NCBI GenBank assembly: GCA_964577375.1
Contig: CAZNYW010000017.1
Coordinates: 887-64,886 of the forward strand
Direction: 5' to 3'
DNA length: 64,000 nucleotides
DNA from: an uncultured Spirochaetales bacterium
Lineage (GTDB): Bacteria > Spirochaetota > Spirochaetia > DSM-27196 > DATKUC01
Shown here: piece after piece, positions 1 to 64,000 of the stretch
How positions within the stretch are numbered: position 1 is the first letter of the stretch
Layout: every line of letters begins with the position of its first letter
Program-made: the position numbers and the translations under genes
Notes under the pieces: generated by a model
Seen by the model: the letters and a program-made list of their open reading frames with translations, nothing else
What the model was told of the DNA's origin: nothing
Database searches by the model: none

Positions 1-1259
1 ACGCCGACATTCTCGAGAGCCCGGTCGTCGTGGTCGAAGGGAGCTCACGCGTAACCGACATCCTCGAGGTATTGAGCGGGCGGGTCAAAAAGAACGAGCT
101 GATATCCAACACCATGTTCGACCTTCTGTTCTGCGAGGGCTGCATTGCCGGCCCGATGATGCCGAACGATCTCACCTTCTACGAACGCAAAAAGTACATC
201 ATCGATTACATGAAGAAGCGGCCACTCGTCGATGACATGGACGAGTGGGTGCGCCTGCACAACGAGTATCTTTCCATCGACCTCGGCAAGAAATTCTGTC
301 CGGCGATTCCTCAGGAAGTCGAGGTGCCGGAGTCGGAAATCAAGCGGATACTCGCGCTTACCGGGAAGCTGAAGCCGGAGGATGAGCTGAACTGCCGGGC
401 GTGCGGTTATTCCTCCTGCAGGGACAAGGCTGTAGCGGTCTACCGCGGCATCGCGGAAGTCGAGATGTGTCTGCCCTACCTGATTTCGAAGCTTGAGGTG
501 ACGATCACGGATCTGAAGGACAACCAGCTCAAGCTCATTCAAGCAGAGAAGCTCGCGTCGATGGGGCAGATGGCTGCAGGCATTGCGCACGAGATCAACA
601 ATCCGCTCGGCGTGGTACTGATGTACGCGCATCTCCTGAAGGATGCGGTCGACCTGCACGAGGAAAGCTCTTCCGACGTCTCGCGCATCATTCACGAAGC
701 GGAGCGGGCGCGGCAGATCGTTCGCGGGATCCTCAACTTCGCGCGCAAGGAGCAGCTCGTGCGCGAACCGACCAACATCAACGCCCTGCTGAGGCGGTCG
801 GCCGAATCCTTCGGTGCGCGGGCGGCGGAGATCGACTTCCGTTTCGAGCTCGACGACGATCTCGCGCAGCACGCGGTGGATCCCGATCAGCTTCGGCAGG
901 TGTTCGACAACATCATTTCGAACGCGGTCGAAGCAACCTCGGGCCGCGGACTCATCGAGATTCGAAGTGAAGAGAGCGTCGGCGGCTTTCACGTCGTGAT
1001 CGGCGATTCCGGTCCCGGTATCGCCGCCGATGTACTGCCGAAACTGTTCACTCCGTTTTACACCACGAAACCTCCCGGAAAGGGGACGGGCCTGGGGCTC
1101 GCGGTGTGTTATGGAATCGTGAAAATGCACGGAGGGACGATTCAGGCAGGCAACAGGCCGGAGGGAGGCGCGTCCTTCGACATCTTCATCAAGGATCCGG
1201 AAAAAGCGACACCGGATGACCGGCCGTCTTCCACGACGAAAACTGCGGTTTCGGGGTAA
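1..1259 (+). CDS. Sensor histidine kinase, 5' end outside the window; Cys-rich Fe-S / [FeFe]-hydrogenase-like sensory module fused to HisKA + HATPase_c
   Basis: The frame is open from nt 3, with no stop upstream of the listed GTG at 30, so the gene is cut by the window edge. FCEGC (nt 132-143) and CxxCx4Cx16C (nt 393-470, RnfB-type putative Fe-S motif) come first. They are followed by H-box AHEINNPL, N-box NIISNAVEA and G-boxes DSGPGI / GTGLGLAV. Confidence 0.8.
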   Translation, partial: ADILESPVVVVEGSSRVTDILEVLSGRVKKNELISNTMFDLLFCEGCIAGPMMPNDLTFYERKKYIIDYMKKRPLVDDMDEWVRLHNEYLSIDLGKKFCPAIPQEVEVPESEIKRILALTGKLKPEDELNCRACGYSSCRDKAVAVYRGIAEVEMCLPYLISKLEVTITDLKDNQLKLIQAEKLASMGQMAAGIAHEINNPLGVVLMYAHLLKDAVDLHEESSSDVSRIIHEAERARQIVRGILNFARKEQLVREPTNINALLRRSAESFGARAAEIDFRFELDDDLAQHAVDPDQLRQVFDNIISNAVEATSGRGLIEIRSEESVGGFHVVIGDSGPGIAADVLPKLFTPFYTTKPPGKGTGLGLAVCYGIVKMHGGTIQAGNRPEGGASFDIFIKDPEKATPDDRPSSTTKTAVSG

Positions 1260-1289
1260 CGCTTCCATGTCGGGATAGTGCGGGTGACG

Positions 1290-2768
1290 ATGCAGAGCGA
1301 TCCGGTGAAACCCGATTCAGAAACAATGTCAGTCCTCGTGGTTGACGACGAAGATGGCATGCGCGAAGGAATGCGCAGAATCCTCGGACGAGTCGGCTAC
1401 CACGTCGCCGTTGCCGACGGCGGGGTCGAGGCGATCCGGATGATCGATTCCGGACAGTACGACCTTGCTCTCATCGATCTGCGGATGCCGGAGATCGACG
1501 GATTTGCAGTCACCGACTACATTGCTCGTCGGCCCGGCAACAAAACAATCGTGGTCATTGTATCCGCTCTTGCGACGGTCGAGGCCGCCGTCGAAACGAC
1601 GAGGAAAGGGGCCTTCGATTTCCTGGTGAAACCGTTTGCACCGGCGGATCTGCTTTCGGTTGTCGAACGGGCAGGGCGTCAGTGTCGCCTTCTCCAGGAG
1701 CATGAAAAGTACCTGGTCGAGCTCGACGGGGAGAGAAGCCTGTCGCGCTCACTCATCAACTCCATGCGAGAGGGCGTGATCGTGTTCAACCTGCGTCAGG
1801 AGGTGGTTCTTCTCAACCCGCGGGCTGAGTTCTACCTCGGCACGCGATATCGGTCCGGCATGACCTCCGGCGACCTCGGTTTCGATCCAGGGTTTCCCGA
1901 CATGGTTCGCGGCGTCCTTTCCGGTGACTCCGGCGAAAAGCTGCTCGATCAGGAGATCGGGGAGCAGCGCGTTCGGACACGGATTACTCCCTACGTCCGC
2001 GGCCAGGAGGTCGGCGGCGCCATTGTTCTTCTTCACGATTTTACCGAGGAATGGCGCGCCGAGCAGGACAAGAACCGGTTTGTATCGATGGTGGCCCACG
2101 AGCTGCGCGGTCCGCTTGCGGCGATTCTGAACTACCTCAACCTGATCCTCGATCACTCGGTCGACGACGAACCGGAACGGGTTCGCGAGCTTCTCGAGCG
2201 CAGCAGGAAGCGCGGAGAGGCGCTTCTCGAGCTCGTCGGCGACCTTCTGTTTCTGAACAAACGCAATGCAGGCAAAGCAGAAAAGTCACTCGAAATACTC
2301 GATCTTTCGGAAGTGCTCACGGATGAGGTTGCGTTTGTCGAAGGCCACGCCCAGCGGGCAAACGTTACTGTACGATACGCGGCTCAGGAGGAAAGCTTTC
2401 CGTTCCTCGCAGACCGCGGCGATCTGGATCGCATATTCCTCAACCTGATGTTCAACGGCATAAAGTACAACCGGCCGGGCGGTTCGCTTTCGATAACGAT
2501 CCGGCGGACCGACGACGGACACTGGTTCGAAGTATCGTTCCGTGACACGGGAATCGGAATGACCGACGAAGAGATGAAAAATCTCTTCCAGGATTTCTTT
2601 CGCGTGCTCAACAGCAAGACAAAATCGATACCCGGAACCGGCCTCGGGCTGTCGACCGCAAAGAGAGTACTCTCCGAATACAACGGGCGGATCACCGTCG
2701 AGTCAAAACCCGATGAGGGCTCGACCTTCACGGTGCTGCTGCCGACGAGGGATTCTCTCAATGGCTGA
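1290..2768 (+). CDS. Hybrid sensor: response-regulator receiver + PAS + HisKA/HATPase_c histidine kinase
   Basis: Receiver signature VLVVDDEDG...LALIDLRMPEIDGF...LVKPF. PAS-like SLINSMREGVIVFN. H-box VAHELRGPL. N/G boxes NLMFNGIKYN, DTGIGM, GTGLGLS. Start is uncertain (GTG 1278, ATG 1290 or ATG 1326). Confidence 0.85.
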   Translation: MQSDPVKPDSETMSVLVVDDEDGMREGMRRILGRVGYHVAVADGGVEAIRMIDSGQYDLALIDLRMPEIDGFAVTDYIARRPGNKTIVVIVSALATVEAAVETTRKGAFDFLVKPFAPADLLSVVERAGRQCRLLQEHEKYLVELDGERSLSRSLINSMREGVIVFNLRQEVVLLNPRAEFYLGTRYRSGMTSGDLGFDPGFPDMVRGVLSGDSGEKLLDQEIGEQRVRTRITPYVRGQEVGGAIVLLHDFTEEWRAEQDKNRFVSMVAHELRGPLAAILNYLNLILDHSVDDEPERVRELLERSRKRGEALLELVGDLLFLNKRNAGKAEKSLEILDLSEVLTDEVAFVEGHAQRANVTVRYAAQEESFPFLADRGDLDRIFLNLMFNGIKYNRPGGSLSITIRRTDDGHWFEVSFRDTGIGMTDEEMKNLFQDFFRVLNSKTKSIPGTGLGLSTAKRVLSEYNGRITVESKPDEGSTFTVLLPTRDSLNG

Positions 2769-5175
2769 TCGGGGAGAGAATCCGGGTTCGCCGCAGAGCG
2801 AGTTCATGCGGCTTCTTTCTCACCAGATGAAGGCTCCTGTGCACGCGGTCCAGGCGCTGCTCCAGTCCATCTTCGACGCTCACAGTCAGGAGGTCCCTGC
2901 GTCGGTGAAGGATGCTCTCGAGCGCGCAATCTCCCGTGCCGGGGAAGCGGGTCGTATCGTCGACGACCTGCTCGAGTATCAGTCCTACGAGAGCGGCAGG
3001 AAGAAGGATCACCGGGATTTTGATGTCGTCGGTCTGGTGTCCGACCTTGGTCTCCGGTTTTCTCTCGGCGCGGCAGCGAAGGAGGTTAGCATCGATGTCG
3101 CGCTTCCCGAGAACCTGGCGGTCTTCGTTACCGGCGTGAGAACGGGAGTCGAGCACGCAATTCGGAACCTCATCGACAATGCCGTCAAGTATTCACCGCC
3201 TCTCGGCCGGGTGGAGATCGCGGTCGTGCTCGACGAATCGGAAAAGCGTGTACGAATCTCAGTGAGCGATGCCGGCGCCGGAATCCCGAAGACGGAGATC
3301 GAGCAGCTGTTCACGCCGTTCTTCCGCTCGAAGTCGCACGTGGCGAACACAGGCGGGACAGGCCTCGGCCTTGCGCTGACGGCGAGAATTGTCGAGGCGC
3401 ACAACGGAACGGTCCAGGTATCGTCGGAGGAGGGGAAGGGGACTACCTTCACGGTCACGCTTCCGGCTGAAAGGATAGAGCGGCTGCCTGACCGCCGTGT
3501 GCGTCGACGCAGAGTGGTCATCGTCGGCGGGGTGACATCCGGACCGAAGGCCGCGTCGAGGCTTCGTCGCCTTTCCGAAGATCTCGATATCACGATCGTG
3601 GAGCGCAACGAATTCCTTTCCTATTCGGGCTGCCAGCTTCCCTTCTTCATCCGCGATTCGATCGCGCACGATAGACTCCCTTCTCAGGCCGAGCGTCCTG
3701 CAGTCTCCTCTCACGGGACTCGTACCGCGCACTTCTTTGATGCCATGAAGAACATCACAGTGCTGAATCTAACCTCTGCCGATGAGATCGACCGTAAATC
3801 GAAAAGCCTTCGTGTGAAGCGGAGGAAGGATGGGTCGATTTTCCACGTTCCGTATGACGTTCTGATTCTCGCGACGGGCTCGGTTCCGGTCGTGCCGTCG
3901 GTTCCCGGCGGCGCGGAGGACCTCGTGTTCCCGCTGCACAGCCTCGAGGATGCGAAACGCATCACCGAGCGGCTCGGACGTGAGAACGCGCAGGACGTTA
4001 TCATCGTTGGCGGCGGACTCATCGGCGTGTCGGTCATAGAGGCTTTGGTGGCAACAGGGGCGCGGGTCACGCTGGTCGAGCGTGAATTGAACATCCTCAG
4101 CACATATTTCGATCCCGATTTTGCCGGAAAGATCGAGAACGAGCTCACGCGAAAGGGCGTGAAGGTCGCCACCGGTACTGCGATCACGTCGGTGTCACCG
4201 GTTGAAGGCGGTGTCGTCGCCCATTCGCCGGACCGTACATTCAGAGGTGATTTCGTCATCCTCAGCAGCGGCATGCGTCCGAACACTGATCTCGCCCGCG
4301 CAGCCGGGCTTGCTCTCGGGGAGACCGGGGGAATACAGGTCGACGAAGAGTTGCGCACGAGCGATCCGGACATCTTTGCGGTGGGAGACTGCGCGGAAAC
4401 GCGTCACCTGCTTACGGGACGCCACGAGTACTGGCCGCTCGGTGCCATTTCGATGAAGATGGGGCACATAGCAGCCGATGTCGTGGCCGGCAAGCGCGCC
4501 GTCTACCCCGGGTCGCTCGGCTCGGTTCTTCTCGGCTGCGTAGACCAGCAGTTCGGTCGAACCGGAGTCACCTCCGCGAGTGCGAGGTCGGCCGGGTTCG
4601 ACCCTGTCTCTTTCGTCCTCGCGGGGCCGGAGAGGCCGGGCTACGCTGCAGCGTCGACCGACATCTTCCTCAAAGTCATTGCCGATCGCCCGACACGGCG
4701 CATCATCGGCGTACAGGCTTTCGGCACCGGCGACGTCGGATCGAAGGTCTCCCTCTTTGCCACGGCAATTGCGAACGGGGTGACCACCGAGGGGATGTTT
4801 GTGCTCGATCTCGGTCACGCGCCGGAGTTCAACCATCCCATCGACATCGTCCAGGCCGCCTGCATGATGCTGAACAACAAGATGGACGGCCTCATCGAGA
4901 CGATTTCGGTTTCCGAGTTCGAGCGCGGCCGCGGCGGCCTTACCGCGGCGGCCATCGTCACGCCCGACCTGTCGTTACGGTATCTCATACCGGGGAGCGT
5001 CGAGATCACGCCGGAAAATCTGCGAAGGGAACACCTCCCCTTCGGGGAGCAGGAGCAGGTAATGCTCTACAGCCGGACATCAATGGAAGCCTACCAGGCG
5101 TATCGGTACCTCGTGCAGCGCGGGTATTCCGGCGTTCGCGTTCTCGAGGGTGGTTCTCTCTTCTGGTCGGAATAG
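2761..5175 (+). CDS. Histidine kinase fused to a CoA-disulfide-reductase/NADH-oxidase-type FAD oxidoreductase and a C-terminal rhodanese-like domain
   Basis: H-box LLSHQMKAP and G-boxes DAGAGI / GTGLGLAL. Then GxGxxG VVIVGGVTSGPKAA, redox Cys motif SYSGCQLPF (Cys at nt 3631-3633), a second dinucleotide fold IIVGGGLIGVS and AVGDCA. The C-terminal rhodanese-like fold is ...VMLYSRTSMEAY...VLEGG. ATG 2761 overlaps the upstream stop (2768). Confidence 0.8.
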   Translation: MADRGENPGSPQSEFMRLLSHQMKAPVHAVQALLQSIFDAHSQEVPASVKDALERAISRAGEAGRIVDDLLEYQSYESGRKKDHRDFDVVGLVSDLGLRFSLGAAAKEVSIDVALPENLAVFVTGVRTGVEHAIRNLIDNAVKYSPPLGRVEIAVVLDESEKRVRISVSDAGAGIPKTEIEQLFTPFFRSKSHVANTGGTGLGLALTARIVEAHNGTVQVSSEEGKGTTFTVTLPAERIERLPDRRVRRRRVVIVGGVTSGPKAASRLRRLSEDLDITIVERNEFLSYSGCQLPFFIRDSIAHDRLPSQAERPAVSSHGTRTAHFFDAMKNITVLNLTSADEIDRKSKSLRVKRRKDGSIFHVPYDVLILATGSVPVVPSVPGGAEDLVFPLHSLEDAKRITERLGRENAQDVIIVGGGLIGVSVIEALVATGARVTLVERELNILSTYFDPDFAGKIENELTRKGVKVATGTAITSVSPVEGGVVAHSPDRTFRGDFVILSSGMRPNTDLARAAGLALGETGGIQVDEELRTSDPDIFAVGDCAETRHLLTGRHEYWPLGAISMKMGHIAADVVAGKRAVYPGSLGSVLLGCVDQQFGRTGVTSASARSAGFDPVSFVLAGPERPGYAAASTDIFLKVIADRPTRRIIGVQAFGTGDVGSKVSLFATAIANGVTTEGMFVLDLGHAPEFNHPIDIVQAACMMLNNKMDGLIETISVSEFERGRGGLTAAAIVTPDLSLRYLIPGSVEITPENLRREHLPFGEQEQVMLYSRTSMEAYQAYRYLVQRGYSGVRVLEGGSLFWSE

Positions 5176-5240
5176 CGCCAGGTGGCAGTGCCGTGCTGGT
5201 GTCGCGTCAGATCATTAACTGTTCTCTATTGCATTAGTGC

Positions 5241-5269
5241 TTGCAAGTCCGCGAATCTTGGTGTACGAT
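5241..5269 (+). promoter_or_regulatory. Candidate sigma70-type promoter for the hox operon (TTGCAA-N17-TACGAT)
   Basis: Lies in the only AT-rich patch of the 185-nt gap between the kinase gene and hoxF. Hexamers read directly from the sequence. Confidence 0.4.
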
Positions 5270-5307
5270 AATAATATACGGATAAAATTTTCCGCATATG
5301 TCTCACC

Positions 5308-5332
5308 CCATCCGGCAGCAACAGCCGGATGG
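5308..5332 (+). promoter_or_regulatory. Perfect 9-bp inverted repeat CCATCCGGC-N7-GCCGGATGG in the hoxF leader
   Basis: Arms 5308-5316 and 5324-5332 are exact reverse complements. The repeat sits between the candidate promoter and the GGAGG Shine-Dalgarno (5349-5353). Function unknown (operator or RNA hairpin). Confidence 0.5.
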
Positions 5333-5360
5333 AGCAAACCAGTGCCACGGAGGTTGAGAC

Positions 5361-7172
5361 ATGGGGAGTCCCATCCAGCGGAGTGCGGAAACAGTCTGCG
5401 CTCAGCGCCACAACGACCGAACCCGCCTTATGGACATCGTCAGAGCTCTCCACGCCGAACACGGCTTCATGGACGACGACGCTATCGAGACCGTCGCCGC
5501 CCGGCTGGGCGTTCATCGCGTGGAAGTCGAGAGCATGCTGACGTTCTACTCGTTCTTCTCGCGGAAAAAACGGGGAAAACTTGTCATTCGGCTCTGCAAC
5601 GACGTCATCGACCGGATGAACGGGGCCGACCTGGTTGCCGATGCATTCCGGGAGCAGCTGGGCATCGATTTCGGGGAGACCACCCCCGACGGCAGAATCA
5701 CGCTCGAGCACACGCCGTGCATCGGGATGAGCGATCAGGCTCCTGCCGCTCTGGTGAACGACGAGGTGGTGACCTATCTTTCGACCGACCGCGTCAAGGA
5801 GATCGTAGCGATTCTCCGGCACACGGATGATGCGCACAAACTGGTCCATCGGCTCGGCGACGGGCAGAATGCGCACGATCTCATTCGCTCCATGGTGCAC
5901 AACAACGTTCGTCGCAGAGGTGAGGTCATATTCGGCTCGCACGAGGCAAACAACACCGGCCTCGCGAAGGCACTCGTGATGAGCCCGGTGGAAGTCATAA
6001 ACGAAATCAAGACCGCCCGCCTGCGGGGTCGCGGTGGGGCCGGCTTCCCGACGGGCCTCAAGTGGGAGTTCACACGCGGCGCCGAAGGCGAAAAGAAATA
6101 CGTCATCTGCAACAGCGACGAGGGCGAGCCGGGTACGTTCAAGGATCGAGTGCTTCTTACCGAGTTTCCCGATCGGATACTCGAAGGGATGACGATCGCC
6201 GGCTACGCGATAGGGGCGCAGATGGGACTGCTCTACCTTCGCGGTGAGTATGCATACCTGTATCGATACCTGGCAACGGTGCTCGAGGAGAGGCGGTCCA
6301 ACGGCCTCCTCGGCACGAACATCATGGGAAAGGATTTCTCCTTTGACGTTCGAATCGAGCTGGGGGCGGGAGCCTACATATGTGGCGAGGAGACCGCGCT
6401 GATAAGCTCGCTCGAAGGCACTGCCGGCCTGCCCAAGACGAAACCGCCGTTCCCGGCGCAGGAGGGATTTCTCAGCCGACCGACCGCCGTAAACAATGTT
6501 GAGACACTCTGCGTCGTTCCCGACATTCTCGACCGCGGCGCCGCCTGGTTCGCCGGGATCGGATCGAAGAACAGCTCCGGAACGAAGCTCCTGAGCGTAG
6601 CGGGAGATTGCGCGCGGCCCGGTATCTACGAGTATCCCTTCGGTGTGACCGTCGCCCAGATCCTCAAGGATACCGGGGCCGAGGATACCTACGCGGTACA
6701 GGTCGGCGGCGCATCGGGCCAGATGATCAACGAGACGGACTTCCGGCGCTCGATCTCTTACGAGGATCTTGCAACCGGCGGTTCCGTCATGATCTTCGAT
6801 CGTACCCGTGACATCCTCGACGCGGTGAAGAGCTTCATGGAGTTCTTCGTCGACGAGAACTGCGGATACTGCACGCCGTGCAGGGCGGGAAACCGCCTGA
6901 TGCTCGCCATCCTCGACCGCATCATCAAGGGCAATGGCGCGCCGGAAGACCTTGACACGTTGAAACGCATCGGCAACTCGGTGAAGATTGCCAGTCGCTG
7001 CGGGCTCGGGCAGACCTCGCCCAATCCCATCCTCAGTTCGATCGAAAAATTCGCTCCGGCTTACGAGAAGCTGATGAAGAAGAGCGGGGCGCTGCGGGCC
7101 TCTTTCGACATCGAGAGCGCACTGGCAGAGTCGTCGAAGATATCAGGGCGCCGTTCGACGGTCCTGTCCTGA
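5361..7172 (+). CDS. hoxF: NAD-reducing [NiFe] hydrogenase diaphorase subunit HoxF (NuoE-like domain + NuoF-like FMN/NADH/[4Fe-4S] module)
   Basis: GRGGAGFPTGLKW (FMN/NADH site), SRCGLGQT and CGYCTPCR cluster motifs. N-terminal thioredoxin-like NuoE-type region. GGAGG lies 7 nt upstream of the ATG. Confidence 0.9.
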   Translation: MGSPIQRSAETVCAQRHNDRTRLMDIVRALHAEHGFMDDDAIETVAARLGVHRVEVESMLTFYSFFSRKKRGKLVIRLCNDVIDRMNGADLVADAFREQLGIDFGETTPDGRITLEHTPCIGMSDQAPAALVNDEVVTYLSTDRVKEIVAILRHTDDAHKLVHRLGDGQNAHDLIRSMVHNNVRRRGEVIFGSHEANNTGLAKALVMSPVEVINEIKTARLRGRGGAGFPTGLKWEFTRGAEGEKKYVICNSDEGEPGTFKDRVLLTEFPDRILEGMTIAGYAIGAQMGLLYLRGEYAYLYRYLATVLEERRSNGLLGTNIMGKDFSFDVRIELGAGAYICGEETALISSLEGTAGLPKTKPPFPAQEGFLSRPTAVNNVETLCVVPDILDRGAAWFAGIGSKNSSGTKLLSVAGDCARPGIYEYPFGVTVAQILKDTGAEDTYAVQVGGASGQMINETDFRRSISYEDLATGGSVMIFDRTRDILDAVKSFMEFFVDENCGYCTPCRAGNRLMLAILDRIIKGNGAPEDLDTLKRIGNSVKIASRCGLGQTSPNPILSSIEKFAPAYEKLMKKSGALRASFDIESALAESSKISGRRSTVLS

Positions 7173-7192
7173 ACGAATAGAGGGAGACACGT

Positions 7193-7906
7193 ATGGCGGA
7201 CACCTTTACGTTCAATATTGACGGCACGGAAGTCACGGGCGCTCCGGGTCAGACCATAATGGAAGCGGCGGACGAGGCGGGCGTCTACATTCCGCGCCTC
7301 TGCACGATGAAGGGACTCAAGACCCTCGGAAGCTGCCGGGTTTGTACGGTCCTTGTCGACGGCCGGCCACAGGCCGCCTGCACGCAGCCGGCTGCTGCGG
7401 GAATCAACGTCGACAACGATACCGAGAAGCTCAACGCAATTCGACGCGACATCATCGAGTTGCTCTTCGTGGAGGGCAATCACTTCTGCATGTTCTGCGA
7501 GAAAAGCGGCAACTGCGAGCTGCAGGCGGCCGCGTATCGGCTCGGGATAGCGGCGCCCGAACTGCCCTATCTCTATCCCAAACGAGAAATCGACGCGACT
7601 CACCCGGAGGTTCTGATAGAACGGAACCGGTGCATTCTGTGCGGCCGGTGCGTCACCTCCTCCGAATACGCCGACGGTAAACATGTGTTCGATTTTGTCG
7701 GCAGAGGTTCCGATCGCAGGATTGCGGTCGATTCCCGGGGCGACCTCTCTGACACCAGTCTGAAGTCGACCGACAGGGCGGTGGAGGTGTGTCCCGTCGG
7801 CGCAATTCTCAAGAAGGGAACGGCGTACGCGACGCCGATCGGACGGCGGACATACGATGCGCAGCCGATCGGGGCCGACATCGAGGAGCGAGGAGGACGA
7901 ACATGA
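7193..7906 (+). CDS. hoxU: NAD-reducing hydrogenase diaphorase Fe-S subunit HoxU (NuoG N-terminal-like)
   Basis: 2Fe-2S ferredoxin motif CTMKGLKTLGSCRVC...C, His/Cys cluster HFCMFCEKSGNCELQ and 4Fe-4S motif CILCGRCV. The stop overlaps the hoxY ATG (ATGA at 7903-7906). Confidence 0.9.
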   Translation: MADTFTFNIDGTEVTGAPGQTIMEAADEAGVYIPRLCTMKGLKTLGSCRVCTVLVDGRPQAACTQPAAAGINVDNDTEKLNAIRRDIIELLFVEGNHFCMFCEKSGNCELQAAAYRLGIAAPELPYLYPKREIDATHPEVLIERNRCILCGRCVTSSEYADGKHVFDFVGRGSDRRIAVDSRGDLSDTSLKSTDRAVEVCPVGAILKKGTAYATPIGRRTYDAQPIGADIEERGGRT

Positions 7907-8448
7907 GCAAACCGAAGGTGGCGACTGCTTCGCTCGCCGGCTGTTTTGGCTGTCACATGTCCCTGCTCGACATAGACGAACGGATACTGCAGCTAATCGA
8001 CCTGGTTGATTTCGACAAATCGCCCATCGACGACATCAAGGAGTTCACCGGCCGCTGCCAGATCGGCCTTATCGAGGGTGGCTGCACCACCGACGAGAAT
8101 GTCCGTGTGCTCAAAAGCTTTCGTGAGCACTGCGACATCCTCATCTCGGTCGGGGACTGTGCTACCATGGGCGGTTTGCCTGCGCTTCGCAACACAGTTC
8201 CGCTGCGGGAATGTCTGGAAGAGGCCTATTTGAACGGTCCGACGGTCTACAACCCTGAGAAGAAGATACCGGGAGATCCGGAAATCCCGTTGATGCTCGA
8301 CAGGGTCTATCCCTGTCACGAAGTGGTAAAGATCGATTATTTCCTCCCCGGCTGCCCTCCCTCGGCTGACACGCTGTGGGAAGCGTTGACCGCACTTCTC
8401 AGTGATAAACCCGTGAAGCTGCCCTACTCACTGCTCAAGTACGATTGA
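7903..8448 (+). CDS. hoxY: [NiFe] hydrogenase small subunit, group-3 type (HoxY)
   Basis: Internal ATG of listed ORF 7789-8448. MSKPKVATASLAGCFGCHMS, GDCATMGG and PGCPP motifs typical of short cytoplasmic small subunits. Confidence 0.9.
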   Translation: MSKPKVATASLAGCFGCHMSLLDIDERILQLIDLVDFDKSPIDDIKEFTGRCQIGLIEGGCTTDENVRVLKSFREHCDILISVGDCATMGGLPALRNTVPLRECLEEAYLNGPTVYNPEKKIPGDPEIPLMLDRVYPCHEVVKIDYFLPGCPPSADTLWEALTALLSDKPVKLPYSLLKYD

Positions 8449-8467
8449 GCGGAAGGAGAAACAGACC

Positions 8468-9913
8468 ATGGCCCAGGAAGGTACTGCTTACAAGCGCGTC
8501 GTTATCGAACCGGTCACGAGGATCGAAGGACACGGCAAGGTCTCGCTTCTGCTCGACGAGTCGGGCGGCATACATCAGGCCCGATTCCACGTTGTCGAGT
8601 TCCGCGGATTCGAACGCTTCGTGCAGGGGCGCCCATACTGGGAAGCTCCCGTGCTGGTGCAGCGACTCTGTGGAATCTGCCCGGTGAGTCACCACCTCGC
8701 CGCGGCGAAAGCGATGGACCGAATTGTGGGCGCGGACAAGCTCACACCGACGGCGGAAAAGATGCGACGGCTGATGCACTACGGTCAGTTCTTTCAGTCG
8801 CATTCGCTGCACTTCTTCCACCTCGTTTCACCCGACCTCCTGTTCGGGTTCGAAGCGGATCCCGCGATCCGCAACGTCATCGGGGTGGCGAGAAAGTATC
8901 CCGACCTCGCCGTCCAGGGCGTCATGATGCGCAAGTTCGGACAGGAGATCATCAAGGCGACCGCCGGAAAGAAGATACACGGCACCGGGGCAATCCCGGG
9001 AGGCATAAACAAGAATCTTTCGATAGAGGAACGGGACTTTCTGTTGAAGGATATCGACCAGATGATCGAATGGTCGCGCGGCGCCGTGAAAATTGCCCGC
9101 GACTACACTGCCGAGAACGCGTCGCGGCTCGGCGAGTTCGCTGCCTTCGACTCGAATCACCTGTCTATAGTCCGTCCCGACGGGGCGCTCGAGATATACG
9201 ACGGTGAGCTGCGCGCGATCAGCGCCGACGGAAAGACGATCTTTGATCACGTGGACTGTCAGACCTTCCCGGAGTACCTTGCCGAAGAGGTTCGCGACTG
9301 GTCCTACATGAAGTTTCCGTTCATCCGGTCGCTCGGACCCGAGAAAGGGTGGTATCGCGTCGGGCCGCTTGCACGCGTCAACAACTGCAGCTTCATCGAC
9401 ACGCCCGAGGCCGAGGCTGCCAGAAAGGAATTCTACAAAACGCTCGGAGAAGGGCCATGCAACCTCACGATGGCTTATCACTGGGCGCGAATGATCGAGA
9501 CGCTGCACGCCGCTGAAAAGATTCGCGAACTGCTCAACGACAGCGACCTGCAGGGCAAGGACCTGACGGTGAAAGGCAAGCGGCGCAAAGTCGGTATCGG
9601 CGTGATCGAAGCGCCGCGCGGGACGCTCTTTCACTATTACGAGGTGGACAAGAACGACCAGATCGTGAGAGCGAATCTGATTGTCTCGACGACGAACAAC
9701 AACGAACCGATCAACAGGGCGGTCGCCGACGTGGCCGAGAAGGACCTCGCAGGCAAGGAGCTGACCGAAGGGCTTCTGAACCATATCGAGGTAGCGATTC
9801 GCGCATACGACCCCTGCCTTTCGTGTGCTACGCACGCGATGGGGCAGATGCCGCTTCTGGTGGAGCTCTACGATTCGAACAACCAGCTTCTCGACAGGAA
9901 GACCAAGGATTGA
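8468..9913 (+). CDS. hoxH: [NiFe] hydrogenase large subunit (HoxH)
   Basis: RIEGHG, N-terminal RLCGICPVSH and C-terminal DPCLSCATH Ni-Fe ligand motifs. A 24-aa C-terminal extension after the His matches a protease-processed precursor. Confidence 0.95.
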   Translation: MAQEGTAYKRVVIEPVTRIEGHGKVSLLLDESGGIHQARFHVVEFRGFERFVQGRPYWEAPVLVQRLCGICPVSHHLAAAKAMDRIVGADKLTPTAEKMRRLMHYGQFFQSHSLHFFHLVSPDLLFGFEADPAIRNVIGVARKYPDLAVQGVMMRKFGQEIIKATAGKKIHGTGAIPGGINKNLSIEERDFLLKDIDQMIEWSRGAVKIARDYTAENASRLGEFAAFDSNHLSIVRPDGALEIYDGELRAISADGKTIFDHVDCQTFPEYLAEEVRDWSYMKFPFIRSLGPEKGWYRVGPLARVNNCSFIDTPEAEAARKEFYKTLGEGPCNLTMAYHWARMIETLHAAEKIRELLNDSDLQGKDLTVKGKRRKVGIGVIEAPRGTLFHYYEVDKNDQIVRANLIVSTTNNNEPINRAVADVAEKDLAGKELTEGLLNHIEVAIRAYDPCLSCATHAMGQMPLLVELYDSNNQLLDRKTKD

Positions 9914-10383
9914 CCGAAACTGCGGAGCAGACAGTTCTGGTACTCTGCTACGGCAATCCGGCGCGCGAGGACGACGGGCTCGGGCCGGCGGTCGCCGAGA
10001 TGCTGGCGTCGTCTCCCATGGCGGGGGCGAGAGTCGAATCCAACTATCAGCTTCTGGTCGAGGATGCGGTAGCCGTCTCGGAGGCGTCACTCGTCGTCTT
10101 TGTGGACGCTGCCGCGGCGGGACCTGAACCCTTCGAGTTTCGGACAATCGAACCGGGCGAGACCGGCGGGTACATGGCGCATAGCATTGGGCCGGCGCAG
10201 CTTCTCGGGCTTGCCCGCGAGTTGTTCGGCAGGTCGCCCGTGGCATACATGCTTGCGATCCGCGGGTACTCGTTCGAGATGTTCCACGAGGGGCTCTCGC
10301 GCCGGGCGTCCGAAAACCTCTCCCGCGCGACAGAATACCTGCGCGAGTTTGTGCGTGCGAGGGTTGTCGAGGAGGTAACATGA
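9910..10383 (+). CDS. hoxW: Hydrogenase maturation endopeptidase (HoxW/HycI family)
   Basis: VLVLCYGNPAREDDGLGPAV signature and position directly after hoxH. Start taken as TTG 9910, overlapping the hoxH stop; the start is uncertain. Confidence 0.8.
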   Translation: MTETAEQTVLVLCYGNPAREDDGLGPAVAEMLASSPMAGARVESNYQLLVEDAVAVSEASLVVFVDAAAAGPEPFEFRTIEPGETGGYMAHSIGPAQLLGLARELFGRSPVAYMLAIRGYSFEMFHEGLSRRASENLSRATEYLREFVRARVVEEVT

Positions 10384-10393
10384 GGAGGCAGCG

Positions 10394-10771
10394 ATGAGGG
10401 AGGGCAAGTTCGTTGTTCTGGCGATCGATGACGACGAGGACGTCTTGTATGCTCTTCGGATAGTGCTGGAAAAGAACGGCTACGTCATGTCCGAGGCCCA
10501 TTCGGCCGAAACTGGCGTTCGCTCTTTCAAGAATGAACGACCGGACTTCATCATAGTCGATCTGATGATGGAATCGATCGACGCGGGCAAGAACCTGGTG
10601 AAGGAACTGAAGTTCCTGGGCAATGAGGCTCCGGTGTACATGCTCTCTTCGGTCGGCGACGAGCTGTCGGGAAATGTCGACGTTCGGGAGCTCGGCCTTC
10701 AGGGAGTGTTCCAGAAGCCGATTAACAACGATGTTCTCCTCAAGACCCTGGAGCGGAAGCTTAAGAAGTAG
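10394..10771 (+). CDS. Single-domain response-regulator receiver (CheY-like), last gene of the hox operon
   Basis: VVLAIDDDED, phospho-acceptor context FIIVDLMM, and MLSS / FQKP conserved positions. 125 aa with no output domain. Confidence 0.85.
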   Translation: MREGKFVVLAIDDDEDVLYALRIVLEKNGYVMSEAHSAETGVRSFKNERPDFIIVDLMMESIDAGKNLVKELKFLGNEAPVYMLSSVGDELSGNVDVRELGLQGVFQKPINNDVLLKTLERKLKK

Positions 10772-11498
10772 CGATCAGCGCTTCGAGTGCCGGTGCGAGG
10801 AATGCTGCGAAACGTCCCTCGACGAGTTCCTCGGGCTTTCCAATTTCGTCTTCGATTTCGGGCGTGTAGGGGATCTTTCCGAGCAGCGTCAATCCTCGGT
10901 CCGGCGGCAGAGGTGTCGGAGTGGTCTGGTCGTCGCGTACCATGTTGAGGATGCATCCGGCCGGATGCACGCGCCCGGCGTTCAGCACCTCCGCAAGCCG
11001 CTCCATTATGCGAAGAGACAGGGTGGATGCGCTCGAGACCAGCGCCACCCGGACTCGCGGAACGTACCGTGAAACGTCGAGAATCGCTTCGCCGATTCCC
11101 GGCGGCATGTCGATGACGAGCAGATCCAGAGAGCCCCATACGACCACTGCGAGCAGTTCCCGGATAGCGTCGGTAACCGCGTCCCCACGAAGTGCGACCC
11201 CTCGCTCGCCGGTAAACGGGGTTATTCCCATGTAGCGCAGCCCGAAGGCGGCTTCGAACGGCAGGATGCCGCCCTCTTCCTGCGGAAGGTGGGGATCGAT
11301 ACCGAGGATGAGATGGGCAGATGCACCGTGGAAATCGAGATCGAGCAGGCCCACTTTGCGGCCCGCCTTCGCGAGCAGCAGCGCAGCAGTTGCCGAGCAG
11401 CAGCTCTTGCCGACGCCGCCTTTTCCGCTGGCAAAGGCGAGAATCGTCGTTACCGATTGCAGCCGGTGCTGGATGATGGAAACCCGGGGGTCGCTCAT
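10761..11498 (-). CDS. Mrp/MinD-family P-loop ATPase (ApbC/NBP35-like), probable [NiFe]-hydrogenase Ni-insertion partner of HypA
   Basis: Deviant Walker A ASGKGGVGKS. Internal ATG 11498 of listed ORF 10761-11576 forms ATGA with the hypA stop. The 3' end overlaps the convergent receiver gene by 11 nt. Confidence 0.75.
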   Translation of the reverse strand: MSDPRVSIIQHRLQSVTTILAFASGKGGVGKSCCSATAALLLAKAGRKVGLLDLDFHGASAHLILGIDPHLPQEEGGILPFEAAFGLRYMGITPFTGERGVALRGDAVTDAIRELLAVVVWGSLDLLVIDMPPGIGEAILDVSRYVPRVRVALVSSASTLSLRIMERLAEVLNAGRVHPAGCILNMVRDDQTTPTPLPPDRGLTLLGKIPYTPEIEDEIGKPEELVEGRFAAFLAPALEALIATS

Positions 11499-11923
11499 TG
11501 AGCCTCTTGCCTCGGTTGCGGCTCGTTGAGCTCTATCGACGCCAGCGTGATTCCCCGCCCCTTTGTGACCTGGCAATCGGCACTACTGCACGAGGGGCAG
11601 TGCACGAAGGCGTGCGCGGCCTCGGGAAGAAAATGGATAGCTTCCCGGTGTTCATCGGTGAGGCCGTCCACTTGGTCGAATCCCCACTGATGGCCGCAGA
11701 CATTGCACCTGAAGCGAACGGGCTCGACAATGATGCGGACGGCATCGCGATCGTGCGGAACGTCGTCGAGCATGGTGGCAAGACCGTCCTCGAAAATCCC
11801 GCGGTCGATGTTCTGGAGCTCTCCGAAGACGAGGTTTACGGCGTGAAGTGTCGCGCCGGAATGGCCCGCCATTTCGTTTCTGATCGTCGCCGCGACGGAT
11901 TCGGCAAGTGCCCATTCGTGCAT
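11495..11923 (-). CDS. hypA: Hydrogenase nickel incorporation protein HypA
   Basis: Canonical N-terminus MHEWALAES (Ni-binding MHE) and zinc motifs CNVC...CPSC. Internal ATG of listed ORF 11495-11995. Confidence 0.9.
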   Translation of the reverse strand: MHEWALAESVAATIRNEMAGHSGATLHAVNLVFGELQNIDRGIFEDGLATMLDDVPHDRDAVRIIVEPVRFRCNVCGHQWGFDQVDGLTDEHREAIHFLPEAAHAFVHCPSCSSADCQVTKGRGITLASIELNEPQPRQEAQ

Positions 11924-12013
11924 GGAGCTATAGTAGCTCCTATTGCAGACAAGGGAAAGTGCGGATAGCATTGAATCGGCCAACAGTAGCATCATCTTAG
12001 CGGAAGGTTTCCC

Positions 12014-14335
12014 GTGAGCGAGGCTGACGAAATCCGGAGAGTACGAATCACCTATCGAGGAATTGTTCAGGGAGTCGGGTTCCGGCCCTCGGTCTATCGC
12101 TGCGCAGTCGCGTGCGGTCTCGACGGTTTCGTGCAGAACCGGCGGTCCGAGGTCGTCGCCGAGCTTCAGGGAGCTGCCGTTTCGATCGCCAGGTTCGAGA
12201 AGATGATGTCGCAGAACCTGCCTGCTCCTGCGAGAATCGAATCGACGAAAACAGATCAGATAGAGCTGCGAAAGAACTCCGGTTTTCGGATCGCCGAGAG
12301 CAGCAACTCCAGTTACATTTTCCCGCCGATTCCTCCGGACATCGCGATGTGCGACGCCTGCCGGCGAGAGCTTCTCGATCCGTCGAACAGGCGGTATCTG
12401 TATCCGTTCATAACATGTACCGAATGCGGTCCACGCTATTCAATTGTCGAAGATACGCCGTTCGATCGTGAGAGAACGTCCATGGCGGATTTCTCGCAGT
12501 GCGGCGCGTGCCGGGCCGAATACTCAGAACCTGCCGACCGTCGATTTCATTCGCAGACCAACGCGTGCGCGGAGTGCGGTCCGGTTCTGCACCTGGTGAC
12601 CGCCGCCGGACGCGCCGTGTCCGGTGATCCTCTTTCGGCGGCGGTGGAGGCGCTGGCAGGCGGCAAGGTGGTCGCTCTGCAGGGTATCGGCGGCTTTCAT
12701 CTCGCTGCCGATCCACGGTTTCCCGAGGCGGTCGCGCGTCTTCGGCTGGTGAAGAGCCGCCGGGCGAAGCCGTTTGCGCTCATGGTGCGCGACGTCGCCG
12801 AAGCGGCCGAGCTGTGCGAGCTCTCGTCGTCGGACCGGAAACTCCTCACTTCGCCGGCGAGCCCGATCATCATTCTGCCTGCGAAGGACCCCTCACCAGC
12901 GCACCTGGCCTCCGTTTCGGATCTGGGTACGCTCGGCATCATGGTACCGTACAGCCCGCTGCATTACCTTCTTTTCTTCCACCCCGGACTGCAGATTCCC
13001 TACCGGCACCTGATCATGACCAGCGGCAACCTCGGCGAGGAGCCGATCATCATCGACGAGGCGGAGGCTCGGGCGAAGCTTTCGGAGTCTGCGGACCTCT
13101 TCCTGTGCCACAATCGCCGCATACTTCTTTCGACCGACGATTCGGTCATGAGGCCTTTGCCCCCACGTGTCGGGGGCCACCATCTGGTTCGCCGTTCGCG
13201 TGGATTCGTGCCGCAGACGATCCGGGTGGCAGGGCGGGTTGCCGTACCCACGCTCGCAGCCGGAAGCGACCTCAAGAGTGCGCCCGCGCTCGGTCGGGAA
13301 CGATCGGTTCTTGTCGCGCCTCATCTCGGTGACCTTTCGAACCCTGAGAGCCGCGCTGCCTACGTCCGGACGGTTGATCAGATGCAGAGGCTGTTTGGAG
13401 GCGCGCCCTCCCGGGTGGTTTTCGATCTGCATCCTGGCTACTTCAGCTCCGGGTGGGCGATGGAGTCCTCGATTGTGCAGAAGGTGGCGGTGCAGCATCA
13501 TTACGCGCACGTGCTGTCGGTGATGGCCGAACATGGCCTCGAAGAATCGATCGGCATAGCGTTCGACGGCACCGGTTTCGGAAGCGACGGAGCAATCTGG
13601 GGCGGCGAGTTCCTGCACGCAACCCGAATGCAATTCCGGCGGCTGGGCAGCCTGCGAAGTTTTGCATTGCCGGGGGGTGAGGCTGCTATCCGCAAACCGG
13701 CGAGGATCGCCTTCTCGCTTCTGCACGGCCGCGGTGAGGTCGGCTCAGCAGACGGAACGATTGACAGGATAGGTGAAGCTGAAGCGGAGCTCCTTTCGCA
13801 GATGATCGAACAGTCACTAAACAGTCCGCTCACCTCGTCTGCGGGCAGACTGTTCGATGCGGCGTCTGCTCTTCTGGGGCTGGTCGACGAGGTAAGCTAC
13901 GAGGGTGAGGGAGCGATGAAGCTCGAAAGCGCCGCCGCCGGTGCGGCGGGCAGAGAGCGGAACGTTGACGGTCTTTTCGAAGATCTCGTACCGCTCGAGC
14001 CGGATTCAGGCGCGTCCGAGCCGTTTCTCTTCGACTTCAGACCGCTCTTTCGAGAGCTGGTGCGTAGCCGTTCATCTGAACGCGATTCCCTTTCGCTCCT
14101 GTTTCACGAGGCGATGGCGAGCGCAATTGTCAGAGGCGCGTCCGTCCTGCGGGAACGCACCGGACTCAGTACGCTCTGCCTCGCGGGCGGTGTCTTTCAG
14201 AATGCTTTGCTGTGGGAGCTTATACTGCCGGCGCTCGACCGGCAGAATTTCACGGTCTGCAGCAACCTCGCGGTCCCTCCCGGTGACGGCGGACTTGCCG
14301 TCGGACAGGCGTGGTATGCAGGCGACGGAGGTTGA
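12014..14335 (+). CDS. hypF: Carbamoyltransferase HypF
   Basis: Acylphosphatase-like N-terminus (GIVQGVGFRPSVYR), paired CxxC zinc fingers (CDACRREL, CTECGPRYS, CGACRAEY, CAECGP), then YrdC-like and Kae1-like regions. GTG start preceded by GGAAGG. Confidence 0.95.
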   Translation: MSEADEIRRVRITYRGIVQGVGFRPSVYRCAVACGLDGFVQNRRSEVVAELQGAAVSIARFEKMMSQNLPAPARIESTKTDQIELRKNSGFRIAESSNSSYIFPPIPPDIAMCDACRRELLDPSNRRYLYPFITCTECGPRYSIVEDTPFDRERTSMADFSQCGACRAEYSEPADRRFHSQTNACAECGPVLHLVTAAGRAVSGDPLSAAVEALAGGKVVALQGIGGFHLAADPRFPEAVARLRLVKSRRAKPFALMVRDVAEAAELCELSSSDRKLLTSPASPIIILPAKDPSPAHLASVSDLGTLGIMVPYSPLHYLLFFHPGLQIPYRHLIMTSGNLGEEPIIIDEAEARAKLSESADLFLCHNRRILLSTDDSVMRPLPPRVGGHHLVRRSRGFVPQTIRVAGRVAVPTLAAGSDLKSAPALGRERSVLVAPHLGDLSNPESRAAYVRTVDQMQRLFGGAPSRVVFDLHPGYFSSGWAMESSIVQKVAVQHHYAHVLSVMAEHGLEESIGIAFDGTGFGSDGAIWGGEFLHATRMQFRRLGSLRSFALPGGEAAIRKPARIAFSLLHGRGEVGSADGTIDRIGEAEAELLSQMIEQSLNSPLTSSAGRLFDAASALLGLVDEVSYEGEGAMKLESAAAGAAGRERNVDGLFEDLVPLEPDSGASEPFLFDFRPLFRELVRSRSSERDSLSLLFHEAMASAIVRGASVLRERTGLSTLCLAGGVFQNALLWELILPALDRQNFTVCSNLAVPPGDGGLAVGQAWYAGDGG

Positions 14336-14336
14336 T

Positions 14337-14570
14337 ATGTGCCTTGCGGTACCCCTACAGGTAGAGGAGATTCTCGATGCGCGAACTGCGGTGGTTGCGC
14401 AGGGCAGCTTTCGTCTCACCGTCGACATCTCCATGGTGGAGGACGCGGCTCCCGGCGATTTCGTCATCGTACATGCCGGCTTTGCCATAGAAAAACTCGA
14501 CGAACAGTCCGCACAGAAAACGCTCGCACTGTTCGACGACTTCCGGGCGGCGAATGAAGATGCAACCTGA
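14337..14570 (+). CDS. hypC: Hydrogenase assembly chaperone HypC
   Basis: MCLAVP N-terminus, 77 aa. Internal ATG of listed ORF 13941-14570, 1 nt after the hypF stop. Confidence 0.9.
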   Translation: MCLAVPLQVEEILDARTAVVAQGSFRLTVDISMVEDAAPGDFVIVHAGFAIEKLDEQSAQKTLALFDDFRAANEDAT

Positions 14571-15657
14571 TCTCGCGTTTCGCGACCGGGAGCGGGCTGC
14601 CGGCATAGTCGCCCGGATCAGAGAGATCGCGGGGCGGCTCGGCCGGGACATTCGCATCATGGAGGTGTGCGGCACACACACAGTTTCGCTTCGCAGACAT
14701 GGCATTCACTCGCTTCTGCCGCGGACCGTCCGACTTGTATCCGGGCCCGGCTGTCCGGTCTGCGTCACCCCCTCCGGCTTCGTGGCAAATGCGCTGCGAC
14801 TGATCGAGAAACGAGGCGTGACGGTCGCCACTTTCGGCGACATGGTGAAAGTTCCCGACCCGGAGGGAAGGAGTCTTTCGAGCTATCTCGGATCCGGAAG
14901 GGTGCGCATCGTGTACTCACCTCTCGAGCTTCTTGAGCTCGCGGAAGAGGTCCCGGGACCGACAGTGTTTCTCGGCATAGGGTTCGAGACAACGATCCCC
15001 GCAATCGCCTCGGTTTTTGAACGGGCCCGGCAGCAGGGGATCCGCGAACTGTACCTCTACTCGGCGTTCAAGACGGTGCCGAGAGCTCTGCGTGCACTCG
15101 TGACGGATCCCGAATGCGCAATAGACGGTTTTCTGCTTCCGGGCCACGTCTCGGTTGTCATCGGTCTCGACCCATACCGTTTCCTTGCCGGTGAGTTCGG
15201 CCTGCCCGGCGTCGTCGGTGGTTTCGAGCCGGTCGACATGCTCGGGGCAATTCTCGGCATTCTGAGTCAACTCGAAAGCGGGGTGAGCGCAATCGAGAAC
15301 GCCTATCCGCGCGCGGTGAGAGACGACGGCAACCCGGCCGCGCGCGCCGTAGTGAACCGGACGCTCGTCGAATCGGATGCCGTATGGCGTGGTCTTGGCC
15401 GCATCGACGGGAGCGGACTCCGGCTTCGCGAGGAGTATGCAGACATGGACGCCGGCCGTGTCTTTTCGCTTCCGGAGGTCGTTGATCGCGATCCGCCGGG
15501 TTGTCTGTGCGGCCGGGTCATCCAGGGCAAGGTGACCCCGCCCGAGTGCCCGCTTTTCGGCCGCCGGTGCACACCCGACAGGCCGGTTGGACCATGTATG
15601 GTATCTTCAGAGGGAACCTGCGCGGCCTACCTCAAGTACCGGGAGGAGTCTGCATGA
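14554..15657 (+). CDS. hypD: Hydrogenase maturation protein HypD
   Basis: CGTHT, GPGCPVCV and C-terminal CxxxP Cys motifs. Overlaps hypC by 17 nt (alternative ATG at 14560). Confidence 0.95.
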   Translation: MKMQPDLAFRDRERAAGIVARIREIAGRLGRDIRIMEVCGTHTVSLRRHGIHSLLPRTVRLVSGPGCPVCVTPSGFVANALRLIEKRGVTVATFGDMVKVPDPEGRSLSSYLGSGRVRIVYSPLELLELAEEVPGPTVFLGIGFETTIPAIASVFERARQQGIRELYLYSAFKTVPRALRALVTDPECAIDGFLLPGHVSVVIGLDPYRFLAGEFGLPGVVGGFEPVDMLGAILGILSQLESGVSAIENAYPRAVRDDGNPAARAVVNRTLVESDAVWRGLGRIDGSGLRLREEYADMDAGRVFSLPEVVDRDPPGCLCGRVIQGKVTPPECPLFGRRCTPDRPVGPCMVSSEGTCAAYLKYREESA

Positions 15658-16676
15658 ACGGTCACGAGCACGATCTCATCACCCTCGAGCACGGAAGCGG
15701 GGGAGCACTCTCACGTGAGCTCGTCGAACAGATAGTGTATCCCTGCTTTCACGGCGAGGCCTATCCGGAGCTCGCTGATTCCACCCGTTTCACGCTTACC
15801 GGAACGGTGTGTATGACCACCGACAGCTACACGGTAGATCCTCCCTTCTTTCCCGGCGGCGACATTGGACGGCTCGCGGTGCACGGTACGTGCAACGATC
15901 TCGCCGTCGCCGGTGCCGTACCCCGTTTCCTGAGTCTTGGTCTGATTGTGGAGGAGGGGTTCGCAGTTGCCGATCTGTCGCGTCTGCTTCGGTCGGTGAG
16001 CTCCGCTGCAGAGGAAACGGACGTCGCCGTCGTAACAGGCGACACGAAGGTGGTCCCTCGCGGCAAGGGCGGAGGGATCTACATCAACACTGCCGGGATC
16101 GGTGAGTTTCGAGCGCATCCGGCGCTCTCGGCGGCTTCAATCGAAGAGGGCGACGCCGTGCTGGTGTCGGGCCCGATCGGTGCCCACGGAATCGCCGTCA
16201 TGGCGGCACGCGAAAAGCTTCGAGTCGGTTCAGCCGTACAGTCCGACTGCGCGCCGCTCCTTCCGCTGTGCACGTCACTGGTCGCTTTCGGGAACGAGCT
16301 TCGTTTCATGCGGGATGCCACTCGCGGCGGAGTCGCCGCCGTCCTCAACGAGGCGATCTCCGGTCGGGAAATCGGGATGGAGATTGCAGAGGAGCTCCTG
16401 CCGGTAGACGCGACGGTTCAATCGGTTGCAGACATTCTGGGCCTGAGCCCGCTCGAAATAGCAAATGAAGGGGTCCTCGTCGCGGTTGTGTCGAATCGCA
16501 TCGCACAGGAGGCGGTCGCCTCTCTGCGGGCGAATGCTATCGGCCGTCGGGCGGCGGTTGTCGGCAGGATAGTCGGCGGGGGAGGACACAGCGGGTCGGT
16601 GGTGCTCGAGACGGCGGTCGGTGGGCGGCGGATTGTCGACCTGCCGAGGGGGCTCCTTCTTCCGAGGATCTGCTAG
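15654..16676 (+). CDS. hypE: Hydrogenase maturation protein HypE
   Basis: Internal ATG (MNGHEHDLITLEHGSGG) forms ATGA with the hypD stop. PurM-like fold signature and C-terminal PRIC motif. Confidence 0.95.
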   Translation: MNGHEHDLITLEHGSGGALSRELVEQIVYPCFHGEAYPELADSTRFTLTGTVCMTTDSYTVDPPFFPGGDIGRLAVHGTCNDLAVAGAVPRFLSLGLIVEEGFAVADLSRLLRSVSSAAEETDVAVVTGDTKVVPRGKGGGIYINTAGIGEFRAHPALSAASIEEGDAVLVSGPIGAHGIAVMAAREKLRVGSAVQSDCAPLLPLCTSLVAFGNELRFMRDATRGGVAAVLNEAISGREIGMEIAEELLPVDATVQSVADILGLSPLEIANEGVLVAVVSNRIAQEAVASLRANAIGRRAAVVGRIVGGGGHSGSVVLETAVGGRRIVDLPRGLLLPRIC

Positions 16677-16683
16677 GAGCGGG

Positions 16684-16712
16684 TCGACCGCCGGCGTTGG
16701 TTTCCGTATACT
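16684..16712 (+). promoter_or_regulatory. Candidate promoter TCGACC-N17-TATACT, 9 nt upstream of the PUR-like ATG
   Basis: Hexamers read from the sequence. No Shine-Dalgarno lies between the -10 and ATG 16722. Confidence 0.35.
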
Positions 16713-16721
16713 GATGAAACT

Positions 16722-16997
16722 ATGGGCATACGTGGCGAAGTTTTTTCCGCAAGGTTGAACACCGAAAGGCGGACCTATTTTTTCAACGTGAAGGAGAACC
16801 GCAAGGGCGATCTCTTTCTCAACCTTGTCGAAAGCGTGAAACAGGAAGATGCCAGCTTTGATCGCCACCAGATCTTCGTCTACAGGGAAGACATCGACGA
16901 ATTCGCGCGCAACCTGGAAAGAGCAATACGGGCGCTCAGGGGATATCGAAGCGGAAGCTCCGGCGCTGGATCTTCGAGGGGCCGTAGCGACCGATGA
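16722..16997 (+). CDS. Bacterial PUR-alpha-like ssDNA/RNA-binding protein (DUF3276-type)
   Basis: [31 protein letters not shown]...[13 protein letters not shown] matches the PUR-repeat pattern known from the spirochaetal Pur-alpha homologue. RG/SG-rich tail. Confidence 0.65.
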
Positions 16998-17538
16998 GCC
17001 GGCGGTGCTCGACCGTCGGGTATCCCTTATGCTTCTCGAAAAGGTAGAGTGGCTCCCGGGCCGCGTATTCGATCATCCATCGATCTCTGGCGGTCTTGGC
17101 GAGTATTGAGGCTGCCATGATCTCCGGCACAATAGCGTCGCCGCGCACAACGGCTTTGGCCGCACATCCAAAATCGGGAAGGCGGTTTCCATCCACAAGT
17201 ATCAGCGCAGGTTCCACGTGGAGCGTGCCAACCGCTCTGACCATGGCAAGCAGGCTTGCCTGCAGAATATTCAGCTGATCGATTTCTTCATGGCTGGCCC
17301 AGCCCACGCCAAAGGCGACGGCCCTCTTCCTGATGATGCGCTCGACGCGCTCGCGTTTCGCTCGAGCCAGTACTTTTGAATCGGCGAGGACCTCACGCGG
17401 AAAGTCATCGGGCAGAATTACGGCCGCGGCGGTCACCGGACCGGCAAGCGGCCCGCGTCCCGCCTCGTCGACACCGCAGAGAAACGCGCCTTCAGACGGA
17501 AGCTCGACGGTGAGCCCGTCCGCGATGATATGCAGCAA
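16936..17538 (-). CDS. rnhB: Ribonuclease HII
   Basis: [13 protein letters not shown] catalytic motif and C-terminal HRR-like ...RRSF. Confidence 0.95.
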
Positions 17539-17605
17539 AGCCGGCTCCTGAAGCGTAATGTCGCCGCCCTGCAGCAGATTCTGCCGCGGGACGGCGCCGG
17601 TCGAG

Positions 17606-18001
17606 TCAGCCTACTTTGACCTCTTTTGTGCTTTCCCACAAGCCGTGAATGTTGCAGTAGGAGAGCGCATGAATCGTTCCGGATTGCTTGAGTGTGACGG
17701 TGGCGGTAACGGCAGGTTCGGTGTAGGCACTGCCCTGATTTGCCCCCTTGGCCGAGGCTCCGTGAGCGAAAAACTCGTTGGTCGAAAGATGCTGGGTGAA
17801 CTTCTCACCCTCCGGCTGAAAGTAGAGCTGGATCCAGCTGATGTAGTGCTCGGTGGTGTTCGGATGCGCAATCTCCTTCCCGACGCTGGCGGTAATGGTA
17901 ACCTTCTCTCCGGCCTTGAAACTGTCCGGACACTCGATCAGCGGTGCATGCTTCTCGTTCTTGAAATCGGCAGTCTGGGTGTAATCGCCAAGTTTGGTCA
18001 T
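17606..18001 (-). CDS. Superoxide reductase, 1Fe neelaredoxin type
   Basis: EKHAPLIE, HPNTTEH and CNIHGLW iron-ligand motifs. Internal ATG (MTKLGDY) preceded by GAGGAGG. Confidence 0.9.
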   Translation of the reverse strand: MTKLGDYTQTADFKNEKHAPLIECPDSFKAGEKVTITASVGKEIAHPNTTEHYISWIQLYFQPEGEKFTQHLSTNEFFAHGASAKGANQGSAYTEPAVTATVTLKQSGTIHALSYCNIHGLWESTKEVKVG

Positions 18002-18085
18002 GTCACTCCTCCTCGTGAAATGGTGGTGTGATCTAAAGATACACTTCGCACGGGCCGCGAGCAAGGAGCGCGAAACTGGGTCAAC

Positions 18086-18114
18086 TTGACCGTGATATTC
18101 CTTGGTGGTAGAGT
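18086..18114 (+). promoter_or_regulatory. Candidate sigma70-type promoter for smc (TTGACC-N17-TAGAGT)
   Basis: Hexamers read from the sequence in the divergent SOR-smc intergenic region. Confidence 0.4.
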
Positions 18115-18142
18115 AAATCTGCGCTTTTTCGAAAACTGGGAG

Positions 18143-20950
18143 ATGACATTGTTTCTTAAGAGTATCGAGCTTTTCGGCTTCAAGTCCTTTGCGGACCGCT
18201 GCCGCATCGAATTTATCGACGGCATTTCAGCACTGCTCGGGCCAAACGGCTGCGGCAAGAGCAATGTTGTCGACGCCATCAAGTGGGTGCTTGGCGAGCA
18301 GGCGACCAAGAGTCTCCGTGCGGACCGCATGGAAGACGTCATCTTCAACGGCACCGAGAATCGCAAGGCCGTGAACGTCGCGGAGGTGACGCTCACCCTC
18401 GCCAACGACACCGGCATTCTCCCCATCGATTCGGCGGAGATAGCCATCAAGCGACGGCTGTTCCGGTCGGGCGAAAGCGAATACTACGTCAACAACACTC
18501 CTGCAAAACTCAAGGAGATCCGCGAGCTGTTCTACGACACCGGAATCGGCAAGTCGGCCTACTCCATAATGGAGCAGGGCAAGATCGATCAGGTGCTGTC
18601 GAACAAACCCGAAGAGCGGCGGAACATTTTTGAAGAGGCTGCCGGCATCACGAAATACAAGGCGAAGGGGCAGGAGGCGGAGCGCAAGCTCGAGCGAACC
18701 GAGGAGAATATGCGCCAGGTTGAGGGAATTCTCGGCGAGGTGAAGCGCAGCTACGATTCGCTCAAGAAGCAGTCCGAGAAGACCCTTCAGTACCGCGAGC
18801 TTCGAGAGAGAAGCTTCGCTGTTGAGCTCGATATGCAGCTTCTGCGGCTGAAGCAGTTCATCGAAGACCGCGATAACCGCCAGGTGCAGCTCAAGGAAAA
18901 GAGCGAACGCCGCGACGCGACGCGCAAGGAAATCGACGCCATCAACGAATCGCTCGAAGCGAACCTCGATCAGGTCAACTCGATGGAGGCCAATCTGATC
19001 GAGTGCCAGAAACGGCTCTACGGCGTGGAGCTCGAAAGGAACAATCAGACGAACCAGACCCGGCTGCTCCAGGAGCGCGTCGTCGAGATCGAGGAAAAGC
19101 ACGCGGCGGACATCGCGCGCGAGAAATCGATCTCCGAAAAGCTCGCCCGGTTGCGCGACGACGTCGATCAGAAACTGAAGACTCTCCGGGAATTCACCGT
19201 TCGGATCGAGGAGACAGAAACAAATATCGCCGGTTTCGAGGGGAATATCGAGGGCGCAAACGCGCGCATCCGGGAAAACGAAGCGGGCGCCGCGCGCAAA
19301 GACGAGGAGATACATGCCTTCGAGCAGCGCCAGGAGGCGCTCCAGAACGATCTCCGCGCGCTCACCGACGACATCGTCCAGCAGCTCGACCAGGGACTTA
19401 AGGAGAGCGGCTACTCGTATCAGGAACGGCAGCGGGTGGAGGATGAGCTTTCACAGCTCCTCGACGGAGTCCGCATCCTCACCGAAGGCCGCAGAAACCT
19501 CTTCGGGGACGTGAGCAGCCTGAGCGGGGCACAGCAGTCTGAGATCGAGAAGGTGGTGCGCTCGGGAGCGGCGGCGTTCGAGGAGCTTCACGGACAGGTT
19601 TCCCGCCTGACCGAGCTCTTCGCGAAGTATCGCACCTTCACTCCCGCCTTCCTCGACGATTTTCTCGCGCCCGAGGGCATCATCACCCGAAAGCGCGACA
19701 TCGACGAGGAGATCATCGACCTGCGCGGGAAGGTGCGCACAAACCGTGAAGAGATTGCAGGGCTCGGCGAGGAGAATCGCGCCCTTGCGGCGAAAATCGA
19801 CGAATACCGCAAAACCCTCGAGGAGCTTCGCATGAGCCGGGTGCGGCTTCGCACTCAGGTGAACGCGGTAAAGGAGACCATCGATCGCAATCAGAGCGAG
19901 ATCGCCGATCATGAAAAGAGCCTCGAGTCCAACCGGCGCGCGATAAAGGATGCAAAGGAGCGAATCGAAAGCATCCGCAGGCAGGTCGAGACTGTGCAGG
20001 CGCACCAGGCGGAGCTCAAAGAGCGCGAGAAGACGCTTCGGGAGGAGCTCGCCGGGTTGGAAAAGAACATCTCGAGCAAAAATCGCGACCTGGTAGAGAA
20101 GGAAAAGAGGCTCAAGGGCCGAATGGAGGATCTCGGCAAGACCCAGACCCAGGTCGAAAAGCTGCAGATGGATCTTGCCGAGGTGAATGCCGAGATCCGA
20201 AACATCTATACCAACTTCCGTGACCGGCACTCACGCGAGCTTTCGGAATACGAGAGCCGCATGCTCGAGGTTAGCACCTCCGCGAAAGAGCTTCGTGACC
20301 AGCTTGCCGAGATACGGGAGGAGCAGAAGAAGCTCGGCCAGGTCAACCTGATGGCCCCGGAGGAGTTTGCGGAGGTCAAAGACCGCTACGATTTCCTCTC
20401 GGGCCAGATCGAGGATCTCAGAAAGGCCAAGGAGGACCTGGTCCGGGTGACCGGCCAGATCAGAACCGAATCGGCGGAGCTCTTTCTCGACACCTATGAA
20501 AAGATAAAGAAGAACTTCCACAGCATGTTCCGCCGGCTCTTCGGAGGCGGGCGGGCCGAGCTCAAGCTGATTGAGGGCGAAGAGGTGCTGGAATCCGGGA
20601 TCGAAATCCTCGTCCAGCCGCCGGGCAAGAAACTCGAGAACATAGCGCTGCTTTCGGGCGGCGAGCGATCGCTGACGGCGGTAGCTCTGCTGTTTGCGAC
20701 CTACATGGTGAAGCCTTCGCCCTTCTGTCTGCTGGACGAGATCGATGCGGCCCTCGACGAGAACAATGTGATGCGCTTTGTGAACATGCTCGCCGAGTTC
20801 GGCACGACATCGCAGTTTATCGTGATCACGCACAACAAGAAGACCGTCTCAGGGGCAAAAACCCTTCTTGGTGTTACAATGGAAGAGTCGGGCGTCTCGA
20901 AAGTGATCGCCCTTCGTCTGGATATGAAGGAGCCGGTACATGCAGGATGA
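18143..20950 (+). CDS. smc: Chromosome segregation protein SMC
   Basis: Walker A GPNGCGKSN, long coiled coils, signature LSGGERSL and Walker B FCLLDEIDAALD. Start at the internal ATG (MTLFLKSIEL). Confidence 0.95.
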   Translation: MTLFLKSIELFGFKSFADRCRIEFIDGISALLGPNGCGKSNVVDAIKWVLGEQATKSLRADRMEDVIFNGTENRKAVNVAEVTLTLANDTGILPIDSAEIAIKRRLFRSGESEYYVNNTPAKLKEIRELFYDTGIGKSAYSIMEQGKIDQVLSNKPEERRNIFEEAAGITKYKAKGQEAERKLERTEENMRQVEGILGEVKRSYDSLKKQSEKTLQYRELRERSFAVELDMQLLRLKQFIEDRDNRQVQLKEKSERRDATRKEIDAINESLEANLDQVNSMEANLIECQKRLYGVELERNNQTNQTRLLQERVVEIEEKHAADIAREKSISEKLARLRDDVDQKLKTLREFTVRIEETETNIAGFEGNIEGANARIRENEAGAARKDEEIHAFEQRQEALQNDLRALTDDIVQQLDQGLKESGYSYQERQRVEDELSQLLDGVRILTEGRRNLFGDVSSLSGAQQSEIEKVVRSGAAAFEELHGQVSRLTELFAKYRTFTPAFLDDFLAPEGIITRKRDIDEEIIDLRGKVRTNREEIAGLGEENRALAAKIDEYRKTLEELRMSRVRLRTQVNAVKETIDRNQSEIADHEKSLESNRRAIKDAKERIESIRRQVETVQAHQAELKEREKTLREELAGLEKNISSKNRDLVEKEKRLKGRMEDLGKTQTQVEKLQMDLAEVNAEIRNIYTNFRDRHSRELSEYESRMLEVSTSAKELRDQLAEIREEQKKLGQVNLMAPEEFAEVKDRYDFLSGQIEDLRKAKEDLVRVTGQIRTESAELFLDTYEKIKKNFHSMFRRLFGGGRAELKLIEGEEVLESGIEILVQPPGKKLENIALLSGGERSLTAVALLFATYMVKPSPFCLLDEIDAALDENNVMRFVNMLAEFGTTSQFIVITHNKKTVSGAKTLLGVTMEESGVSKVIALRLDMKEPVHAG

Positions 20951-21542
20951 CGAATCATTTCAGGATGATTCGGAATCTAGTGACGATCTGTCGGGCGGCA
21001 GGCGAGCTGCACGTCCGGGGGAGGGGAGCGTTCCCGGCCGAATGCTACGGCTGGCCGTTGAATCGATACGCAATGCCGCGGAAGATCTGCGTCCGCGGAT
21101 CAGGGAGTTCCTCTCCTCTTCGGAAGGCTTCACACGGGGGCTCAAAGTCATCGTCATCGGAACTCTCTCCCTTGCCTTCCTGATCGTCGTATTGCTTCTA
21201 GTTTTCTATAGACCTGCGGGCCGCGCGGCGGCGCCGGGGACCGGTCGGGCGTCGATAGCTGCCGATATGTCGTCTGCGGCGAAGTCTGCCGGAGGAAGCC
21301 CCGGTGGCACGGTCCTCAGCTGGATCACCACGCCGATACAGCCGACGGACTATCTGGTACCCCGGACCGACCGGGAGGCGCTCAATAGTGGTCTGTCGTG
21401 GCGGCTTTCGCGCACGCCGAAGGAGTCCTGGGGCCAGAAGGAAATCTCACGGTTCTGGATAGATCCGACCCAGCTGGTGATCGAACATTTATCGAAGAGG
21501 AACGACGGACTGATCGACGGGCTGTTGAAAGACGCGCCCTGA
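20940..21542 (+). CDS. Hypothetical membrane-anchored protein (acidic N-terminus, one TM helix)
   Basis: ORF overlaps the smc stop by 11 nt. TM segment VIVIGTLSLAFLIVVLLLVF. No recognisable domain. Confidence 0.5.
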   Translation: MQDDESFQDDSESSDDLSGGRRAARPGEGSVPGRMLRLAVESIRNAAEDLRPRIREFLSSSEGFTRGLKVIVIGTLSLAFLIVVLLLVFYRPAGRAAAPGTGRASIAADMSSAAKSAGGSPGGTVLSWITTPIQPTDYLVPRTDREALNSGLSWRLSRTPKESWGQKEISRFWIDPTQLVIEHLSKRNDGLIDGLLKDAP

Positions 21543-21616
21543 CGATACGGAAATGCAGGTGAATGCCCGGTGGGCATGAATCGAGTGTGACCGCAATGCC
21601 ATCACGGGAGGGGACG

Positions 21617-23530
21617 ATGGGTAACAGGGTTCACACAGGACAGGCAAGGTGGATTCTCGCAGCCGGAGCCGCGGCGATTCTGCTGGGGCTTGTCGTCTCC
21701 TGTTCGAGTACGCCAAAACCAAAGACTGCACTGTCAACGACTCAGGGTCCAACGTCTGAGGCTGCTTCGAAGCCGGGAGGCGTTCCGGGAAGCGACTCGG
21801 GCGAGAGATCCGCCTCGAGCACGACGGCACCTGTCATTGCGCAGGCTGTTCCGGCGCTCGAAGCGCCGCTGCCGGTTCCATCCGAGACGCCCGGCGCCGG
21901 GAGCCCGGTCGGTTCGGCCGGCCTGCAGCTGCTGCCGGAGCCTGAGCTGCCGCCGCCCGGGAGTCCGCCGACGACCGCGGCCAGCGGCGCAGAGCCGTCG
22001 GAGGGATCCGCAGGCGCGTCGCATGCAGGAGCCGCTCCGACGGCCGCCGCGAGTCAATCGCAGTCGAACGAAAATCAGCCGCTGCTGCCTGAGACGCCTT
22101 CGAGTGCCGGAGCGCTCCCGGTTCCCTTCCTCCCGGGGGCCGATGTGACCACACCGAAGAAGACTCCGGATGCAACGCCTGCGCGGCCGTCGAATCCGGC
22201 CCCCGCGGAGCCGCCTGCCGCATCGCATTCACCTGCGATGGCGGCGCCGCGCGTTCCGGCAGCCGCGCCCGCGGAGAGGGCACAGAGGCCGGCACCTGCA
22301 CGGCCGTCTATTGCCGCGGCGCCGGCCGGACCGGCGTTCCGGGGACGACCAGCCTCTTCGGCTGCGCCGCAGCGAGCGAGCAGCGCAGCAGCTTCGACGC
22401 GGGCAACCCCTGCTGCACCGGCATCAACGCCGTCGAGCGGCCCCGTCGCTCAGCCGCAGGAGTCGCCTGCCGTGGCTGTTTCGGAGCACATTTCCGGCCT
22501 GCTCGGTCGGGACCTTTCGGTGAGCTTTCCGGGTGACGGCTGGATCTACCTCGGCACCGAGACCGGAAGCGATGCGGTGAATTTCGTGAACAAGAAGGTG
22601 ATGGACGGGCATTCGGAGTTCGTCTTTCGGGTCACGCGCCCGGGGGACTTCACGCTGCTGTTCGAGCGGCAGAACCTGCAAACGGGCAGCCAGGAGGATC
22701 GGAACATTGCCCTCAAGATAGTCACCCCACCGCCGGATTTCGGAGGGCGGACGCCTCGGGGAACGGCCATGGGCGGCGGGGCGCCGATGGCGGACAAGGT
22801 TGCAGCCGCCGGCAGCGATGGGGGAACCTCTCAGCCGGCTCCTGCCGGGACCGGTTCCTCGTCCGGCGGTGCCGCCGCGCCGGCTGACGGATCGGGCGGC
22901 ACCGGCGGGGTGGCGTCTGGAACCTCGACGCCCGGAGCAGCGCCTGTCGCGCAGCAGGGAGCGGCCTCGGGATCCGGTGGCACGACACCCGGCTCGGTGA
23001 GTCCATCGCCAGGGGCTGCGCCGACCGGAACCGTGGGGAAGGGAACGTCTACCGCGACTGGGGCTATCCTGGGAAATCCGGCGGGCGCCACTTCGTCTTC
23101 CGGCGGTAACGGCGGGGCGGCCGCAGCCGGAGGGGCAACCGGGCCTAGCGGAGCAACCGGACCCAGCGGAGCGGCCGGAGGCCCGCAATCGACCCAGCCC
23201 GCCGGGCAGGGCAGCACCGTGCCGAGCTTCGACCTCACGACCGCGGAGGGGCTTCTGGCGGCTGCAAAGTACTATCTCGCCCAGAACAACGCAACCGAGG
23301 CCGAAAAGCTCCTGAACGAATACATCGATCGCTACAGCTATGCGAACAATGCGGACGAGGCCTACTACCTGCTCGCGAAGCTCTACGAGCAGGATGCCAG
23401 GGTCAGGAACATCGAAAAATCGCTTCAGTACTACACCATGCTGCGGAACGAGTTCCCGCTGAGCAGTTACTGGGAAGAGGCGGGGAAGCAGATCCGGTAC
23501 CTCACCCGCCATTTCATCTACGTCCGGTAG
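21617..23530 (+). CDS. Lipoprotein with long Pro/Ala/Ser/Gly-rich disordered regions and a C-terminal TPR/BamD-like helical module
   Basis: GGGAGGGG Shine-Dalgarno before ATG 21617. Signal peptide with lipobox LVVSC. More than 250 aa of low complexity. C-terminal LLAAAKYYLAQNNATEAEKLL...YYLLAKLYEQ helical repeats. Confidence 0.7.
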   Translation: MGNRVHTGQARWILAAGAAAILLGLVVSCSSTPKPKTALSTTQGPTSEAASKPGGVPGSDSGERSASSTTAPVIAQAVPALEAPLPVPSETPGAGSPVGSAGLQLLPEPELPPPGSPPTTAASGAEPSEGSAGASHAGAAPTAAASQSQSNENQPLLPETPSSAGALPVPFLPGADVTTPKKTPDATPARPSNPAPAEPPAASHSPAMAAPRVPAAAPAERAQRPAPARPSIAAAPAGPAFRGRPASSAAPQRASSAAASTRATPAAPASTPSSGPVAQPQESPAVAVSEHISGLLGRDLSVSFPGDGWIYLGTETGSDAVNFVNKKVMDGHSEFVFRVTRPGDFTLLFERQNLQTGSQEDRNIALKIVTPPPDFGGRTPRGTAMGGGAPMADKVAAAGSDGGTSQPAPAGTGSSSGGAAAPADGSGGTGGVASGTSTPGAAPVAQQGAASGSGGTTPGSVSPSPGAAPTGTVGKGTSTATGAILGNPAGATSSSGGNGGAAAAGGATGPSGATGPSGAAGGPQSTQPAGQGSTVPSFDLTTAEGLLAAAKYYLAQNNATEAEKLLNEYIDRYSYANNADEAYYLLAKLYEQDARVRNIEKSLQYYTMLRNEFPLSSYWEEAGKQIRYLTRHFIYVR

Positions 23531-23555
23531 CAACGGGCCCAGGAATCGGGTCCGG

Positions 23556-23584
23556 TTGACACTGGCAGGTCAGGCAAGTATAAA
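23556..23584 (+). promoter_or_regulatory. Near-consensus sigma70 promoter upstream of ffh (TTGACA-N17-TATAAA)
   Basis: Exact -35 consensus, 17-nt spacer and TATAAAT -10, about 90 nt upstream of the ffh ATG. Confidence 0.6.
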
Positions 23585-23676
23585 TAAGGATAAAACTCCC
23601 GGCTCGTCTGGCGCAAGCAATTGCCGCTTTCGGCGCTGGAGTTGTAAATTAGTCGGCAGCTCAAGGCTCGCAGAAC

Positions 23677-25005
23677 ATGCTCGATAGAATTTCGCGGAAA
23701 TTTTCGGATGTTGTCCGGCAGGTGTCGGGCAAGGCGGCTATTTCCGAAAAGAACATACAGGACGCAGTCCAGGAGATCAAAGTCGCGCTTCTTGAGGCGG
23801 ACGTGAATCTCCGCGTCGTCCGGCGATTCGTTAACCGCACGATCGAAGACGCGACGGGCGAACAGGTAATACGTGCCGTATCGCCCGGGCAGCAGTTCAT
23901 CAAGATCATCTATGATCGGATGGTACAGCTGCTCGGTGACGAACGGCAGGAGCTCTCGCTCCGCGGACCGGACACGCAGTCGGTTATCCTGCTTCTGGGA
24001 CTTCAGGGGTCAGGCAAGACGACGACAGCTGCGAAGCTCGGCGTTCATCTCGCCAGACGGAGCCGGAAGCCGCTGCTTGTGGCGGCAGACCTTGTCCGTC
24101 CTGCAGCGGTCGAGCAGCTCGTCGTCCTGGGGAGACAGGCCGGGATCGAAGTCTACCGCGAAGAGGGGGCGAGCGATCCGGTGAAGGTCGTGAAAAACGG
24201 CCTCGCGTTTGCCCGGAAAGGGCAGTTCGACACCGTTCTCGTCGATACCTCCGGACGGATGCAGATCGATGAGGCGTTGATGGCCGAGATCGTCAGGATT
24301 CGCGATGCGGCGAAGCCTGACGAGACGCTTCTCGTTGCCGATGCAATGACCGGTCAGAACGCGGTCGACATCGCCAGGGAGTTCGACGAAAAGGTCGGAG
24401 TTACCGGAGTCGTGCTCACGAAGTTCGATTCCGACACCCGCGGCGGCGCAGCGCTTTCGCTCAAGTCGATAACCGGGAAGGCGGTGAAGTACATCGGCGT
24501 GGGCGAGAAGCTCGATGCCCTGGAGCCCTTCTACCCTGATCGAATCGCTTCACGGATTCTGGGGATGGGCGATGTGGTCAGCCTGGTCGAGAAGGCGCAG
24601 GAAAACTTCGACCAGGAAGAGGCCGTAGCGCTCCAGCAGAAGATGGCGTCGGAGACCTTCACGCTCCAGGATTACCTGGATCAGTTTCAGAAGGTCCGAA
24701 AGATGGGAAGTGTTCAATCGCTGGTCGAGATGATGCCCGGGCTCAAGGGACGGGTGGATGAGAATTCGATAGACGACGGCGAAATGAAACGTGAAGAGGC
24801 GATTATCCAGTCGATGACCCGGAACGAACGGGGCAACTACCGGATAATCGGGCCTTCGCGGAGAAAGCGAATTGCCCACGGAAGCGGAACATCCGTGTTC
24901 GAAGTGAATCGATTGTTGAAGAAGTTCGAGAAGATGAAACTCATGATGAGAAAGGTGTCAAAGAGCAAAAAGCTTCAATCCCGGCTGTTTGCCGGCGATC
25001 TGTAG
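23677..25005 (+). CDS. ffh: Signal recognition particle protein Ffh
   Basis: GLQGSGKTTT, DTSGR and TKFD GTPase motifs. Met-rich M domain. Confidence 0.97.
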   Translation: MLDRISRKFSDVVRQVSGKAAISEKNIQDAVQEIKVALLEADVNLRVVRRFVNRTIEDATGEQVIRAVSPGQQFIKIIYDRMVQLLGDERQELSLRGPDTQSVILLLGLQGSGKTTTAAKLGVHLARRSRKPLLVAADLVRPAAVEQLVVLGRQAGIEVYREEGASDPVKVVKNGLAFARKGQFDTVLVDTSGRMQIDEALMAEIVRIRDAAKPDETLLVADAMTGQNAVDIAREFDEKVGVTGVVLTKFDSDTRGGAALSLKSITGKAVKYIGVGEKLDALEPFYPDRIASRILGMGDVVSLVEKAQENFDQEEAVALQQKMASETFTLQDYLDQFQKVRKMGSVQSLVEMMPGLKGRVDENSIDDGEMKREEAIIQSMTRNERGNYRIIGPSRRKRIAHGSGTSVFEVNRLLKKFEKMKLMMRKVSKSKKLQSRLFAGDL

Positions 25006-25052
25006 GCTGCAATTCGCGGCACCTCGAAGTTGCATGCGCGAGGAGGATTTAG

Positions 25053-25304
25053 GTGAGTGTCAGTATCAGACTGAAAAGGTTCGGGACAAAGAAGCGCCCA
25101 TTCTATCGGATCGTTGTAACCGATTCACGGGCTCCGCGGGACGGCGCCACGCTCGAGGAGGTCGGCCTCTACCATCCGATCGAGCTGGAAGAGAAGCAGA
25201 TTACGCTTCAGGAAGACCGCATCAAAGAGTGGCTGGACAAGGGTGCCCGGCCGAGCGATACCGTACGGAGACTTCTGAATCGCAAGAACTTCCACCTCAA
25301 ATAG
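25053..25304 (+). CDS. rpsP: 30S ribosomal protein S16
   Basis: [19 protein letters not shown] signature. GTG start preceded by GAGGAGG. Confidence 0.95.
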
Positions 25305-25329
25305 CGGCGGCTCGTCGAATCTCAAGGAG

Positions 25330-25569
25330 TTGAGTGTGGAAAAAGAGTTGGTAACCTACGTTGCACGGGCCCTTGTGGACGAGCCCGATGGCGTCGAGGT
25401 GAACATGATCGAAGGTGAAAAGTCCACGATACTCGAATTGAAGGTCTCGCAGGCCGATATCGGAAAGGTCATCGGCAAGCACGGGCGGATCGCAAAGGCT
25501 ATTCGCACGATTCTCAGTGCGACCGCCACGAAGACCGGAAAGCGAATCGTTCTGGAGATTCTCGACTGA
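25330..25569 (+). CDS. KH-domain RNA-binding protein (YlqC/UPF0109)
   Basis: VIGKHGRIAKAIRTIL GxxG KH motif. Conserved position between rpsP and rimM. Confidence 0.9.
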   Translation: MSVEKELVTYVARALVDEPDGVEVNMIEGEKSTILELKVSQADIGKVIGKHGRIAKAIRTILSATATKTGKRIVLEILD

Positions 25570-25581
25570 CAGGGTGAGGGT

Positions 25582-26115
25582 ATGAGTGATTCGTCGACCG
25601 CGAACGACATGCCGGCGGATATGCTGGCGGTCGGCGTGGTCCGGGGTACCCATGGTCTTGACGGCAGAATCAAGGTGGAAAGCCTGTCCGGCGAGGCGGA
25701 CCACTTTTTCAGGATGACGGCGGTCACCGTTTTCCAGAACGGTCGGAAGAGGCAGTACCGGATTGAATCGGTTACCGGTTCCGGCAGCTCGCTGATCGTA
25801 AAGCTTGACGGAGCGGACGACGTGGACGAGGCGCGCAGGCTCGTCGGCGCCGAATTGTGGCAGCCGCGTGAGCTTGCCGCGCCGCTCGGCGAAGCGGAGT
25901 TCTATTACCGGGACCTGTGCCGGTGTGAACTGGCTTTCGATGGCCGCACGGTCGGAAGGATTGCCGGCGTCAGCAGCGCTGCGGGTGCCGAGCTTCTGGA
26001 GGTCCGCTGCACGGACGGAAAGACGGTGCTTGTGCCGTTCCGGGACGAGTTCATTGGTGAAGTGAACGTCGACAAGCGAACGGTTGAGCTGAAGGCCGGC
26101 TGGATTCTGGAATGA
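25582..26115 (+). CDS. rimM: 16S rRNA processing protein RimM
   Basis: VGVVRGTHGLDGRIKVE and ...LVPFRDEFIGEVNVD pattern, plus synteny. Confidence 0.9.
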   Translation: MSDSSTANDMPADMLAVGVVRGTHGLDGRIKVESLSGEADHFFRMTAVTVFQNGRKRQYRIESVTGSGSSLIVKLDGADDVDEARRLVGAELWQPRELAAPLGEAEFYYRDLCRCELAFDGRTVGRIAGVSSAAGAELLEVRCTDGKTVLVPFRDEFIGEVNVDKRTVELKAGWILE

Positions 26116-26861
26116 AGATCACCGTGCTCAGCCTTTTTCCGGAAATTGTCGACGCATTTTTTGATTCGTCGATAATGGCGAAGTCGCGGGAGAAGGGGCT
26201 GATCGAATACCGGTCCGTCAATATCCGCGACTACGCGCATGACCGCCACCGCACCTGCGATGACGCACCCTACGGTGGCGGCGCCGGAATGGTGCTGAAA
26301 CCGGAGCCCGTCGCACGGGCGCTCGAAGACGCCGGGGCAAAGGCGGTTCGGACGGTTTTCGCGACACCGTCGGGCAGGCTTTTCGACCAGGCATGCGCGC
26401 GAGAGCTCGCCGCGGAGCCGGAGCTGCTTTTCCTGTGCGGCCGCTACGAGGGGGTCGATCAGCGCGTGATCGACCTCTACATCGATGACGAGATATCGAT
26501 CGGCGACTACGTGATTTCGTCGGGAGAGATTGCGACCCTGGTGATTGTGGATGCGGTGTACCGGCTGATCGAAGGGGTGATCTCGGCCGATTCTCTCGAA
26601 GAGGAGAGTTTTGAGCGGGGGCTTCTGGAATACCCGCACTACACCAGGCCGGAGAACTTCGAAGGTTTGCGGGTGCCGGAAGTGCTGCTTTCCGGCCACC
26701 ATGAGAATATTCGTGGGTGGCGGCTTTCGCAGAGCCTTGCGAAGACTGCGAAGTATCGGCCGGACCTGATGGAACGGGTGGTGCTGACGACCGAAGAAAA
26801 GAGATTGATTGAAAAAGCAGGATGGGAAGGAGCGGATTATGGATGCGATAAAGGCAGTTGA
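26112..26861 (+). CDS. trmD: tRNA (guanine37-N1)-methyltransferase TrmD
   Basis: [22 protein letters not shown] and [11 protein letters not shown] motifs. ATGA overlap with rimM. Confidence 0.97.
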
Positions 26862-27240
26862 AACACCGCAGATGAAGGACAATGCGGAGAACTTCCGCAT
26901 CGGAGATACCATCAAGGTTCACTTCAACATCGTTGAAGGAAGGAACGAGCGCGTACAGGTTTACGAGGGTCTGGTAATTGCGTTGAAGAACGGCGGACTT
27001 CGAAAGACCGTGACCGTGCGCAAAATGTCCTACGGCGTTGGGGTGGAAAGAGTCTTTCCGCTGCATTCTCCGCGGATCCAGAAGATTGAAGTTGTTCGCG
27101 CCGGAAAGGTGCGGCGATCGAAGCTATATTATATCCGTGAGCGTGTCGGAAAGTCGGCCAAGGTCAAAGAGCTTATCCGGAAGAAGTCTACTTCGAGGTC
27201 TGCGCCGCAGGCGGCCGCGGAATCTCAGGAACAGCAATAA
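26839..27240 (+). CDS. rplS: 50S ribosomal protein L19
   Basis: [26 protein letters not shown]...RRSKLYYIR. Internal ATG of listed ORF 26809-27240. Confidence 0.95.
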
Positions 27241-27265
27241 GCCCTCCGGCGGGAGATGACGCGCG

Positions 27266-28468
27266 TTGAGCGGTCCTGTCGATCCCCCGCCTGGCTCCTT
27301 CAATCACTCGCCTTCCCGCGCTCAACCCGGAGCCGGTGGGAACGTGACCGCGGCCGGACGATCCGGCGGCAGCGGCGTCGCGCTCTCGCTCGGGAGAGGT
27401 GTTGCATCGCAGCTCAAGCCCGGTGAAATTGTAACTCTCCGTGTAGTACAGCCGGTAGCCGGCGGACAGTGGCAGGTAAGCCTTTCAGGAAAGCTTCTCA
27501 CCGTGACGGCGCAGGTACAGCTTCAGCCCGGCGCCGTGATGAGAGCCGTGGTCGAAAAGACCGCGGGTCGTGTGCTTCTGCGACTGATTCCGGACTCGCT
27601 GCCGGCGAGGATTTCACAGTCACTCGGTCTCCCGAATACTCCGCAGCTCGGTCTCGCAGTCGATGCGCTTTTGCAATCGCACATGGCGCTGTCTGCCGGA
27701 CAGGTCACCTCAGTCCTCAAGGCACTGCTGCGTCTCCGGCGTCAGGACGCCGGGAGTGCCCGCGTGCTCGCGCTGCTGCACGACCGTGGGCTGAGCTTCA
27801 CCTCGGATCAGGTTGAAGAGCTCTTGACGGCTCTGGAAGGCGCTCCAGCATGGGCAGGTGACGCCGATGGAGGACAGAGACGGAATTACCGCGAGCCGGA
27901 TGGGAACCACGAGGAGCCGGAATCACGCAGCCGTCCTTCCGCACGGGCCGGTGTCAGGGATGCCGTAGGGGGCGCGCTGCGCTTCTTTTGCGGCAGGACC
28001 GCCGGGATTGGAGATCACCTGTTGCAGCTTTTCAACCACATTCCGGCGCGCCATGACGGGTGGGTGGTGATTCCTTTCGGATACGCGGTGACGGAGCGCA
28101 GCGGGGTGCGCGCGCAGGAGGAAATGAGCGTCAATGGAAGTCTGCGGTTGCATGTCACCACGCAGACAGCCAGATCGGTCGGCCCGGAAGTGGACAGCGC
28201 CCGGCTCTACGTCAGCTGTGGCGGCTCGAGCTGGCTCTTCGGCTGGCCGCTCGATGGAGATCGAGAGCCAGGGAACCCGGCCGAGACGCGGCGCATGGAA
28301 ATACACACGGATGCGGAGCCCGGCCGCGCTTCGCTGCGGGAGCTCTTTGCGACGGTGCGCAGGCTTGGCTTCGTACCCCCGGCGTCGCTGTTGCCGCTGA
28401 GCAATTCCGACGGGTTTTCGGTGGGCGAACCGGAGCGTGGAGCCTTCGAGGTCAACGAAAGTCTCTGA
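27266..28468 (+). CDS. Hypothetical protein, possibly FliK-like (YlqG-position) partner of the downstream FlhB-C-like protein
   Basis: TTG start. The N-terminal LKPGEIVTLRVVQPVAGGQWQVSLSGKLLTVTAQVQLQPG pattern resembles proteins annotated as hook-length-control-like. Assignment is weak and rests mainly on context. Confidence 0.4.
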   Translation: MSGPVDPPPGSFNHSPSRAQPGAGGNVTAAGRSGGSGVALSLGRGVASQLKPGEIVTLRVVQPVAGGQWQVSLSGKLLTVTAQVQLQPGAVMRAVVEKTAGRVLLRLIPDSLPARISQSLGLPNTPQLGLAVDALLQSHMALSAGQVTSVLKALLRLRRQDAGSARVLALLHDRGLSFTSDQVEELLTALEGAPAWAGDADGGQRRNYREPDGNHEEPESRSRPSARAGVRDAVGGALRFFCGRTAGIGDHLLQLFNHIPARHDGWVVIPFGYAVTERSGVRAQEEMSVNGSLRLHVTTQTARSVGPEVDSARLYVSCGGSSWLFGWPLDGDREPGNPAETRRMEIHTDAEPGRASLRELFATVRRLGFVPPASLLPLSNSDGFSVGEPERGAFEVNESL

Positions 28469-28492
28469 ACAGGGGAGTGAGGCGGTCAAGGC

Positions 28493-28747
28493 GTGAAGAA
28501 ATCAGTTGCGATCCGGTACGAAAAGGGTCTTCCGGCGCCGTTTATTCTGGCGAAGGGGAGGGAGCAGCTTGCCGACCGGATCGTGGAGCTCGCGGAGGCG
28601 AACGGAGTTCCGATCGTCGAACGGACGGAGCTCGCCGAGGCGCTGTACATGGTGGATGCAGGCGCGTTTCTTCCGGACCAGTTTTTCGAAACCGTTGCAG
28701 AATTGCTGGTTTTCGTGCAGAATGTCGGGAAAGGGCGAAGAAGGTAG
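28493..28747 (+). CDS. FlhB C-terminal-domain-like protein (EscU/YscU/HrcU switch-domain family, YlqH-like)
   Basis: VAIRYEKGLPAPFILAKGREQLADRIVELAEANGVPIVERTELAEALY matches the FlhB segment that follows the NPTH autocleavage site. 84 aa with no TM region. Confidence 0.85.
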   Translation: MKKSVAIRYEKGLPAPFILAKGREQLADRIVELAEANGVPIVERTELAEALYMVDAGAFLPDQFFETVAELLVFVQNVGKGRRR

Positions 28748-28753
28748 TCACTG

Positions 28754-29914
28754 ATGCGCAGTATCAAGCTCTCCGAGTTGAAAGCCGGAATGAGATTCGA
28801 TCAACCAGTCTACATCGACGGGGTGAACCTTCTGGTGCCCGAAGACGTCCCGATAAAGGAAAAGGACCTTGAGCGGCTCCGTCGATGGAACATCGACGAG
28901 GTGAGCACCGATGGAAAGGTGGTCGACCCCGGCGGAAGGGACGACTCGACAAGCGTGATAGGCGGAACAACGGTCGCGCCGGGTCAGCATCAGGTGATGG
29001 GAGTTTACTCGAAGCTGGCAACCCGCCTTGCCGGGATCCACTCCTCGGTGAAGCGGCAGCAGGACGTTGATTCGTCGGATATTGACGCGGTGGTCGATAC
29101 CCTTTTTGCCTCGCTTCGCACGGACAAGAACGACATGATTCAGTACATCCTGTATGGCCTGCAGGGTGAGTCCGGCTTCGTGGAAAATGCGCTCAACTGT
29201 GCCGTTCTTGCGACCCTGGTCGGCATGAACATGAACATGGTTCAGCACAAGCTGCTGCATCTGGCGACGGGAGCGCTTCTGCACGACATAGGGATGCTGA
29301 GGCTGCCGGACGCGATCGTCTCCAAGCGGGGCGAGCTCACGCGTGAAGAGCGGCAGACTATTGCGACGCATCCGATACACTCCTACAAGATCATAACGCG
29401 TGAGATGAAGTTCCCCGATGAAATCGGTATCGTCGCCCTGCAGCACCAGGAAAGGTGGGACGGCGAAGGTTATCCGAAGGGACTTTCCGGGAAGGATATA
29501 GCGCTGCCGGCACGCATAGTTGCGGTTGCGGACTCATTCGAGGCGATGGTCAGCAAACGCCCCTATCGCAATTCCATGATCGGCTACGCTGCGATGCGGG
29601 CGATCCTTTCGGACAATGCGCGGCGGTTCGATCCGGCCGTGCTGAAGTCCTTTATCCGTACAATGGGGATCTATCCGATCGGGAGCGTTGTGCTGCTCAG
29701 CAATTCGTGCGTCGGGCGGGTCATTGAAACGAACCCGGAATCTCCACTGCGTCCCCAGATCAAGATCATGATCGACGATGTCGGCAGGGAGTACCGCAAG
29801 GATGAGGGAGAGGTGATCGACCTTATGCACGAAAAGAAGGTGTTCATTGCCCGGGCAGTCGATCCCAAGGAGAAAAGCGAAGCGTCCGCCGGGGGAGCCG
29901 GAAACAACGGTTGA
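28754..29914 (+). CDS. HD-GYP domain protein (probable c-di-GMP phosphodiesterase)
   Basis: HDIGM and HP..SY motifs, and HQERWDGEGYPKG (GYP motif). Confidence 0.9.
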   Translation: MRSIKLSELKAGMRFDQPVYIDGVNLLVPEDVPIKEKDLERLRRWNIDEVSTDGKVVDPGGRDDSTSVIGGTTVAPGQHQVMGVYSKLATRLAGIHSSVKRQQDVDSSDIDAVVDTLFASLRTDKNDMIQYILYGLQGESGFVENALNCAVLATLVGMNMNMVQHKLLHLATGALLHDIGMLRLPDAIVSKRGELTREERQTIATHPIHSYKIITREMKFPDEIGIVALQHQERWDGEGYPKGLSGKDIALPARIVAVADSFEAMVSKRPYRNSMIGYAAMRAILSDNARRFDPAVLKSFIRTMGIYPIGSVVLLSNSCVGRVIETNPESPLRPQIKIMIDDVGREYRKDEGEVIDLMHEKKVFIARAVDPKEKSEASAGGAGNNG

Positions 29915-29920
29915 CCCGGC

Positions 29921-30304
29921 ATGAAGGCGCTCCGGTCGACTCGCGAACGTGGCGCAGACGGCGAATCGGTCGCTGCGCGATACCTCGAGGAGCAGGGCTT
30001 CCGAATTCTGGAAAGAAACTTCAGAATCCGCCGGGGAGAGGTCGATATAATAGCTGTACGGGGCGAAATCCTCGCATTCTGCGAGGTGAAGACCTGGAGA
30101 TCTCTTCCCATGGAGAGCCTTGAACACGCGATATCGCGGGATAAGAGACGGCGGATCGTCACAACGGCAGCGTTCTTTCTGAGCCGCAACCCCAGTTTCC
30201 GGAACCACCAGGCGCGCTTTGACGTGCTCTACGTACCGGCCGGCGGTGGGCGGACGGAGGTCTGCCACATTGAGGGTGCGTTTGACGGAGACGGTGGATG
30301 GTAA
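29921..30304 (+). CDS. yraN: YraN-family endonuclease (UPF0102)
   Basis: GESVAARYLEEQGFRILERNFRIRRGEVDIIA...FCEVK signature. Confidence 0.9.
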   Translation: MKALRSTRERGADGESVAARYLEEQGFRILERNFRIRRGEVDIIAVRGEILAFCEVKTWRSLPMESLEHAISRDKRRRIVTTAAFFLSRNPSFRNHQARFDVLYVPAGGGRTEVCHIEGAFDGDGGW

Positions 30305-30462
30305 GGATCGCGAAACAGAGTGACCCGAAGAAGCTCCGCGACCTGAAAAGGCGAATAAACGATCCGGCATATCTGGCGTCAGCGATTCAGCGCATCGCAC
30401 AAACGCTCACAAATGAGCTCTACATGGGAGCAGAGATCAGAAATGGCCAGAAACAACAATGA
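30298..30462 (+). CDS. Possible 54-aa small protein, below the ORF-track cutoff
   Basis: The ATG at 30298 overlaps the yraN stop (ATGGTAA) and has GGAG 9 nt upstream. Translation is MVRIAKQSDPKKLRDLKRRINDPAYLASAIQRIAQTLTNELYMGAEIRNGQKQQ. No homology is known to me. Confidence 0.3.
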   Translation: MVRIAKQSDPKKLRDLKRRINDPAYLASAIQRIAQTLTNELYMGAEIRNGQKQQ

Positions 30463-30922
30463 CCAGCGTCGGCGCAGAGGCCGCCGCCGATCGAATCGAA
30501 ACTCGGACCGTTCCGTTGAACGCGGAGGGGCCGACCGCGCGCCGAAAGCTCCAAGAAGGGAGATCAACGCGGATGTGCCTCGCGAGGTCAAGTACCGGAT
30601 GCCGGATCCACCGCCTACAAGAGAGTACGGCGCCTGTCCAATCTGCAACCAGCCGATGCGCGACATACAGTCAGCCATCGCGTTTCCACCCTCCGATCAG
30701 CCTGCCCACTTCGAGTGTGTAATCAGGCGCATCGGCGAGGATGAGAAGATATCCGAGAGTGAGAGGGTGGTCTACCTTGGCAACGGCTCGTTTGGCATAA
30801 TCGAGGACCGCACCGCATCGGGGGAGTCAAAATACGTAATCAGAAAGCGGATTCAGTTCGAGGAGCCCGAGAAAGCGGTCGGCTGGCGCAAGGAGCTCAG
30901 CCCGGGAATATCCCGGGAGTAG
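30413..30922 (+). CDS. Hypothetical protein with an Arg-rich disordered N-terminus and a CPIC...HFEC zinc-knuckle-like motif
   Basis: ORF with coding-like composition. RRRRGRRRSNR stretch and a C2HC arrangement. Start is uncertain (ATG 30413 or 30443). Confidence 0.55.
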   Translation: MSSTWEQRSEMARNNNDQRRRRGRRRSNRNSDRSVERGGADRAPKAPRREINADVPREVKYRMPDPPPTREYGACPICNQPMRDIQSAIAFPPSDQPAHFECVIRRIGEDEKISESERVVYLGNGSFGIIEDRTASGESKYVIRKRIQFEEPEKAVGWRKELSPGISRE

Positions 30923-30942
30923 ACCCGGCGGAGTCCCGTTTC

Positions 30943-31776
30943 CTACCTGTTCTTTGCATCCCTGATAAGATTCATGACCTCGATGGCGCGGGCGCGGACC
31001 TGTGAAGCGTAGGAACCGAGGGCGACCTCGGCGACCGCCTGAAACAGGCCCGGATCCCGGAGGTCGGGAGCGGTGTAGACTGGGTTCTTGATGCCGGGGA
31101 CCTCGGGACGCCGAGCGGCAGTGTAGACCGTGGCGACTGCATCGAGCGTTGCGAGCGCAAGCCGGTCGTCTCTCCACCGGGCGTTGTTGGACGCAAGCAG
31201 CTCTCGCAGCATGGAAATCTCATCTCTGGTGGGCTCCGGTGTGAGCCGGACTACGGCAACGACGGCAGCTGCCCGAACGTCGGGGCTTGGATCCGAGATG
31301 CATATCTGTTTGACCTCACTCAGAGCATCGGCTCCGCCGATTTGTGCCAGCAGCTCTACCGCGCGTGCCCGGAGGATCGGGTAGTCGTTGGCAATGGTGG
31401 CTCCCTTGCGAAGCTGTTCACGGGTACCCTGGCTCGCAAGCGCGGAGAGCAGGGAGAGAGCGCCCGGGCTGTCTGCGGTTATCTCTCCGGAATGAATGAG
31501 CGGTGCCAGAAAATCGAGTGCCTGCGCTTTGATGGACGGATCGTCGGACCGCGCCCAGTAGCCGGCGATCGCGGCGTCGATCTCTTCGCGGGTCAAAGGG
31601 CGTCCGGCGCCGGGGTACTTTACCCAGTCCGGCGTGGAACCATTCTCCGCGGTGTTCGCCGGCGCCTGTTGAGCCTGAACTGCTGCCGGCAGAGTCGCAA
31701 GCAGGAGCACCAGGCTGAGCTGGAGAACGTGTAGGAGCGCTGCGAATTTCCGGTGCGCGGACGCGGGGACGGGCAC
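30943..31776 (-). CDS. Secreted HEAT/PBS-lyase-repeat protein
   Basis: Start reassigned to in-frame GTG 31776 so that a signal peptide ([28 protein letters not shown]) is N-terminal and overlap with the coaD promoter is avoided. HEAT-like repeats ([33 protein letters not shown]). Confidence 0.6.
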
Positions 31777-31835
31777 GGGGATAGTATACGTCCGCCCGGT
31801 TGACGGTGTCAAAACGGCGCGAGATCGGCCCTTTG

Positions 31836-31864
31836 TTGACCCCTGCCCATTCTCCCGGTACAAT
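31836..31864 (+). promoter_or_regulatory. Candidate promoter TTGACC-N17-TACAAT, ending 6 nt before the coaD ATG
   Basis: Good hexamers and spacing read from the sequence. They imply a leaderless or near-leaderless coaD mRNA. Confidence 0.55.
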
Positions 31865-31870
31865 GGAGCG

Positions 31871-32365
31871 ATGCTGAGGGCGCTGTTTCCGGGGTCCTTC
31901 GACCCGCCCACAAATGGCCATCTGAACCTCATCCAGCGCGCTTGCGGCATCTACGATCACATTCACGTGGTCATTGCGGTCAACCCGACGAAGGAGTACA
32001 CCTTTACGGCCGAAGAGCGTCTTCACATGATGCGCGAGCTGCTGAAGGGATATGACAACGTAGATGTGGAGCTCTGGGACAAGCTCATCGTCGAGTACGC
32101 CGAAAAGGTGGGAGCGCGACTGATGATCCGCGGCGTTCGCGCACTTGCCGATTTCAGCTACGAGTTCGAGCTTTCGATGGTCAACAAGGGCTTGAACAGC
32201 GGCATCGAAACGATTTTCATGCCTACAGACCCGCAGTATTTTGTGCTGCGATCTTCTCAGATCAAGGAACTTGCCCGTCTGGGCGGTGATATCTCCACTA
32301 TGGTGCCTGACATGGTCGCCGAGGCGCTCCGGAAGAAGGTTTTCCGGCAGTCGGAAGTGCATTAA
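31871..32365 (+). CDS. coaD: Phosphopantetheine adenylyltransferase
   Basis: [16 protein letters not shown] nucleotidyltransferase motif and ...ISSTMV-like C-terminal motif (ISTMVPD). Confidence 0.95.
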
Positions 32366-32384
32366 TCGGGTGGCGGCCGAGTTC

Positions 32385-32413
32385 TTGACAAGCGACAGTT
32401 GATCGGATAAGGT
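32385..32413 (+). promoter_or_regulatory. Candidate promoter upstream of rpmF (TTGACA-N17-TAAGGT)
   Basis: Exact -35 but a weak -10. Position fits the rpmF-acpP-rnc transcription unit. Confidence 0.35.
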
Positions 32414-32444
32414 TGGCTTCATTATCATTGAAGAGGGGTAACGC

Positions 32445-32633
32445 ATGGCCGTACCAAAGTACAAACCGTCTAAGGCACGTACCAGACGGCGAGGCGCCAT
32501 CAATATGAAGCTGACCGTCACAAATCTGTCGACTTGCAGCAACTGTGGTGCCAAGAAGCTGCCGCACAGGGTCTGCCCCAAGTGTGGTTTTTATCGTGGA
32601 AAACAGGTTATCGAACCGGAGCAGCTGGCCTAA
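32445..32633 (+). CDS. rpmF: 50S ribosomal protein L32
   Basis: MAVPKYKPSKARTRRR...CSNCG...CPKCG. Confidence 0.95.
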   Translation: MAVPKYKPSKARTRRRGAINMKLTVTNLSTCSNCGAKKLPHRVCPKCGFYRGKQVIEPEQLA

Positions 32634-32666
32634 TCCGGCCCAAAACATCGCTGAGGAGGAATCAGA

Positions 32667-32903
32667 ATGGACGAGCTTTTCGAAAAGATGAAGAAGCTGA
32701 TTGCCGACAAACTTGAAGTGGACGAGAGCAAGATCACGCTCGACTCCTCGTTCCGACAGGATCTTGGCGCTGATAGTCTCGACACATACGAGCTCGTGTA
32801 TGCGATCGAGGAAGAAATGGGAATCACCATTCCGGACGAAAAAGCGAACGAATTCGAAACCGTGCGTGACGCGCTGGACTACATCCGCTCGCAGCAGAAG
32901 TAA
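32667..32903 (+). CDS. acpP: Acyl carrier protein
   Basis: LGADSLDTYELV phosphopantetheine attachment motif, 78 aa. Confidence 0.95.
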   Translation: MDELFEKMKKLIADKLEVDESKITLDSSFRQDLGADSLDTYELVYAIEEEMGITIPDEKANEFETVRDALDYIRSQQK

Positions 32904-32908
32904 TTTCG

Positions 32909-33721
32909 GTGCTGAGTCTGAAGAATGCCAACCAGCACCGTGAGTTGTCTATAACTTCAGAACGAAAGAAAGAACTACAGCTATTCGAGAAACACGCAGG
33001 AATCAGGTTCAGGAGGCTCGACCTTCTGAACCTCGCTTTTTCTCACCGTTCGTATGCGAACGAGAATCCTGCGAATGTGGGGAACAACGAACGGCTGGAG
33101 TTCCTCGGTGATTCGGTACTTGGCCTGGTAGTAGCTGAGTACCTTTTCACCGAGTTGCCCGATCGACCGGAAGGTGATCTGGCAAAGATCAAGTCTTTCG
33201 TAGTAAGCGAAGAAAGCCTCGCGGAAGTCGCACGCAAGCTGAAAGTCGACAATTTCATCCTCATTGGCAAGGGCGAAGAGTACTCCGGCGGCCGGACCAA
33301 GAAGGCGCTGCTTGCCGACTGCCTCGAAGGTATCATCGGCGCCTATTTCCTCGACTCGGGCTTCAAGGATGCACGGAAGTTCGTCGAGCGCTACCTCGCT
33401 CCTGAAATAAACAAGGTCCTCGAGAACCGTCACCGCAAAGACTACAAGACCCTGCTGCAGGAGCTTGTGCAGAAGCGGTTCAAGACCTATCCTCGCTACG
33501 AGCTGGTGAAGCGCACCGGCCCGGACCACAACAAGACGTTCTGGATGGAAGTACACATCAACGAGAAGGTGTTTGGGCCCGGAAACGGAAAGAACAAGAA
33601 AGAGGCGGAGCAGAACGCGGCCCGGATTGCCTACCTTGCGATTGCGCACGAGCCGGAAAACGGCGAAGGGCCCTCACGGAGACGCAGGGGCGCGCAGCGC
33701 GGCGAGGGCGGCAGGCGATAG
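32909..33721 (+). CDS. rnc: Ribonuclease III
   Basis: ERLEFLGDSVLG catalytic signature and a C-terminal dsRBD (GPDHNKTFWMEV...GKNKKEAEQNAA). GTG start. Confidence 0.95.
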   Translation: MLSLKNANQHRELSITSERKKELQLFEKHAGIRFRRLDLLNLAFSHRSYANENPANVGNNERLEFLGDSVLGLVVAEYLFTELPDRPEGDLAKIKSFVVSEESLAEVARKLKVDNFILIGKGEEYSGGRTKKALLADCLEGIIGAYFLDSGFKDARKFVERYLAPEINKVLENRHRKDYKTLLQELVQKRFKTYPRYELVKRTGPDHNKTFWMEVHINEKVFGPGNGKNKKEAEQNAARIAYLAIAHEPENGEGPSRRRRGAQRGEGGRR

Positions 33722-33736
33722 TCACAGGAGCCGTCG

Positions 33737-35161
33737 TCAGCTTTCGTGCGGTGAGTCAGGCTTGACCTGCTCGCGGTAGAAGTTGCGCGCGAGCCGCAGA
33801 AGCGTTTCCTTCTGGTTCTGGGTGGGGTCGTCGAGGACGGTCTCAAGCAACAGATTCAAAACCACACCCATCAGCGGGCCCTTCGGTATTCCGGCGGCGG
33901 CGAGGTCGTTGCCGTTGATCTGGAGGTCGGCGATGGTCAGTACCGCGTCGGCGTGCATGACCCGCTCGACGCGGCGCGCAAGTTCGTCGAGGTTTGCGTC
34001 GGGCGTGGGCCGTCCCGTCTTGCCGTAGGTGTCGGCGCGCCTGAGCAGATAGAGCGAGGGCAAGGCCGATGCCCCGACGCGGGCGACAAAGCGCCTCACC
34101 GCTGCGTCGGACCAGTCCGGCTGGTAATGGAACATGTGCTGGCGTATCAAATGGCATACGCTGCGGATAAACTGGTTTGGATACTTAAGCCGTGTCAGGA
34201 TCGCGGCCGCCATCTCGGTGGAGACCTCCTCGTGATGGTGGAAAGAGATGTTTCCATCCTCATCGCGCGTATAGGTAGGCGCCTTTCCGATGTCGTGAAG
34301 GAGGGCTGCGGTGCGGACCTCGAGCATCTCGGCCGGGGCTCCGTCACAGGCGAGAAGCGAGTGATCGAGGACATCGAACTGCAAGGCTGGACGGCGGTTT
34401 CGAAGGGCCCGCGGCGGTTCGGCCTGCTCGATTCCTGCGCATGCGGCAAGCTCGGGCAGTATCTTTTCGAGCACGCCCGACTCGACTGCGGGCCTCAGTC
34501 CAAGCGATGGGCGCGACGATTCGAGAATGCGGTTCAGCTCTTCGCGGATGCGCTCGGCTGACACCGCGTCGAGCCGGTCGCGGCACCGGCCTATCGCCTT
34601 GAAGGTTTCCGGCTCAATTTCAAACCCGAGCTGGGCGGCAAAACGCAGCGCCCGGAGCACCCGCAGGCCGTCCTCATTGAATCGCTCGACCGGGTCGCCG
34701 ATCGCCCGGACCGTTCGCCGGCGGATGTCCTCGATGCCTCCGTGCGGGTCCACGAAGGCCGCGGTCTCCAGATTGAGCGCCATCCCATTCATCGTGAAAT
34801 CTCTTCTCTTGAGGTCCTCTTCGATTGTCGAGGCGAAGGAAACAGCATCTGGATGACGTGAGTCGGTATAGCCCGATTCGGTGCGAAAGGTGGTGACCTC
34901 GAGCTTCTCCTTCCTGAAGAGCACGGTGACCGTGCCGTGCTTTGCGCCGGTGGGAATCACCCGGCGAAAGAGACCGGTGACCTGCTCCGGCGATGCGTCG
35001 GTTGCGATATCCCAGTCGGAAGGGTCGTTGCCCATGACGATGTTCCGGATTGCGCCGCCCACCAGAAAGCACTGGAATCCTGCGTCCTGAAAGACGCGGG
35101 CAAATGACTTGAGTGCCCGGGGCGGCACTACCGCGCGGCGCGGGTGAAACAGCGAAGACAT
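33737..35161 (-). CDS. cca: CCA-adding tRNA nucleotidyltransferase / poly(A) polymerase family with HD domain
   Basis: LVGGAIRN...DWDIAT head-domain motifs and HD motif LLHDIGK. ATG 35161 is preferred over the listed TTG 35197, which would lie inside the flaB terminator. Confidence 0.85.
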   Translation of the reverse strand: MSSLFHPRRAVVPPRALKSFARVFQDAGFQCFLVGGAIRNIVMGNDPSDWDIATDASPEQVTGLFRRVIPTGAKHGTVTVLFRKEKLEVTTFRTESGYTDSRHPDAVSFASTIEEDLKRRDFTMNGMALNLETAAFVDPHGGIEDIRRRTVRAIGDPVERFNEDGLRVLRALRFAAQLGFEIEPETFKAIGRCRDRLDAVSAERIREELNRILESSRPSLGLRPAVESGVLEKILPELAACAGIEQAEPPRALRNRRPALQFDVLDHSLLACDGAPAEMLEVRTAALLHDIGKAPTYTRDEDGNISFHHHEEVSTEMAAAILTRLKYPNQFIRSVCHLIRQHMFHYQPDWSDAAVRRFVARVGASALPSLYLLRRADTYGKTGRPTPDANLDELARRVERVMHADAVLTIADLQINGNDLAAAGIPKGPLMGVVLNLLLETVLDDPTQNQKETLLRLARNFYREQVKPDSPHES

Positions 35162-35168
35162 AGAGCGA

Positions 35169-35197
35169 ATTATACCCGGTTTGTGGTTTCTATACAA
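35169..35197 (-). promoter_or_regulatory. Candidate promoter TTGTAT-N17-TATAAT, ending 7 nt before the cca ATG
   Basis: Consensus -10 read on the minus strand (plus-strand ATTATA at 35169-35174). No Shine-Dalgarno before ATG 35161. Confidence 0.5.
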
Positions 35198-35223
35198 AAA
35201 GGGCCGCCCTTTTGAGGGCGGCC
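35196..35223 (-). terminator. Rho-independent terminator of flaB
   Basis: On the minus strand, GGCCGCCC-tcaaaa-GGGCGGCC is followed by C-TTTTT. It lies 26 nt downstream of the flaB stop. Confidence 0.75.
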
Positions 35224-35248
35224 TGGAATTGCTGCTCGGTAACCGGAA

Positions 35249-36121
35249 TTACCGGAAGAGCTGCAGTACCGACTGCGGTTTCTGGTTCGCCTGGGCGAGC
35301 ATTGCAGTCGATGCCTGGACGAGGATCTGATCCTTGACGAACTGGACCATCGCATGAGCCATGTCGGTGTCGCGGATTCGCGACTCGGCTGCCTGGAGGT
35401 TTTCAGCGCCGACCGCGAGACCCTTGCGGGCGTACCCGAGACGGTTCTGATAGGCGCCCAGGTCCGCACGCTGCTTGTTGACGATCTTCAAGGCCTTGTC
35501 GAGGACGCCGATGGAAGCGTTGGCCTTGTCGGGAGTCGAAAGGGAGATGAAGCTTGCGGTGTGGGGGAGGCCATTGGTGCTCTGGATACCGAGGCCCTGC
35601 GCGGTCATCGTTCCGATGTAGACGCGGATGCGCTGGTCCATGTTCGCGCCGATGTGGAACCACATGCTGGCGGTGACGACGTTCACGCCGGTGTCCCGGG
35701 CGAAACGGCCGGTCAGCAGGTTCATGCCGTTGAACTGGGCGTGGGACGCGATCCGGTTGACCTCGTTGACGAGCTGGGAAACTTCGACCTGGATTTGCAT
35801 GCGGTCTTCACTGGTGTAGATACCGTTCGAAGACTGTACGGCAAGCTCACGAATCCGCTGAATGATGTCTTCACTCTCCTGGAGGTATCCTTCAGTGGTC
35901 TGGATGAGCGAAATGCCGTCCGCTGCGTTCATCTCGGCGCGGTTGAGTCCACGGATCTGAGCACGCATCTTTTCGGAAACCGCCAGACCGGAGGCGTCGT
36001 CTCCCGCCCGGTTGATCCGCATTCCCGAGGACAGCTTCTCGATGTCCTTGTTCAGCCGCAGGTTGTTGAACTTGAGCTGCCTGTCGGCAAACATGGCGCT
36101 CAGGTTGTGGTTGATTACCAT
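35249..36121 (-). CDS. flaB: Flagellar filament core protein FlaB (spirochaetal periplasmic flagellin)
   Basis: [10 protein letters not shown]...[19 protein letters not shown]-terminus, [14 protein letters not shown] core block and C-terminal [23 protein letters not shown] Shine-Dalgarno. Internal ATG (codon 215) of listed ORF 35249-36763. Confidence 0.97.
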
Positions 36122-36159
36122 ACAATCCTCCTTGATTGTACCGTACGTGGGACGTGTTG

Positions 36160-36226
36160 CGTCGAACTTCCGTGTTCGACGACCCTCTTCCCCCCCCCTA
36201 CGGGGGGAGTCTCCGGACAGGAGACT
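36160..36226 (-). promoter_or_regulatory. Structured flaB 5' leader: three adjacent perfect hairpins
   Basis: Plus-strand coordinates. CGTCGAAC/GTTCGACG at 36160-36181; C6/G6 within 36190-36207; AGTCTCC-ggaca-GGAGACT at 36208-36226. All read directly. Confidence 0.5.
36190..36198. repeat. Homopolymeric C9 (G9 on the flaB-sense strand) tract in the flaB/tpk intergenic region
   Basis: Nine consecutive C residues read directly. This is the longest G/C homopolymer I noticed in the window. Confidence 0.9.
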
Positions 36227-36331
36227 TCTACATTGATTGTCGACACGGTGAAAATCGGCTTGAGCTTTTTTTTGCAGTGCGTGCTGGTCAGTCTTTGCAA
36301 AGCGGGGGAAATGGCCTAATCTCATCCGCAT

Positions 36332-36955
36332 ATGCGCGGTATCCTTTTCACCGGCGGTGAATGTCCCAGATTCGAGCTCGTGAGACAGTGGCTGACCGAC
36401 GGCTGCATCATAGTCGCCGCGGATTCGGGTTATGATAGCGTGCGTGAATATGGGCTGGCGCCGGCCCTCGTCGTCGGTGACATGGATTCGATCCGGGACC
36501 GCGACGCAGTGATGCGGCTTCCGGAGGAAAAGCGGCGGATCTATCCGGCGGAAAAAGACGATACCGACACCGAGCTGGGACTTGCAGCATTGCGCGACCT
36601 GGGTGCGGATGAGATCGTTGTGGTCGGGGGCGGCGGCGGGCGTCTCGATCACCTGCTCGGGATTGTGGCTCTTTTCAGCCGGCCGGCCGGACCGCTGGTA
36701 TGGCTGCTGCCCGGGAACGAGGTGCACCGGATCGAAGGCCGGTGGGCATTGCGGGTGGACCACGGGGAGACGCTCTCCTTTTTTCCGGCTTCGGATGGAC
36801 CGTGCCGGATGCGGAGCACCGGGCTGAAATGGCCCCTGGACGGGCTGACCTGGCGGACCGGATCGGTTGGAATCAGCAACGTCGCCACGAGGGATGAGGT
36901 GACGGTGGAGATGCTGAGCGGCCGGTTGATCATGGTCAGATCAACACAGGAGTAA
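36332..36955 (+). CDS. Thiamine pyrophosphokinase
   Basis: [15 protein letters not shown] and [12 protein letters not shown] motifs, with a C-terminal thiamine-binding beta domain. Confidence 0.85.
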
Positions 36956-36959
36956 CGGT

Positions 36960-38837
36960 GTGACTGGGCGCAAGAGTCTTCAGGAGCTGGTAGATGAGTT
37001 GCCGGCCGAGGAGCGGAAGGAGCTTTACGAGCGTGTCAAACGCAGTCTCAGTCTGCAGACGGACGAGAGCCGGAAGATCTATCACGCCGAGCTTCCCCGC
37101 GACCGCCGCGCGGAGCTGATTCAGCAGGAGATACAATCGCTGGGCCTCTGGGCGCGATTCGTCTACTGGCTCATGAGGCTTCTCTCTCACCGTCCCGACG
37201 AAGAGGTTTTTCTCCGTTACAAAATGGGCCGCATGCGGCGAACGATAAGCGGAGCGGGCACGGACCTGGTGGATTTTGTCGAGAAGTTCCTGCTGCCGGA
37301 AGCCGGCCGACGGCTCTTTTCACTCTATCAGGCGGCATATCCGATAATTCCGATGTTCCGTCTGCTCTGGACTGATACCGACTTCCTTCAGGAAATGGTC
37401 TCTTTTCTCCTCGAGAGGCGAATCCCCGACGCAAAAACCGAAATCAATCAGTTCATGCCCATGAAGGAGATGCAGGACCTCTTCATGCAGACTGAGAAGA
37501 AGCAAAGCATTCGAAACGAGGTGATGGCGCGGCTCGAACGGTATCTGTCCGCGCTGCAGCCGGATATGTTCTCTCATCTCGAAGAAGGCCTGCTCCCGCT
37601 CTATTACCTGAAGGGGCTGTGTCTGTTTCCCTACGACGAGTTCTACTCGATGATGGGCGCCGACCTCGGGTACAGCGCGCCGGAGAAGATTCCGGAGCTG
37701 CAGGCAGTACGTATACTTGATATCGAGCATTATCTGGAGGAGCTGTACTACGCGATCTACAGCACGCACAGGCTGCCGAAGAATGTCATTGTACACAGTG
37801 AGCTTCTCGAGTACTACGTAGACAATTCGGAACAGGAGAGGATTGCTCTGATCGGGGTGGTCGCCGGAAGCGAGGGAGCCGGCGAACCTGAAGAGGTTGA
37901 AGCGGGCGATGATGAGGAAGCTTCCGAAGAGGCGCCTGAAGGAGACGATGAGGGATCTGACGCGCGCCAGCAGCGTATCTCGTCTCTGAGAAAGGCGCTG
38001 CGGAGCGCAAAGGATCAGGCCGAGCGACTCCACCGGTCGCTTCCGATTGCGGATATCATCAAATACTTCCGGGAGGATCCCTACTACAGGTTTCTCGTAT
38101 ATGTTCCACGGTTGAACCTTCGGGAGTACTACGCATCTGCTTTGACGGTCAGTATTCTCGGCCAGCTCGAGTCGAGGTTCGAGGACGTCCGGATGGGCGT
38201 GATCGGGCGTATGATTACGCACATTTTCGGGACCGAGCCGCCTGAGTTCGAAAATTTTCGTTCCTCCAGTTTTGCCTGGGTAAAGGGAATCGGACTTCCC
38301 ACGATCAGGTACGTCAAATCGGTGAATATACTCTACAACTACATTCGCCTTCACTATTTTGGCGAGCTGCATGAGCTTGTCCAGGCGCTGAGCCGCATAA
38401 TACCGGCACGCTATCGGGAGGAACAGAGCTCCATGGTTTTTCACGCTGCCGGGCTGGAAGATCTGATGGACAAGATTCACGCGTTTGATCTTTCGTTCAG
38501 CCCGGATACCGATGAGGGGAAGAGCCTGATCCGTATGCGGACCGCGATGGAGAAGGACCCGTCACTGCAGCGATCTTTCCGGATCATCATGGCGCAGAAG
38601 GACCGTGATGCCCGTTCACTGCTGGACAAAGGCGCCGAGCATATTCAGGGGCTGCAGAATGCCTTTTCCAACCTTCGCCAGGCAAGGGAGCCGGCGCTGT
38701 CGGGTCGTCTTGCGCAGTACCAGGGCGTCGAAGGCGTACAAAGGGACGGAGACTCACTTCTTGCCCGGTACATCGAAACCTTCGTCTTTCTGAGGAAGCT
38801 ACTCAATCAGCTGATCGCAATGGAGGAGGGGTATTGA
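36960..38837 (+). CDS. Large conserved-looking hypothetical protein (625 aa) with an internal acidic linker
   Basis: GTG start 4 nt after the tpk stop. Coding-like composition throughout and an acidic stretch GEPEEVEAGDDEEASEEAPEGDDEGSD. I recognise no motif. Confidence 0.6.
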   Translation: MTGRKSLQELVDELPAEERKELYERVKRSLSLQTDESRKIYHAELPRDRRAELIQQEIQSLGLWARFVYWLMRLLSHRPDEEVFLRYKMGRMRRTISGAGTDLVDFVEKFLLPEAGRRLFSLYQAAYPIIPMFRLLWTDTDFLQEMVSFLLERRIPDAKTEINQFMPMKEMQDLFMQTEKKQSIRNEVMARLERYLSALQPDMFSHLEEGLLPLYYLKGLCLFPYDEFYSMMGADLGYSAPEKIPELQAVRILDIEHYLEELYYAIYSTHRLPKNVIVHSELLEYYVDNSEQERIALIGVVAGSEGAGEPEEVEAGDDEEASEEAPEGDDEGSDARQQRISSLRKALRSAKDQAERLHRSLPIADIIKYFREDPYYRFLVYVPRLNLREYYASALTVSILGQLESRFEDVRMGVIGRMITHIFGTEPPEFENFRSSSFAWVKGIGLPTIRYVKSVNILYNYIRLHYFGELHELVQALSRIIPARYREEQSSMVFHAAGLEDLMDKIHAFDLSFSPDTDEGKSLIRMRTAMEKDPSLQRSFRIIMAQKDRDARSLLDKGAEHIQGLQNAFSNLRQAREPALSGRLAQYQGVEGVQRDGDSLLARYIETFVFLRKLLNQLIAMEEGY

Positions 38838-38850
38838 GCGCGGCCTGCTT

Positions 38851-39345
38851 TCAGCCGCGGGTCGACTCGAGCTCCTGAATGGCGTTTCGAATTCTTTCGG
38901 TAGTCTCCTGAGGATCTTCGACAAGCACCCTCTTGCCGGCAAGCAGGTCCGCAATTCCTGTTTCCCGTGGATAGCGCGGGATAATGTGCAGATGGATGTG
39001 GTCGATTGACGCGCCAGCAACCGGCCCCATGTTGTAACCTATGTTGTATGCCCGCGGTGTGTGGGTGCGGTCTAGCGCGTCGAGGATCAGACGGTTGACC
39101 TTTGAGAGGTCCTCCTCCTCTTCCTTTGTGTATTCCCGGATATCGAGGAGATGGCGCCGTGGAAATACCATTATGTGGCCGGGGTTGTAGGGGTAAAGAT
39201 TGACTGCTGCAATGAAGTGCGCGCTGCGATAGACGGTGAGATTGACGACATCCGGCGAGTTGTCCCGTATGAGGCAGAGAATGCAGCCTACCGGCCGGCC
39301 GCCCTTGATATAGGCCATCTTCTCGAAATTGAAGAAATATTCCAT
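38851..39345 (-). CDS. HIT-family (histidine triad) nucleotide hydrolase/transferase
   Basis: DHIHLHIIPRY histidine-triad motif. Confidence 0.85.
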   Translation of the reverse strand: MEYFFNFEKMAYIKGGRPVGCILCLIRDNSPDVVNLTVYRSAHFIAAVNLYPYNPGHIMVFPRRHLLDIREYTKEEEEDLSKVNRLILDALDRTHTPRAYNIGYNMGPVAGASIDHIHLHIIPRYPRETGIADLLAGKRVLVEDPQETTERIRNAIQELESTRG

Positions 39346-39354
39346 TGCGCGACA

Positions 39355-40272
39355 CTATCGGAGTGTGTTCGGCAGCTGCCCGGACCCGCCGCCCGAAGAG
39401 GACTGTGTCGACGGTGGTTGCGACGAGGGGGGAGTGGTCGATGGAAGCATCAGATCATTGAGATTGATCGAATCGGGATTCTTGCCGTTTTCGAGTGCGA
39501 GGTACTTGAGAAGGATGGGATACTGGGTGAGAACCTCCCCGTATTGCCGGAGCAGGTCGAGGGTATTGGTCTTGTTGACCTGCTGCTGCGCGGCTGCCTG
39601 TGTCGCCTGCTCCAACGCTCTGGTCTTGTTGTCGATCAGGGAGGTGTAAGAAGACTGCGCTTTGCTGTAGAGCGAGAGGTCCGGCAGCTGGAATTTGGTG
39701 ACGGCGGCACTGAAAAAGGTGAAATCGGGAAACTGGCTCGAGAGCTGGGATACCAGGTCGGGTCCAATCGACGCCGGGCCAATTGACTGTGTTCCCGCCT
39801 TCTGATTCATGAGTGCAGGGACCATCTTCTGGAGAGTCGAAAGAAGTCCGGTCTCGAAATGGCTGTAGTAGGCATCGAGCGAATCGGGGGAGAGTAGACC
39901 ATCCCTGGTTAGCTGCGGCAGCGCGTCCGGTTTCAGACGATAGGAAACCGTTACATCAAGTGAATAGGAAAACGAGGGATTTCCGGGAAGATACTGCGAG
40001 TAGACATCGCCCGAAGGCAGCGTGCCTGTTGCGTTCAGCGTGCTCTGTCTCGTCTGAAGCTGATAGGTGTAAAGCTCAAAGTTGGTGGGAATCACCCGTT
40101 CCCATCGCCAGATGAACCTGCCGGGCTCCAGGACCGATGAATCCCATCCGCCGGTTTTGGTGAAGGCAACCGCGTAGGTGTCGGCCGGCAGTTGCAGCTG
40201 AACCCAGCCGAAATAGAAAACCACCGCACCTGCAATTATCAGTATCACAAGAGAGACAAGGAACTTCTTCAT
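39355..40272 (-). CDS. Membrane-anchored hypothetical protein, possibly a distant SPFH/band-7 fold, with an S/P/Q-rich tail
   Basis: N-terminal TM helix. LQLPADTYAVAFTKTGGWDSSVLEPGRFIWRW resembles the SPFH N-terminal pattern (weak). Confidence 0.5.
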   Translation of the reverse strand: MKKFLVSLVILIIAGAVVFYFGWVQLQLPADTYAVAFTKTGGWDSSVLEPGRFIWRWERVIPTNFELYTYQLQTRQSTLNATGTLPSGDVYSQYLPGNPSFSYSLDVTVSYRLKPDALPQLTRDGLLSPDSLDAYYSHFETGLLSTLQKMVPALMNQKAGTQSIGPASIGPDLVSQLSSQFPDFTFFSAAVTKFQLPDLSLYSKAQSSYTSLIDNKTRALEQATQAAAQQQVNKTNTLDLLRQYGEVLTQYPILLKYLALENGKNPDSINLNDLMLPSTTPPSSQPPSTQSSSGGGSGQLPNTLR

Positions 40273-41255
40273 CGGTGCTCCTTTCGGGCTGTCGTTGTCA
40301 GATCGAGAATTCCCGTCACCTGCGCGAGCGCGTCTACCGCAGCGTCCGCGTGCAGATGGACACAGCGCGGATCGTCCTCTCGCAGCCGGAGCGAGCGGGA
40401 ATCGCCGGCAAAGAGGCAGGTCGAGAATCCGGCCTGCTGTGCGGGGAGTATGTCGTTGAGCATGTCGTTGCCGACGTACAGAACGCTGTGAGGGGACAGG
40501 GCGTAATTACGAAGAAGTTCCTCGCGCACCGACTCGAAGAGTCTCGGCGCGGGCTTGGCGACGCCGCGGCGGTAGGACCAGCTGCAGAGGCACTCGTGGA
40601 TTCCGAGCTCGGCAAGTGTCGCGTCCAACAACGCTGGAAAGAGCAGCGGCGTGTAGAATTGCGCGTTGGAAATCAGTCCCACGGGGATACCGGCCCGAGC
40701 GAGGCCGGTCAACAGCTCCCGGGCGCCGGGCATAGGCCACACCGGGTTGGTCAGGCACTCGTACATTACTGCCGCCCGATAAACCGTGACCGGATCCTCG
40801 GGAGAGCGGATAAGCCCGGTTCCGTTGAGCTCTTCGAAAACAGCGGCCCAGACCTTTACGATATCCACCTCAGGAAACTCGATGCCGAGGTTCTGCTTCT
40901 CCGAGTGGATGGTTTTGATGACCGCGAGGTACTCGGAACGTCCCACCTGTTCAGCCGCCGACGCGTCGAGGATGTCGCACCCTGCAGCGCGAAGCGCCAA
41001 CTCCACCGGCCCGGATCCCGCGCTTCTCCCTTCCGGGATACTCGACGCGTGGAGCGAGATATCTCCTGAGGCGGACACGAAAAGCGTGCCATAGACGTCG
41101 AAAAGAACGGCATGGACCGGAACTTCCAGATGGTCGTAGGGTGGATATTCCGGCCTGCGCGGCTCTGCAGGCCTGCTTTCCCGGCGGATGATGCGGACGA
41201 GATCGAGAGCAAGATCGTCCGTGACGTTCGCTTCCTCGCGTTCCGATTCCGCCAT
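40269..41255 (-). CDS. HAD-superfamily hydrolase
   Basis: Motif I LFDVYGTLF (DxYGT variant). Motif IV VGDMLNDILPAQQAGF. Confidence 0.75.
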   Translation of the reverse strand: MAESEREEANVTDDLALDLVRIIRRESRPAEPRRPEYPPYDHLEVPVHAVLFDVYGTLFVSASGDISLHASSIPEGRSAGSGPVELALRAAGCDILDASAAEQVGRSEYLAVIKTIHSEKQNLGIEFPEVDIVKVWAAVFEELNGTGLIRSPEDPVTVYRAAVMYECLTNPVWPMPGARELLTGLARAGIPVGLISNAQFYTPLLFPALLDATLAELGIHECLCSWSYRRGVAKPAPRLFESVREELLRNYALSPHSVLYVGNDMLNDILPAQQAGFSTCLFAGDSRSLRLREDDPRCVHLHADAAVDALAQVTGILDLTTTARKEHR

Positions 41256-41334
41256 GAGAAGAATACTAAAAGAAAATCGCTATTCAATGCAAGCTCCCAT
41301 CCGTGTTAGACTCGGGCCTGTGGAAAGGGGCCAC

Positions 41335-41691
41335 ATGCTTCGAACGCCAGGACATCCCACGTTCTATAGATCACTGCGAATGCTCGAGGCTGCTACTGCC
41401 TTTCTGCTTCTCTTCCTTCTGTTTGTGCTGGGTCTCTTCTTCCTCGGCAACGATCAGGAGTTCCTCGACAGCTCACAGACAATGCTGCTCGATGTCCTGC
41501 GGCTCGTCAGTCTGCTGTGCGCGCTCGTCGCCCTGTACTACACGATAGGCCTGATCGTCTGGATGATCCGGCGAGGCAGGTTCCTTCTTGGACGAACGCT
41601 CCTGGGAGCGGTATCGATCCTGCTCGGGTTCGGTCTGAGCATCGGGGTGAATCTGGTGCTGGTGCTGCTCGCACCTGTGAGCGGAGGGTGA
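41335..41691 (+). CDS. Small integral membrane protein (3-4 TM helices), hypothetical
   Basis: Internal ATG with GAAAGGGG 6 nt upstream. Earlier in-frame starts would overlap the divergent HAD gene's start. Confidence 0.45.
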   Translation: MLRTPGHPTFYRSLRMLEAATAFLLLFLLFVLGLFFLGNDQEFLDSSQTMLLDVLRLVSLLCALVALYYTIGLIVWMIRRGRFLLGRTLLGAVSILLGFGLSIGVNLVLVLLAPVSGG

Positions 41692-41692
41692 G

Positions 41693-42511
41693 GTGCGCAT
41701 GGAACCCGATCTGTATGCCGATGAGGTCGAGCTGAAGACAGCCGAAGAGGTGGAGAGTATCCGCCGCGCGGCGTCGGTGATCACGCTGATACTCGCTCAC
41801 GTACGCCAGGGAATCTCGCCGGGCCGCACCACGGCAGAGGTGGAGCGCGAATGCGCCGGTCTCCTTGCGAGACACAACGCGACCTCGCCGGAAGAGAGTA
41901 CAGGGGGGTTCCCGGCGACGGTGTGCATCTCGGTAAACAACGTGGTGGCTCACGGCATTCCGGGGGACTATGAGCTGCGTGACGGCGATATTCTCACGGT
42001 CGACGTGACCGCCTGCATCGACGGCTGGTACGCGGACGGCGCCTGGACCTACCTGGTGGGGGAGGGTGACGAGGAGACGCGGAGGCTCGTCTCAGCGGCC
42101 TGGCAGTGCTGCCGGAGCGGAGTGCGGGCGGCGCGTGCAGGCGCGCGACTCGGTGACGTCGGCGCGGCGATTCAGTCGACGGCGCGGCGGCTCGGCTGCG
42201 TGGTTCTCGGCGAGTTTGCCGGGCACGGAATCGGCAGAAAGATCCACGAACCGCCGACTGTCTATCATGTCGCGGAGCGCGCGACCGGTACCCCGATCGT
42301 ACCGGGACTGGTATTTACCGTTGAGCCGATCGTGAGCTTCGGCGCGGCGGAGACACGGCTTCTGGATGACGGTTGGACCTACGAGAGCATAGACGGCAGC
42401 CGGACGGCGCAATTCGAGCACACAATTGCAGTCTTCGGTTACCGAACCGAGAACCTTACCTTTCCCGACGGCGCCCGGAACCGGCACGTTGACTTTCCAC
42501 CGTTTTTCTAA
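41693..42511 (+). CDS. map: Methionine aminopeptidase, type I
   Basis: Pita-bread fold metal-ligand pattern (DILTVDV, DGWYADGAWT, GHGIGRKIHE, FTVEP, EHT). Start is GTG 41693 or ATG 41699. Confidence 0.9.
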   Translation: MRMEPDLYADEVELKTAEEVESIRRAASVITLILAHVRQGISPGRTTAEVERECAGLLARHNATSPEESTGGFPATVCISVNNVVAHGIPGDYELRDGDILTVDVTACIDGWYADGAWTYLVGEGDEETRRLVSAAWQCCRSGVRAARAGARLGDVGAAIQSTARRLGCVVLGEFAGHGIGRKIHEPPTVYHVAERATGTPIVPGLVFTVEPIVSFGAAETRLLDDGWTYESIDGSRTAQFEHTIAVFGYRTENLTFPDGARNRHVDFPPFF

Positions 42512-42542
42512 TAGCGTAGGTTTCTGCGTACGAATACAACAC

Positions 42543-42616
42543 GCCGCCTTAGCTCAGATGGCCAGAGCACGTGACTTGTAATCTCGGGGTCCCCGGTTCG
42601 AATCCGGGAGGTGGCT
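42543..42616 (+). tRNA. tRNA-Thr (anticodon UGU)
   Basis: Manual cloverleaf. Acceptor GCCGCCT/AGGTGGC, D arm GCTC-AGATGGCCA-GAGC, anticodon loop CTTGTAA, T arm CCCGG-TTCGAAT-CCGGG. CCA is not encoded. Confidence 0.9.
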
Positions 42617-42639
42617 TGTTCCAAAAAAAACACGAACTA

Positions 42640-42669
42640 TTGACATCGCGCGCGGCGGCATGCTATGTT
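42640..42669 (+). promoter_or_regulatory. Sigma70-type promoter between the two tRNA genes (TTGACA-N18-TATGTT)
   Basis: Exact -35 hexamer. The -10 ends 12 nt before the tRNA-Tyr 5' end. Confidence 0.55.
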
Positions 42670-42681
42670 CGTGGCTCTCAA

Positions 42682-42763
42682 GGGGAGATTCCCGAGCGGT
42701 CAAAGGGGGCAGACTGTAAATCTGTTGGCTCAGCCTTCGAAGGTTCGAATCCTTCTCTCCCCA
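42682..42763 (+). tRNA. tRNA-Tyr (anticodon GUA), long variable arm
   Basis: Near-identical in architecture to the E. coli tRNA-Tyr pattern (..TTCCCGAGCGG.CAAAGGG.GCAGACTGTAAATCTG...TTCGAAGGTTCGAATCCTTC...). Confidence 0.92.
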
Positions 42764-42929
42764 TATCTTCAGATTCAGAAATTGCCTGCGGCTCGATATC
42801 AAACGACCAGTCTTGACTTCCTTATTTCAGCCGGTCATTTTGTGCAGGAACCCCACGGATGCAGCTGCCCGGGATCGCCTGTCTCTCTGTTGAAAGAGAC
42901 CGGCGTGATATACTACGCTTGAGGAACGC

Positions 42930-43385
42930 ATGGAGCGTGAACCATTTTACCGCAATGGACTTCGTTTCTCGTGCACGCGCTGTTCGCGCTGCTGCCGTCA
43001 CCAGCCCGGCTACGTCTTCCTGTCGGAACAGGATGTGGAGCAGCTTTGCGTGGCGAAAGGGATGAGCAGGGCGGAAGTGCTCGACGGATTCTGCCGTCAG
43101 GTTAATATAAGCGGATTCATTCGACTCAGTCTCAAGGAGAAGCCGAATTACGACTGTGTGTTCTGGGAACGTGGTCACTGCACGGTGTATGAGAATCGGC
43201 CGCTGCAATGCCGGAACTATCCGTTCTGGCACGCCAACCTCGATTCGCAGAGCTCCTGGGATGAGCTTCAGAGTGAGTGCCCGGGAGTGAATATAGGGCG
43301 GCTTCACAGCCGTGAGGAAATCGAAGCGCGCCTGAAAGAGCGGAGGCTTTCACCGATCATGGAGATCCGCGGAGCAGACACGTAG
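42930..43385 (+). CDS. YkgJ-family Cys-cluster (CxxCxxCC) Zn/Fe-binding protein (UPF0153)
   Basis: FSCTRCSRCCRHQPGYVFL, plus a second cluster CTVYENRPLQCRNYPFW. Confidence 0.8.
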   Translation: MEREPFYRNGLRFSCTRCSRCCRHQPGYVFLSEQDVEQLCVAKGMSRAEVLDGFCRQVNISGFIRLSLKEKPNYDCVFWERGHCTVYENRPLQCRNYPFWHANLDSQSSWDELQSECPGVNIGRLHSREEIEARLKERRLSPIMEIRGADT

Positions 43386-43441
43386 GCGCGTCGTCGCCGA
43401 GTTCAGTATGAGAATCGGGAAGTAGAGATGGTGGCCCGGCA

Positions 43442-44386
43442 ATGAAGGTTCGATTCTGGGGCGTGCGAGGCTCTCACCCCACACCCATGACCCCTGACGC
43501 GGTGCGAAGCAAGATCGCGAGTGTCGTGCAGCGCATACGGCCGGAGGATCTCGCCAACGCCCGGGCCCGAGAATCCTTCCTGGCGTCGCTGCCGCACTGG
43601 TTGTTCGGGGCAACAGGGGGAAACACGCCGTGCGTCGAAATCCAGCTGGCGGACGGCACCTTTCTGCTTTTCGACACCGGGTCCGGCATACGCGAGCTCT
43701 CGGCGCATTTTTCGCATCAATTGCAGATTCCGCAGCGGTTCCACATCTTTTACTCGCATTTCCACTATGACCATGTTCAGGGACTGCCCTTCTTCGGGCC
43801 GGCCTACAATCCGCGAACCGAGATCCGTTTCTACAGCCCGGTCACGGACTTTCGGCGCTATCTGAGCGAGCACATGCGACACCCCTATTTCCCGGTGACG
43901 ATGGAAGATCGGATGACGAAGAACATGGATTTTCGTGTGCTTTCGGGCGACTCGCTTCCGCTCGGTTCTGCAACGATCACCTGGCGGTTTCTCAACCATC
44001 CGGGAGGCTCCTATGCCTACAGGCTGGACGAGAACGGGAGATCGCTGATATTCGCCACCGACACCGAGCTGCTCGAGTCCGACTTTGAACGCAACCCGGC
44101 GAACATCCGGTTCTTTCGGGGCGCGGACGTTCTGATACTCGACACACAGTACACGCTCGGGGAAGCGATCGAGAAGTTCAACTGGGGCCACAGCTCCTTC
44201 AGTCTCGGTGTGGATTTCGCTACAGCCTGGGACATCAACAAGCTTTTTCTTTTCCATCACGAGCCGCTATACGACGATAAGAAACTTCACCGAAACCTGC
44301 AGTCGGCGCGCTGGTACGCGCATCGCCTGGGAAACGAGCAGCTGCGGATCTTCCTTTCGGAAGAGGGCATGGAGATCCCGATATGA
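43442..44386 (+). CDS. MBL-fold metallo-hydrolase
   Basis: HFHYDH (HxHxDH) zinc motif, with downstream H and D ligands (LNHPGGS, FATDTE, FHHEP). Confidence 0.85.
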   Translation: MKVRFWGVRGSHPTPMTPDAVRSKIASVVQRIRPEDLANARARESFLASLPHWLFGATGGNTPCVEIQLADGTFLLFDTGSGIRELSAHFSHQLQIPQRFHIFYSHFHYDHVQGLPFFGPAYNPRTEIRFYSPVTDFRRYLSEHMRHPYFPVTMEDRMTKNMDFRVLSGDSLPLGSATITWRFLNHPGGSYAYRLDENGRSLIFATDTELLESDFERNPANIRFFRGADVLILDTQYTLGEAIEKFNWGHSSFSLGVDFATAWDINKLFLFHHEPLYDDKKLHRNLQSARWYAHRLGNEQLRIFLSEEGMEIPI

Positions 44387-44613
44387 GCGGCAATCACCTT
44401 TCCGTCCGGATGAACGGACGCGAAGTCACGGCACTCTATCTGCTGCTGCGACGGGAAGAGGACAGACTCGACGAGGAGCTGCTTTCTCTCCTTGGCCGCA
44501 TCGAAGAGATGCTCTTTTCGAGACTTTCGATCGACGAGATGGAGCGTATCGACGATCTGTACCGGAGCGGAGTGAACGTGTTCGACGCCGGAGACGACGT
44601 CTCCCCGGCGTGA
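44383..44613 (+). CDS. Hypothetical 76-aa acidic protein, translationally coupled to the MBL-fold gene
   Basis: ATGA overlap with the upstream stop. No recognisable motif. Confidence 0.45.
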   Translation: MSGNHLSVRMNGREVTALYLLLRREEDRLDEELLSLLGRIEEMLFSRLSIDEMERIDDLYRSGVNVFDAGDDVSPA

Positions 44614-44633
44614 ACAGAATCCGGAGAAAACCA

Positions 44634-47600
44634 ATGAAAAGAACAATCATTACCGCTATTCTGAGCATATCGGCACTGTCGGGCGCGTTTGCTCAGTACA
44701 ATCCACCGGCGGGGGGCGAGGAGATCCCGAGATTCTATTCTCCTCTGTTCCTCGCGACCGGAACGAGCGTGACTTCTTCCGAAACCCCCGAAGCCGATGC
44801 GGTAAATCCGGCCATTTCGGGCGCAAATCAGCGACCGGTGATCGACCTGAGTTACATCGGCCTTACCGGCTTCGATGCCGCCGGCGGGAACGGCTGGCTT
44901 GGCCACGCTGCCAATATCGGTTTGAGCTTTCCCACCAGGGCCGGCGTGATCACCGGTTCGGCGCACTTTCTCTCCTCCTTTCTCCCTGAGATGACGCTTG
45001 GTAACAACGTCGGGCTGCGCTTCTCTTTTGCGAAAGACCTCTATCCCGACCTTCTTGTCGGCATTGGACTGAACCTCGATGCGGGCGGCTACAACACTAC
45101 CGACTTCGGCGCAAGCGTCGATCTCGGGGCACTGGTACTTCCAGGGTCCGTGGGGCCGCTGAGGAATTTTCGCTGGGGAGTGGTTCTGCAGAATCTGGGG
45201 AAATGGTACACCCCGGTTCCCGGTCGGTCTCCGGTGCCCGCTCCGTTCACGCCGGCATTTGGCGTCGGTTTCGACCTTATCGACAACCCGGTTATACGCG
45301 TCGGGCTCACCGGCGATCTGAGCTTTCCGACATTCCAGGATGTCCGCTTCAATGTCGGCGGATCGATCTCGCTCTGGAACACAGTCTCGTTGAACGCAGG
45401 GTGGCGGACCAGCCTGCGGAGCCTTCTGGACAGCAGCCTTCCGCAGGAGAGCATGCTGCCGTCGTTCGGAATCTCCGTGGATCTGAAGACAAACCTGAAG
45501 GGCAAGTCGGGTTTCATCGCCGAGAACGGCTGGAACCAGAGCGATGTGCGGACTCACATGAGTGCAGCCCCGCTCTATGGGAAGGTGTGGGGGATCGGCG
45601 GCGGCATCAACGCAGCCCTCGGGATCGTCGATCGCACACCGCCCGATATCCGGGTGGATTATCCGACCGTCCAGTCCATTTCGCCGAACAATGACGGTGT
45701 TCAGGACGCGCTTGTGTTTCCGGTGACCATTACCGACCGGCGTTACGTGAGCGGCTACATACTGCGCATCAGCGACTCCGAGGGCCGAGTGGTCCGGCAG
45801 ATAGTCAACAAGGAAAACAGGCCGGAGAATCGGGGGCTGAAGAACATTTTCGACCGTCTCGCCTACGTAAAATCCGGAATTCCGATCCCGTCGCAACTCC
45901 GGTGGGATGGAACGGCAGACGACGGCAGCGTCGTACCCGACGGTACCTACAGCTTCGCGATAGAAGCATGGGATGATAACGGGAACCGCGCGACGACGCC
46001 CGAATACAAGGTCCACGTCGACGATACGGCTCCAGAGGTGAAGATAGCTGCCGTCTCCCCTGATGACCGGATCTTCTCACCCAACGGCGATGGGCACAAG
46101 GACACGCTGCCAATAGACCAGTCGGGCAGTCTCGAAAAGAGCTGGAGCGGTGAGATCCGGGCCGTGGACGGCACGGCAATCTATCACCGAACGTGGAATG
46201 ACTCAGCTCCTGCGTCGTTTGCCTGGGATGGAACCGATGACAACGGAAAGAAGGTTCCGGACGGTGTATACAGCTACCGCGTCCAGAGCACCGATGCCGC
46301 GGGCAATCATGGAAGCGCTACGCTTGCAAACATAATCGTGAATACCACACCTACGCCGGTTGCACTTACCATCGACCGGTCCTACTTCTCACCCAACGGT
46401 GATGGTGTCGACGACGCAGTTTCCTTCACGCTCAAGGTGCCTTCGGAGAAGGAGGTAGTTTCCTGGAGCATGACTATCGAAGGAGCAGGGGGCAGTTCGG
46501 CAAAAAGAACCTTCTCGGGGTCCGAGGCACCGCCTCAGGCGATTCGTTTCGATGGAAAGGACGATTCGGGAGCGGTCCTTGCGGAGGGTGAGTACCGTGC
46601 GCATCTCCAGGTAGCCTATCGCAACGGAAACGCGCCGGAGGCCGAATCGCCGTCGTTCGTTCTGGACAACACCGCCCCGCAGGGTTCGGTGACCTCCAGT
46701 GAAACGGTGTTCTCCCCGAACGGGGACGGAAGCAAGGACACTGTCACCTTCTATCAGGACACATCCAGGGAGGAGCTCTGGGTGGGGCAGATCAGTGATG
46801 GCACCGGAGAGGTGGTGAAAAAGTTCACCTGGCACGGTGCGGCAGACTCGCAGGTCACCTGGGACGGACGTGATGCCAACGGCCAACTGGTTCCCGACGG
46901 CAGCTACCATTACCAGCTCTCTTCGGTGGACCGTGCCGGTAACCGGGGCATCTCCAATACTGTCGATGTCCGTGTCGATACCGAGGCGACGCCGGTCCTG
47001 CTCTCGGCCGGGTACGATGCCTTTTCTCCGAACGCCGACGGCGTAAAGGACACGATCACGCTGACACCGACGCTTCGACGAAACGATGGAATTGACAGGT
47101 ACACGCTGAGTATCGAATCGGTCGGCGGAACGGGTCAGGATGCGGCGGCAAAGGTCGTGCACAGCGTCAGCGGCCGGGGAAGCATCAACGGACCCTTCGT
47201 CTGGGACGGGCGGGATGACAACGGCGTGCGCGTCGCGGACGGTTCCTACCGCGGCGTGCTGAACGTACAGTACGCCAACGGAAACCGGGAGACGGCGAGG
47301 ACGGGCTCCTTCCTGCTCGACACCGTGTATCCGTCCGTCGTTATAGGATCTGACAACACTCCCTTCTCTCCCGATGGGGACGGTAACAGGGATACCTTCA
47401 CCATAACCCAGACCTCGAGCGACGAAACCCTTTGGGAGGCAAAAATCCTTTCGAGCTCCGGCGCCGAGGTGCGCCGCTACTACTGGAAGGGCAGGCTGGC
47501 CAACGTTGTCTGGGACGGAACCGACGACGCCGGGAACAGGGTGCCCGACGGCCGCTACAGCTACGTGGTAAGCGCCGAAGATCAGGCCGGCAACCGAACA

Positions 47601-48698
47601 CAGAAGTCGCTGAAGGACATCGTCGTGGACACCCGCCCCGCCGCCGTGTATGTGACCGCAGCAGATGCAGGCTTCTCGCCCAATGGAGACGGGGTACAGG
47701 ACACCGAAACCTTCACCATGTACACCAATCTCCTCGACGGGGTGAAGAGCTGGAAGCTGTCGGTATTCACGGTGGGACCCGACGGTAAGGAGGGGCCTGT
47801 GGTGCGCGAGTTCACCGGCGATTCGGTGACCGCGAGCTTCAAGGTGGTATGGGACGGGAGGCGTTCCGACGGAGGGCCGACCGCGCCCGACGGCCGATAC
47901 CGCGCGCGGTTCGAGGTGATTTATGCCAAGGGGAATCATCCAGTTGCCGAGACACCCGCGATAACCCTCGACACGACAGCTCCTTCGGTGGAGCTCAATA
48001 TTGCGCCTCGTCCGTTCTCGCCGGACAACGACGGCGTGGACGACGAGCTCCATATCGGCATCAGTGTTAAGGATGCTAGCGAGATTCGCGACTGGCGTTT
48101 CGAGATACTAGACCGGAACAACAACTTCTTCACCGACTTCACGGGTAAGGGAAAACCGTCGAAAGAGCTCATCTGGGATGGGCGGTCGAAAACCGGCGAG
48201 CTCGTCATCTCGGCGGAGGACTACCCCTACGTTTTCACCATCACCGACGTCCTCGGGAATACCACCGTGCGGCGTGGGGTGATCCCGGTCGATATCCTGG
48301 TAATCCGGGAGGGCGATCAGCTGAAGGTACGCATCAGCAGTATAACGTTCACACCGGACAGCCCGGAGCTGGTCCTCGACCCGTCGACTCTGCGGGGACT
48401 CAAGAACGACGAAATACTGAAGCGTCTGGTCCAGATATTCTCGAAGTACTCCAGCTATCGGATCCGGATCGAGGGACACGCCGTTAACATAAGCGGCACG
48501 CAGCGCGAGCAGCAGGAGGAGCTGATTCCTCTGAGCAAGGCCCGGGCCCAGTCGGTCAAGGACGCCCTGGTGGCGAGGGGTATAAGTGCCGACCGGATTA
48601 CCGCGGCCGGACTGGGCGATCAGAACCCGGTTGTGCCTGACACCGACATCGAGAACCGCTGGAAGAACCGTCGCGTAGAGTTTATATTGATAAAGTAG
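44634..48698 (+). CDS. Giant secreted OmpA-family protein: signal peptide + beta-rich N-terminal domain + 8 FlgD-Ig-like repeats + C-terminal OmpA/peptidoglycan-binding domain
   Basis: Internal ATG (MKRTIITAILSISALSGAFAQ, signal peptide) of listed ORF 44208-48698. There are 8 recurrences of FSPNGDGxxD ... WDGxDxxG..VPDGxY ... GN. The C-terminus is RIRIEGHAVN...LSKARAQSVKDALVARGI...GLGDQNPV...NRRVEFILIK. Confidence 0.9.
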   Translation: MKRTIITAILSISALSGAFAQYNPPAGGEEIPRFYSPLFLATGTSVTSSETPEADAVNPAISGANQRPVIDLSYIGLTGFDAAGGNGWLGHAANIGLSFPTRAGVITGSAHFLSSFLPEMTLGNNVGLRFSFAKDLYPDLLVGIGLNLDAGGYNTTDFGASVDLGALVLPGSVGPLRNFRWGVVLQNLGKWYTPVPGRSPVPAPFTPAFGVGFDLIDNPVIRVGLTGDLSFPTFQDVRFNVGGSISLWNTVSLNAGWRTSLRSLLDSSLPQESMLPSFGISVDLKTNLKGKSGFIAENGWNQSDVRTHMSAAPLYGKVWGIGGGINAALGIVDRTPPDIRVDYPTVQSISPNNDGVQDALVFPVTITDRRYVSGYILRISDSEGRVVRQIVNKENRPENRGLKNIFDRLAYVKSGIPIPSQLRWDGTADDGSVVPDGTYSFAIEAWDDNGNRATTPEYKVHVDDTAPEVKIAAVSPDDRIFSPNGDGHKDTLPIDQSGSLEKSWSGEIRAVDGTAIYHRTWNDSAPASFAWDGTDDNGKKVPDGVYSYRVQSTDAAGNHGSATLANIIVNTTPTPVALTIDRSYFSPNGDGVDDAVSFTLKVPSEKEVVSWSMTIEGAGGSSAKRTFSGSEAPPQAIRFDGKDDSGAVLAEGEYRAHLQVAYRNGNAPEAESPSFVLDNTAPQGSVTSSETVFSPNGDGSKDTVTFYQDTSREELWVGQISDGTGEVVKKFTWHGAADSQVTWDGRDANGQLVPDGSYHYQLSSVDRAGNRGISNTVDVRVDTEATPVLLSAGYDAFSPNADGVKDTITLTPTLRRNDGIDRYTLSIESVGGTGQDAAAKVVHSVSGRGSINGPFVWDGRDDNGVRVADGSYRGVLNVQYANGNRETARTGSFLLDTVYPSVVIGSDNTPFSPDGDGNRDTFTITQTSSDETLWEAKILSSSGAEVRRYYWKGRLANVVWDGTDDAGNRVPDGRYSYVVSAEDQAGNRTQKSLKDIVVDTRPAAVYVTAADAGFSPNGDGVQDTETFTMYTNLLDGVKSWKLSVFTVGPDGKEGPVVREFTGDSVTASFKVVWDGRRSDGGPTAPDGRYRARFEVIYAKGNHPVAETPAITLDTTAPSVELNIAPRPFSPDNDGVDDELHIGISVKDASEIRDWRFEILDRNNNFFTDFTGKGKPSKELIWDGRSKTGELVISAEDYPYVFTITDVLGNTTVRRGVIPVDILVIREGDQLKVRISSITFTPDSPELVLDPSTLRGLKNDEILKRLVQIFSKYSSYRIRIEGHAVNISGTQREQQEELIPLSKARAQSVKDALVARGISADRITAAGLGDQNPVVPDTDIENRWKNRRVEFILIK
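45678..48303 (+). repeat. Array of 8 divergent protein-level FlgD-Ig-like repeats (about 100-130 aa each)
   Basis: In-frame (F/I)SP(N/D)xDG codon positions at 45678, 46074, 46386, 46710, 47022, 47364, 47673 and 48015. The DNA copies are diverged, so this is not a recent tandem duplication. Confidence 0.85.
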
Positions 48699-48758
48699 CT
48701 GGCTGCGGCGGATTTCAGCGATGGAATAGCGCCGCAGATCACCCCAAACTGCCAGAAC

Positions 48759-49913
48759 GTGGCCGATAATCGGACCATGGAAGAGTCACGCACGCCGGTG
48801 TCTGATACCGCTACCAATACCAGTACTGCGCCGACGAGCCCGCCTCCCGAGGAGAGCGGCAGAGCCGGGAGAAGGCCGGCGAGAAGGGCAGTTTCTGCCT
48901 TTCTTGCAGTGCTGCTGATATTGTTGATCGCGCTCGCCGCGATCGGCGCGTACGCATATTATCTGAACCTTCCCGCAGGAGACTCTTCCTCCGGTGTCGA
49001 TTTCGCCGTGAACAGGGGTGATTCGCTCGATGCGGTTGCGACGAGGCTGGCCGGCGACGGGCTCATTCGGTCGCCGCTGCTGATGAAGCTGATCGGGCTC
49101 ATCTCGGGAACGAGCGGTGAGATACAGGCCGGCCACTATCTGCTTCGGTCCGACATGACCTCCGCGGCAGTCTACCGCTCCCTCGTCGAGGGGAAACAGA
49201 TTCTTCTACGGGTTACCATTCCGGAAGGGTTCACCATGCGGCAGATCGCGGGTAGATTCGACAGCGAGGGGATCGTTTCTAAAGAAGACTTTCTCGCTGC
49301 AGCGACCGATTCGACGCTGTTGAGAAACCTCGGAATTCCGGGGAAAAGTGCCGAGGGGTACCTGTTCCCGGACACCTATCTGTTTCCCAGGGATTATCCT
49401 GCAAAGGAAGTGGTGTCTCATCTGGTGTCCAATTTCTTCTCACATCTGAAGCAGATCGATCCGGGCTACGATTCTCTAAGCCCCCCGCAGCTGTTCGACA
49501 AGGTTACGCTCGCATCGATAGTGGAGCGTGAGTATGTAAGCTCCGACGAGGCACCGCTCATCGCGTCGGTTTTCTATAACCGCCTGAGAGCCGGGATGCG
49601 ACTTGAAAGCTGTGCGACGGTGGTCTACGTCATGACCGAACAGGAGAGGCTTCCCCATCCGGAGCGGCTCTACTATCGTGATCTCGACCGACCCTCGCCC
49701 TACAACACCTACCTGCACCGGGGGCTTCCGCCGGGACCCATCTCCAACCCCGGGGTAACCGCGCTGAAGGCGGCACTCTTTCCGGCCAAAACCGACTACT
49801 GGTACTTCGTCCTCAAGTCCGACGGCGCTACGCATCACCATTTTTCGAAAACCCTTACCGACCACAATCAGGCGGCCGTTTTCTACCTAAAAACCCTGTC
49901 GAGCGGCAACTAG
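48759..49913 (+). CDS. mltG: Endolytic murein transglycosylase MltG (YceG-like)
   Basis: N-terminal TM anchor, LysM-like region, EGYLFPDTY and YNTYLHRGLPPGPISNPG signatures. Start is GTG 48759 or ATG 48777. Confidence 0.9.
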   Translation: MADNRTMEESRTPVSDTATNTSTAPTSPPPEESGRAGRRPARRAVSAFLAVLLILLIALAAIGAYAYYLNLPAGDSSSGVDFAVNRGDSLDAVATRLAGDGLIRSPLLMKLIGLISGTSGEIQAGHYLLRSDMTSAAVYRSLVEGKQILLRVTIPEGFTMRQIAGRFDSEGIVSKEDFLAAATDSTLLRNLGIPGKSAEGYLFPDTYLFPRDYPAKEVVSHLVSNFFSHLKQIDPGYDSLSPPQLFDKVTLASIVEREYVSSDEAPLIASVFYNRLRAGMRLESCATVVYVMTEQERLPHPERLYYRDLDRPSPYNTYLHRGLPPGPISNPGVTALKAALFPAKTDYWYFVLKSDGATHHHFSKTLTDHNQAAVFYLKTLSSGN

Positions 49914-49923
49914 GATAGCGGGC

Positions 49924-51741
49924 TTGAAGATCCCCGAGCAGATCATCGAAGAGATTTCCTCACGCGCGGATATCGTCGCAATCGTTGGGGAGTACGTCAC
50001 CCTTCAGAAACGCGGAAATCGTTACTGGGGACTCTGTCCGTTTCACACCGAAAAGACAGGATCCTTTACGGTCAGCCCGGAACGGGACAGCTACTACTGC
50101 TTCGGGTGCAAGAAGGGCGGTTCGATCTTCAATTTTCTCATGGAAATGGAGAAGGTGAGCTTTCCCGAAGCGGTGGAGATGCTCGGGAAGCGCACGGGCG
50201 TTGCGGTACCGTCGCGCGATGCGGGCCGGGATTCCGCCGCCGACGATGAGAGATCCCGGAGGCGTGATGCACTGACCGAGCTCTACCGACGGCTTTCTGG
50301 CAGCTTTCACCACCTGCTCGTCGAAAGCGAAAAGGGGCGTGAGGGGCTCGACTACCTGTTGCGACGGGGACTCAACCGCGAGGTTATAGATCGCTTCGAG
50401 CTCGGCTATGCGCCGGCCGACCCCTACTGGCTGCACAGATTCCTGAAGACGAAGGACTATTCGCCGGATTTCCTTTCGGAATCGGGACTGTTCAGCCGCC
50501 GGTCGGCGGAACGGGCGCTGTTTGCCGACCGCGTCATGTTTCCAATCCGTTCGCGGTCGGGCGAGGTTATTGCGTTCGGAGGACGGGCTCTTGCCGGAGG
50601 TGGCGATACCCCTGCGGGGATGCCGAAGTACATTAATTCTCCGGACTCGGAGCTCTTTCACAAGGGAGATCAGCTTTACGGTCTGGATGTCGCGTTGCCG
50701 GAGATCCGCAAATCCGGAACGTTCATGCTGGTGGAAGGCTACATGGATGTGCTTGCGCTGCATCAGGCGGGGGTGGGGATAGCAATTGCGCCGCTCGGAA
50801 CCGCCTTCACCGAGAACCAGGCACGTCTGCTCCGCCGATACGCGTCCACCGGTTACCTCCTTTTCGACGCAGATGAGGCGGGCAGACGTGCCGCCGAGCG
50901 GGCGTCGGTGATCCTCGAAAAGCAGGGGCTGGACTCGCTCGTGGTGCAGTTTCCGGACGGGAAGGATCCGGCCGAGATGCTGGAAAAGGGTCTCACGGAG
51001 CAGTTGAATAACTACAACAATTACACTATAAGTATACTGGAGTATCTTATAGCCCTTGCGAAGAATAACAACGACGTGAGCACACCGCGAGGTAAAGAAT
51101 TTGTCTTAAACGAGATATTTCCTTACATTAGTGCCATAACGTCCGATATTAAGCGCGAGGACAGTCTGGGGCTTGTAGCGGACGCTCTTGGGGTTGACCG
51201 GCAAGCAGTGATCAGTGATTTCCGCAAAAAGGGAGGACATGCTTCAGAGCCGGGGCGTACGGTTCCAACAATTACGGATTCCCAAATAACTACGGATCTG
51301 TTTCTCATGATGGCCACGGTGGTGAATCGCGGTCATTTTGTGTTTGTTCGTCGGATGCTAAAGCCTGAAGACCTTGTCGATGGCCGCGCGAGGGGGCTTT
51401 TCATTGCCCTTGAGGAGTGCTATCGAAGAGAGGAAACCTCCCTTGAGATGCTCTTGGCTCGGATTGAAGACGAGAGTTTGTGTGCGCTTGTACTTGAGAA
51501 GACGAATTCAGACGAATTTAACCTTAATCAGGAGAAATCCATCAAAGATGCTGTCTACCGGATCCGCCAACGGAATCTCGAAAAACAGCGTTCTGCGGTT
51601 GAAAGTCAGATTCGCCAATCGGGTCGTAAGAGTGGTGGGGACATTGCAGGTCAACTCCTCGAACTGCAACAGGAAAAGATGTACCTCGATGCAGAACTCG
51701 AGAAGTTGAAGGTGATGATACATGATAGAGTTGCAGAATGA
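49924..51741 (+). CDS. dnaG: DNA primase
   Basis: Zinc ribbon [29 protein letters not shown] and [17 protein letters not shown] ... [15 protein letters not shown] start. Confidence 0.95.
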
Positions 51742-53455
51742 TCCTGCGATTGCGAAGCTGATTGAATACGCAAAGAACAAAAAGAGTATCAGTTTTGATG
51801 AGGTGAGTGATTTTCTCCCCGAAGCCATAGTCAACTCAGAGAAAATAGAGGAGGTCATCACGCTGCTCGGAAAGTACAACGTTCGCCTCGAAGACGAGGA
51901 CATCCGGCTCGAAGAGGAAGAGGCGGAACCGGCACCCAAGCCGGAGAAGAAGAAGAAGCTGGTATACGGCGAGAAGGATGCGGCAATTGATGACCCTATC
52001 CGGCTCTACCTCCGTGAAATTGGCAAGGAGAGCCTGCTCACTGCAGAGCAGGAGGTCGAACTTTCCAAGAAGATGGAGCAGGGCGAGAACATCATAAAGA
52101 GCGTCATCAAAGGTTCCGGTATCCTGATTCCCGAGTTTTACCTGCTTGCGCAACGCGCGTTCTCCAAGAAGGATCCCCGCGAGATGAACCTTTCCAAGAA
52201 GGAAATCTCCGAGTATCTCGCGGAGCGCCGCCGCCTGTCGCAGTTCTACCGTGAATCGCTTCGCGAATATCTGCCCCAGCTCAAGGGCTACATGGAGCAG
52301 AAGCGCAAGGTGATGCAGAAAGGGACCGACATACTCTCGGACCACTCCCTTGTCGGAAAACGGTCGGATCTGCTCAAACAGCTGCAGAACGTCGAAATAC
52401 ATCAGGAGGAGATTCTCCTTTTTTCGGACAAGTTCATCACCGCATCCCGCAAGATAAAGAAATACCAGCGGGAGCAGGAAAAGATTGAAAAGCGGCTGCG
52501 AGTCTCCAACATGCGTGAACTGCGCGGACTTGGCCGCGGCCTTGCGATGACGGATCAGCGCCAGAAGATCGAGAATGAACTCGGCATGGACGCGGATCAG
52601 ATCAAAGAGAAGATTCGCCAGATACAGGTCACGGACAAGAAGCTCAAGAGCCTGGAGATCGATTTCGAGAACAGCATCGAGGACATCATCCAGATGTCCA
52701 AAGAGATCACCCACGGCAAGACCATGATGCAGAACGCCAAGGACCGGCTGATCAAGGCCAACCTGCGTCTGGTAGTGAGCATCGCCAAGAAGTACACAAA
52801 TCGCGGCCTCCATTTCTTCGATCTGGTGCAGGAGGGAAACATCGGCCTTATAAAGGCGGTGGAAAAGTTCGAATACCGCAAGGGCTACAAGTTTTCCACC
52901 TACGCGACCTGGTGGATCCGGCAGGCCATAACGCGTTCGATCTCCGATCAGGCGCGCACGATCCGGGTCCCTGTTCACATGATCGAGCAGATCAACAAGG
53001 TGGTGCGGGAGTCGCGCCAGCTTATGCAGATCCTCGGCCGCGAACCTACCGACGAAGAGATCGCACAGCGTCTCGGCTGGACAGTGAGCCGCGTGAAATC
53101 GGTCAAGAACGTCGCTCGTGAGCCTATCTCCCTCGAAACGCCCATCGGAGAGGAAGAGGATTCACTGCTCGGAGACTTCATCGAGGACAAGGACGTCGAG
53201 AACCCGGCCCACCAGACCGCCTTCACCCTGCTGCAGGAACAGCTGCGTGAGGTGCTCGGCACCCTGCCTGCGCGAGAGCAGGAGGTGCTGAAGATGCGGT
53301 TCGGCCTGGAGGACGGTTACTCGCTCACCCTCGAAGAGGTGGGGCTCTACTTCAATGTGACCCGCGAGCGAATCCGGCAGATTGAAGCGAAAGCGCTGCG
53401 GCGGCTCCGGCATCCCAAGCGGAGCAGGCGGCTGAAAGACTATCTCGATCATTGA
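51722..53455 (+). CDS. rpoD: RNA polymerase primary sigma factor (sigma70)
   Basis: Region 2 is [39 protein letters not shown]. Region 4.2 is [30 protein letters not shown]. Confidence 0.97.
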
Positions 53456-53466
53456 TATAATCGTTT

Positions 53467-54381
53467 TTGACGGAGAAGCCAATGGCAGTCACGACGGAAG
53501 AGGTATACGAGAAACTGCGAAACCTGCAGGAGGTCCTGTCGGAGAAGTTCGCAATCGAAGCGGAAATCCGCGACATCCCCAAGGCGCTTGCCACAAAGCA
53601 GGAGCTGGTCAACAGGCTCAAGAAAACCTACATCGAGAAGAGCACTCAGTACAATGAGGTGAAAGAGCGCATAAAGAGCCTCCGTTTCCGCATGGAAGAG
53701 GCGGAGCAGGCTCGGGAGACCTACGAGCAGCAGATGGATCTCATCAAGACCCAGCGCGAGTACGAAGCGCTGGACAAGGAGATCCGTGATGCCTCGGAGA
53801 AGGAGCAGTCGCTGCGCAAAGAGGTCCAGCGGGAAGAGAAGGTCATGGAAGAGATGTCGAAGGCGCTCGAGCGCGACGAGTCCATGATCAAGGAGCAGGA
53901 AAAAGAGCTCGGCGCGGAACAGGAGCACATCAAGAACGAGAGCGACAAGCGCAAGGATGCGCTCAAGGACCTCGAAAAACGGGAGAAGAAGATCACGCCC
54001 GGACTCGACGAAGAGATGGTCTTCAAGTTCGAACGCATCATTCGAAGCAAGGCCGGTGTCGGAATTGTTCCGCTTCGGAAAGGCGTCTGTACCGGATGCC
54101 ATATGATCCTGCCGATGCAGTTCGTCAACGACGTTCGAGAAGGCGAGGGCATTCTTTTCTGTCCCTACTGTTCGCGGATCCTCTTCTTCCAGGAGGAGGC
54201 CGACACCGCGTACGCCGAGGTGGATGCGGAAGGTCTTGCCGACCTCTTCAACGATGAGGAAGAGGAGGACATCGAGGAATCGGAGGTCGACGACGAAGAG
54301 GTCGGGGCCGAGGACGAAGAGGAAGAAAACGACGAGACCGACGACGAAGAAGACGATATAGAGGAACAGGACGAGGAGTAG
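53467..54381 (+). CDS. Coiled-coil C4 zinc-ribbon protein (COG1579/DUF164-like) with a long acidic C-terminal tail
   Basis: Long heptad-rich region, then CTGCHMILP...CPYCSRILF, then about 55 aa of D/E-rich tail. Confidence 0.75.
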   Translation: MTEKPMAVTTEEVYEKLRNLQEVLSEKFAIEAEIRDIPKALATKQELVNRLKKTYIEKSTQYNEVKERIKSLRFRMEEAEQARETYEQQMDLIKTQREYEALDKEIRDASEKEQSLRKEVQREEKVMEEMSKALERDESMIKEQEKELGAEQEHIKNESDKRKDALKDLEKREKKITPGLDEEMVFKFERIIRSKAGVGIVPLRKGVCTGCHMILPMQFVNDVREGEGILFCPYCSRILFFQEEADTAYAEVDAEGLADLFNDEEEEDIEESEVDDEEVGAEDEEEENDETDDEEDDIEEQDEE

Positions 54382-54446
54382 TCCCGAACATCGTTCGGGC
54401 CGAGAGGAAGTTCCGGCCGCCGACAGAGCGCTGTCGTTCCGCGGTA

Positions 54447-54856
54447 GCCGGGGCAGGTCGGGCGGCCGTCGCCGCACTTCAGTGCGGCGGAGGAAAGTCC
54501 GGGCTCCGTAGAGCATGGCACCGGGTAACACCCGGGCTTCGCGGGTGCGAAAGCACGCGCGGAGACAGATAGGGCCACAGAAAACAGACCGCCTGATACG
54601 ACAGGACGGCAACGTCCGTCGCCTCGGGTAAGGGTGAAAAGGTGGGGTAAGAGCCCACCGGCTGCAGGGTAACCTGCAGCGCACGGTAAACCTTGCCAGG
54701 AGCAAAACCAAGCAGCGGAGAGTTGCTCGCTCACATCCGCGGGTAGGTTGCTCGAGCCGGGCGGCAACGCTCGGTCAAGATAGATGGCAGCCCTCCGAAA
54801 GTCGCGCAAAGCCGCGCCTTTCGGGGCCAGAACCCGGCTTACAGACCTGCCCCGCC
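54447..54856 (+). ncRNA. rnpB: RNase P RNA, bacterial type A
   Basis: Universal blocks GAGGAAAGTCCGGGCTCC, ACAGAAAACA, GGGTAAGGGTGAAAAGGTGGGGTAAGAGCCCACC and CCAGAACCCGGCTTA. P1 pairing is CGGGGCAGGTC (54449-54459) with GACCTGCCCCG (54844-54854). Ends are good to about +/-5 nt. Confidence 0.93.
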
Positions 54857-54861
54857 TCCCC

Positions 54862-54879
54862 CGGAACGCCTCCGTTCCG
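54862..54879 (+). terminator. Hairpin CGGAACG-cctc-CGTTCCG just downstream of rnpB (possible 3'-end/terminator element, no U-tract)
   Basis: 7-bp perfect stem read from the sequence. Confidence 0.3.
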
Positions 54880-54890
54880 CCGGCGCTACA

Positions 54891-54919
54891 TTGACTTTTT
54901 AGGGAAACTGTACTTTAAT
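54891..54919 (+). promoter_or_regulatory. Candidate promoter for the TPR gene/mre cluster (TTGACT-N17-TTTAAT)
   Basis: Hexamers and spacing read from the sequence, 15 nt upstream of ATG 54935. Confidence 0.5.
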
Positions 54920-54934
54920 GTCTGCCGTTGACTC

Positions 54935-55894
54935 ATGATTTACCCCGATAGCCGTTACCGCTTCTCCCAGGGAAGAGGAAACAGAAGAAAGGCAAGAAGC
55001 AGACTCCTGGGAGCATTACTGTTCCTGATTGTGCTTGGCGTGGGAGGCTACTTCGTCCTGCGGAACGGCGTTCCGTTCACCGGATCGCAGAAACAACCGG
55101 CGCCGGCGCGGGTAGATCTGGCCTCGCTGTGGAACAGCCAGCGATATGCGGAACTGATAAAGGCAGCAGACGACGAGCTTAACAACAATCCTATGGACGG
55201 TACCGCCTTGGTATTCGATGGGTTTTCCAGCTTTTATGCGGGAATAACCCAGGTTGCACTGGACGACAAGCTCCAGTACATTGAAAAATCCATATCCGCC
55301 CTTCGTCGCGCGCTCCTGCTCGCACATCCGCCCTATGTCGCACAAATCCACTATGTCCTCGGAAAAGCCTACTACCAGAAGGGGCTGTACTTCACCGATC
55401 TGGCGATCAAGCATCTGAAAACCGCGCTGGACATGGGATACAAGGCCGATGACATATACGAGTATCTCGGGCTCAGCTATAATCGTCTGGGACTCTACAA
55501 GGAAGGGGTCGACTGGTTTTTGAAGGCTGTCAGTCAGAACCCCAAAGACGTGCTCTTCCTGACGATTGCGCAGACCTACTTCAAGATGGGCGACAGTCGA
55601 CAGGCGACCGATTATGTGGACAAGGCCATCAGCGCCTCCTCTGACGACTTTCTCGTTCAGAAGGCGATGTTTCTTCTCGGCGAGATCTACCGCAAAGAGG
55701 GCAACCTGGACGCCGCGGAACGGGAATATCAGAAGATCATCGCAAGCAATCCACAATCGAGCGACGGACACTTCTATCTTGGAGAAACCTACTTGGCGAT
55801 GGGCGACCGTGCCCGCGCACGCGCGGAGTGGCGCGAGGCGCTGCGAATAGATCCGAACAACGAAGCCGCCTACAACAGGCTGCGGGGGAAATAG
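54935..55894 (+). CDS. Membrane-anchored tetratricopeptide-repeat protein
   Basis: N-terminal TM helix [19 protein letters not shown]. Several TPR units ([13 protein letters not shown]..., [14 protein letters not shown]..., [13 protein letters not shown]...). Confidence 0.8.
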
Positions 55895-55923
55895 GTGACG
55901 AGGTCACGAAGGGAGGGGATTTT

Positions 55924-56967
55924 ATGGGTGTAGGGAGTGTGTTCAACGCGTTCTCGACAGACCTCGGCATCGATCTGGGGACCTGCAACACGCTGATATA
56001 CGTGCGCGGCCGCGGCATCATGGCAAACGAGCCGTCGGTCGTTGCAGTCGAGCGCGGCACGAAACGGGTGGTAGCGGTAGGCGAAGAGGCCCGTCTGATG
56101 CTGTGGAAGACTCCGGGCGATATCATTGCGATCCGGCCGCTGCGTGACGGCGTCATCGCGGATCTCGAGACCACCGAGAAGATGATCCGCTACTTCATTT
56201 CGAAGGTCATTCCGCGGCGCTGGTTCGTCAAACCGCGAATGGTGATCGGGGTTCCTTCCTGCATCACCGAAGTCGAGCGACGGGCCGTCGAGGAGAGCGC
56301 CTATAAGGCGGGCGCCCGCGAGGTCAAGGTGATCGAGGAATCGCTCGCCGCCGCAATCGGCGCCAACATCCCCATCTACGAGCCGGCCGGACACATGGTG
56401 GTCGACATCGGCGGTGGAACAAGCGAGATCTCGGTCATTTCTCTCGGCGGTATGGTCGTGACCAACGCGATCAGGCTCGGCGGCGACGAGTTCGACGAAG
56501 CCATCATGAAGCACGTCCGCACGGTCCACAATCTGATCGTGGGTGAACGGACCGCGGAGGAGCTGAAGAAGAGCATCGGCAACGCAACACCGGAAAAGAA
56601 GATCGAAAAGATGGAGGTGAAGGGCACCGATGCCATCACCGGACTTCCGCGGCGTCTGGAGATCGACAGCGTCGAGGTCCGCGAGGCGCTTCAGGAACCG
56701 ATAAACGCCATCATCGAGGAGATCAAGCGCACGCTCGGCCAGACCCCTCCGGAGCTTGCGGCTGACATCGTCGAGCGGGGAATCGTCATGACCGGGGGCG
56801 GCTCACTCCTCAAGGGGCTGGACACCCTCATCTCGAACGAAACCGGGGTGCCTGCCTTCCTCGCGGAGGACCCGCTCAACTGCGTCGCACTGGGTGCGGG
56901 ACTCTATTTTGATCATGTGAAGGGAAAGAACAACACCCGGAACATCTACAACAACCTGAATACCTGA
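55924..56967 (+). CDS. mreB: Rod-shape-determining protein MreB
   Basis: [30 protein letters not shown] and [18 protein letters not shown] actin-fold motifs. Internal ATG of listed ORF 55828-56967. Confidence 0.97.
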
Positions 56968-56984
56968 CAGAGTAGGTTGTTTCC

Positions 56985-57977
56985 ATGCAATTTCGCGATT
57001 TCGCGACGAAAAACAGAACGGTGCTGACCCTCGTGGTCTGCATCGTCATTTCACTTTTGTCTCTCGCCTTTTCATCACAGAGCTTCGTGCTCCGCCCGAA
57101 AGAGGTGGGGCTGTCGGTATTCTCGCTCATCCAGAGCGGCATCTACCAGGTCGGCAGCTTCGTCTCACGGACCGTTGCGTCGGTGAAGGAGCTTGGAGAA
57201 CTTCGCCGCAACTATGCGATTCTGCTCGATCGCGTGAAACAGTACGAGGGAATTCAGAACGATATCACCGAGCTCCGGCAGGAGAACTCGAGGTTGAAGA
57301 CCATTCTCGACTTCTCGCAGCAATTCTCCTTCAAGAACATTCCGGCACAGATCATCGGAAAGGATCCCGGGAACATCTTCTCCACCATCATGATAAACAA
57401 GGGCAGCGCCGACGGCGTGCGGGCGAACATGCCGGTGGTGGCTGTACAGGATGGCGTTCAGGGACTCGTGGGAAAGATCGAAAGCGTGGGGATCAAGACA
57501 GCGATGGTCCTCCCGCTGTACGACCACCTCACCTACGTCGCAGCGAGACTGCAGCGATCGCGCTACGAAGGGCTCGTGAACGGCGGAGGCGACAGTTCGG
57601 TCACCATGCAATGGGTAGAGAAGACCGCCGCGAAATACCTGCAGACCGGCGACCTTGTCATCACCTCCGGGATGAACTCGATCTATCCCAAGGGCATCAG
57701 AATCGGCTATGTGTCGAGCATCAGCGCCCGGCCGTCGGACACCTCGCTGCAGCTCGAAATCAAACCCATAATCGACTTTGCGAAGCTCGAATATGTGTTC
57801 GTTATCGCCGAGCAGCCACCGCCGGTCGAGCCTGTGACCACGGTGGAGACGGTGAAGCCGGCGGAAGCCGCTGGCGTGCAGGAGCAGAATGCAGCTCCGC
57901 AGCCCAATGTTCCGGCTCCCCACACTGAGCCGCCGCCGGAGGCTCCCGGCACCGGTCAGGTGAGACCTGGAGGCTGA
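56985..57977 (+). CDS. mreC: Rod-shape-determining protein MreC
   Basis: N-terminal TM helix, coiled coil (ELRQENSRLK) and beta-barrel domains (VVAVQDGVQGLVGKIESVG, VITSGMNSIYPKGIRIG). Synteny also supports the call. Confidence 0.9.
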   Translation: MQFRDFATKNRTVLTLVVCIVISLLSLAFSSQSFVLRPKEVGLSVFSLIQSGIYQVGSFVSRTVASVKELGELRRNYAILLDRVKQYEGIQNDITELRQENSRLKTILDFSQQFSFKNIPAQIIGKDPGNIFSTIMINKGSADGVRANMPVVAVQDGVQGLVGKIESVGIKTAMVLPLYDHLTYVAARLQRSRYEGLVNGGGDSSVTMQWVEKTAAKYLQTGDLVITSGMNSIYPKGIRIGYVSSISARPSDTSLQLEIKPIIDFAKLEYVFVIAEQPPPVEPVTTVETVKPAEAAGVQEQNAAPQPNVPAPHTEPPPEAPGTGQVRPGG

Positions 57978-57980
57978 TCC

Positions 57981-58493
57981 GTGGGGATAAACGTTCTCAT
58001 ATCATCCGGTTTGCTCAGCCTGCTGGTGCTGCTTCAGACCAACATCCTGCGGGTCATCGCTATTGGTGGAGCAGTTCCCGACCTGGCGCTGATTGTGCTC
58101 GTATTTCTCGCCAACCGGAACGGCAGCATGGCCGCGCAGGTAAGCGGCTTTGTCGCGGGAATCGTGCAGGATCTGGTAAGCCTTGCTCCGCTCGGTTTTC
58201 ACGCTTTTGTGCGCACGTTGACCGGTTACCTGTTCGGGCTAACAAGAGGCAACATCTTTGTCGATCCTATACTTGTGCCGGTACTGATCGTTCTTGCAGC
58301 TACGATACTGAAGGGGGTGCTGACGGCGCTGCTGGCCGCCGTGTTCGGCATCTCGTCGGCGTTTGCCGGTCTGTTCTCGACCACCTTCCTGATTGAGCTC
58401 TTGTACAACGCAGTCCTCGCGCCCTTCCTGTTTGGACTTCTCGGCGTGATAAAGCCCCTCCGGCTCGACACAAGGGGGCGTGCTCTTGAGTGA
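57981..58493 (+). CDS. mreD: Rod-shape-determining protein MreD
   Basis: Polytopic 170-aa membrane protein between mreC and mrdA. GTG start. Confidence 0.85.
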   Translation: MGINVLISSGLLSLLVLLQTNILRVIAIGGAVPDLALIVLVFLANRNGSMAAQVSGFVAGIVQDLVSLAPLGFHAFVRTLTGYLFGLTRGNIFVDPILVPVLIVLAATILKGVLTALLAAVFGISSAFAGLFSTTFLIELLYNAVLAPFLFGLLGVIKPLRLDTRGRALE

Positions 58494-60339
58494 GTTCGGC
58501 CGCAACGGACGTCAGGACGTCTCGAAATCGCGTATAAAACTACTGGGCGGCATAATTTTGGCAACGGTGATTGCCTATGTGTGCTATCTCTTTTCGATGC
58601 AGATCGTCGACGGCTACATCTATTCGGTACGCGCCGCGCAGGTCACCACCCGGAGCATCGTGGTTCCACCGCAGCGGGGCGAGATCTTCGACCGAAATAT
58701 GGACGTACCCCTTGCGACCAACATCGACTCCTTCGCGGTAGATGTAATACCGGCCGAGATTCCGAAGCCCGACCTGGACCGCGTGCTGACGGAAATCGGG
58801 CGGTTCCTGGGAATGAGCCTGAAAGACGTGAAGACGGCGATCCCCGAAGCCGCCTACAGCCGATACCAGCCCGTCGAGCTGAAGAGCGGGCTCACTTTCG
58901 AAACAATTTCCCGGATCGCCGAGCACATCAACGAGCTCCCGGGCATTACGTGGCGGAACAAGCCTATCCGCAACTATCTCGACGGCAATACCCTGGCGCA
59001 CGTGGTGGGCTATGTCGGCGATATTACCCCGGAGGAGCTTCAGACCCTGTACAACCAGGGGTACACCGCCAATTCCGTCATCGGAAAGAGCGGTGTGGAG
59101 TATCAGTACGACAACCTCCTCCGCGGCAAAGACGGCCGGGAGTTCCGCACGGTGGATGCGCACGGTCGAAAAATCAACGAGGGCAGCAAGGAAGATGTGG
59201 CCCCTGTGGCCGGCGACAATCTGGTGTTGACGTTGGACCGCAGAATCCAGCACCTTGCGCAGGATGCGCTCGGCAATCGGAGCGGCGCCGTTGTGGTTCT
59301 CAAACCTTCGACTGGAGAGATCCTGGCGATGGTTTCCTACCCGACCTACGACCCCAACGTCTTTTACGCTCCCAACGGATCGGCAGAGTACACGAGGCTC
59401 GTGAACGACCCATCCGCGCCCTTCCTCAATCGCGCCATCCAGGGGGCCGCGGCGCCTGCGTCGACCTTCAAGATCATCATGTCCACGGCAGTTATCGAAG
59501 AGAACGCCTTTCCGCTCGACGCCACCGTGTACGACCCCGGCTGGTTTCGACTCGGGAATCAGATTTTCAAGTGCTGGGTGAGCTACGGGCACGGGGCGGT
59601 GAACCTGGCCGAGGCACTCGCGCAATCCTGCGATGTGTACTTCTACACTATGGGCGCTGATTACCTCGGTGTCGACACCATAGTCGACTACTCGCGCCGG
59701 TTCGGCTACGGCGAGAAGACCGGCGTCGACCTGCCGGGCGAGGTCCCCGGCCTTGTGCCGAGCCCCGCGTGGAAGGAGCGCGCACTCGGAGAGCGCTGGG
59801 TCGGCGGCGACACGGTGAACATGTCGATCGGGCAGGGCTATCTGATGGTGACGCCCACTCAGATGGCCGACGCGCTCGCCATGGTGGCAAACGACGGAAT
59901 CGTCTACAAGCCGCATGTGCTCAAGGAAGTCCGCGACCACAACACCGGAGAGGTGATCAAGCGGATCGAGCCGGAGGTTCTGCACACCTCTTCTATCAGC
60001 AGAAAGACCTTCGAGACCTTACAGAAGGATCTCCGAGGCGTCATCACGCACGGCACCGCCGAGTACGTCATCACGACGGACGCGGTGAAGGTTGCAGGCA
60101 AAACCGGAACGGGCGAGGTCGGATCGGATACGAACTGGAACTCCTGGTTTGTGGCGTACGCGCCCTATGACTCGCCGAACCCGGACAATCAGGTGGTGGT
60201 AAGCGTCTGGGTCGACTCGAAAAACACCTGGGAATGGTGGGCGCCCAAGGCTGCGAATATCATCCTTCACGGGATTTTCAAGGACATGAACTATACCGAC
60301 GCGCTCGCCGACCTGCGTCGAAAGGGATGGTGGTATTGA
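58480..60339 (+). CDS. mrdA: Penicillin-binding protein 2 (elongasome transpeptidase)
   Basis: STFK active-site motif, QSCDVYF and KTGTGE motifs. N-terminal TM anchor. Confidence 0.95.
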   Translation: MLLSEFGRNGRQDVSKSRIKLLGGIILATVIAYVCYLFSMQIVDGYIYSVRAAQVTTRSIVVPPQRGEIFDRNMDVPLATNIDSFAVDVIPAEIPKPDLDRVLTEIGRFLGMSLKDVKTAIPEAAYSRYQPVELKSGLTFETISRIAEHINELPGITWRNKPIRNYLDGNTLAHVVGYVGDITPEELQTLYNQGYTANSVIGKSGVEYQYDNLLRGKDGREFRTVDAHGRKINEGSKEDVAPVAGDNLVLTLDRRIQHLAQDALGNRSGAVVVLKPSTGEILAMVSYPTYDPNVFYAPNGSAEYTRLVNDPSAPFLNRAIQGAAAPASTFKIIMSTAVIEENAFPLDATVYDPGWFRLGNQIFKCWVSYGHGAVNLAEALAQSCDVYFYTMGADYLGVDTIVDYSRRFGYGEKTGVDLPGEVPGLVPSPAWKERALGERWVGGDTVNMSIGQGYLMVTPTQMADALAMVANDGIVYKPHVLKEVRDHNTGEVIKRIEPEVLHTSSISRKTFETLQKDLRGVITHGTAEYVITTDAVKVAGKTGTGEVGSDTNWNSWFVAYAPYDSPNPDNQVVVSVWVDSKNTWEWWAPKAANIILHGIFKDMNYTDALADLRRKGWWY

Positions 60340-61646
60340 AGTCCCGATCGATTTTCAGCTTTGACGTCTACCTGCTCGTCGCCTCTCTTTCGCTGATGGT
60401 GATCGGCATTCTATTCGTCTACTCCAGCGGCGTCACCGCAACAGGTGAGGTCTTTTCCAAAGAGTATCTGAAGCAGATTGTATGGGTGCTCATCGGCATC
60501 GCAATCCTGTTCGGTGTTTCGATCATCGACTATACGAGGCTGCGCGACTGGGCCCCCTATCTCTACGTCGTTCTCGCGCTCGCGCTCGTCGTGACACTCG
60601 TCACCGGGCGGGTAGTAAACGGATCGCGCTCCTGGCTTGGGGTTGGCGGTCTGGGAATCCAGCCGTCCGAGTTCATGAAAATAGCGACGATCCTTCTGCT
60701 TGCTCGATATCTCGAACGGACCGGAGGACGGGAGCAGGAGCTGAAGCGCTTCGGGATTGCCCTCGGAATCGTTGTTTTTCCGATGCTCCTCATACTTGCC
60801 CAGCCGGACCTCGGCACCGCTCTTGTCTACCTTCCGATCTTCATGTTCATGGTGTTTACCGCCGGGGGGAAGGCACGCCACATTCTGTTTATTCTGCTCG
60901 CAGGGATGCTCGTCATCGTGCTGACCGTTCTGCCCGCATGGCAGAGCCAGATTCTGGGCGCGCAGATACCGGCCCTTCAGGTGTTCACCTCGGTGCACCT
61001 GATGTTCTATCCGCTTGTCGGTGTTCTCGCGGTGGTCGGGCTCTCACTCATCGGCCTCCTGGTCCTCAAGCGAAGATACTATTACTGGATTCTCTACGCA
61101 TCACTGATAGTACTGTCCGGGCTTCTCGGCTCCATTGCCGCGCGAGCATTTCTCAAAGACTATCAGATCATGCGACTCATCGTGTTCCTCGACCCGTATG
61201 TCGATCCGCGCGGCGCCGGATGGAACATCATTCAGTCGGTAACGGCGGTCGGTTCCGGGGGGCTGTTCGGAAAGGGATTTCTCCAGGGCACGCAGAGCCA
61301 CTATCAATATCTCCCACAGCAGAGCACCGACTTCATCTTCTCCATACTGGCGGAGGAATGGGGCTTTGTGGGAGCGCTGCTTGTTTTTGCGCTCTTCATG
61401 GTGATTCTCATTCGCGGTCTCTACATCGTTACCCAGGCAAAGGACCGGTTTGCCGCGATTACGGGCGCCGGAATAGTTGGAATGATCTTCTTCCATTTCG
61501 TCGTCAACGTCGGCATGGCCATAGGAATCATGCCGATCACAGGCATACCGCTCTTCTTCCTTTCGCATGGTGGATCCTCTCTGTGGACGGCGCTAATCGG
61601 GGTGGGGCTGCTCATGAGCATCTACCACAACCGCTACCAGTACTAG
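60327..61646 (+). CDS. rodA: SEDS-family peptidoglycan glycosyltransferase RodA
   Basis: Polytopic. Conserved blocks IQPSEFMKI, QPDLGTAL, LPQQSTDFIFS..EEWGF and PITGIPLFFLSHGGSS. Internal ATG overlaps the mrdA end by 13 nt. Confidence 0.95.
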   Translation: MVVLKSRSIFSFDVYLLVASLSLMVIGILFVYSSGVTATGEVFSKEYLKQIVWVLIGIAILFGVSIIDYTRLRDWAPYLYVVLALALVVTLVTGRVVNGSRSWLGVGGLGIQPSEFMKIATILLLARYLERTGGREQELKRFGIALGIVVFPMLLILAQPDLGTALVYLPIFMFMVFTAGGKARHILFILLAGMLVIVLTVLPAWQSQILGAQIPALQVFTSVHLMFYPLVGVLAVVGLSLIGLLVLKRRYYYWILYASLIVLSGLLGSIAARAFLKDYQIMRLIVFLDPYVDPRGAGWNIIQSVTAVGSGGLFGKGFLQGTQSHYQYLPQQSTDFIFSILAEEWGFVGALLVFALFMVILIRGLYIVTQAKDRFAAITGAGIVGMIFFHFVVNVGMAIGIMPITGIPLFFLSHGGSSLWTALIGVGLLMSIYHNRYQY

Positions 61647-61655
61647 CCGGATCAC

Positions 61656-64000
61656 GTGGGTAAGACCAGGCGCCACATCGACCCTGAAAACGAACTCGAG
61701 GATGTGCTTCTCAGAGTCGATACACCGAGCCGCTACGTCGGCGGCGAGCATGGACGTACAGTCAAGCCGGACGACTCTCTCTTCACCGTAGCACTCTGTT
61801 TTCCTGATCTCTACGAGATCGGTATGTCCAACACGGCGATCAAGATCCTCTATACCGTGATGAACAGGCTTCCCGGCGTCAGATGTGAACGGGTATTCGC
61901 CCCGGCACCCGATTTCGAGCTGGCGCTTCGCGACAAAGGTGTACCCCTGTACACCCTCGAGTCGGGAATTCCGCTGTGCGAGTGCGACATGATCGCCGTG
62001 TCGGTCGGATTCGAGCTTTCGGCGACCAACATCCTGGCCGTGCTCGAAGCCGGGCAGGTGCCCATTAACCGTCGGGAAAGAACCGATGCGCATCCGGTCG
62101 TCATTGCGGGAGGACCCGCCGTGACCAATCCGGTCCCCTTTGGGGACTACTTCGATGCCGTAGTGGTCGGCGAGGCCGAGGCTTGTCTTCCTCGGCTGCT
62201 CGAACCGTTGACGAGATTGAAACGGGAGGGGGCGTCGAGACCGGCACTCATTGCCTCAATGGAGAGCGACGAGGCTGTCTGGACTGCTCAGAAGAAAGGA
62301 CGGGCCTCTCGCGCGATCTGGAACGATTTTGGCCGCGAGCCCTTTCTTATCGAGTTTCCGCTGCCGCATCTCCGGCCGGTTCACGACCACGGTGTGATAG
62401 AGATAATGCGCGGCTGCCCGAATGGATGCCGTTTCTGTCACGCCGGGATCTACTATCGACCCTATCGCATGAAGGATATCGACGCCATCGTGCGCGAATC
62501 GGACCATCTCGTATATCGCTACGGCTACCGGGATATCACGCTCTCATCGCTGAGCTCCGGCGACTACGGTGAAATCGCCGAGCTGATGCAGCTGCTTCAC
62601 GAGAGATACAGCGGGATGAATGTCTCTTTCTCGCTGCCCTCGCTGAAGGTCGACAGCTTCACGCTGCCGATAATCGAACAGCTTTCGGCAGTGAGAAAGA
62701 GCGGACTCACCTTCGCGGTAGAGACGCCGTGGGACGAGGGGCAACTGTCACTGAATAAACGCGTATCTACCGAACAGATTGTCGAAATACTGACGACGGC
62801 GAAGGAGCGGGGATTTCGAAGCGCGAAGTTCTACTTCATGCTCGGGTTGCCAGTCGGACGCCCGGAGCCGGAGTCGGAAGTCGAAGGCATCGTATCATTC
62901 GTGAAAACCGTTTTCGGGGCGACAGGCGTCCACCTTCATGTCACAATCGGAACCTTTGTACCGAAGCCGCATACCCCCTACCAGTGGGCGCGTCAGATAG
63001 GCGAGACGGATGCTCTCACGAGAATCCACGCAATCAGAAACGCGCTGCGGCGCTACGGCTTCGTGAAGTTGGGCTGGTCATCGCCGTTTCACTCGACAAT
63101 CGAGGGTCTCATATCGCGCGGAGACGAGCGAGTAGGGAAGCTGATCCTCTCGGCCTATAGCGCGGGTGCGCGGTTCGATGCATGGGAAGATCGATCACAA
63201 CGAGAAGCCTGGCGGACGGCGATCGAAGAGGCAGAATGGGACGTTGAGCAGGAGCTCCTTCGAGAGAGGTCCACAGACGAACTGCTGCCCTGGAAATCTG
63301 TAAGTCTCGGAGTGTCGGAGGCGGTACTGAAGCAGGAGCTCGACCGGTCACGGAGAGCCGAGCTCTCCACGATCTGTGCGCCGGAGTGCGTACAGCCTTG
63401 CGGCGTGTGCAACCGGCGCACGAAGCCGCGTCACCCGCAACGTGAGCATCTGCTGTTCGACGTAGAAGAAGTCTCAGTAAGTACACACAAAGATACACCC
63501 AACCGGGCTGCCGGATTGCGTGTTGAGCCTGTGGAGCACATCCTGTATTTCTCCTACCGAAAGGAGGGGCCGGCTCGGTTTCTTCCGCACAGGAGCGTCC
63601 TGATTGCGTTCGAGCGGGCAATGCAGGCGGCGGGACTCCCGGTCAGGTTCACCAAGGGCTACGTCCCGAAACCCGAGATGGAACTGTCGCCGCCTCTTCC
63701 GCTGGGTGTCGTCGGACACGCCGAAGTAGGGCGGGTGACTGTATCGGATGACATACATGTTGAGAGTATTTGCGATAAGCTGACGAATCTTCTGCCGGAA
63801 GGACTTTCCGTCGCGGCGGTGCGGCTGCTCAAGGCTCGCGACGGCGGACGGAAGCGCCCGACCATCGGACGCCAGATATGGGGAGGACGTTATGAGCTTC
63901 TCTTGCCGCCTGAATTGAGCAGGGACCTGCTCGGAGAGTTCGGCGAAGCCGGCGCAGGAGCGTTCACGGTCGAATCGGTTTCGAATGTCGGGGAGGGGAG
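61656..64000 (+). CDS. Radical SAM protein (B12-binding-like N-terminal domain + radical SAM core, TIGR03960-like) fused to a DUF2344/TIGR03936-like C-terminal domain; 3' end outside the window
   Basis: Not in the supplied ORF track because it has no stop within the window. I translated frame 3 by hand from GTG 61656, 9 nt after the in-frame TAG that ends rodA, to nt 64000 and saw no stop. Radical SAM motif GCPNGCRFCHAG at about 62412-62447. Confidence 0.85.
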   Translation, partial: MGKTRRHIDPENELEDVLLRVDTPSRYVGGEHGRTVKPDDSLFTVALCFPDLYEIGMSNTAIKILYTVMNRLPGVRCERVFAPAPDFELALRDKGVPLYTLESGIPLCECDMIAVSVGFELSATNILAVLEAGQVPINRRERTDAHPVVIAGGPAVTNPVPFGDYFDAVVVGEAEACLPRLLEPLTRLKREGASRPALIASMESDEAVWTAQKKGRASRAIWNDFGREPFLIEFPLPHLRPVHDHGVIEIMRGCPNGCRFCHAGIYYRPYRMKDIDAIVRESDHLVYRYGYRDITLSSLSSGDYGEIAELMQLLHERYSGMNVSFSLPSLKVDSFTLPIIEQLSAVRKSGLTFAVETPWDEGQLSLNKRVSTEQIVEILTTAKERGFRSAKFYFMLGLPVGRPEPESEVEGIVSFVKTVFGATGVHLHVTIGTFVPKPHTPYQWARQIGETDALTRIHAIRNALRRYGFVKLGWSSPFHSTIEGLISRGDERVGKLILSAYSAGARFDAWEDRSQREAWRTAIEEAEWDVEQELLRERSTDELLPWKSVSLGVSEAVLKQELDRSRRAELSTICAPECVQPCGVCNRRTKPRHPQREHLLFDVEEVSVSTHKDTPNRAAGLRVEPVEHILYFSYRKEGPARFLPHRSVLIAFERAMQAAGLPVRFTKGYVPKPEMELSPPLPLGVVGHAEVGRVTVSDDIHVESICDKLTNLLPEGLSVAAVRLLKARDGGRKRPTIGRQIWGGRYELLLPPELSRDLLGEFGEAGAGAFTVESVSNVGEG

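Follow-up and report, generated by a model that had tools for sequence, protein, structure and literature searches.

The hyp cluster in the window (the whole 64-kb stretch of DNA analyzed here, taken from a metagenome contig) contains, directly after hypA, a gene for a bacterial protein that is orthologous to Thermococcus kodakarensis ATPase-type HypB, or HypB(AT), of the Mrp/MinD family. The initial annotation had proposed that in a bacterium, too, HypA is partnered by a Thermococcus-type ATPase of this family, and the sequence, fold, tree position and motifs of the protein, together with the type of the adjacent HypA and the synteny in relatives, support this proposal. By analogy with Thermococcus, the ATPase and its cognate long HypA very probably fill the hypB slot of the hyp cluster and deliver nickel in the same manner. 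The replacement of hypB by the ATPase gene was seen in the 64 kb of the window and in related loci totalling 470 kb, and we infer that a GTPase HypB is also lacking from the rest of the genome. The features of the region are listed in Table 1.

Table 1. Coordinates and strands of the hydrogenase, maturation and neighboring features in the window
Feature	Position	Strand	Details
hoxFUYH-type NAD-linked [NiFe] hydrogenase, probable client enzyme	5361..9913	+	Pfam matches
hoxF, NuoE/NuoF-like fusion	5361-7172	+	
hoxU	7193-7906	+	
hoxY	within 7789-8448	+	
hoxH	8468-9913	+	C-terminal processing site DPCLSCATH/A (cleavage at the slash)
Hydrogenase maturation endopeptidase, HoxW/HycI type	9910..10383	+	TIGR00072, 74 bits; TTG start overlaps hoxH stop (TTGA)
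Stand-alone response-regulator receiver gene	10394..10771	+	Pfam Response_reg; convergent with the ATPase gene, 11-bp overlap at its 3' end
ATPase-type hypB (HypB_AT/mmHypB orthologue)	10761..11498	-	245 aa; starts MSDPRVSII
ATGA overlap of hypA stop and ATPase start (putative translational coupling)	11495..11498	-	ATG 11498-11496, TGA 11497-11495
Shine-Dalgarno-like AAGAGG, within the hypA 3' end	11503..11508	-	4 nt 5' of the ATPase ATG; putative function
hypA, long Thermococcus-type nickel metallochaperone	11495..11923	-	142 aa; starts MHEWALAES; stop TGA 11497-11495
hypF (carbamoyltransferase)	12014..14335	+	TIGR00143, 682.5 bits; divergent from hypA, 90-bp spacer between
hypC	14337-14570	+	TIGR00074, above cut-off
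hypD	14554-15657	+	TIGR00075, above cut-off
hypE	~15650-16676	+	TIGR02124, above cut-off

We compared the ATPase with proteins of solved structure using phmmer against the PDB, and found that its best relative was T. kodakarensis HypB(AT) (3vx3/5aun; 179.9 bits, E = 5.6e-52, residues 3-232); the second-best relative, an Mrp protein, reached 88 bits over residues 9-186 only. The identity to the characterized Thermococcus protein was about 41-43%. When the AF2 model of the ATPase (pLDDT 83.4) was searched with Foldseek, the top 12 matches were the twelve chains of T. kodakarensis HypB(AT) (5auo/5auq/5aup/5aun/3vx3; TM 0.89-0.91, rmsd 2.2-3.0 Å), and the first match of another kind was AF2382 (TM 0.75). 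The deviant Walker A motif, GKGGVGKS, occupies residues 25-32 and includes the signature lysine K26 and the P-loop lysine K31; switch I carries D53 and D55, and switch II reads D130-MPPG. All five residues (K26, K31, D53, D55 and D130) are conserved without exception in the alignments of the ATPase family. The Thermococcus protein (TK2007; PDB 3vx3, 5aun-5auq) has the same Mrp/MinD-class fold and shares this Walker A motif, the switch residues and the family motifs DPR, LDLDFHGASxH, PxE..G (PEE..G..P in both proteins) and LRG, as well as 11 discriminating residues (D3, R12, L54, H62, P72, E74, G77, L102, E113, D140 and S157). The two proteins are similar in length (245 aa in the window and 248 aa in T. 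kodakarensis), and in both organisms the ATPase gene lies directly after hypA.

The adjacent HypA is likewise of the Thermococcus type. It matches Pfam HypA at 68.5 bits and passes the NCBIfam model of the long Thermococcus type (NF003008, PRK03824; 128.6 bits, cut-off 125). Its best PDB match was T. kodakarensis HypA (3a43/5aun; 90.8 bits, full length), as compared with 22 bits for H. pylori HypA. The protein has the N-terminal MHE nickel motif (M1-H2-E3), the zinc cysteines C73/C76/C109/C112 and an insertion in the zinc domain in which IHFLPE aligns with IHFIPE of T. kodakarensis. The insertion, which is shared with T. kodakarensis HypA (TK2008; 3a43), carries His97, equivalent to His98 of that protein, where it is a nickel ligand recruited on HypB(AT) binding (PMC7055735). 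In the alignment, E. coli HypA was without the His97-bearing insertion, and among 66 full-length HypAs paired with the ATPase, His97, E94, P100 and E101 were invariant. The best structural match of the HypA model (pLDDT 91.7) was T. kodakarensis HypA within the HypAB complex; the model lies nearest to the HypB-bound form (5aup/5aun, rmsd 2.7-2.9 Å), compared with 5.3 Å for free HypA (3a43_A).

The overlap of hypA with the next gene, and the product of the latter, a 245-aa P-loop protein with GKGGVGKS, were all read in the sequence as the initial annotation had described them. Because all homologues begin with M-x-DPR, we placed the start of the ATPase at ATG 11498 and not at TTG 11576 further upstream. 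The overlap is no accident of one locus, since in related loci hypA and the ATPase gene also overlap at 65 of 69 junctions, by 4 nt in 40 loci and by 8 nt in 20. A scan of positions 10300-12200 for promoters and terminators yielded nothing exceeding the shuffled expectation.

Pfam and NCBIfam matches bore out the listed inventory of hypA, hypF, hypC, hypD, hypE and hoxW. The length of the maturation protease gene agrees with the gene calls of 157-158 aa in two related loci (L001 and L089), and the hoxH homologue in L089 carries PF27537 HoxH. It had further been claimed that the window holds no canonical GTPase HypB. Indeed, a phmmer search (--max) of its six-frame segments with E. coli HypB gave a best E of 0.49, so that a G3E/SIMIBI GTPase HypB is absent from the 64 kb, and the only other Walker A proteins in the window are Ffh (23677-25005) and SMC (18086-20950). 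The host was confirmed to be a bacterium, apparently a spirochaete: an RNase P RNA of bacterial class A lies in the window, together with genes for RpoD, DnaG, Ffh and flagellin, which identify it as bacterial, and the close relatives bearing a name all belong to Spirochaetota.

We further examined the surroundings of the ATPase gene in relatives. For 80 family loci taken, hypA was found directly upstream of the ATPase gene in 73 of the 75 evaluable metagenomic loci (74/75 with L135 included), and also in 6 further diverse loci. The two proteins have diverged together (Mantel r = 0.893; permutation maximum 0.16). Neighboring genes were clustered with the interval of the pair excluded. Other hyp genes were present in at least 12 of the 80 loci, and where they cluster with the pair the ATPase gene occupies the hypB position directly after hypA. 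The family comprises at least about a hundred clusters at 50% identity.

These data bear on the possibility that HypA has the ATPase as an auxiliary partner beside a canonical GTPase HypB encoded elsewhere, in which case the ATPase would be an addition and not a replacement. In this genome, the absence of HypB was seen over the 64 kb of the window, and in most of the long family loci the pair lies apart from the other hyp genes, which indicates that hyp genes can be scattered over a genome. However, hypB is the one missing member in the clustered loci (the window, L089, L095, L099, L130 and L157), and no GTPase hypB was found in 470 kb around 80 family members. The paired HypA is, moreover, always of the long His97 type, fitting the ATPase mechanism, and the Thermococcales genomes with the ATPase type lack hypB, according to Sasaki 2013 as cited in PMC13202556. 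We therefore regard an auxiliary role as improbable and favor replacement of the GTPase by HypB(AT).

It might also be supposed that the pair forms a general module of nickel delivery or homeostasis, which serves nickel enzymes besides or instead of [NiFe] hydrogenase. In relatives, the pair stands beside different hydrogenase types or, in many of them, alone, with metal regulators in place of hydrogenase genes as neighbors: an ArsR-type regulator in 22 loci, NikR in one (L094) and Fur in another (L090). In addition, HypA/HypB serve the urease of H. pylori (PMC7055735), and in Acetobacterium a connection with a putative nickel-dependent isoprene reductase has been drawn (PMC10134865, as summarized in a preprint). 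Against such a module as the explanation in this genome, the pair in the window has the hox/protease genes on one side and hypFCDE on the other, a position that makes the hydrogenase its obvious client, and no gene for urease, CODH or another nickel enzyme was found among the window ORFs scanned. The related loci were scanned for hydrogenase large subunits with a group-3 query only, and other hydrogenases near the pair may thus have been missed. We accordingly judge the general module to be very unlikely for the window.

The outgroup and the negative control were formed by housekeeping Mrp/ApbC loci with at most 40% identity, obtained from a contig scan with a generic Walker A pattern. In a neighbor-joining tree on Kimura distances, the ATPase and T. 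kodakarensis HypB(AT) were united against 33 CxxC-bearing or generic Mrp proteins and MinD in 181 of 200 bootstraps, as evaluated by a constraint-type test; the exact-bipartition bootstrap gave 0-1% support for large clades and was judged an unsuitable statistic. The grouping with Thermococcus HypB(AT), apart from ApbC/Mrp and MinD, was thus corroborated. The initial annotation had named clustering with ApbC/Mrp and a C-terminal CxxC motif as the signs of a housekeeping carrier, and neither was seen. The only cysteines of the ATPase are C33, C34 and C182, and no CxxC iron-sulfur motif was found in it; the motif is missing from nearly all family representatives of about 245 aa as well. By comparison, E. 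coli Mrp and four ApbC-type matches (P0259, P0261, P0263 and P0267) carry CxxC about 56 residues after DxPPG. In the control loci, hypA was found within 10 kb of generic Mrp in 1 of 80 among the matches listed, and in this single locus hypA adjoins a GTPase hypB.

That the ATPase is a housekeeping iron-sulfur cluster carrier of the Mrp/ApbC/NBP35 type, located beside hypA by chance, is in consequence scarcely credible: its best Pfam match is PF10609 (NUBPL iron-transfer P-loop NTPase), its best NCBIfam matches are weak ones to MrpORP and ApbC, and even the Thermococcus orthologues are labelled 'iron-sulfur cluster carrier protein' in databases, but the equivalog scores are far below the cut-offs and cover the N-terminal two thirds only (NF041136 MrpORP, 121.4 bits against 450; NF008669 ApbC, 84.3 bits against 348), the cluster-bridging CxxC is missing, the tree separates the protein from generic Mrp, hypA accompanies the ATPase gene in 74/75 loci as against 1/80, and the ATPase co-diverges with HypA. 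Other identities were also rejected. The ATPase scored below the cut-offs for MinD (TIGR01968; 34 bits, cut-off 212.9) and in a further MinD/ParA test (NF041546; 25.7 bits, cut-off 180), is 22% identical to E. coli MinD, and has hyp and hox genes as neighbors. Its Walker A motif has the deviant KGG form, which, with the best E for E. coli HypB in the window, speaks against a G3E GTPase HypB. For a CooC-like or UreG-like protein, there was no such PDB match at E ≤ 0.001, and no Cys-x-Cys motif is present.

On the reading that HypB(AT) replaces the GTPase, HypA and the ATPase would be made from one translationally coupled message. The ATP-bound ATPase would dimerize via its deviant Walker A motif, with Lys26 as the signature residue, and bind two HypA molecules. 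The zinc-domain insertion of HypA would then be clamped; this would add His97 to the amine, amide and imidazole ligands of the N-terminal Met1-His2, and the nickel affinity of the clamped HypA would rise from the micromolar to the nanomolar range. ATP hydrolysis would release Ni-HypA, which would pass nickel to the HoxH precursor preloaded with Fe(CN)2CO by HypCDEF; as the last step, the neighboring protease would cut the HoxH C-terminus. The ATPase would therefore act as a nucleotide-driven enhancer of HypA and not as a nickel carrier. ATP hydrolysis, the HypA-ATPase complex and the switch in nickel affinity are presumed here by analogy with Thermococcus, for which the HypB(AT) mechanism and a ΔmmhypB phenotype rescuable by nickel have been described (PMC7055735, PMC13202556, PMC9164220); these articles cite Sasaki 2013 and Watanabe 2015. 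The ATP-dependent 2:2 complex with HypA, ATP hydrolysis and the nickel-rescuable deletion defect have been reported for T. kodakarensis only (PMC7055735).

The comparison with Thermococcus also reveals differences. The host here is bacterial, mesophile-like and of spirochaete affinity, whereas T. kodakarensis is a hyperthermophilic archaeon, and the client here is a Hox-type NAD-linked hydrogenase. The spirochaete ATPases form a deep sub-clade of their own, 43% identical to the Thermococcus protein, and have Cys33/Cys34 just past the P-loop, where the T. kodakarensis protein has Leu-Val. Of the metagenomic members that were sampled, 91% carry Cys34, which is absent from Thermococcus; owing to this residue, details of the mechanism could differ from those in Thermococcus.

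Compared with the G3E HypB of E. coli, H. pylori and Methanocaldococcus, the ATPase takes the same slot after hypA in the hyp cluster and presumably the same role, that of a nucleotide-gated HypA partner during nickel insertion, although the two are of unrelated P-loop classes and the ATPase is without the CH or CxxCGC metal sites. The GTPase HypB binds nickel and passes it to HypA, whereas the ATPase type is without a nickel site and raises the affinity of HypA itself (PMC7055735, PMC13202556). The Mrp/ApbC/NBP35 carriers (E. coli Mrp, 8zkc ApbC, Cfd1 and AF2382/AF_226) are the nearest neighbors in the superfamily (28-37% identity) and share GKGGVGKS and a DxPPGTGD-like switch II, but they have CxxC, often an N-terminal FeS_assembly_P domain, and Trp, Gln and Pro where the ATPase family has Leu102, Glu113 and His62, and show no comparable linkage to hypA. 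CooC and UreG represent the same concept, in which the delivery of nickel to a metalloenzyme is under the control of a dimerizing P-loop NTPase (PMC9164220); these proteins, however, bind nickel at the dimer interface via Cys motifs and act without HypA.

The bacterial two-gene module presents no new mechanism, being a new member of a family already known, and it exposes a gap in annotation. Uncultured bacteria and archaea commonly carry the hypA-ATPase pair, and the database label there is that of a generic ATPase only. The Thermococcus and Pyrococcus orthologues are labelled 'Mrp/NBP35' or 'iron-sulfur cluster carrier', and no correct family name was found in the database sources examined, these orthologues included. 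In reviews of how [NiFe] hydrogenases mature, the ATP-hydrolyzing HypB is still presented as archaeal (PMC12134894, 2025; PMC13202556, 2026). Our literature searches found no bacterial ATPase-type HypB, with an earlier listing of bacterial homologues in Sasaki et al. 2013 being possible, and hyp genes go unmentioned in the Salinispira genome paper. Surveys that score maturation by the presence of hypB would wrongly call such organisms incomplete, and heterologous expression of their hydrogenases will need the ATPase together with its cognate HypA. As an annotation rule, we propose a Mrp-like protein of about 245 aa that is without CxxC, has DPR and LDLDFHGASxH, and whose gene directly follows that of a long HypA with IHFxPE.

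A wider view, which we hold with slightly less than even confidence, is that HypB(AT) and His97-type HypA constitute a second, ATP-driven nickel route across both domains. The ATPase might be the only HypB of numerous anaerobes among the bacteria (Spirochaetota, and MAGs with a KSB1 or Patescibacteria label), systematically hidden under names such as 'P-loop NTPase', 'chromosome partitioning ATPase' and 'iron-sulfur cluster carrier'. A large sub-clade would have it in an ArsR-regulated operon (arsR-hypA-hypB_AT-small membrane protein) that may serve nickel allocation beyond hydrogenase, and the conserved Cys34 of spirochaetes together with the universal His62 might provide metal sensing not seen in the Thermococcus work.

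It had also been suggested that the ATPase was possibly acquired together with the hydrogenase. Our results did not support joint acquisition, because the GC content of the cluster (0.60-0.62) is the same as that of the window, the pair occurs with different hydrogenases or alone, and the spirochaete sub-clade is deep. A recent horizontal transfer with the hydrogenase was rejected on the same GC content and sub-clade depth. Separately, the position of the receiver gene beside the ATPase gene was found to be kept in the close relatives L001/L002, L089 and L176.

The 245-aa P-loop ATPase encoded directly after hypA is very probably a functional orthologue of the ATPase-type HypB, HypB(AT), of Thermococcus kodakarensis (Tk; TK2007 product) and the partner of HypA. 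Pfam assigned the protein no closer than to the broad NUBPL/ParA P-loop family, and it failed the NCBIfam cut-offs for ApbC (84 vs. 348 bits), MrpORP (121 vs. 450) and MinD (34 vs. 213). Among PDB sequences, Tk HypB(AT) (3vx3, 5aun–5auq) was by far the top match (179.9 bits, E 5.6e-52, residues 3–232), followed by an Archaeoglobus Mrp-like protein (88 bits), for which the alignment stopped at residue 186. Twelve Tk HypB(AT) chains also led the structural matches to an AlphaFold2 model of the ATPase (pLDDT 83.4; TM 0.89–0.91, rmsd 2.2–3.0 Å), with a marked drop thereafter to AF2382 (0.75) and then to Cfd1, ApbC, MinD and NifH. An N-terminal DPR, LDLDFHGASxH, PxExxGxxP, LRG, ELL, W121 and DMPPGxG are common to the alignment from the spirochaete protein to Tk, and, as judged from its sequence, the ATPase carries every predicted catalytic residue of a dimerising deviant-Walker-A ATPase. 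Eleven discriminating residues are common to the ATPase and Tk, for example Leu102 (Trp in Mrp), Glu113 (Gln in Mrp) and His62, which is invariant family-wide, whereas generic Mrp proteins have Pro there. Residues 33–34 map to about 11402–11397 of the DNA and residue 62 to 11315–11313 (minus strand). Cys34, directly past the P-loop, is kept in 91% of the members from metagenomes, most of which are spirochaete-type, whereas Thermococcales and other members have Val, Ile or Thr at this position.

The initial annotation had named two findings that would instead indicate a housekeeping Fe–S carrier, namely a CxxC Fe–S motif in the ATPase and clustering with ApbC/Mrp, and neither was seen. The Fe–S-bridging CxxC of Mrp/ApbC lies ~56 residues past DxPPG in E. 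coli Mrp and in the 345–367-aa ApbC-type matches; no CxxC occurs in the aligned family sequences, from that of the spirochaete to that of Tk, and nearly all ~245-aa family representatives lack the Mrp/ApbC-type motif. In a neighbour-joining tree of 154 sequences, the protein grouped with Tk HypB(AT) in a split that excluded 33 CxxC-bearing or generic Mrp proteins and MinD (181 of 200 bootstraps). Every defining feature of ATPase-type HypB tested at the level of sequence, structure and gene neighbourhood was present.

The HypA protein showed a corresponding affinity. It passed the long-HypA model NF003008 (128.6 vs. a cut-off of 125 bits), and its closest solved relative was TkHypA (90.8 bits over the full length; H. 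pylori HypA, ~22 bits). HypA contains the MHE nickel motif, four zinc cysteines and a zinc-domain insertion of ~20 residues that E. coli HypA lacks, and within this insertion IHFLPE aligns to Tk IHFIPE. According to the summary of Watanabe et al. (2015) in PMC7055735, Tk His98 swings beside Met1-His2 upon binding of ATP-HypB(AT), thereby forming a nanomolar nickel site. In the alignment, HypA holds all four predicted nickel-site elements of the Thermococcus complex. The HypA model (pLDDT 91.7) was nearest to TkHypA of the HypAB complex (5aup_H, 5aun_A; rmsd 2.7–2.9 Å) and farther from free monomeric TkHypA (3a43_A; 5.3 Å), which is suggestive of a modelled conformation resembling the complex-bound form.

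The ATGA overlap between hypA and the ATPase gene, as initially annotated, was confirmed at 11498–11495 (minus strand), where the stop codon of hypA (TGA) overlaps the start codon of the ATPase gene (ATG), and AAGAGG lies within hypA, 4 nt 5΄ of this ATG. The start at ATG 11498, not at the upstream TTG 11576, agrees with every homologue (M-x-DPR start). A receiver-domain gene overlaps the 3΄ end of the ATPase gene by 11 bp, and therefore no space remains for a terminator; the same convergent arrangement occurs in the related loci L001/L002, L089 and L176. The arrangement shows hypA and the ATPase gene to be a predicted co-transcribed and translationally coupled pair, and the overlap of the protease gene with hoxH is a second coupling in the cluster. 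The hydrogenase, protease and hyp genes were as the initial annotation described. The absence of a GTPase hypB from the 64-kb window was likewise upheld: no G3E GTPase was found, E. coli HypB gave a best E of 0.49 over all six-frame segments (phmmer --max), and, besides the ATPase, only Ffh and SMC carry a Walker A.

Features of the hydrogenase and maturation region (window positions)
Feature	Position	Strand	Remarks
Hybrid response-regulator/histidine-kinase gene	1278-2768	+	
Fusion gene	2713-5175	+	820 aa; histidine-kinase core (HisKA + HATPase_c), Pyr_redox_2 + dimerisation domain, C-terminal rhodanese
HoxFUYH-type NAD-linked [NiFe] hydrogenase	5361-9913		
Maturation protease gene	9910-10383		TTG start overlaps hoxH stop (TTGA, 9910-9913)
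Response regulator gene	10394-10771	+	stand-alone receiver domain; convergent with ATPase gene
ATPase gene	11498..10761	-	245 aa; start MSDPRVSII; Walker A GKGGVGKS
hypA	11923..11495	-	142 aa; start MHEWALAES
hypF	12014-14335		divergent from hypA
hypC	14337-14570		hypA-divergent side
hypD	14554-15657		hypA-divergent side
hypE	ends 16676		hypA-divergent side

We collected 80 family loci (470 kb in total) from a metagenome scan with the pattern G[LI]LDLDx[HQ]GA, and in 73 of the 75 loci that could be evaluated, or 74 if L135 (–4 junction) is counted, the gene immediately preceding the ATPase gene in the same orientation was hypA. The junctions overlapped in 65 of 69 cases (–4 nt in 40, –8 nt in 20). 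Among 80 generic Mrp loci listed from a species-genome scan as a control, hypA was present within 10 kb in only one, where it adjoins a normal GTPase hypB. In species that have no hypB, the ATPase-type gene is reportedly conserved (Sasaki et al. 2013). GTPase-type hypB occurred in 0 of the 80 family loci, at least 12 of which carry hypF/C/D/E or a large-subunit gene. Across 66 aligned full-length paired HypAs (135–156 aa, except two over-long ORFs), there was no variation in MHE, the zinc cysteines, E94, H97, P100 or E101, and the HypA and ATPase distances co-vary (Mantel r = 0.893; maximum of 1,000 permutations, 0.16). The sole true exception was L104, in which the ATPase gene (7693–8514) has no hypA upstream, is divergent from hypF and encodes a short His/Ser-rich N-terminal extension (MKTRQETSASHSHSYLGEY) ahead of the DPR motif.

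L089 exhibited full synteny with the window (72% identity). Elsewhere the pair stands alone beside an ArsR-type regulator (L088, 1-Mb contig), has an Mvh-type hydrogenase and Fur nearby (L090), comes after SufBD (L092) or adjoins NikR and a TonB receptor (L094); a further pair is from a MAG labelled KSB1 (L175). In L090 (8993–9217 and 6400–6948), TusA comes after the pair and Fur is encoded upstream of it, and NikR is convergent directly past the ATPase gene in L094 (8713–9129). In a sub-clade without the window (L095–L174, L088), an ArsR-family regulator gene immediately precedes the pair in the same orientation (22 loci), a class-V aminotransferase/cysteine-desulfurase-like gene (20 loci) and ThiI (10 loci) are encoded divergently on the upstream side, and the next gene downstream encodes a hydrophobic protein of ~101 aa that has no Pfam match (15 loci); examples are L088 6717–11182, L108 4506–4811 and L165 2957–3313.

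By homology to 5aun and to the Thermococcus work as summarised in PMC7055735 and PMC13202556, the ATP-bound ATPase dimer would take on two HypA molecules, His97 of HypA would close over the N-terminal site to catch nickel at nanomolar affinity, and ATP hydrolysis would free Ni-HypA. Ni-HypA would then dock on the HoxH precursor carrying Fe(CN)2CO from HypCDEF, and the protease would trim HoxH after His. Such a mechanism is no surprise, its kind being known from Thermococcus; no paper on bacterial ATPase-type HypB members was found among those accessible to the literature search.

The window, which stems from a metagenome contig, is bacterial: it encodes an RNase P RNA of bacterial class A (266 bits) together with RpoD, DnaG, Ffh, SMC, RNase III and a flagellin. 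For both HypA and the ATPase, the nearest named relatives (identities of 73% and 70%) belong to a record under the label Salinispira pacifica, and the remaining named close matches are from Spirochaetia or Spirochaetales MAGs only. When 1.8 billion representatives were searched exhaustively with the family profile, 1,098 proteins reached E ≤ 1e-30, and ~130 full-length CxxC-less representatives of ~245 aa scored above the first ApbC-type proteins. Further named members came from Thermococcus, Pyrococcus, Euryarchaeota MAGs, Hadesarchaea and ANME-1-type archaea, and, under bacterial labels, from candidate division KSB1 and Patescibacteria MAGs. High scores were also obtained for the long proteins P0135 (638 aa), P0144 (624 aa), P0234 (509 aa), P0194 (1334 aa) and P0146 (361 aa); three of the five have CxxC and two matching stretches, suggestive of Mrp-like domains in tandem or fused.

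The names of family proteins are all generic ('P-loop NTPase', 'ATP-binding protein involved in chromosome partitioning', 'Mrp/NBP35 family'). Thermococcus and Pyrococcus HypB(AT) orthologues (P0419, P0428, P0438, P0448, P0488, P0519, P0529) are 'Mrp/NBP35 family ATP-binding protein' at NCBI or 'Iron-sulfur cluster carrier protein' in UniRef. Since orthologues of the characterised Thermococcus protein are misnamed too, the mis-annotation is family-wide and extends beyond bacteria. A bacterial HypB(AT) is of real use to annotation and hydrogenase surveys.

The initial suggestion that the pair was possibly acquired with the hydrogenase was not supported, because the GC content of the cluster (0.60–0.62) equals that of the window, the pair occurs with differing hydrogenase types or with none within 10 kb, and the spirochaete ATPases form a separate deep sub-clade (44–78% identity inside, 35–48% to all others, 43% to Tk). 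KSB1- and Patescibacteria-labelled proteins (P0441, P0449, P0506) are 60–63% identical to Euryarchaeota-MAG proteins (P0425, P0432) but only 35–40% identical to the spirochaete ones, a pattern indicating either binning errors or transfer between domains in another part of the family.

The kinase/pyridine-nucleotide-disulfide oxidoreductase/rhodanese fusion gene directly upstream of the hox genes adjoins the hybrid regulator gene, and the arrangement is kept in L089 (784 aa); the product might regulate the hydrogenase by sensing redox or thiol state. Four sizeable window ORFs, at 20940–21542, 21563–23530, 27266–28468 and 39355–40272 (200, 655, 400 and 305 aa, respectively), matched nothing in Pfam at E ≤ 1e-5. 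Positions 44208–48698 encode a 1496-aa surface-type protein with FlgD-Ig, CHU_C and OmpA domains.

What the first reader, a model, noticed from the sequence alone, without database searches (positions are those of the whole stretch)
44634..48698. Single polypeptide combining a beta-rich (possibly outer-membrane) domain, eight FlgD-Ig spacers and a peptidoglycan-binding OmpA domain: candidate OM-to-cell-wall tether
After a classical signal peptide (cleavage near AFA-Q) come about 330 aa of alternating-hydrophobicity, Gly/aromatic-rich segments (GLSFPTRAGVITGSAHF, VGIGLNLDAG, FRWGVVLQNLG, VRFNVGGSISLW...). These look like beta-barrel strands. Eight FlgD-Ig-like domains follow, then a canonical OmpA C-terminal peptidoglycan-binding domain. 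If the N-terminal domain is membrane-embedded, the protein would bridge the outer membrane and the cell wall through a rigid string of eight Ig domains, potentially tens of nm when extended. In a spirochaete the flagella rotate in exactly that space. A long, fixed-length tether could set or tolerate periplasmic width around the flagellar ribbon. The reuse of the flagellar-hook-cap Ig fold is an intriguing coincidence.
Basis: partly seen in the sequence, partly recalled or inferred. Interest (0 to 1): 0.7.

Follow-up and report, generated by a model that had tools for sequence, protein, structure and literature searches.

The report
Spirochaete outer-membrane-to-cell-wall tether protein
This gene encodes a spirochaete-specific protein: a predicted outer-membrane barrel joined through eight immunoglobulin-like domains to a cell-wall-binding domain, so it probably ties the outer membrane to the cell wall across the wide space where spirochaete flagella lie.

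Summary
Window 44634-48698 (+) is one 1354-aa ORF with a signal peptide, a 320-aa beta-rich region, eight FlgD_ig/CHU_C-type Ig domains and a C-terminal OmpA-like domain.

- **Barrel.** AlphaFold2 with a 73-sequence alignment (pLDDT 88) predicts a 14-stranded barrel. Its closest solved folds are PorV and FadL. An almost invariant NPA motif sits just before strand 1. The strands show conserved in/out hydrophobic alternation.
- **Family.** The barrel has no Pfam model. An exhaustive search found 591 cluster representatives. All 57 genome loci recovered are Spirochaetota.
- **Architecture.** Every classified member reads barrel-Ig1-(A-B)n-Ig8-OmpA. Ig counts are mostly 8, 12, 16 or 4.
- **Synteny.** The 8-Ig orthologue keeps its length and its position (MBL hydrolase, this gene, mltG, dnaG, rpoD).
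- **Split form.** In Treponemataceae-type genomes the barrel is a separate gene. An Ig-OmpA gene with its own signal peptide follows it directly.
- **Corrections.** The OmpA domain is not canonical, because the DAP-binding Asp and Asn are replaced, as in T. pallidum Tp0624. The "FlgD" label reflects a generic Ig fold, not a flagellar link.

Best reading: an OmpA-type outer-membrane/peptidoglycan tether with a modular spacer. Function is inferred, not shown.

The parts
44634..44693 (+). Signal peptide, residues 1-20 (MKRTIITAILSISALSGAFA, cleavage before QY). Type I, no lipobox Cys.
   Evidence: Read directly from the sequence. RBS GGAG lies 8 nt upstream of the ATG. Predicted as a helix at residues 2-19.
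44694..44837 (+). N-terminal segment before the barrel, residues 21-68. It contains short helices and the motifs SP-FL (36-40), NPA (58-60) and QR (66-67). Candidate FadL-type hatch or plug.
   Evidence: Among 100 diverse family barrels, N58 is conserved in 99, P59 in 100 and A60 in 94. Helices at 28-35, 37-42, 53-56 and 61-64 have pLDDT above 85. FadL has a studied NPA at mature residues 33-35, as shown by the PDB entry titles 2r4o, 2r4n and 2r4l.
44838..45620 (+). Predicted 14-stranded outer-membrane beta-barrel, residues 69-329.
   Evidence: AF2 gives pLDDT 88.2 overall, mostly above 90 in the barrel, with 14 strands. Foldseek top hits are PorV (8gl6_F, 6h3i_F; TM 0.56-0.60), FadL, OmpG and Omp33, all at probability 1.0. 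Hydrophobic/polar alternation in the strands is conserved. There is no Pfam hit. The only NCBIfam hit is PorV_fam at E = 0.024.
45654..46049 (+). Ig1, residues 341-472. The cap domain next to the barrel, carrying a conserved insertion of about 28 aa (NKENRPENRGLKNIFDRLAYVKSGIPIP).
   Evidence: helix 402-410. It matches Lsa66 model positions 26-149. It is the first domain after the signal peptide in the split-gene forms.
46050..46361 (+). Ig2 (type A), residues 473-576.
   Evidence: Pairwise scores of 215-234 with Ig4 and Ig6, against about 68-141 with the other repeats.
46362..46685 (+). Ig3 (type B), residues 577-684.
   Evidence: Scores of 162-169 with Ig5 and Ig7.
46686..46997 (+). Ig4 (type A), residues 685-788.
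46998..47339 (+). Ig5 (type B), residues 789-902.
47340..47648 (+). Ig6 (type A), residues 903-1005.
47649..47990 (+). Ig7 (type B), residues 1006-1119.
47991..48314 (+). Ig8, residues 1120-1227. A distinct cap domain next to the OmpA-like domain.
   Evidence: It has the lowest similarity to the other repeats. It is positionally conserved in the orthologues, with scores of 248-350.
48315..48698 (+). OmpA-like domain, residues 1228-1354, plus the stop codon. The motif is EGHAVN...EELIPLSKARA...NRRVEF.
   Evidence: Pfam PF00691 scores 50.4 bits. PDB sequence hits include Tp0624 (5jir_B, 2.2e-10). Motif analysis over 84 family members is.
48759..49913 (+). mltG (YceG-family endolytic murein transglycosylase), 60 nt downstream on the same strand. 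Probably co-transcribed, but not part of the protein.
   Evidence: Pfam YceG at 7e-81. No terminator-like site lies between the two genes. mltG is directly downstream in 30 of 57 related loci.

Best explanation
The gene encodes an OmpA-type tether between the outer membrane and peptidoglycan, with a long modular spacer.

**Proposed mechanism**
1. After Sec export and signal-peptide cleavage, residues about 69-329 are inserted into the outer membrane as a 14-stranded FadL/PorV-class barrel. The preceding NPA-containing segment probably acts as a plug.
2. Because the barrel has an even strand number, its C-terminus emerges in the periplasm.
3. From there a chain of eight Ig-like domains hangs into the periplasm. 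The chain is Ig1, then three A-B pairs, then Ig8. The domains are joined by short junctions of the form D-x-T-x-P-x-V.
4. The chain ends in an OmpA-like domain that binds the peptidoglycan sacculus non-covalently.
5. In most spirochaetes the wall contains ornithine, is thin, lies far from the outer membrane, and has the flagella between it and the outer membrane. A spacer of roughly 30 nm, assuming about 4 nm per Ig domain, would let the outer membrane stay attached to the wall across that compartment.

**Shown here:** the ORF, its domain content, the predicted barrel fold, the family grammar, the synteny, and the existence of both fused and split forms.

**Inferred:** membrane insertion, periplasmic orientation, peptidoglycan binding by a non-canonical pocket, and any effect on envelope spacing or stability.
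For: **Barrel**
- AF2 gives pLDDT 77 with 16 sequences and 88 with 73 sequences, with 14 long antiparallel strands.
- All top structural matches are outer-membrane barrels. The best are PorV and FadL.
- Alternating hydrophobic faces are conserved in 100 homologues.
- NPA is almost invariant about 10 residues before strand 1, at a position comparable to the FadL hatch NPA.
- There is a weak, colinear PorV_fam HMM hit.

**Wall-binding end**
- PF00691 scores above its threshold.
- The domain is homologous to solved peptidoglycan-binding OmpA-like domains, including Tp0624.
- The critical Arg and the NRRVEF motif are invariant.

**Coupling of the two ends**
- 209 complete homologues have the barrel at the N-terminus and the OmpA domain at the C-terminus.
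- In three of three loci examined, a stand-alone barrel gene is directly followed by a gene encoding signal peptide, Ig1 through Ig8 and OmpA. This fusion/fission pattern indicates that the two parts work together.

**Spacer under length constraint**
- Every one of the 29 members classified follows the grammar 1(AB)n8. The one exception is the 11-Ig P0024, which carries an extra internal Ig8-type domain.
- Ig counts among the 209 complete members are 8 (118), 12 (56), 16 (21) and 4 (8).
- Syntenic orthologues with only 30-47% barrel identity keep lengths of about 1320-1375 aa, except the 1449-aa L030. Domain-by-domain colinearity was scored in 18 of them. Their cross-species scores exceed the scores between repeats within the window protein.

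**Context**
- All 57 genome loci are Spirochaetota.
- The window carries a flagellin gene.
- The gene sits 60 nt upstream of mltG and about 7 kb from mreBCD-pbp2.

**Literature**
- A barrel plus OmpA-domain protein is the only known outer-membrane tether type detected in Spirochaetes (10.1101/2021.05.31.446380).
- In T. pallidum the wall is thin, distant from the outer membrane, and has the flagella between it and the outer membrane (PMC5104382).
Against: - No experiment supports any step. Everything rests on prediction and comparative genomics.
- The DAP-coordinating Asp and Asn of OmpA-like domains are absent in every family member examined. The similarly altered Tp0624 domain did not bind DAP. 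Wall binding is therefore unproven.
- The barrel has no significant sequence match to any Pfam, NCBIfam or PDB family. Assignment to the FadL/PorV class rests on the predicted fold plus one motif.
- One homologue has 48 Ig domains, which would be about 190 nm if extended. That cannot span a periplasm perpendicular to the membranes, so the spacer is not simply a straight ruler.
- Two paralogues can occur in one genome (L036 with L047, and L038 with L055), in one case of different length. This complicates a single fixed width.
- In the split forms the link between barrel and Ig chain would have to be non-covalent, and this was not tested.
- mltG adjacency is not universal. It is absent in L063.
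Confidence: 0.6

Rival explanations
1. The protein is mainly a FadL/PorV-like outer-membrane channel or shuttle for hydrophobic substrates or protein cargo. The Ig-OmpA tail would only fix that channel in place relative to the wall. Tethering would then be secondary, or one of two functions, as in OmpM.
For: The closest folds are transporters (FadL, TodX, CymD) and PorV. The NPA hatch motif, which is functionally important in FadL, is the most conserved feature of the barrel. The barrel is also maintained as a separate gene in many genomes.
Against: In all three split loci examined the stand-alone barrel stays next to an Ig-OmpA gene, so the barrel is not seen acting alone there. No transport-related genes are conserved nearby. 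This reading also does not explain why spacer length is so conserved. It is compatible with the tether reading rather than exclusive of it.
Confidence: 0.15
2. The Ig-OmpA chain is a periplasmic, wall-anchored scaffold that acts on something other than envelope spacing. Examples would be guiding or confining the flagellar ribbon, or organising wall synthesis with MltG and the elongasome. The barrel would serve only as an anchor.
For: The gene lies next to mltG in 30 of 57 loci and near mreBCD-pbp2 in the window. Ig1 carries a strongly conserved insertion that could be a partner-binding site. The 48-Ig homologue suggests a chain lying along the envelope rather than across it.
Against: No partner was identified. 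mltG adjacency is lost in some genomes, and the paralogues sit in unrelated contexts. There is no domain with known flagellar specificity. The FlgD_ig name is generic.
Confidence: 0.12
3. It is a surface adhesin. The Ig chain would be displayed outside the cell, anchored by the barrel. This would parallel T9SS type-B cargo held by PorP/SprF-like barrels, and the reported behaviour of the Leptospira relative Lsa66.
For: The best NCBIfam match is the 'fibronectin-binding adhesin Lsa66' model (337 bits). Lsa66 was reported as an OmpA-like protein that binds extracellular matrix molecules and plasminogen (PMC3130794, title only, listed; the paper was not read). The repeats match the T9SS type-B sorting domain (TIGR04131 at 5e-27) and the barrel resembles PorV.
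Against: An OmpA-like wall-binding domain at the distal end makes no sense outside the cell. Known outer-membrane barrels have periplasmic termini. No T9SS components were seen in the window. The named family members and MAG records (Alkalispirochaeta, a marine sediment metagenome) suggest mostly free-living hosts, though isolation sources were not tabulated. The repeats are old, diverged and positionally conserved, unlike fast-evolving adhesin arrays. The score is well below the Lsa66 cut-off of 700.
Confidence: 0.08
4. The N-terminal domain is not membrane-embedded and the barrel prediction is wrong. The protein would then be a soluble periplasmic wall-associated protein.
For: There is no significant sequence match to any known barrel family. 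No dedicated barrel-topology predictor was available here.
Against: Two independent AF2 runs converge on the same 14 strands, and confidence rises with alignment depth. All top fold matches are outer-membrane barrels. One face of every strand is consistently hydrophobic across the family.
Confidence: 0.05

Closest known systems
E. coli OmpA and the OmpA-type outer-membrane tethers (beta-barrel plus PF00691), as surveyed by Witwinowski et al. (10.1101/2021.05.31.446380)
   Same: The order of parts is the same: signal peptide, N-terminal outer-membrane barrel, periplasmic linker, C-terminal OmpA-like domain. That survey reports this class as the only known tether system present in Spirochaetes.
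   Different: The barrel has 14 strands and is FadL/PorV-like, with an NPA-bearing N-terminal segment, instead of OmpA's 8 strands. There is no OmpA_membrane Pfam hit. The linker is about 890 residues forming eight Ig domains, instead of a short Pro-rich hinge. The binding pocket lacks the canonical Asp and Asn.
Leptospira interrogans Lsa66 (LIC10258; NCBIfam NF053608 'fibronectin-binding adhesin Lsa66')
   Same: This is the best-scoring curated family (337 bits). The model aligns from Ig1, including its insertion (model positions 26-149), through to the OmpA-like domain (model 99-579 against residues 855-1352). Lsa66 therefore looks like the Ig1...Ig8-OmpA module.
   Different: The score is far below the equivalog cut-off of 700. 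The model is 581 aa long and has no room for the barrel and only about four Ig domains. It resembles the second gene of the split forms rather than the fused protein. Its published role, host-matrix adhesion, was not tested here and is not the reading favoured here.
Treponema pallidum Tp0624 domain D3 (PDB 5JIR; PMC5104382)
   Same: The OmpA-like domains are homologous (E = 2.2e-10). Both lose the DAP-coordinating Asp, replace the Asn by Glu or Gln, and keep the Arg.
   Different: Tp0624 has no barrel and no Ig repeats. Its N-terminal domains D1 and D2 are unrelated. Its authors place it as a bridge between the inner membrane and the wall.
PorV (T9SS shuttle, PDB 6H3I and 8GL6 chain F) and FadL (PDB 1T16 and others)
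   Same: These are the best structural matches to the predicted barrel (TM 0.56-0.60 for PorV; probability 1.0). Both have 14 strands and an N-terminal segment with NPA. PorV binds Ig-like C-terminal domains of its cargo, and here a PorV-like barrel is fused or adjacent to proteins built of CHU_C-like Ig domains.
   Different: There is no significant sequence similarity (PorV_fam 14 bits against a cut-off of 90; no Toluene_X hit). No T9SS genes were seen. No transport function is implied by the neighbouring genes.
OmpM and SlpA of Terrabacteria (PMC10628300, PMC9388160), and Braun's lipoprotein as a periplasmic spacer
   Same: The proposed principle is the same: an outer-membrane anchor joined by an elongated stalk to a wall-binding module, bridging a defined distance.
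   Different: The parts are unrelated (SLH domain, coiled-coil stalk, larger barrel; or a lipoprotein coiled coil). The order along the chain is opposite in OmpM and SlpA. The stalk here is a chain of Ig domains whose number varies in steps.

Membership tests
OmpA-type OM-PG tether (beta-barrel + PF00691) | C-terminal OmpA-like domain above the Pfam gathering score | tested here: met
   PF00691 scores 50.4 bits against a cut-off of 27.2, at residues 1257-1346. PDB homologues score down to 1.5e-11.
OmpA-type OM-PG tether (beta-barrel + PF00691) | Outer-membrane beta-barrel in the same polypeptide | tested here: met
   This is a prediction only. AF2 gives a 14-strand barrel at pLDDT 88. The fold matches FadL, PorV and OmpG. 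Hydrophobic alternation is conserved.
OmpA-type OM-PG tether (beta-barrel + PF00691) | Canonical peptidoglycan (DAP) binding motif TD(x)7NxxLSxxRA with Asp, Asn and Arg | tested here: not met
   Asp is replaced by Val, and by Val, Asn, Ala or Leu (Thr once) across 84 family members; it is never Asp. Asn is replaced by Glu. Arg is invariant. The motif definition is taken from PMC5104382.
OmpA-type OM-PG tether (beta-barrel + PF00691) | Actual non-covalent binding to peptidoglycan and a contribution to envelope stability | not testable with these tools
   This needs sacculus pull-down assays and mutants.
FadL / PorV class of 14-stranded OM barrels | 14 antiparallel transmembrane strands | tested here: met
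   DSSP on both AF2 models gives 14 strands between residues 69 and 329.
FadL / PorV class of 14-stranded OM barrels | N-terminal hatch or plug segment with a conserved NPA motif | tested here: inconclusive
   NPA at residues 58-60 is conserved in 99, 100 and 94 of 100 sequences, about 10 residues before strand 1.
FadL / PorV class of 14-stranded OM barrels | Sequence membership (Pfam Toluene_X, or NCBIfam PorV_fam at 90 bits or more) | tested here: not met
   There is no Pfam hit even at E = 10. PorV_fam scores 14.2 bits, E = 0.024. A profile search against PDB sequences found nothing.
Lsa66 (NF053608, equivalog) | Whole-protein score of at least 700 bits and the same domain architecture | tested here: not met
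   The score is 337 bits. The model is 581 aa and has no barrel.
FlgD flagellar hook-cap protein | FlgD N-terminal domain plus a score above the equivalog cut-offs | tested here: not met
   Only the Ig-like part matches. The FlgD equivalog models score 74-111 bits against cut-offs of 230-383, through 30-65-residue stretches in the repeats. No FlgD N-terminal Pfam domain is among the hits.
T9SS type-B C-terminal sorting domain (TIGR04131 / CHU_C) | A single domain at the extreme C-terminus of a cargo protein, in a genome with a T9SS | tested here: not met
   The domain matches (93.8 bits). However, it occurs as eight internal copies followed by an OmpA-like domain. No T9SS gene was seen in the window. 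Whether a T9SS exists elsewhere in the genome was not tested.

The most novel reading that the evidence does not exclude
The family is a set of modular periplasmic spacers with two further properties.

1. Paralogues with 4, 8, 12 or 16 Ig domains (grammar Ig1-(A-B)n-Ig8) would hold the outer membrane at different set distances from the wall in different spirochaetes, or in different zones of one cell. An example would be the zone over the flagellar ribbon versus elsewhere. Periplasmic geometry in spirochaetes would then be genetically encoded by repeat number.
2. The pairing of the barrel with Ig1, whether fused or split, would be an evolutionary cousin of the pairing between PorV or PorP barrels and Ig-like C-terminal domains in type IX secretion.
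Probability: 0.2. Interest if true: 0.85.

Novelty: new variant of a known kind. Interest (0 to 1): 0.6.

Why it matters
How spirochaetes keep their outer membrane attached is an open question. The wall is thin, lies far from the outer membrane, and is separated from it by rotating flagella. The phylum lacks Lpp and Pal.

This family gives a concrete and testable candidate:
- It is a single protein, or an adjacent gene pair, present across Spirochaetia.
- Its two ends are suited to the outer membrane and to the wall.
- Its spacer length comes in discrete, conserved steps.

Changing the repeat number and measuring envelope spacing by cryo-tomography would be the spirochaete equivalent of the Lpp-length experiments in enterobacteria.

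The work also has three smaller consequences:
- It defines a barrel family that Pfam does not yet model.
- It suggests that the Leptospira 'adhesin' Lsa66 is a barrel-less relative and may really be a periplasmic wall-binding protein.
- It adds a second example, after Tp0624, of an OmpA-like pocket remodelled in organisms whose walls are mostly ornithine-type. The window organism's own wall chemistry was not determined.

Tried and rejected
- **Pfam on the N-terminal 341 aa at E up to 10:** nothing.
- **Profile of the barrel against all PDB sequences at E up to 10:** nothing.
- **Word-indexed homologue search with the barrel alone:** only 10-15 hits, many of them frameshifted fragments. This under-detection was corrected by the exhaustive search, which found 591, and by the full-length query.
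- **Genome scan with alignment A1:** It was repeated with a four-sequence alignment. The scan uses two peptide patterns, so 57 loci is a lower bound. Absence from any taxon, for example the non-flagellated Sphaerochaeta, cannot be concluded.
- **Exact look-up of the window protein's contig:** not on record. Cluster names gave no organism for it.
- **Promoter and terminator scan:** at background level, so uninformative.
- **Neighbourhoods of the longer paralogues:** no widely conserved partner genes.
- **Second copy of the barrel, Ig chain or OmpA domain in the window:** none.
- **Cryo-tomography papers with periplasm dimensions (PMC2786590, PMC2957517):** not held. No measured widths are cited. 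My recollection of about 20-30 nm without flagella and 40-50 nm with flagella is unverified.
- **Rejected idea, a specific link to the flagellar hook cap FlgD:** only the generic Ig-like part matches.
- **Rejected idea, a recently expanded repeat array:** the repeats are only 26-45% identical to each other and are positionally orthologous between species.

Full report
**1. The observation**

It runs from the ATG at 44634 to the stop codon ending at 48698, giving 1354 aa. A GGAG lies 8 nt upstream of the ATG. The longer frame that starts at the GTG at 44208 adds only an Arg-rich stretch that does not look like protein.

The first 20 residues (MKRTIITAILSISALSGAFA|QY) have the shape of a type I signal peptide and contain no lipobox cysteine.

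Pfam finds FlgD_ig (1.7e-43), the overlapping CHU_C (2e-39), Big_13 (6e-17) and OmpA (50.4 bits against a cut-off of 27.2, residues 1257-1346). Eight repeats are defined by the [FI]SPNGDG motif at residues 349, 481, 585, 693, 797, 911, 1014 and 1128. A repeat HMM also counts eight. The first 341 residues match no Pfam family, even at E = 10.

**2. The N-terminal domain is predicted to be an outer-membrane barrel**

AlphaFold2 on residues 1-345 with 16 sequences gave pLDDT 77 and pTM 0.75. Residues 1-475 with a 73-sequence alignment gave pLDDT 88.2 and pTM 0.77, with most barrel blocks above 90. Both models show the same 14 long antiparallel strands between residues 69 and 329, preceded by short helices at residues 28-64.

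Foldseek against the PDB returns only outer-membrane barrels at the top. These are FadL and its relatives TodX, TbuX and CymD, then PorV of the type IX secretion translocon (6h3i_F and 8gl6_F, TM 0.56-0.60, the best TM scores), then OmpG and Omp33. All have probability 1.0.

Three further points support the barrel:
- In an alignment of 100 diverse family barrels, every strand alternates between strongly hydrophobic and polar or small columns. This is what a lipid-facing surface should look like.
- The most conserved feature of the domain is N58-P59-A60, conserved in 99, 100 and 94 of 100 sequences, about ten residues before strand 1. FadL carries a much-studied NPA at mature residues 33-35 in its hatch domain, as the PDB entry titles 2r4o, 2r4n and 2r4l show. 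Here the motif is at mature residues 38-40.
- The only NCBIfam hit to the barrel is the PorV/PorQ family. It is colinear but far below threshold (14 bits, E = 0.024, cut-off 90).

At the sequence level this is therefore not a member of any described family. At the fold level it belongs with the FadL/PorV class.

**3. The family and its grammar**

The word-indexed search with the barrel alone found few homologues. The exhaustive profile search found 591 cluster representatives at E <= 1e-3, of which 232 were at E <= 1e-30. A full-length query found 616 at E <= 1e-30, including the window protein itself (P0180, from NCBI).

The source names are generic: 'FlgD immunoglobulin-like domain containing protein', 'OmpA family protein', 'gliding motility-associated C-terminal domain-containing protein' and 'hypothetical protein'. 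One member comes from a cultured species, Alkalispirochaeta sphaeroplastigenens. I found no paper describing the architecture.

A pattern-based scan of one genome per species recovered 57 loci. All of them are from Spirochaetota, labelled Spirochaetales, Spirochaetaceae, Treponematales, Treponemataceae, Rectinemataceae or Sediminispirochaeta.

Within the window protein the repeats are only 26-45% identical to each other. They fall into two alternating types. Ig2, Ig4 and Ig6 form type A, and Ig3, Ig5 and Ig7 form type B. They are flanked by two distinct cap domains:
- Ig1 carries a strongly conserved insertion of about 28 residues.
- Ig8 lies next to the OmpA-like domain.

All 29 family members I classified follow the same order, with one exception. 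The order is barrel, Ig1, (A-B)n, Ig8, OmpA, with n = 1, 3, 4, 5, 6, 7 or 23. The exception is the 11-Ig P0024 (1679 aa), which reads 1ABABAB8AB8 and so has an extra internal Ig8-type domain.

| Ig domains | Complete members (of 209) | Typical length |
|---|---|---|
| 4 | 8 | about 920 aa |
| 8 | 118 | about 1344 aa |
| 10 | 3 | about 1550 aa |
| 11 | 1 | 1679 aa |
| 12 | 56 | about 1765 aa |
| 14 | 1 | 1965 aa |
| 16 | 21 | about 2243 aa |
| 48 | 1 | 5734 aa |

These counts are of cluster representatives, not independent events. They probably reflect a few old paralogue lineages, each with a fixed length.

The junctions between domains are short and conserved, of the form D-x-T-x-P-x-V. This is compatible with a fairly stiff chain but does not prove one.

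**4. Orthology and synteny**

In 30 of the 57 loci the gene is directly followed by mltG, then dnaG and rpoD. In 32 loci it is preceded by the same MBL-fold hydrolase gene. This is the arrangement in the window: MBL at 43442-44386, this gene, mltG at 48759-49913, dnaG at 49924-51741 and rpoD at 51722-53455.

The gaps to mltG are typically 10-50 nt, and 60 nt in the window. No terminator-like site lies between the two genes. mltG is missing from the cluster in at least one closed contig (L063).

The syntenic orthologues share only 30-47% identity in the barrel, yet almost all keep lengths of about 1320-1375 aa. The one clear outlier is the 1449-aa L030. In the 18 syntenic orthologues I scored domain by domain, each window Ig domain finds its best match at the colinear position in most cases. 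Those scores (about 175-445) are higher than the scores between repeats within the window protein (60-234). The eight-domain chain is therefore old and has been maintained. It is not a drifting repeat array.

The longer paralogues lie elsewhere, in contexts that are not conserved. They can coexist with the 8-Ig orthologue in one genome: L036 with L047, and L038 with L055.

**5. Fused and split forms**

Many hits are stand-alone barrels of 344-364 aa from Treponemataceae and Spirochaetaceae MAGs. In all three loci I examined, the barrel gene is immediately followed by a separate gene. That gene has its own ribosome-binding site and signal peptide, and its product begins with Ig1.
- In L058 the full 1051-aa product runs from Ig1, through six further Ig domains and Ig8 by inspection of its sequence, to the OmpA-like domain.
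- L062 and L061 show the same beginning before the contigs end.

This fusion/fission pattern is good comparative evidence that the barrel and the Ig-OmpA module work together. It also points to Ig1 as the likely contact with the barrel.

The Leptospira Lsa66 model aligns from Ig1 to the OmpA domain and has no barrel. Lsa66 therefore looks like a shorter, barrel-less relative of the second gene.

**6. The wall-binding end is an OmpA-like domain with an altered pocket**

The domain is homologous to solved OmpA-like domains, including T. pallidum Tp0624 (5jir_B, 2.2e-10). The motif that binds the diaminopimelate of peptidoglycan is TD(x)7NxxLSxxRA, with Asp, Asn and Arg critical (PMC5104382).

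In the window protein this motif reads EGHAVN...EELIPLSKARA. Across 84 family members:
- The Thr is Ala in 81.
- The Asp is never present. It is Val in 39, Asn in 33, Ala in 6, Leu in 3 and Thr in 1.
- The Asn position is Glu in 78.
- The Arg is invariant.

Tp0624 shows the same kind of change and did not bind DAP. Its authors note that most spirochaete walls contain L-ornithine instead of DAP, and they suggest an adapted pocket. Wall binding by this protein is therefore a reasonable inference, not a given. 'Canonical' is the wrong word for the domain.

**7. How it most likely works**

The parts and their order match OmpA: barrel in the outer membrane, C-terminus in the periplasm, OmpA-like domain on the wall. 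The difference is a much larger barrel and an eight-domain spacer.

A phylogenomic survey that defined OmpA as barrel plus PF00691 found it to be the only known tether type in Spirochaetes. In T. pallidum the wall is thin, distant from the outer membrane, and has the flagella between the two. The window organism has a flagellin gene (35249-36763).

At a textbook figure of about 4 nm per Ig domain, eight domains would reach roughly 30 nm. That per-domain figure is my own knowledge and was not measured here. I give the tether reading a confidence of 0.6.

The conserved, stepped length fits a spacer role. Against a simple straight ruler stand the 48-Ig homologue and the coexistence of paralogues in one genome. 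The barrel may also have a transport or docking function of its own.

**8. The FlgD name**

No FlgD N-terminal domain is present. The FlgD equivalog models score 74-111 bits against cut-offs of 230-383, through short stretches inside the repeats. The repeats match the T9SS type-B sorting domain and Big_13 about as well. The 'hook-cap' resemblance is a naming artefact of a widespread Ig-like fold.

A more interesting coincidence is that a PorV-like barrel is paired with CHU_C-like Ig domains, as in type IX secretion. I could not test whether this reflects common ancestry.

**9. Verdict**

Function remains inferred.

I rate it a new variant of a known kind, an OmpA-type tether. The barrel family is not yet modelled by Pfam, the spacer follows a strict modular grammar, and the protein exists in both fused and split forms. 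It offers a direct experimental route into how the spirochaete envelope is held together.

Noticed in passing
window 54450-54857 (+): Bacterial RNase P RNA, class A (266 bits, full length). It overlaps the 5' part of the long minus-strand ORF 53449-54711 (420 aa, no Pfam hit). The real start of that protein, which is conserved in related loci, is therefore probably further downstream.
   Followed up: partly
window 42543-42616 and 42682-42763 (+): tRNA-Thr(TGT) and tRNA-Tyr(GTA), between the methionine aminopeptidase gene (41693-42511) and the MBL-fold gene.
   Followed up: yes
window 35249-36763 (-): Flagellin gene. The flagellin N- and C-terminal domains occupy only residues 217-503 of the longest ORF, so the true start is probably internal. 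It shows that the organism is flagellated. Next to it, at 36960-38837 (+), is a DUF5312 protein.
   Followed up: partly
window 55828-60339 (+): The elongasome cluster mreB, mreC, mreD and PBP2 (transpeptidase) lies about 7 kb downstream of the tether gene. Together with mltG, this gives the region a cell-wall theme. The next ORF, 60482-61663 (393 aa), had no Pfam hit at 1e-4.
   Followed up: partly
window 2713-5175 (+): A single 820-aa ORF combines histidine-kinase domains (HisKA, HATPase_c) with a complete pyridine-nucleotide-disulphide oxidoreductase (Pyr_redox_2 and its dimerisation domain). This is an unusual fusion. It follows two other sensor kinases, one of which has an FeS domain, and precedes NuoF-like and NuoG-like iron-sulphur subunits (5361-7906).
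   Followed up: no
window 12014-16676 (+): Hydrogenase maturation genes: HypF carbamoyltransferase (12014-14335) and an AIR-synthase-related, HypE-like protein (15501-16676).
   Followed up: no
P0166 (5734 aa; fragments P0078 and P0167), on contigs of 3.0-3.3 Mb: A giant family member with the same barrel, caps and OmpA end, but 23 A-B pairs (48 Ig domains). It is far too long to span a periplasm if extended, and it remains unexplained.
   Followed up: partly
L058 6001-10265; L062 1390-2980; L061 546-1780: The split-gene form of the system in AT-rich genomes; clusters of other stand-alone barrels carry Treponemataceae/Spirochaetaceae MAG names. A stand-alone barrel gene is followed, 0-42 nt later, by a gene for signal peptide, Ig1...Ig8 and OmpA. 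In L058 it lies next to an Rnf complex operon, not next to mltG-dnaG-rpoD.
   Followed up: yes
L063 4001-8017: In one closed 5.55-Mb metagenomic contig, the 8-Ig orthologue is followed directly by dnaG-rpoD with no mltG between them. The mltG adjacency is therefore common but not obligatory.
   Followed up: partly
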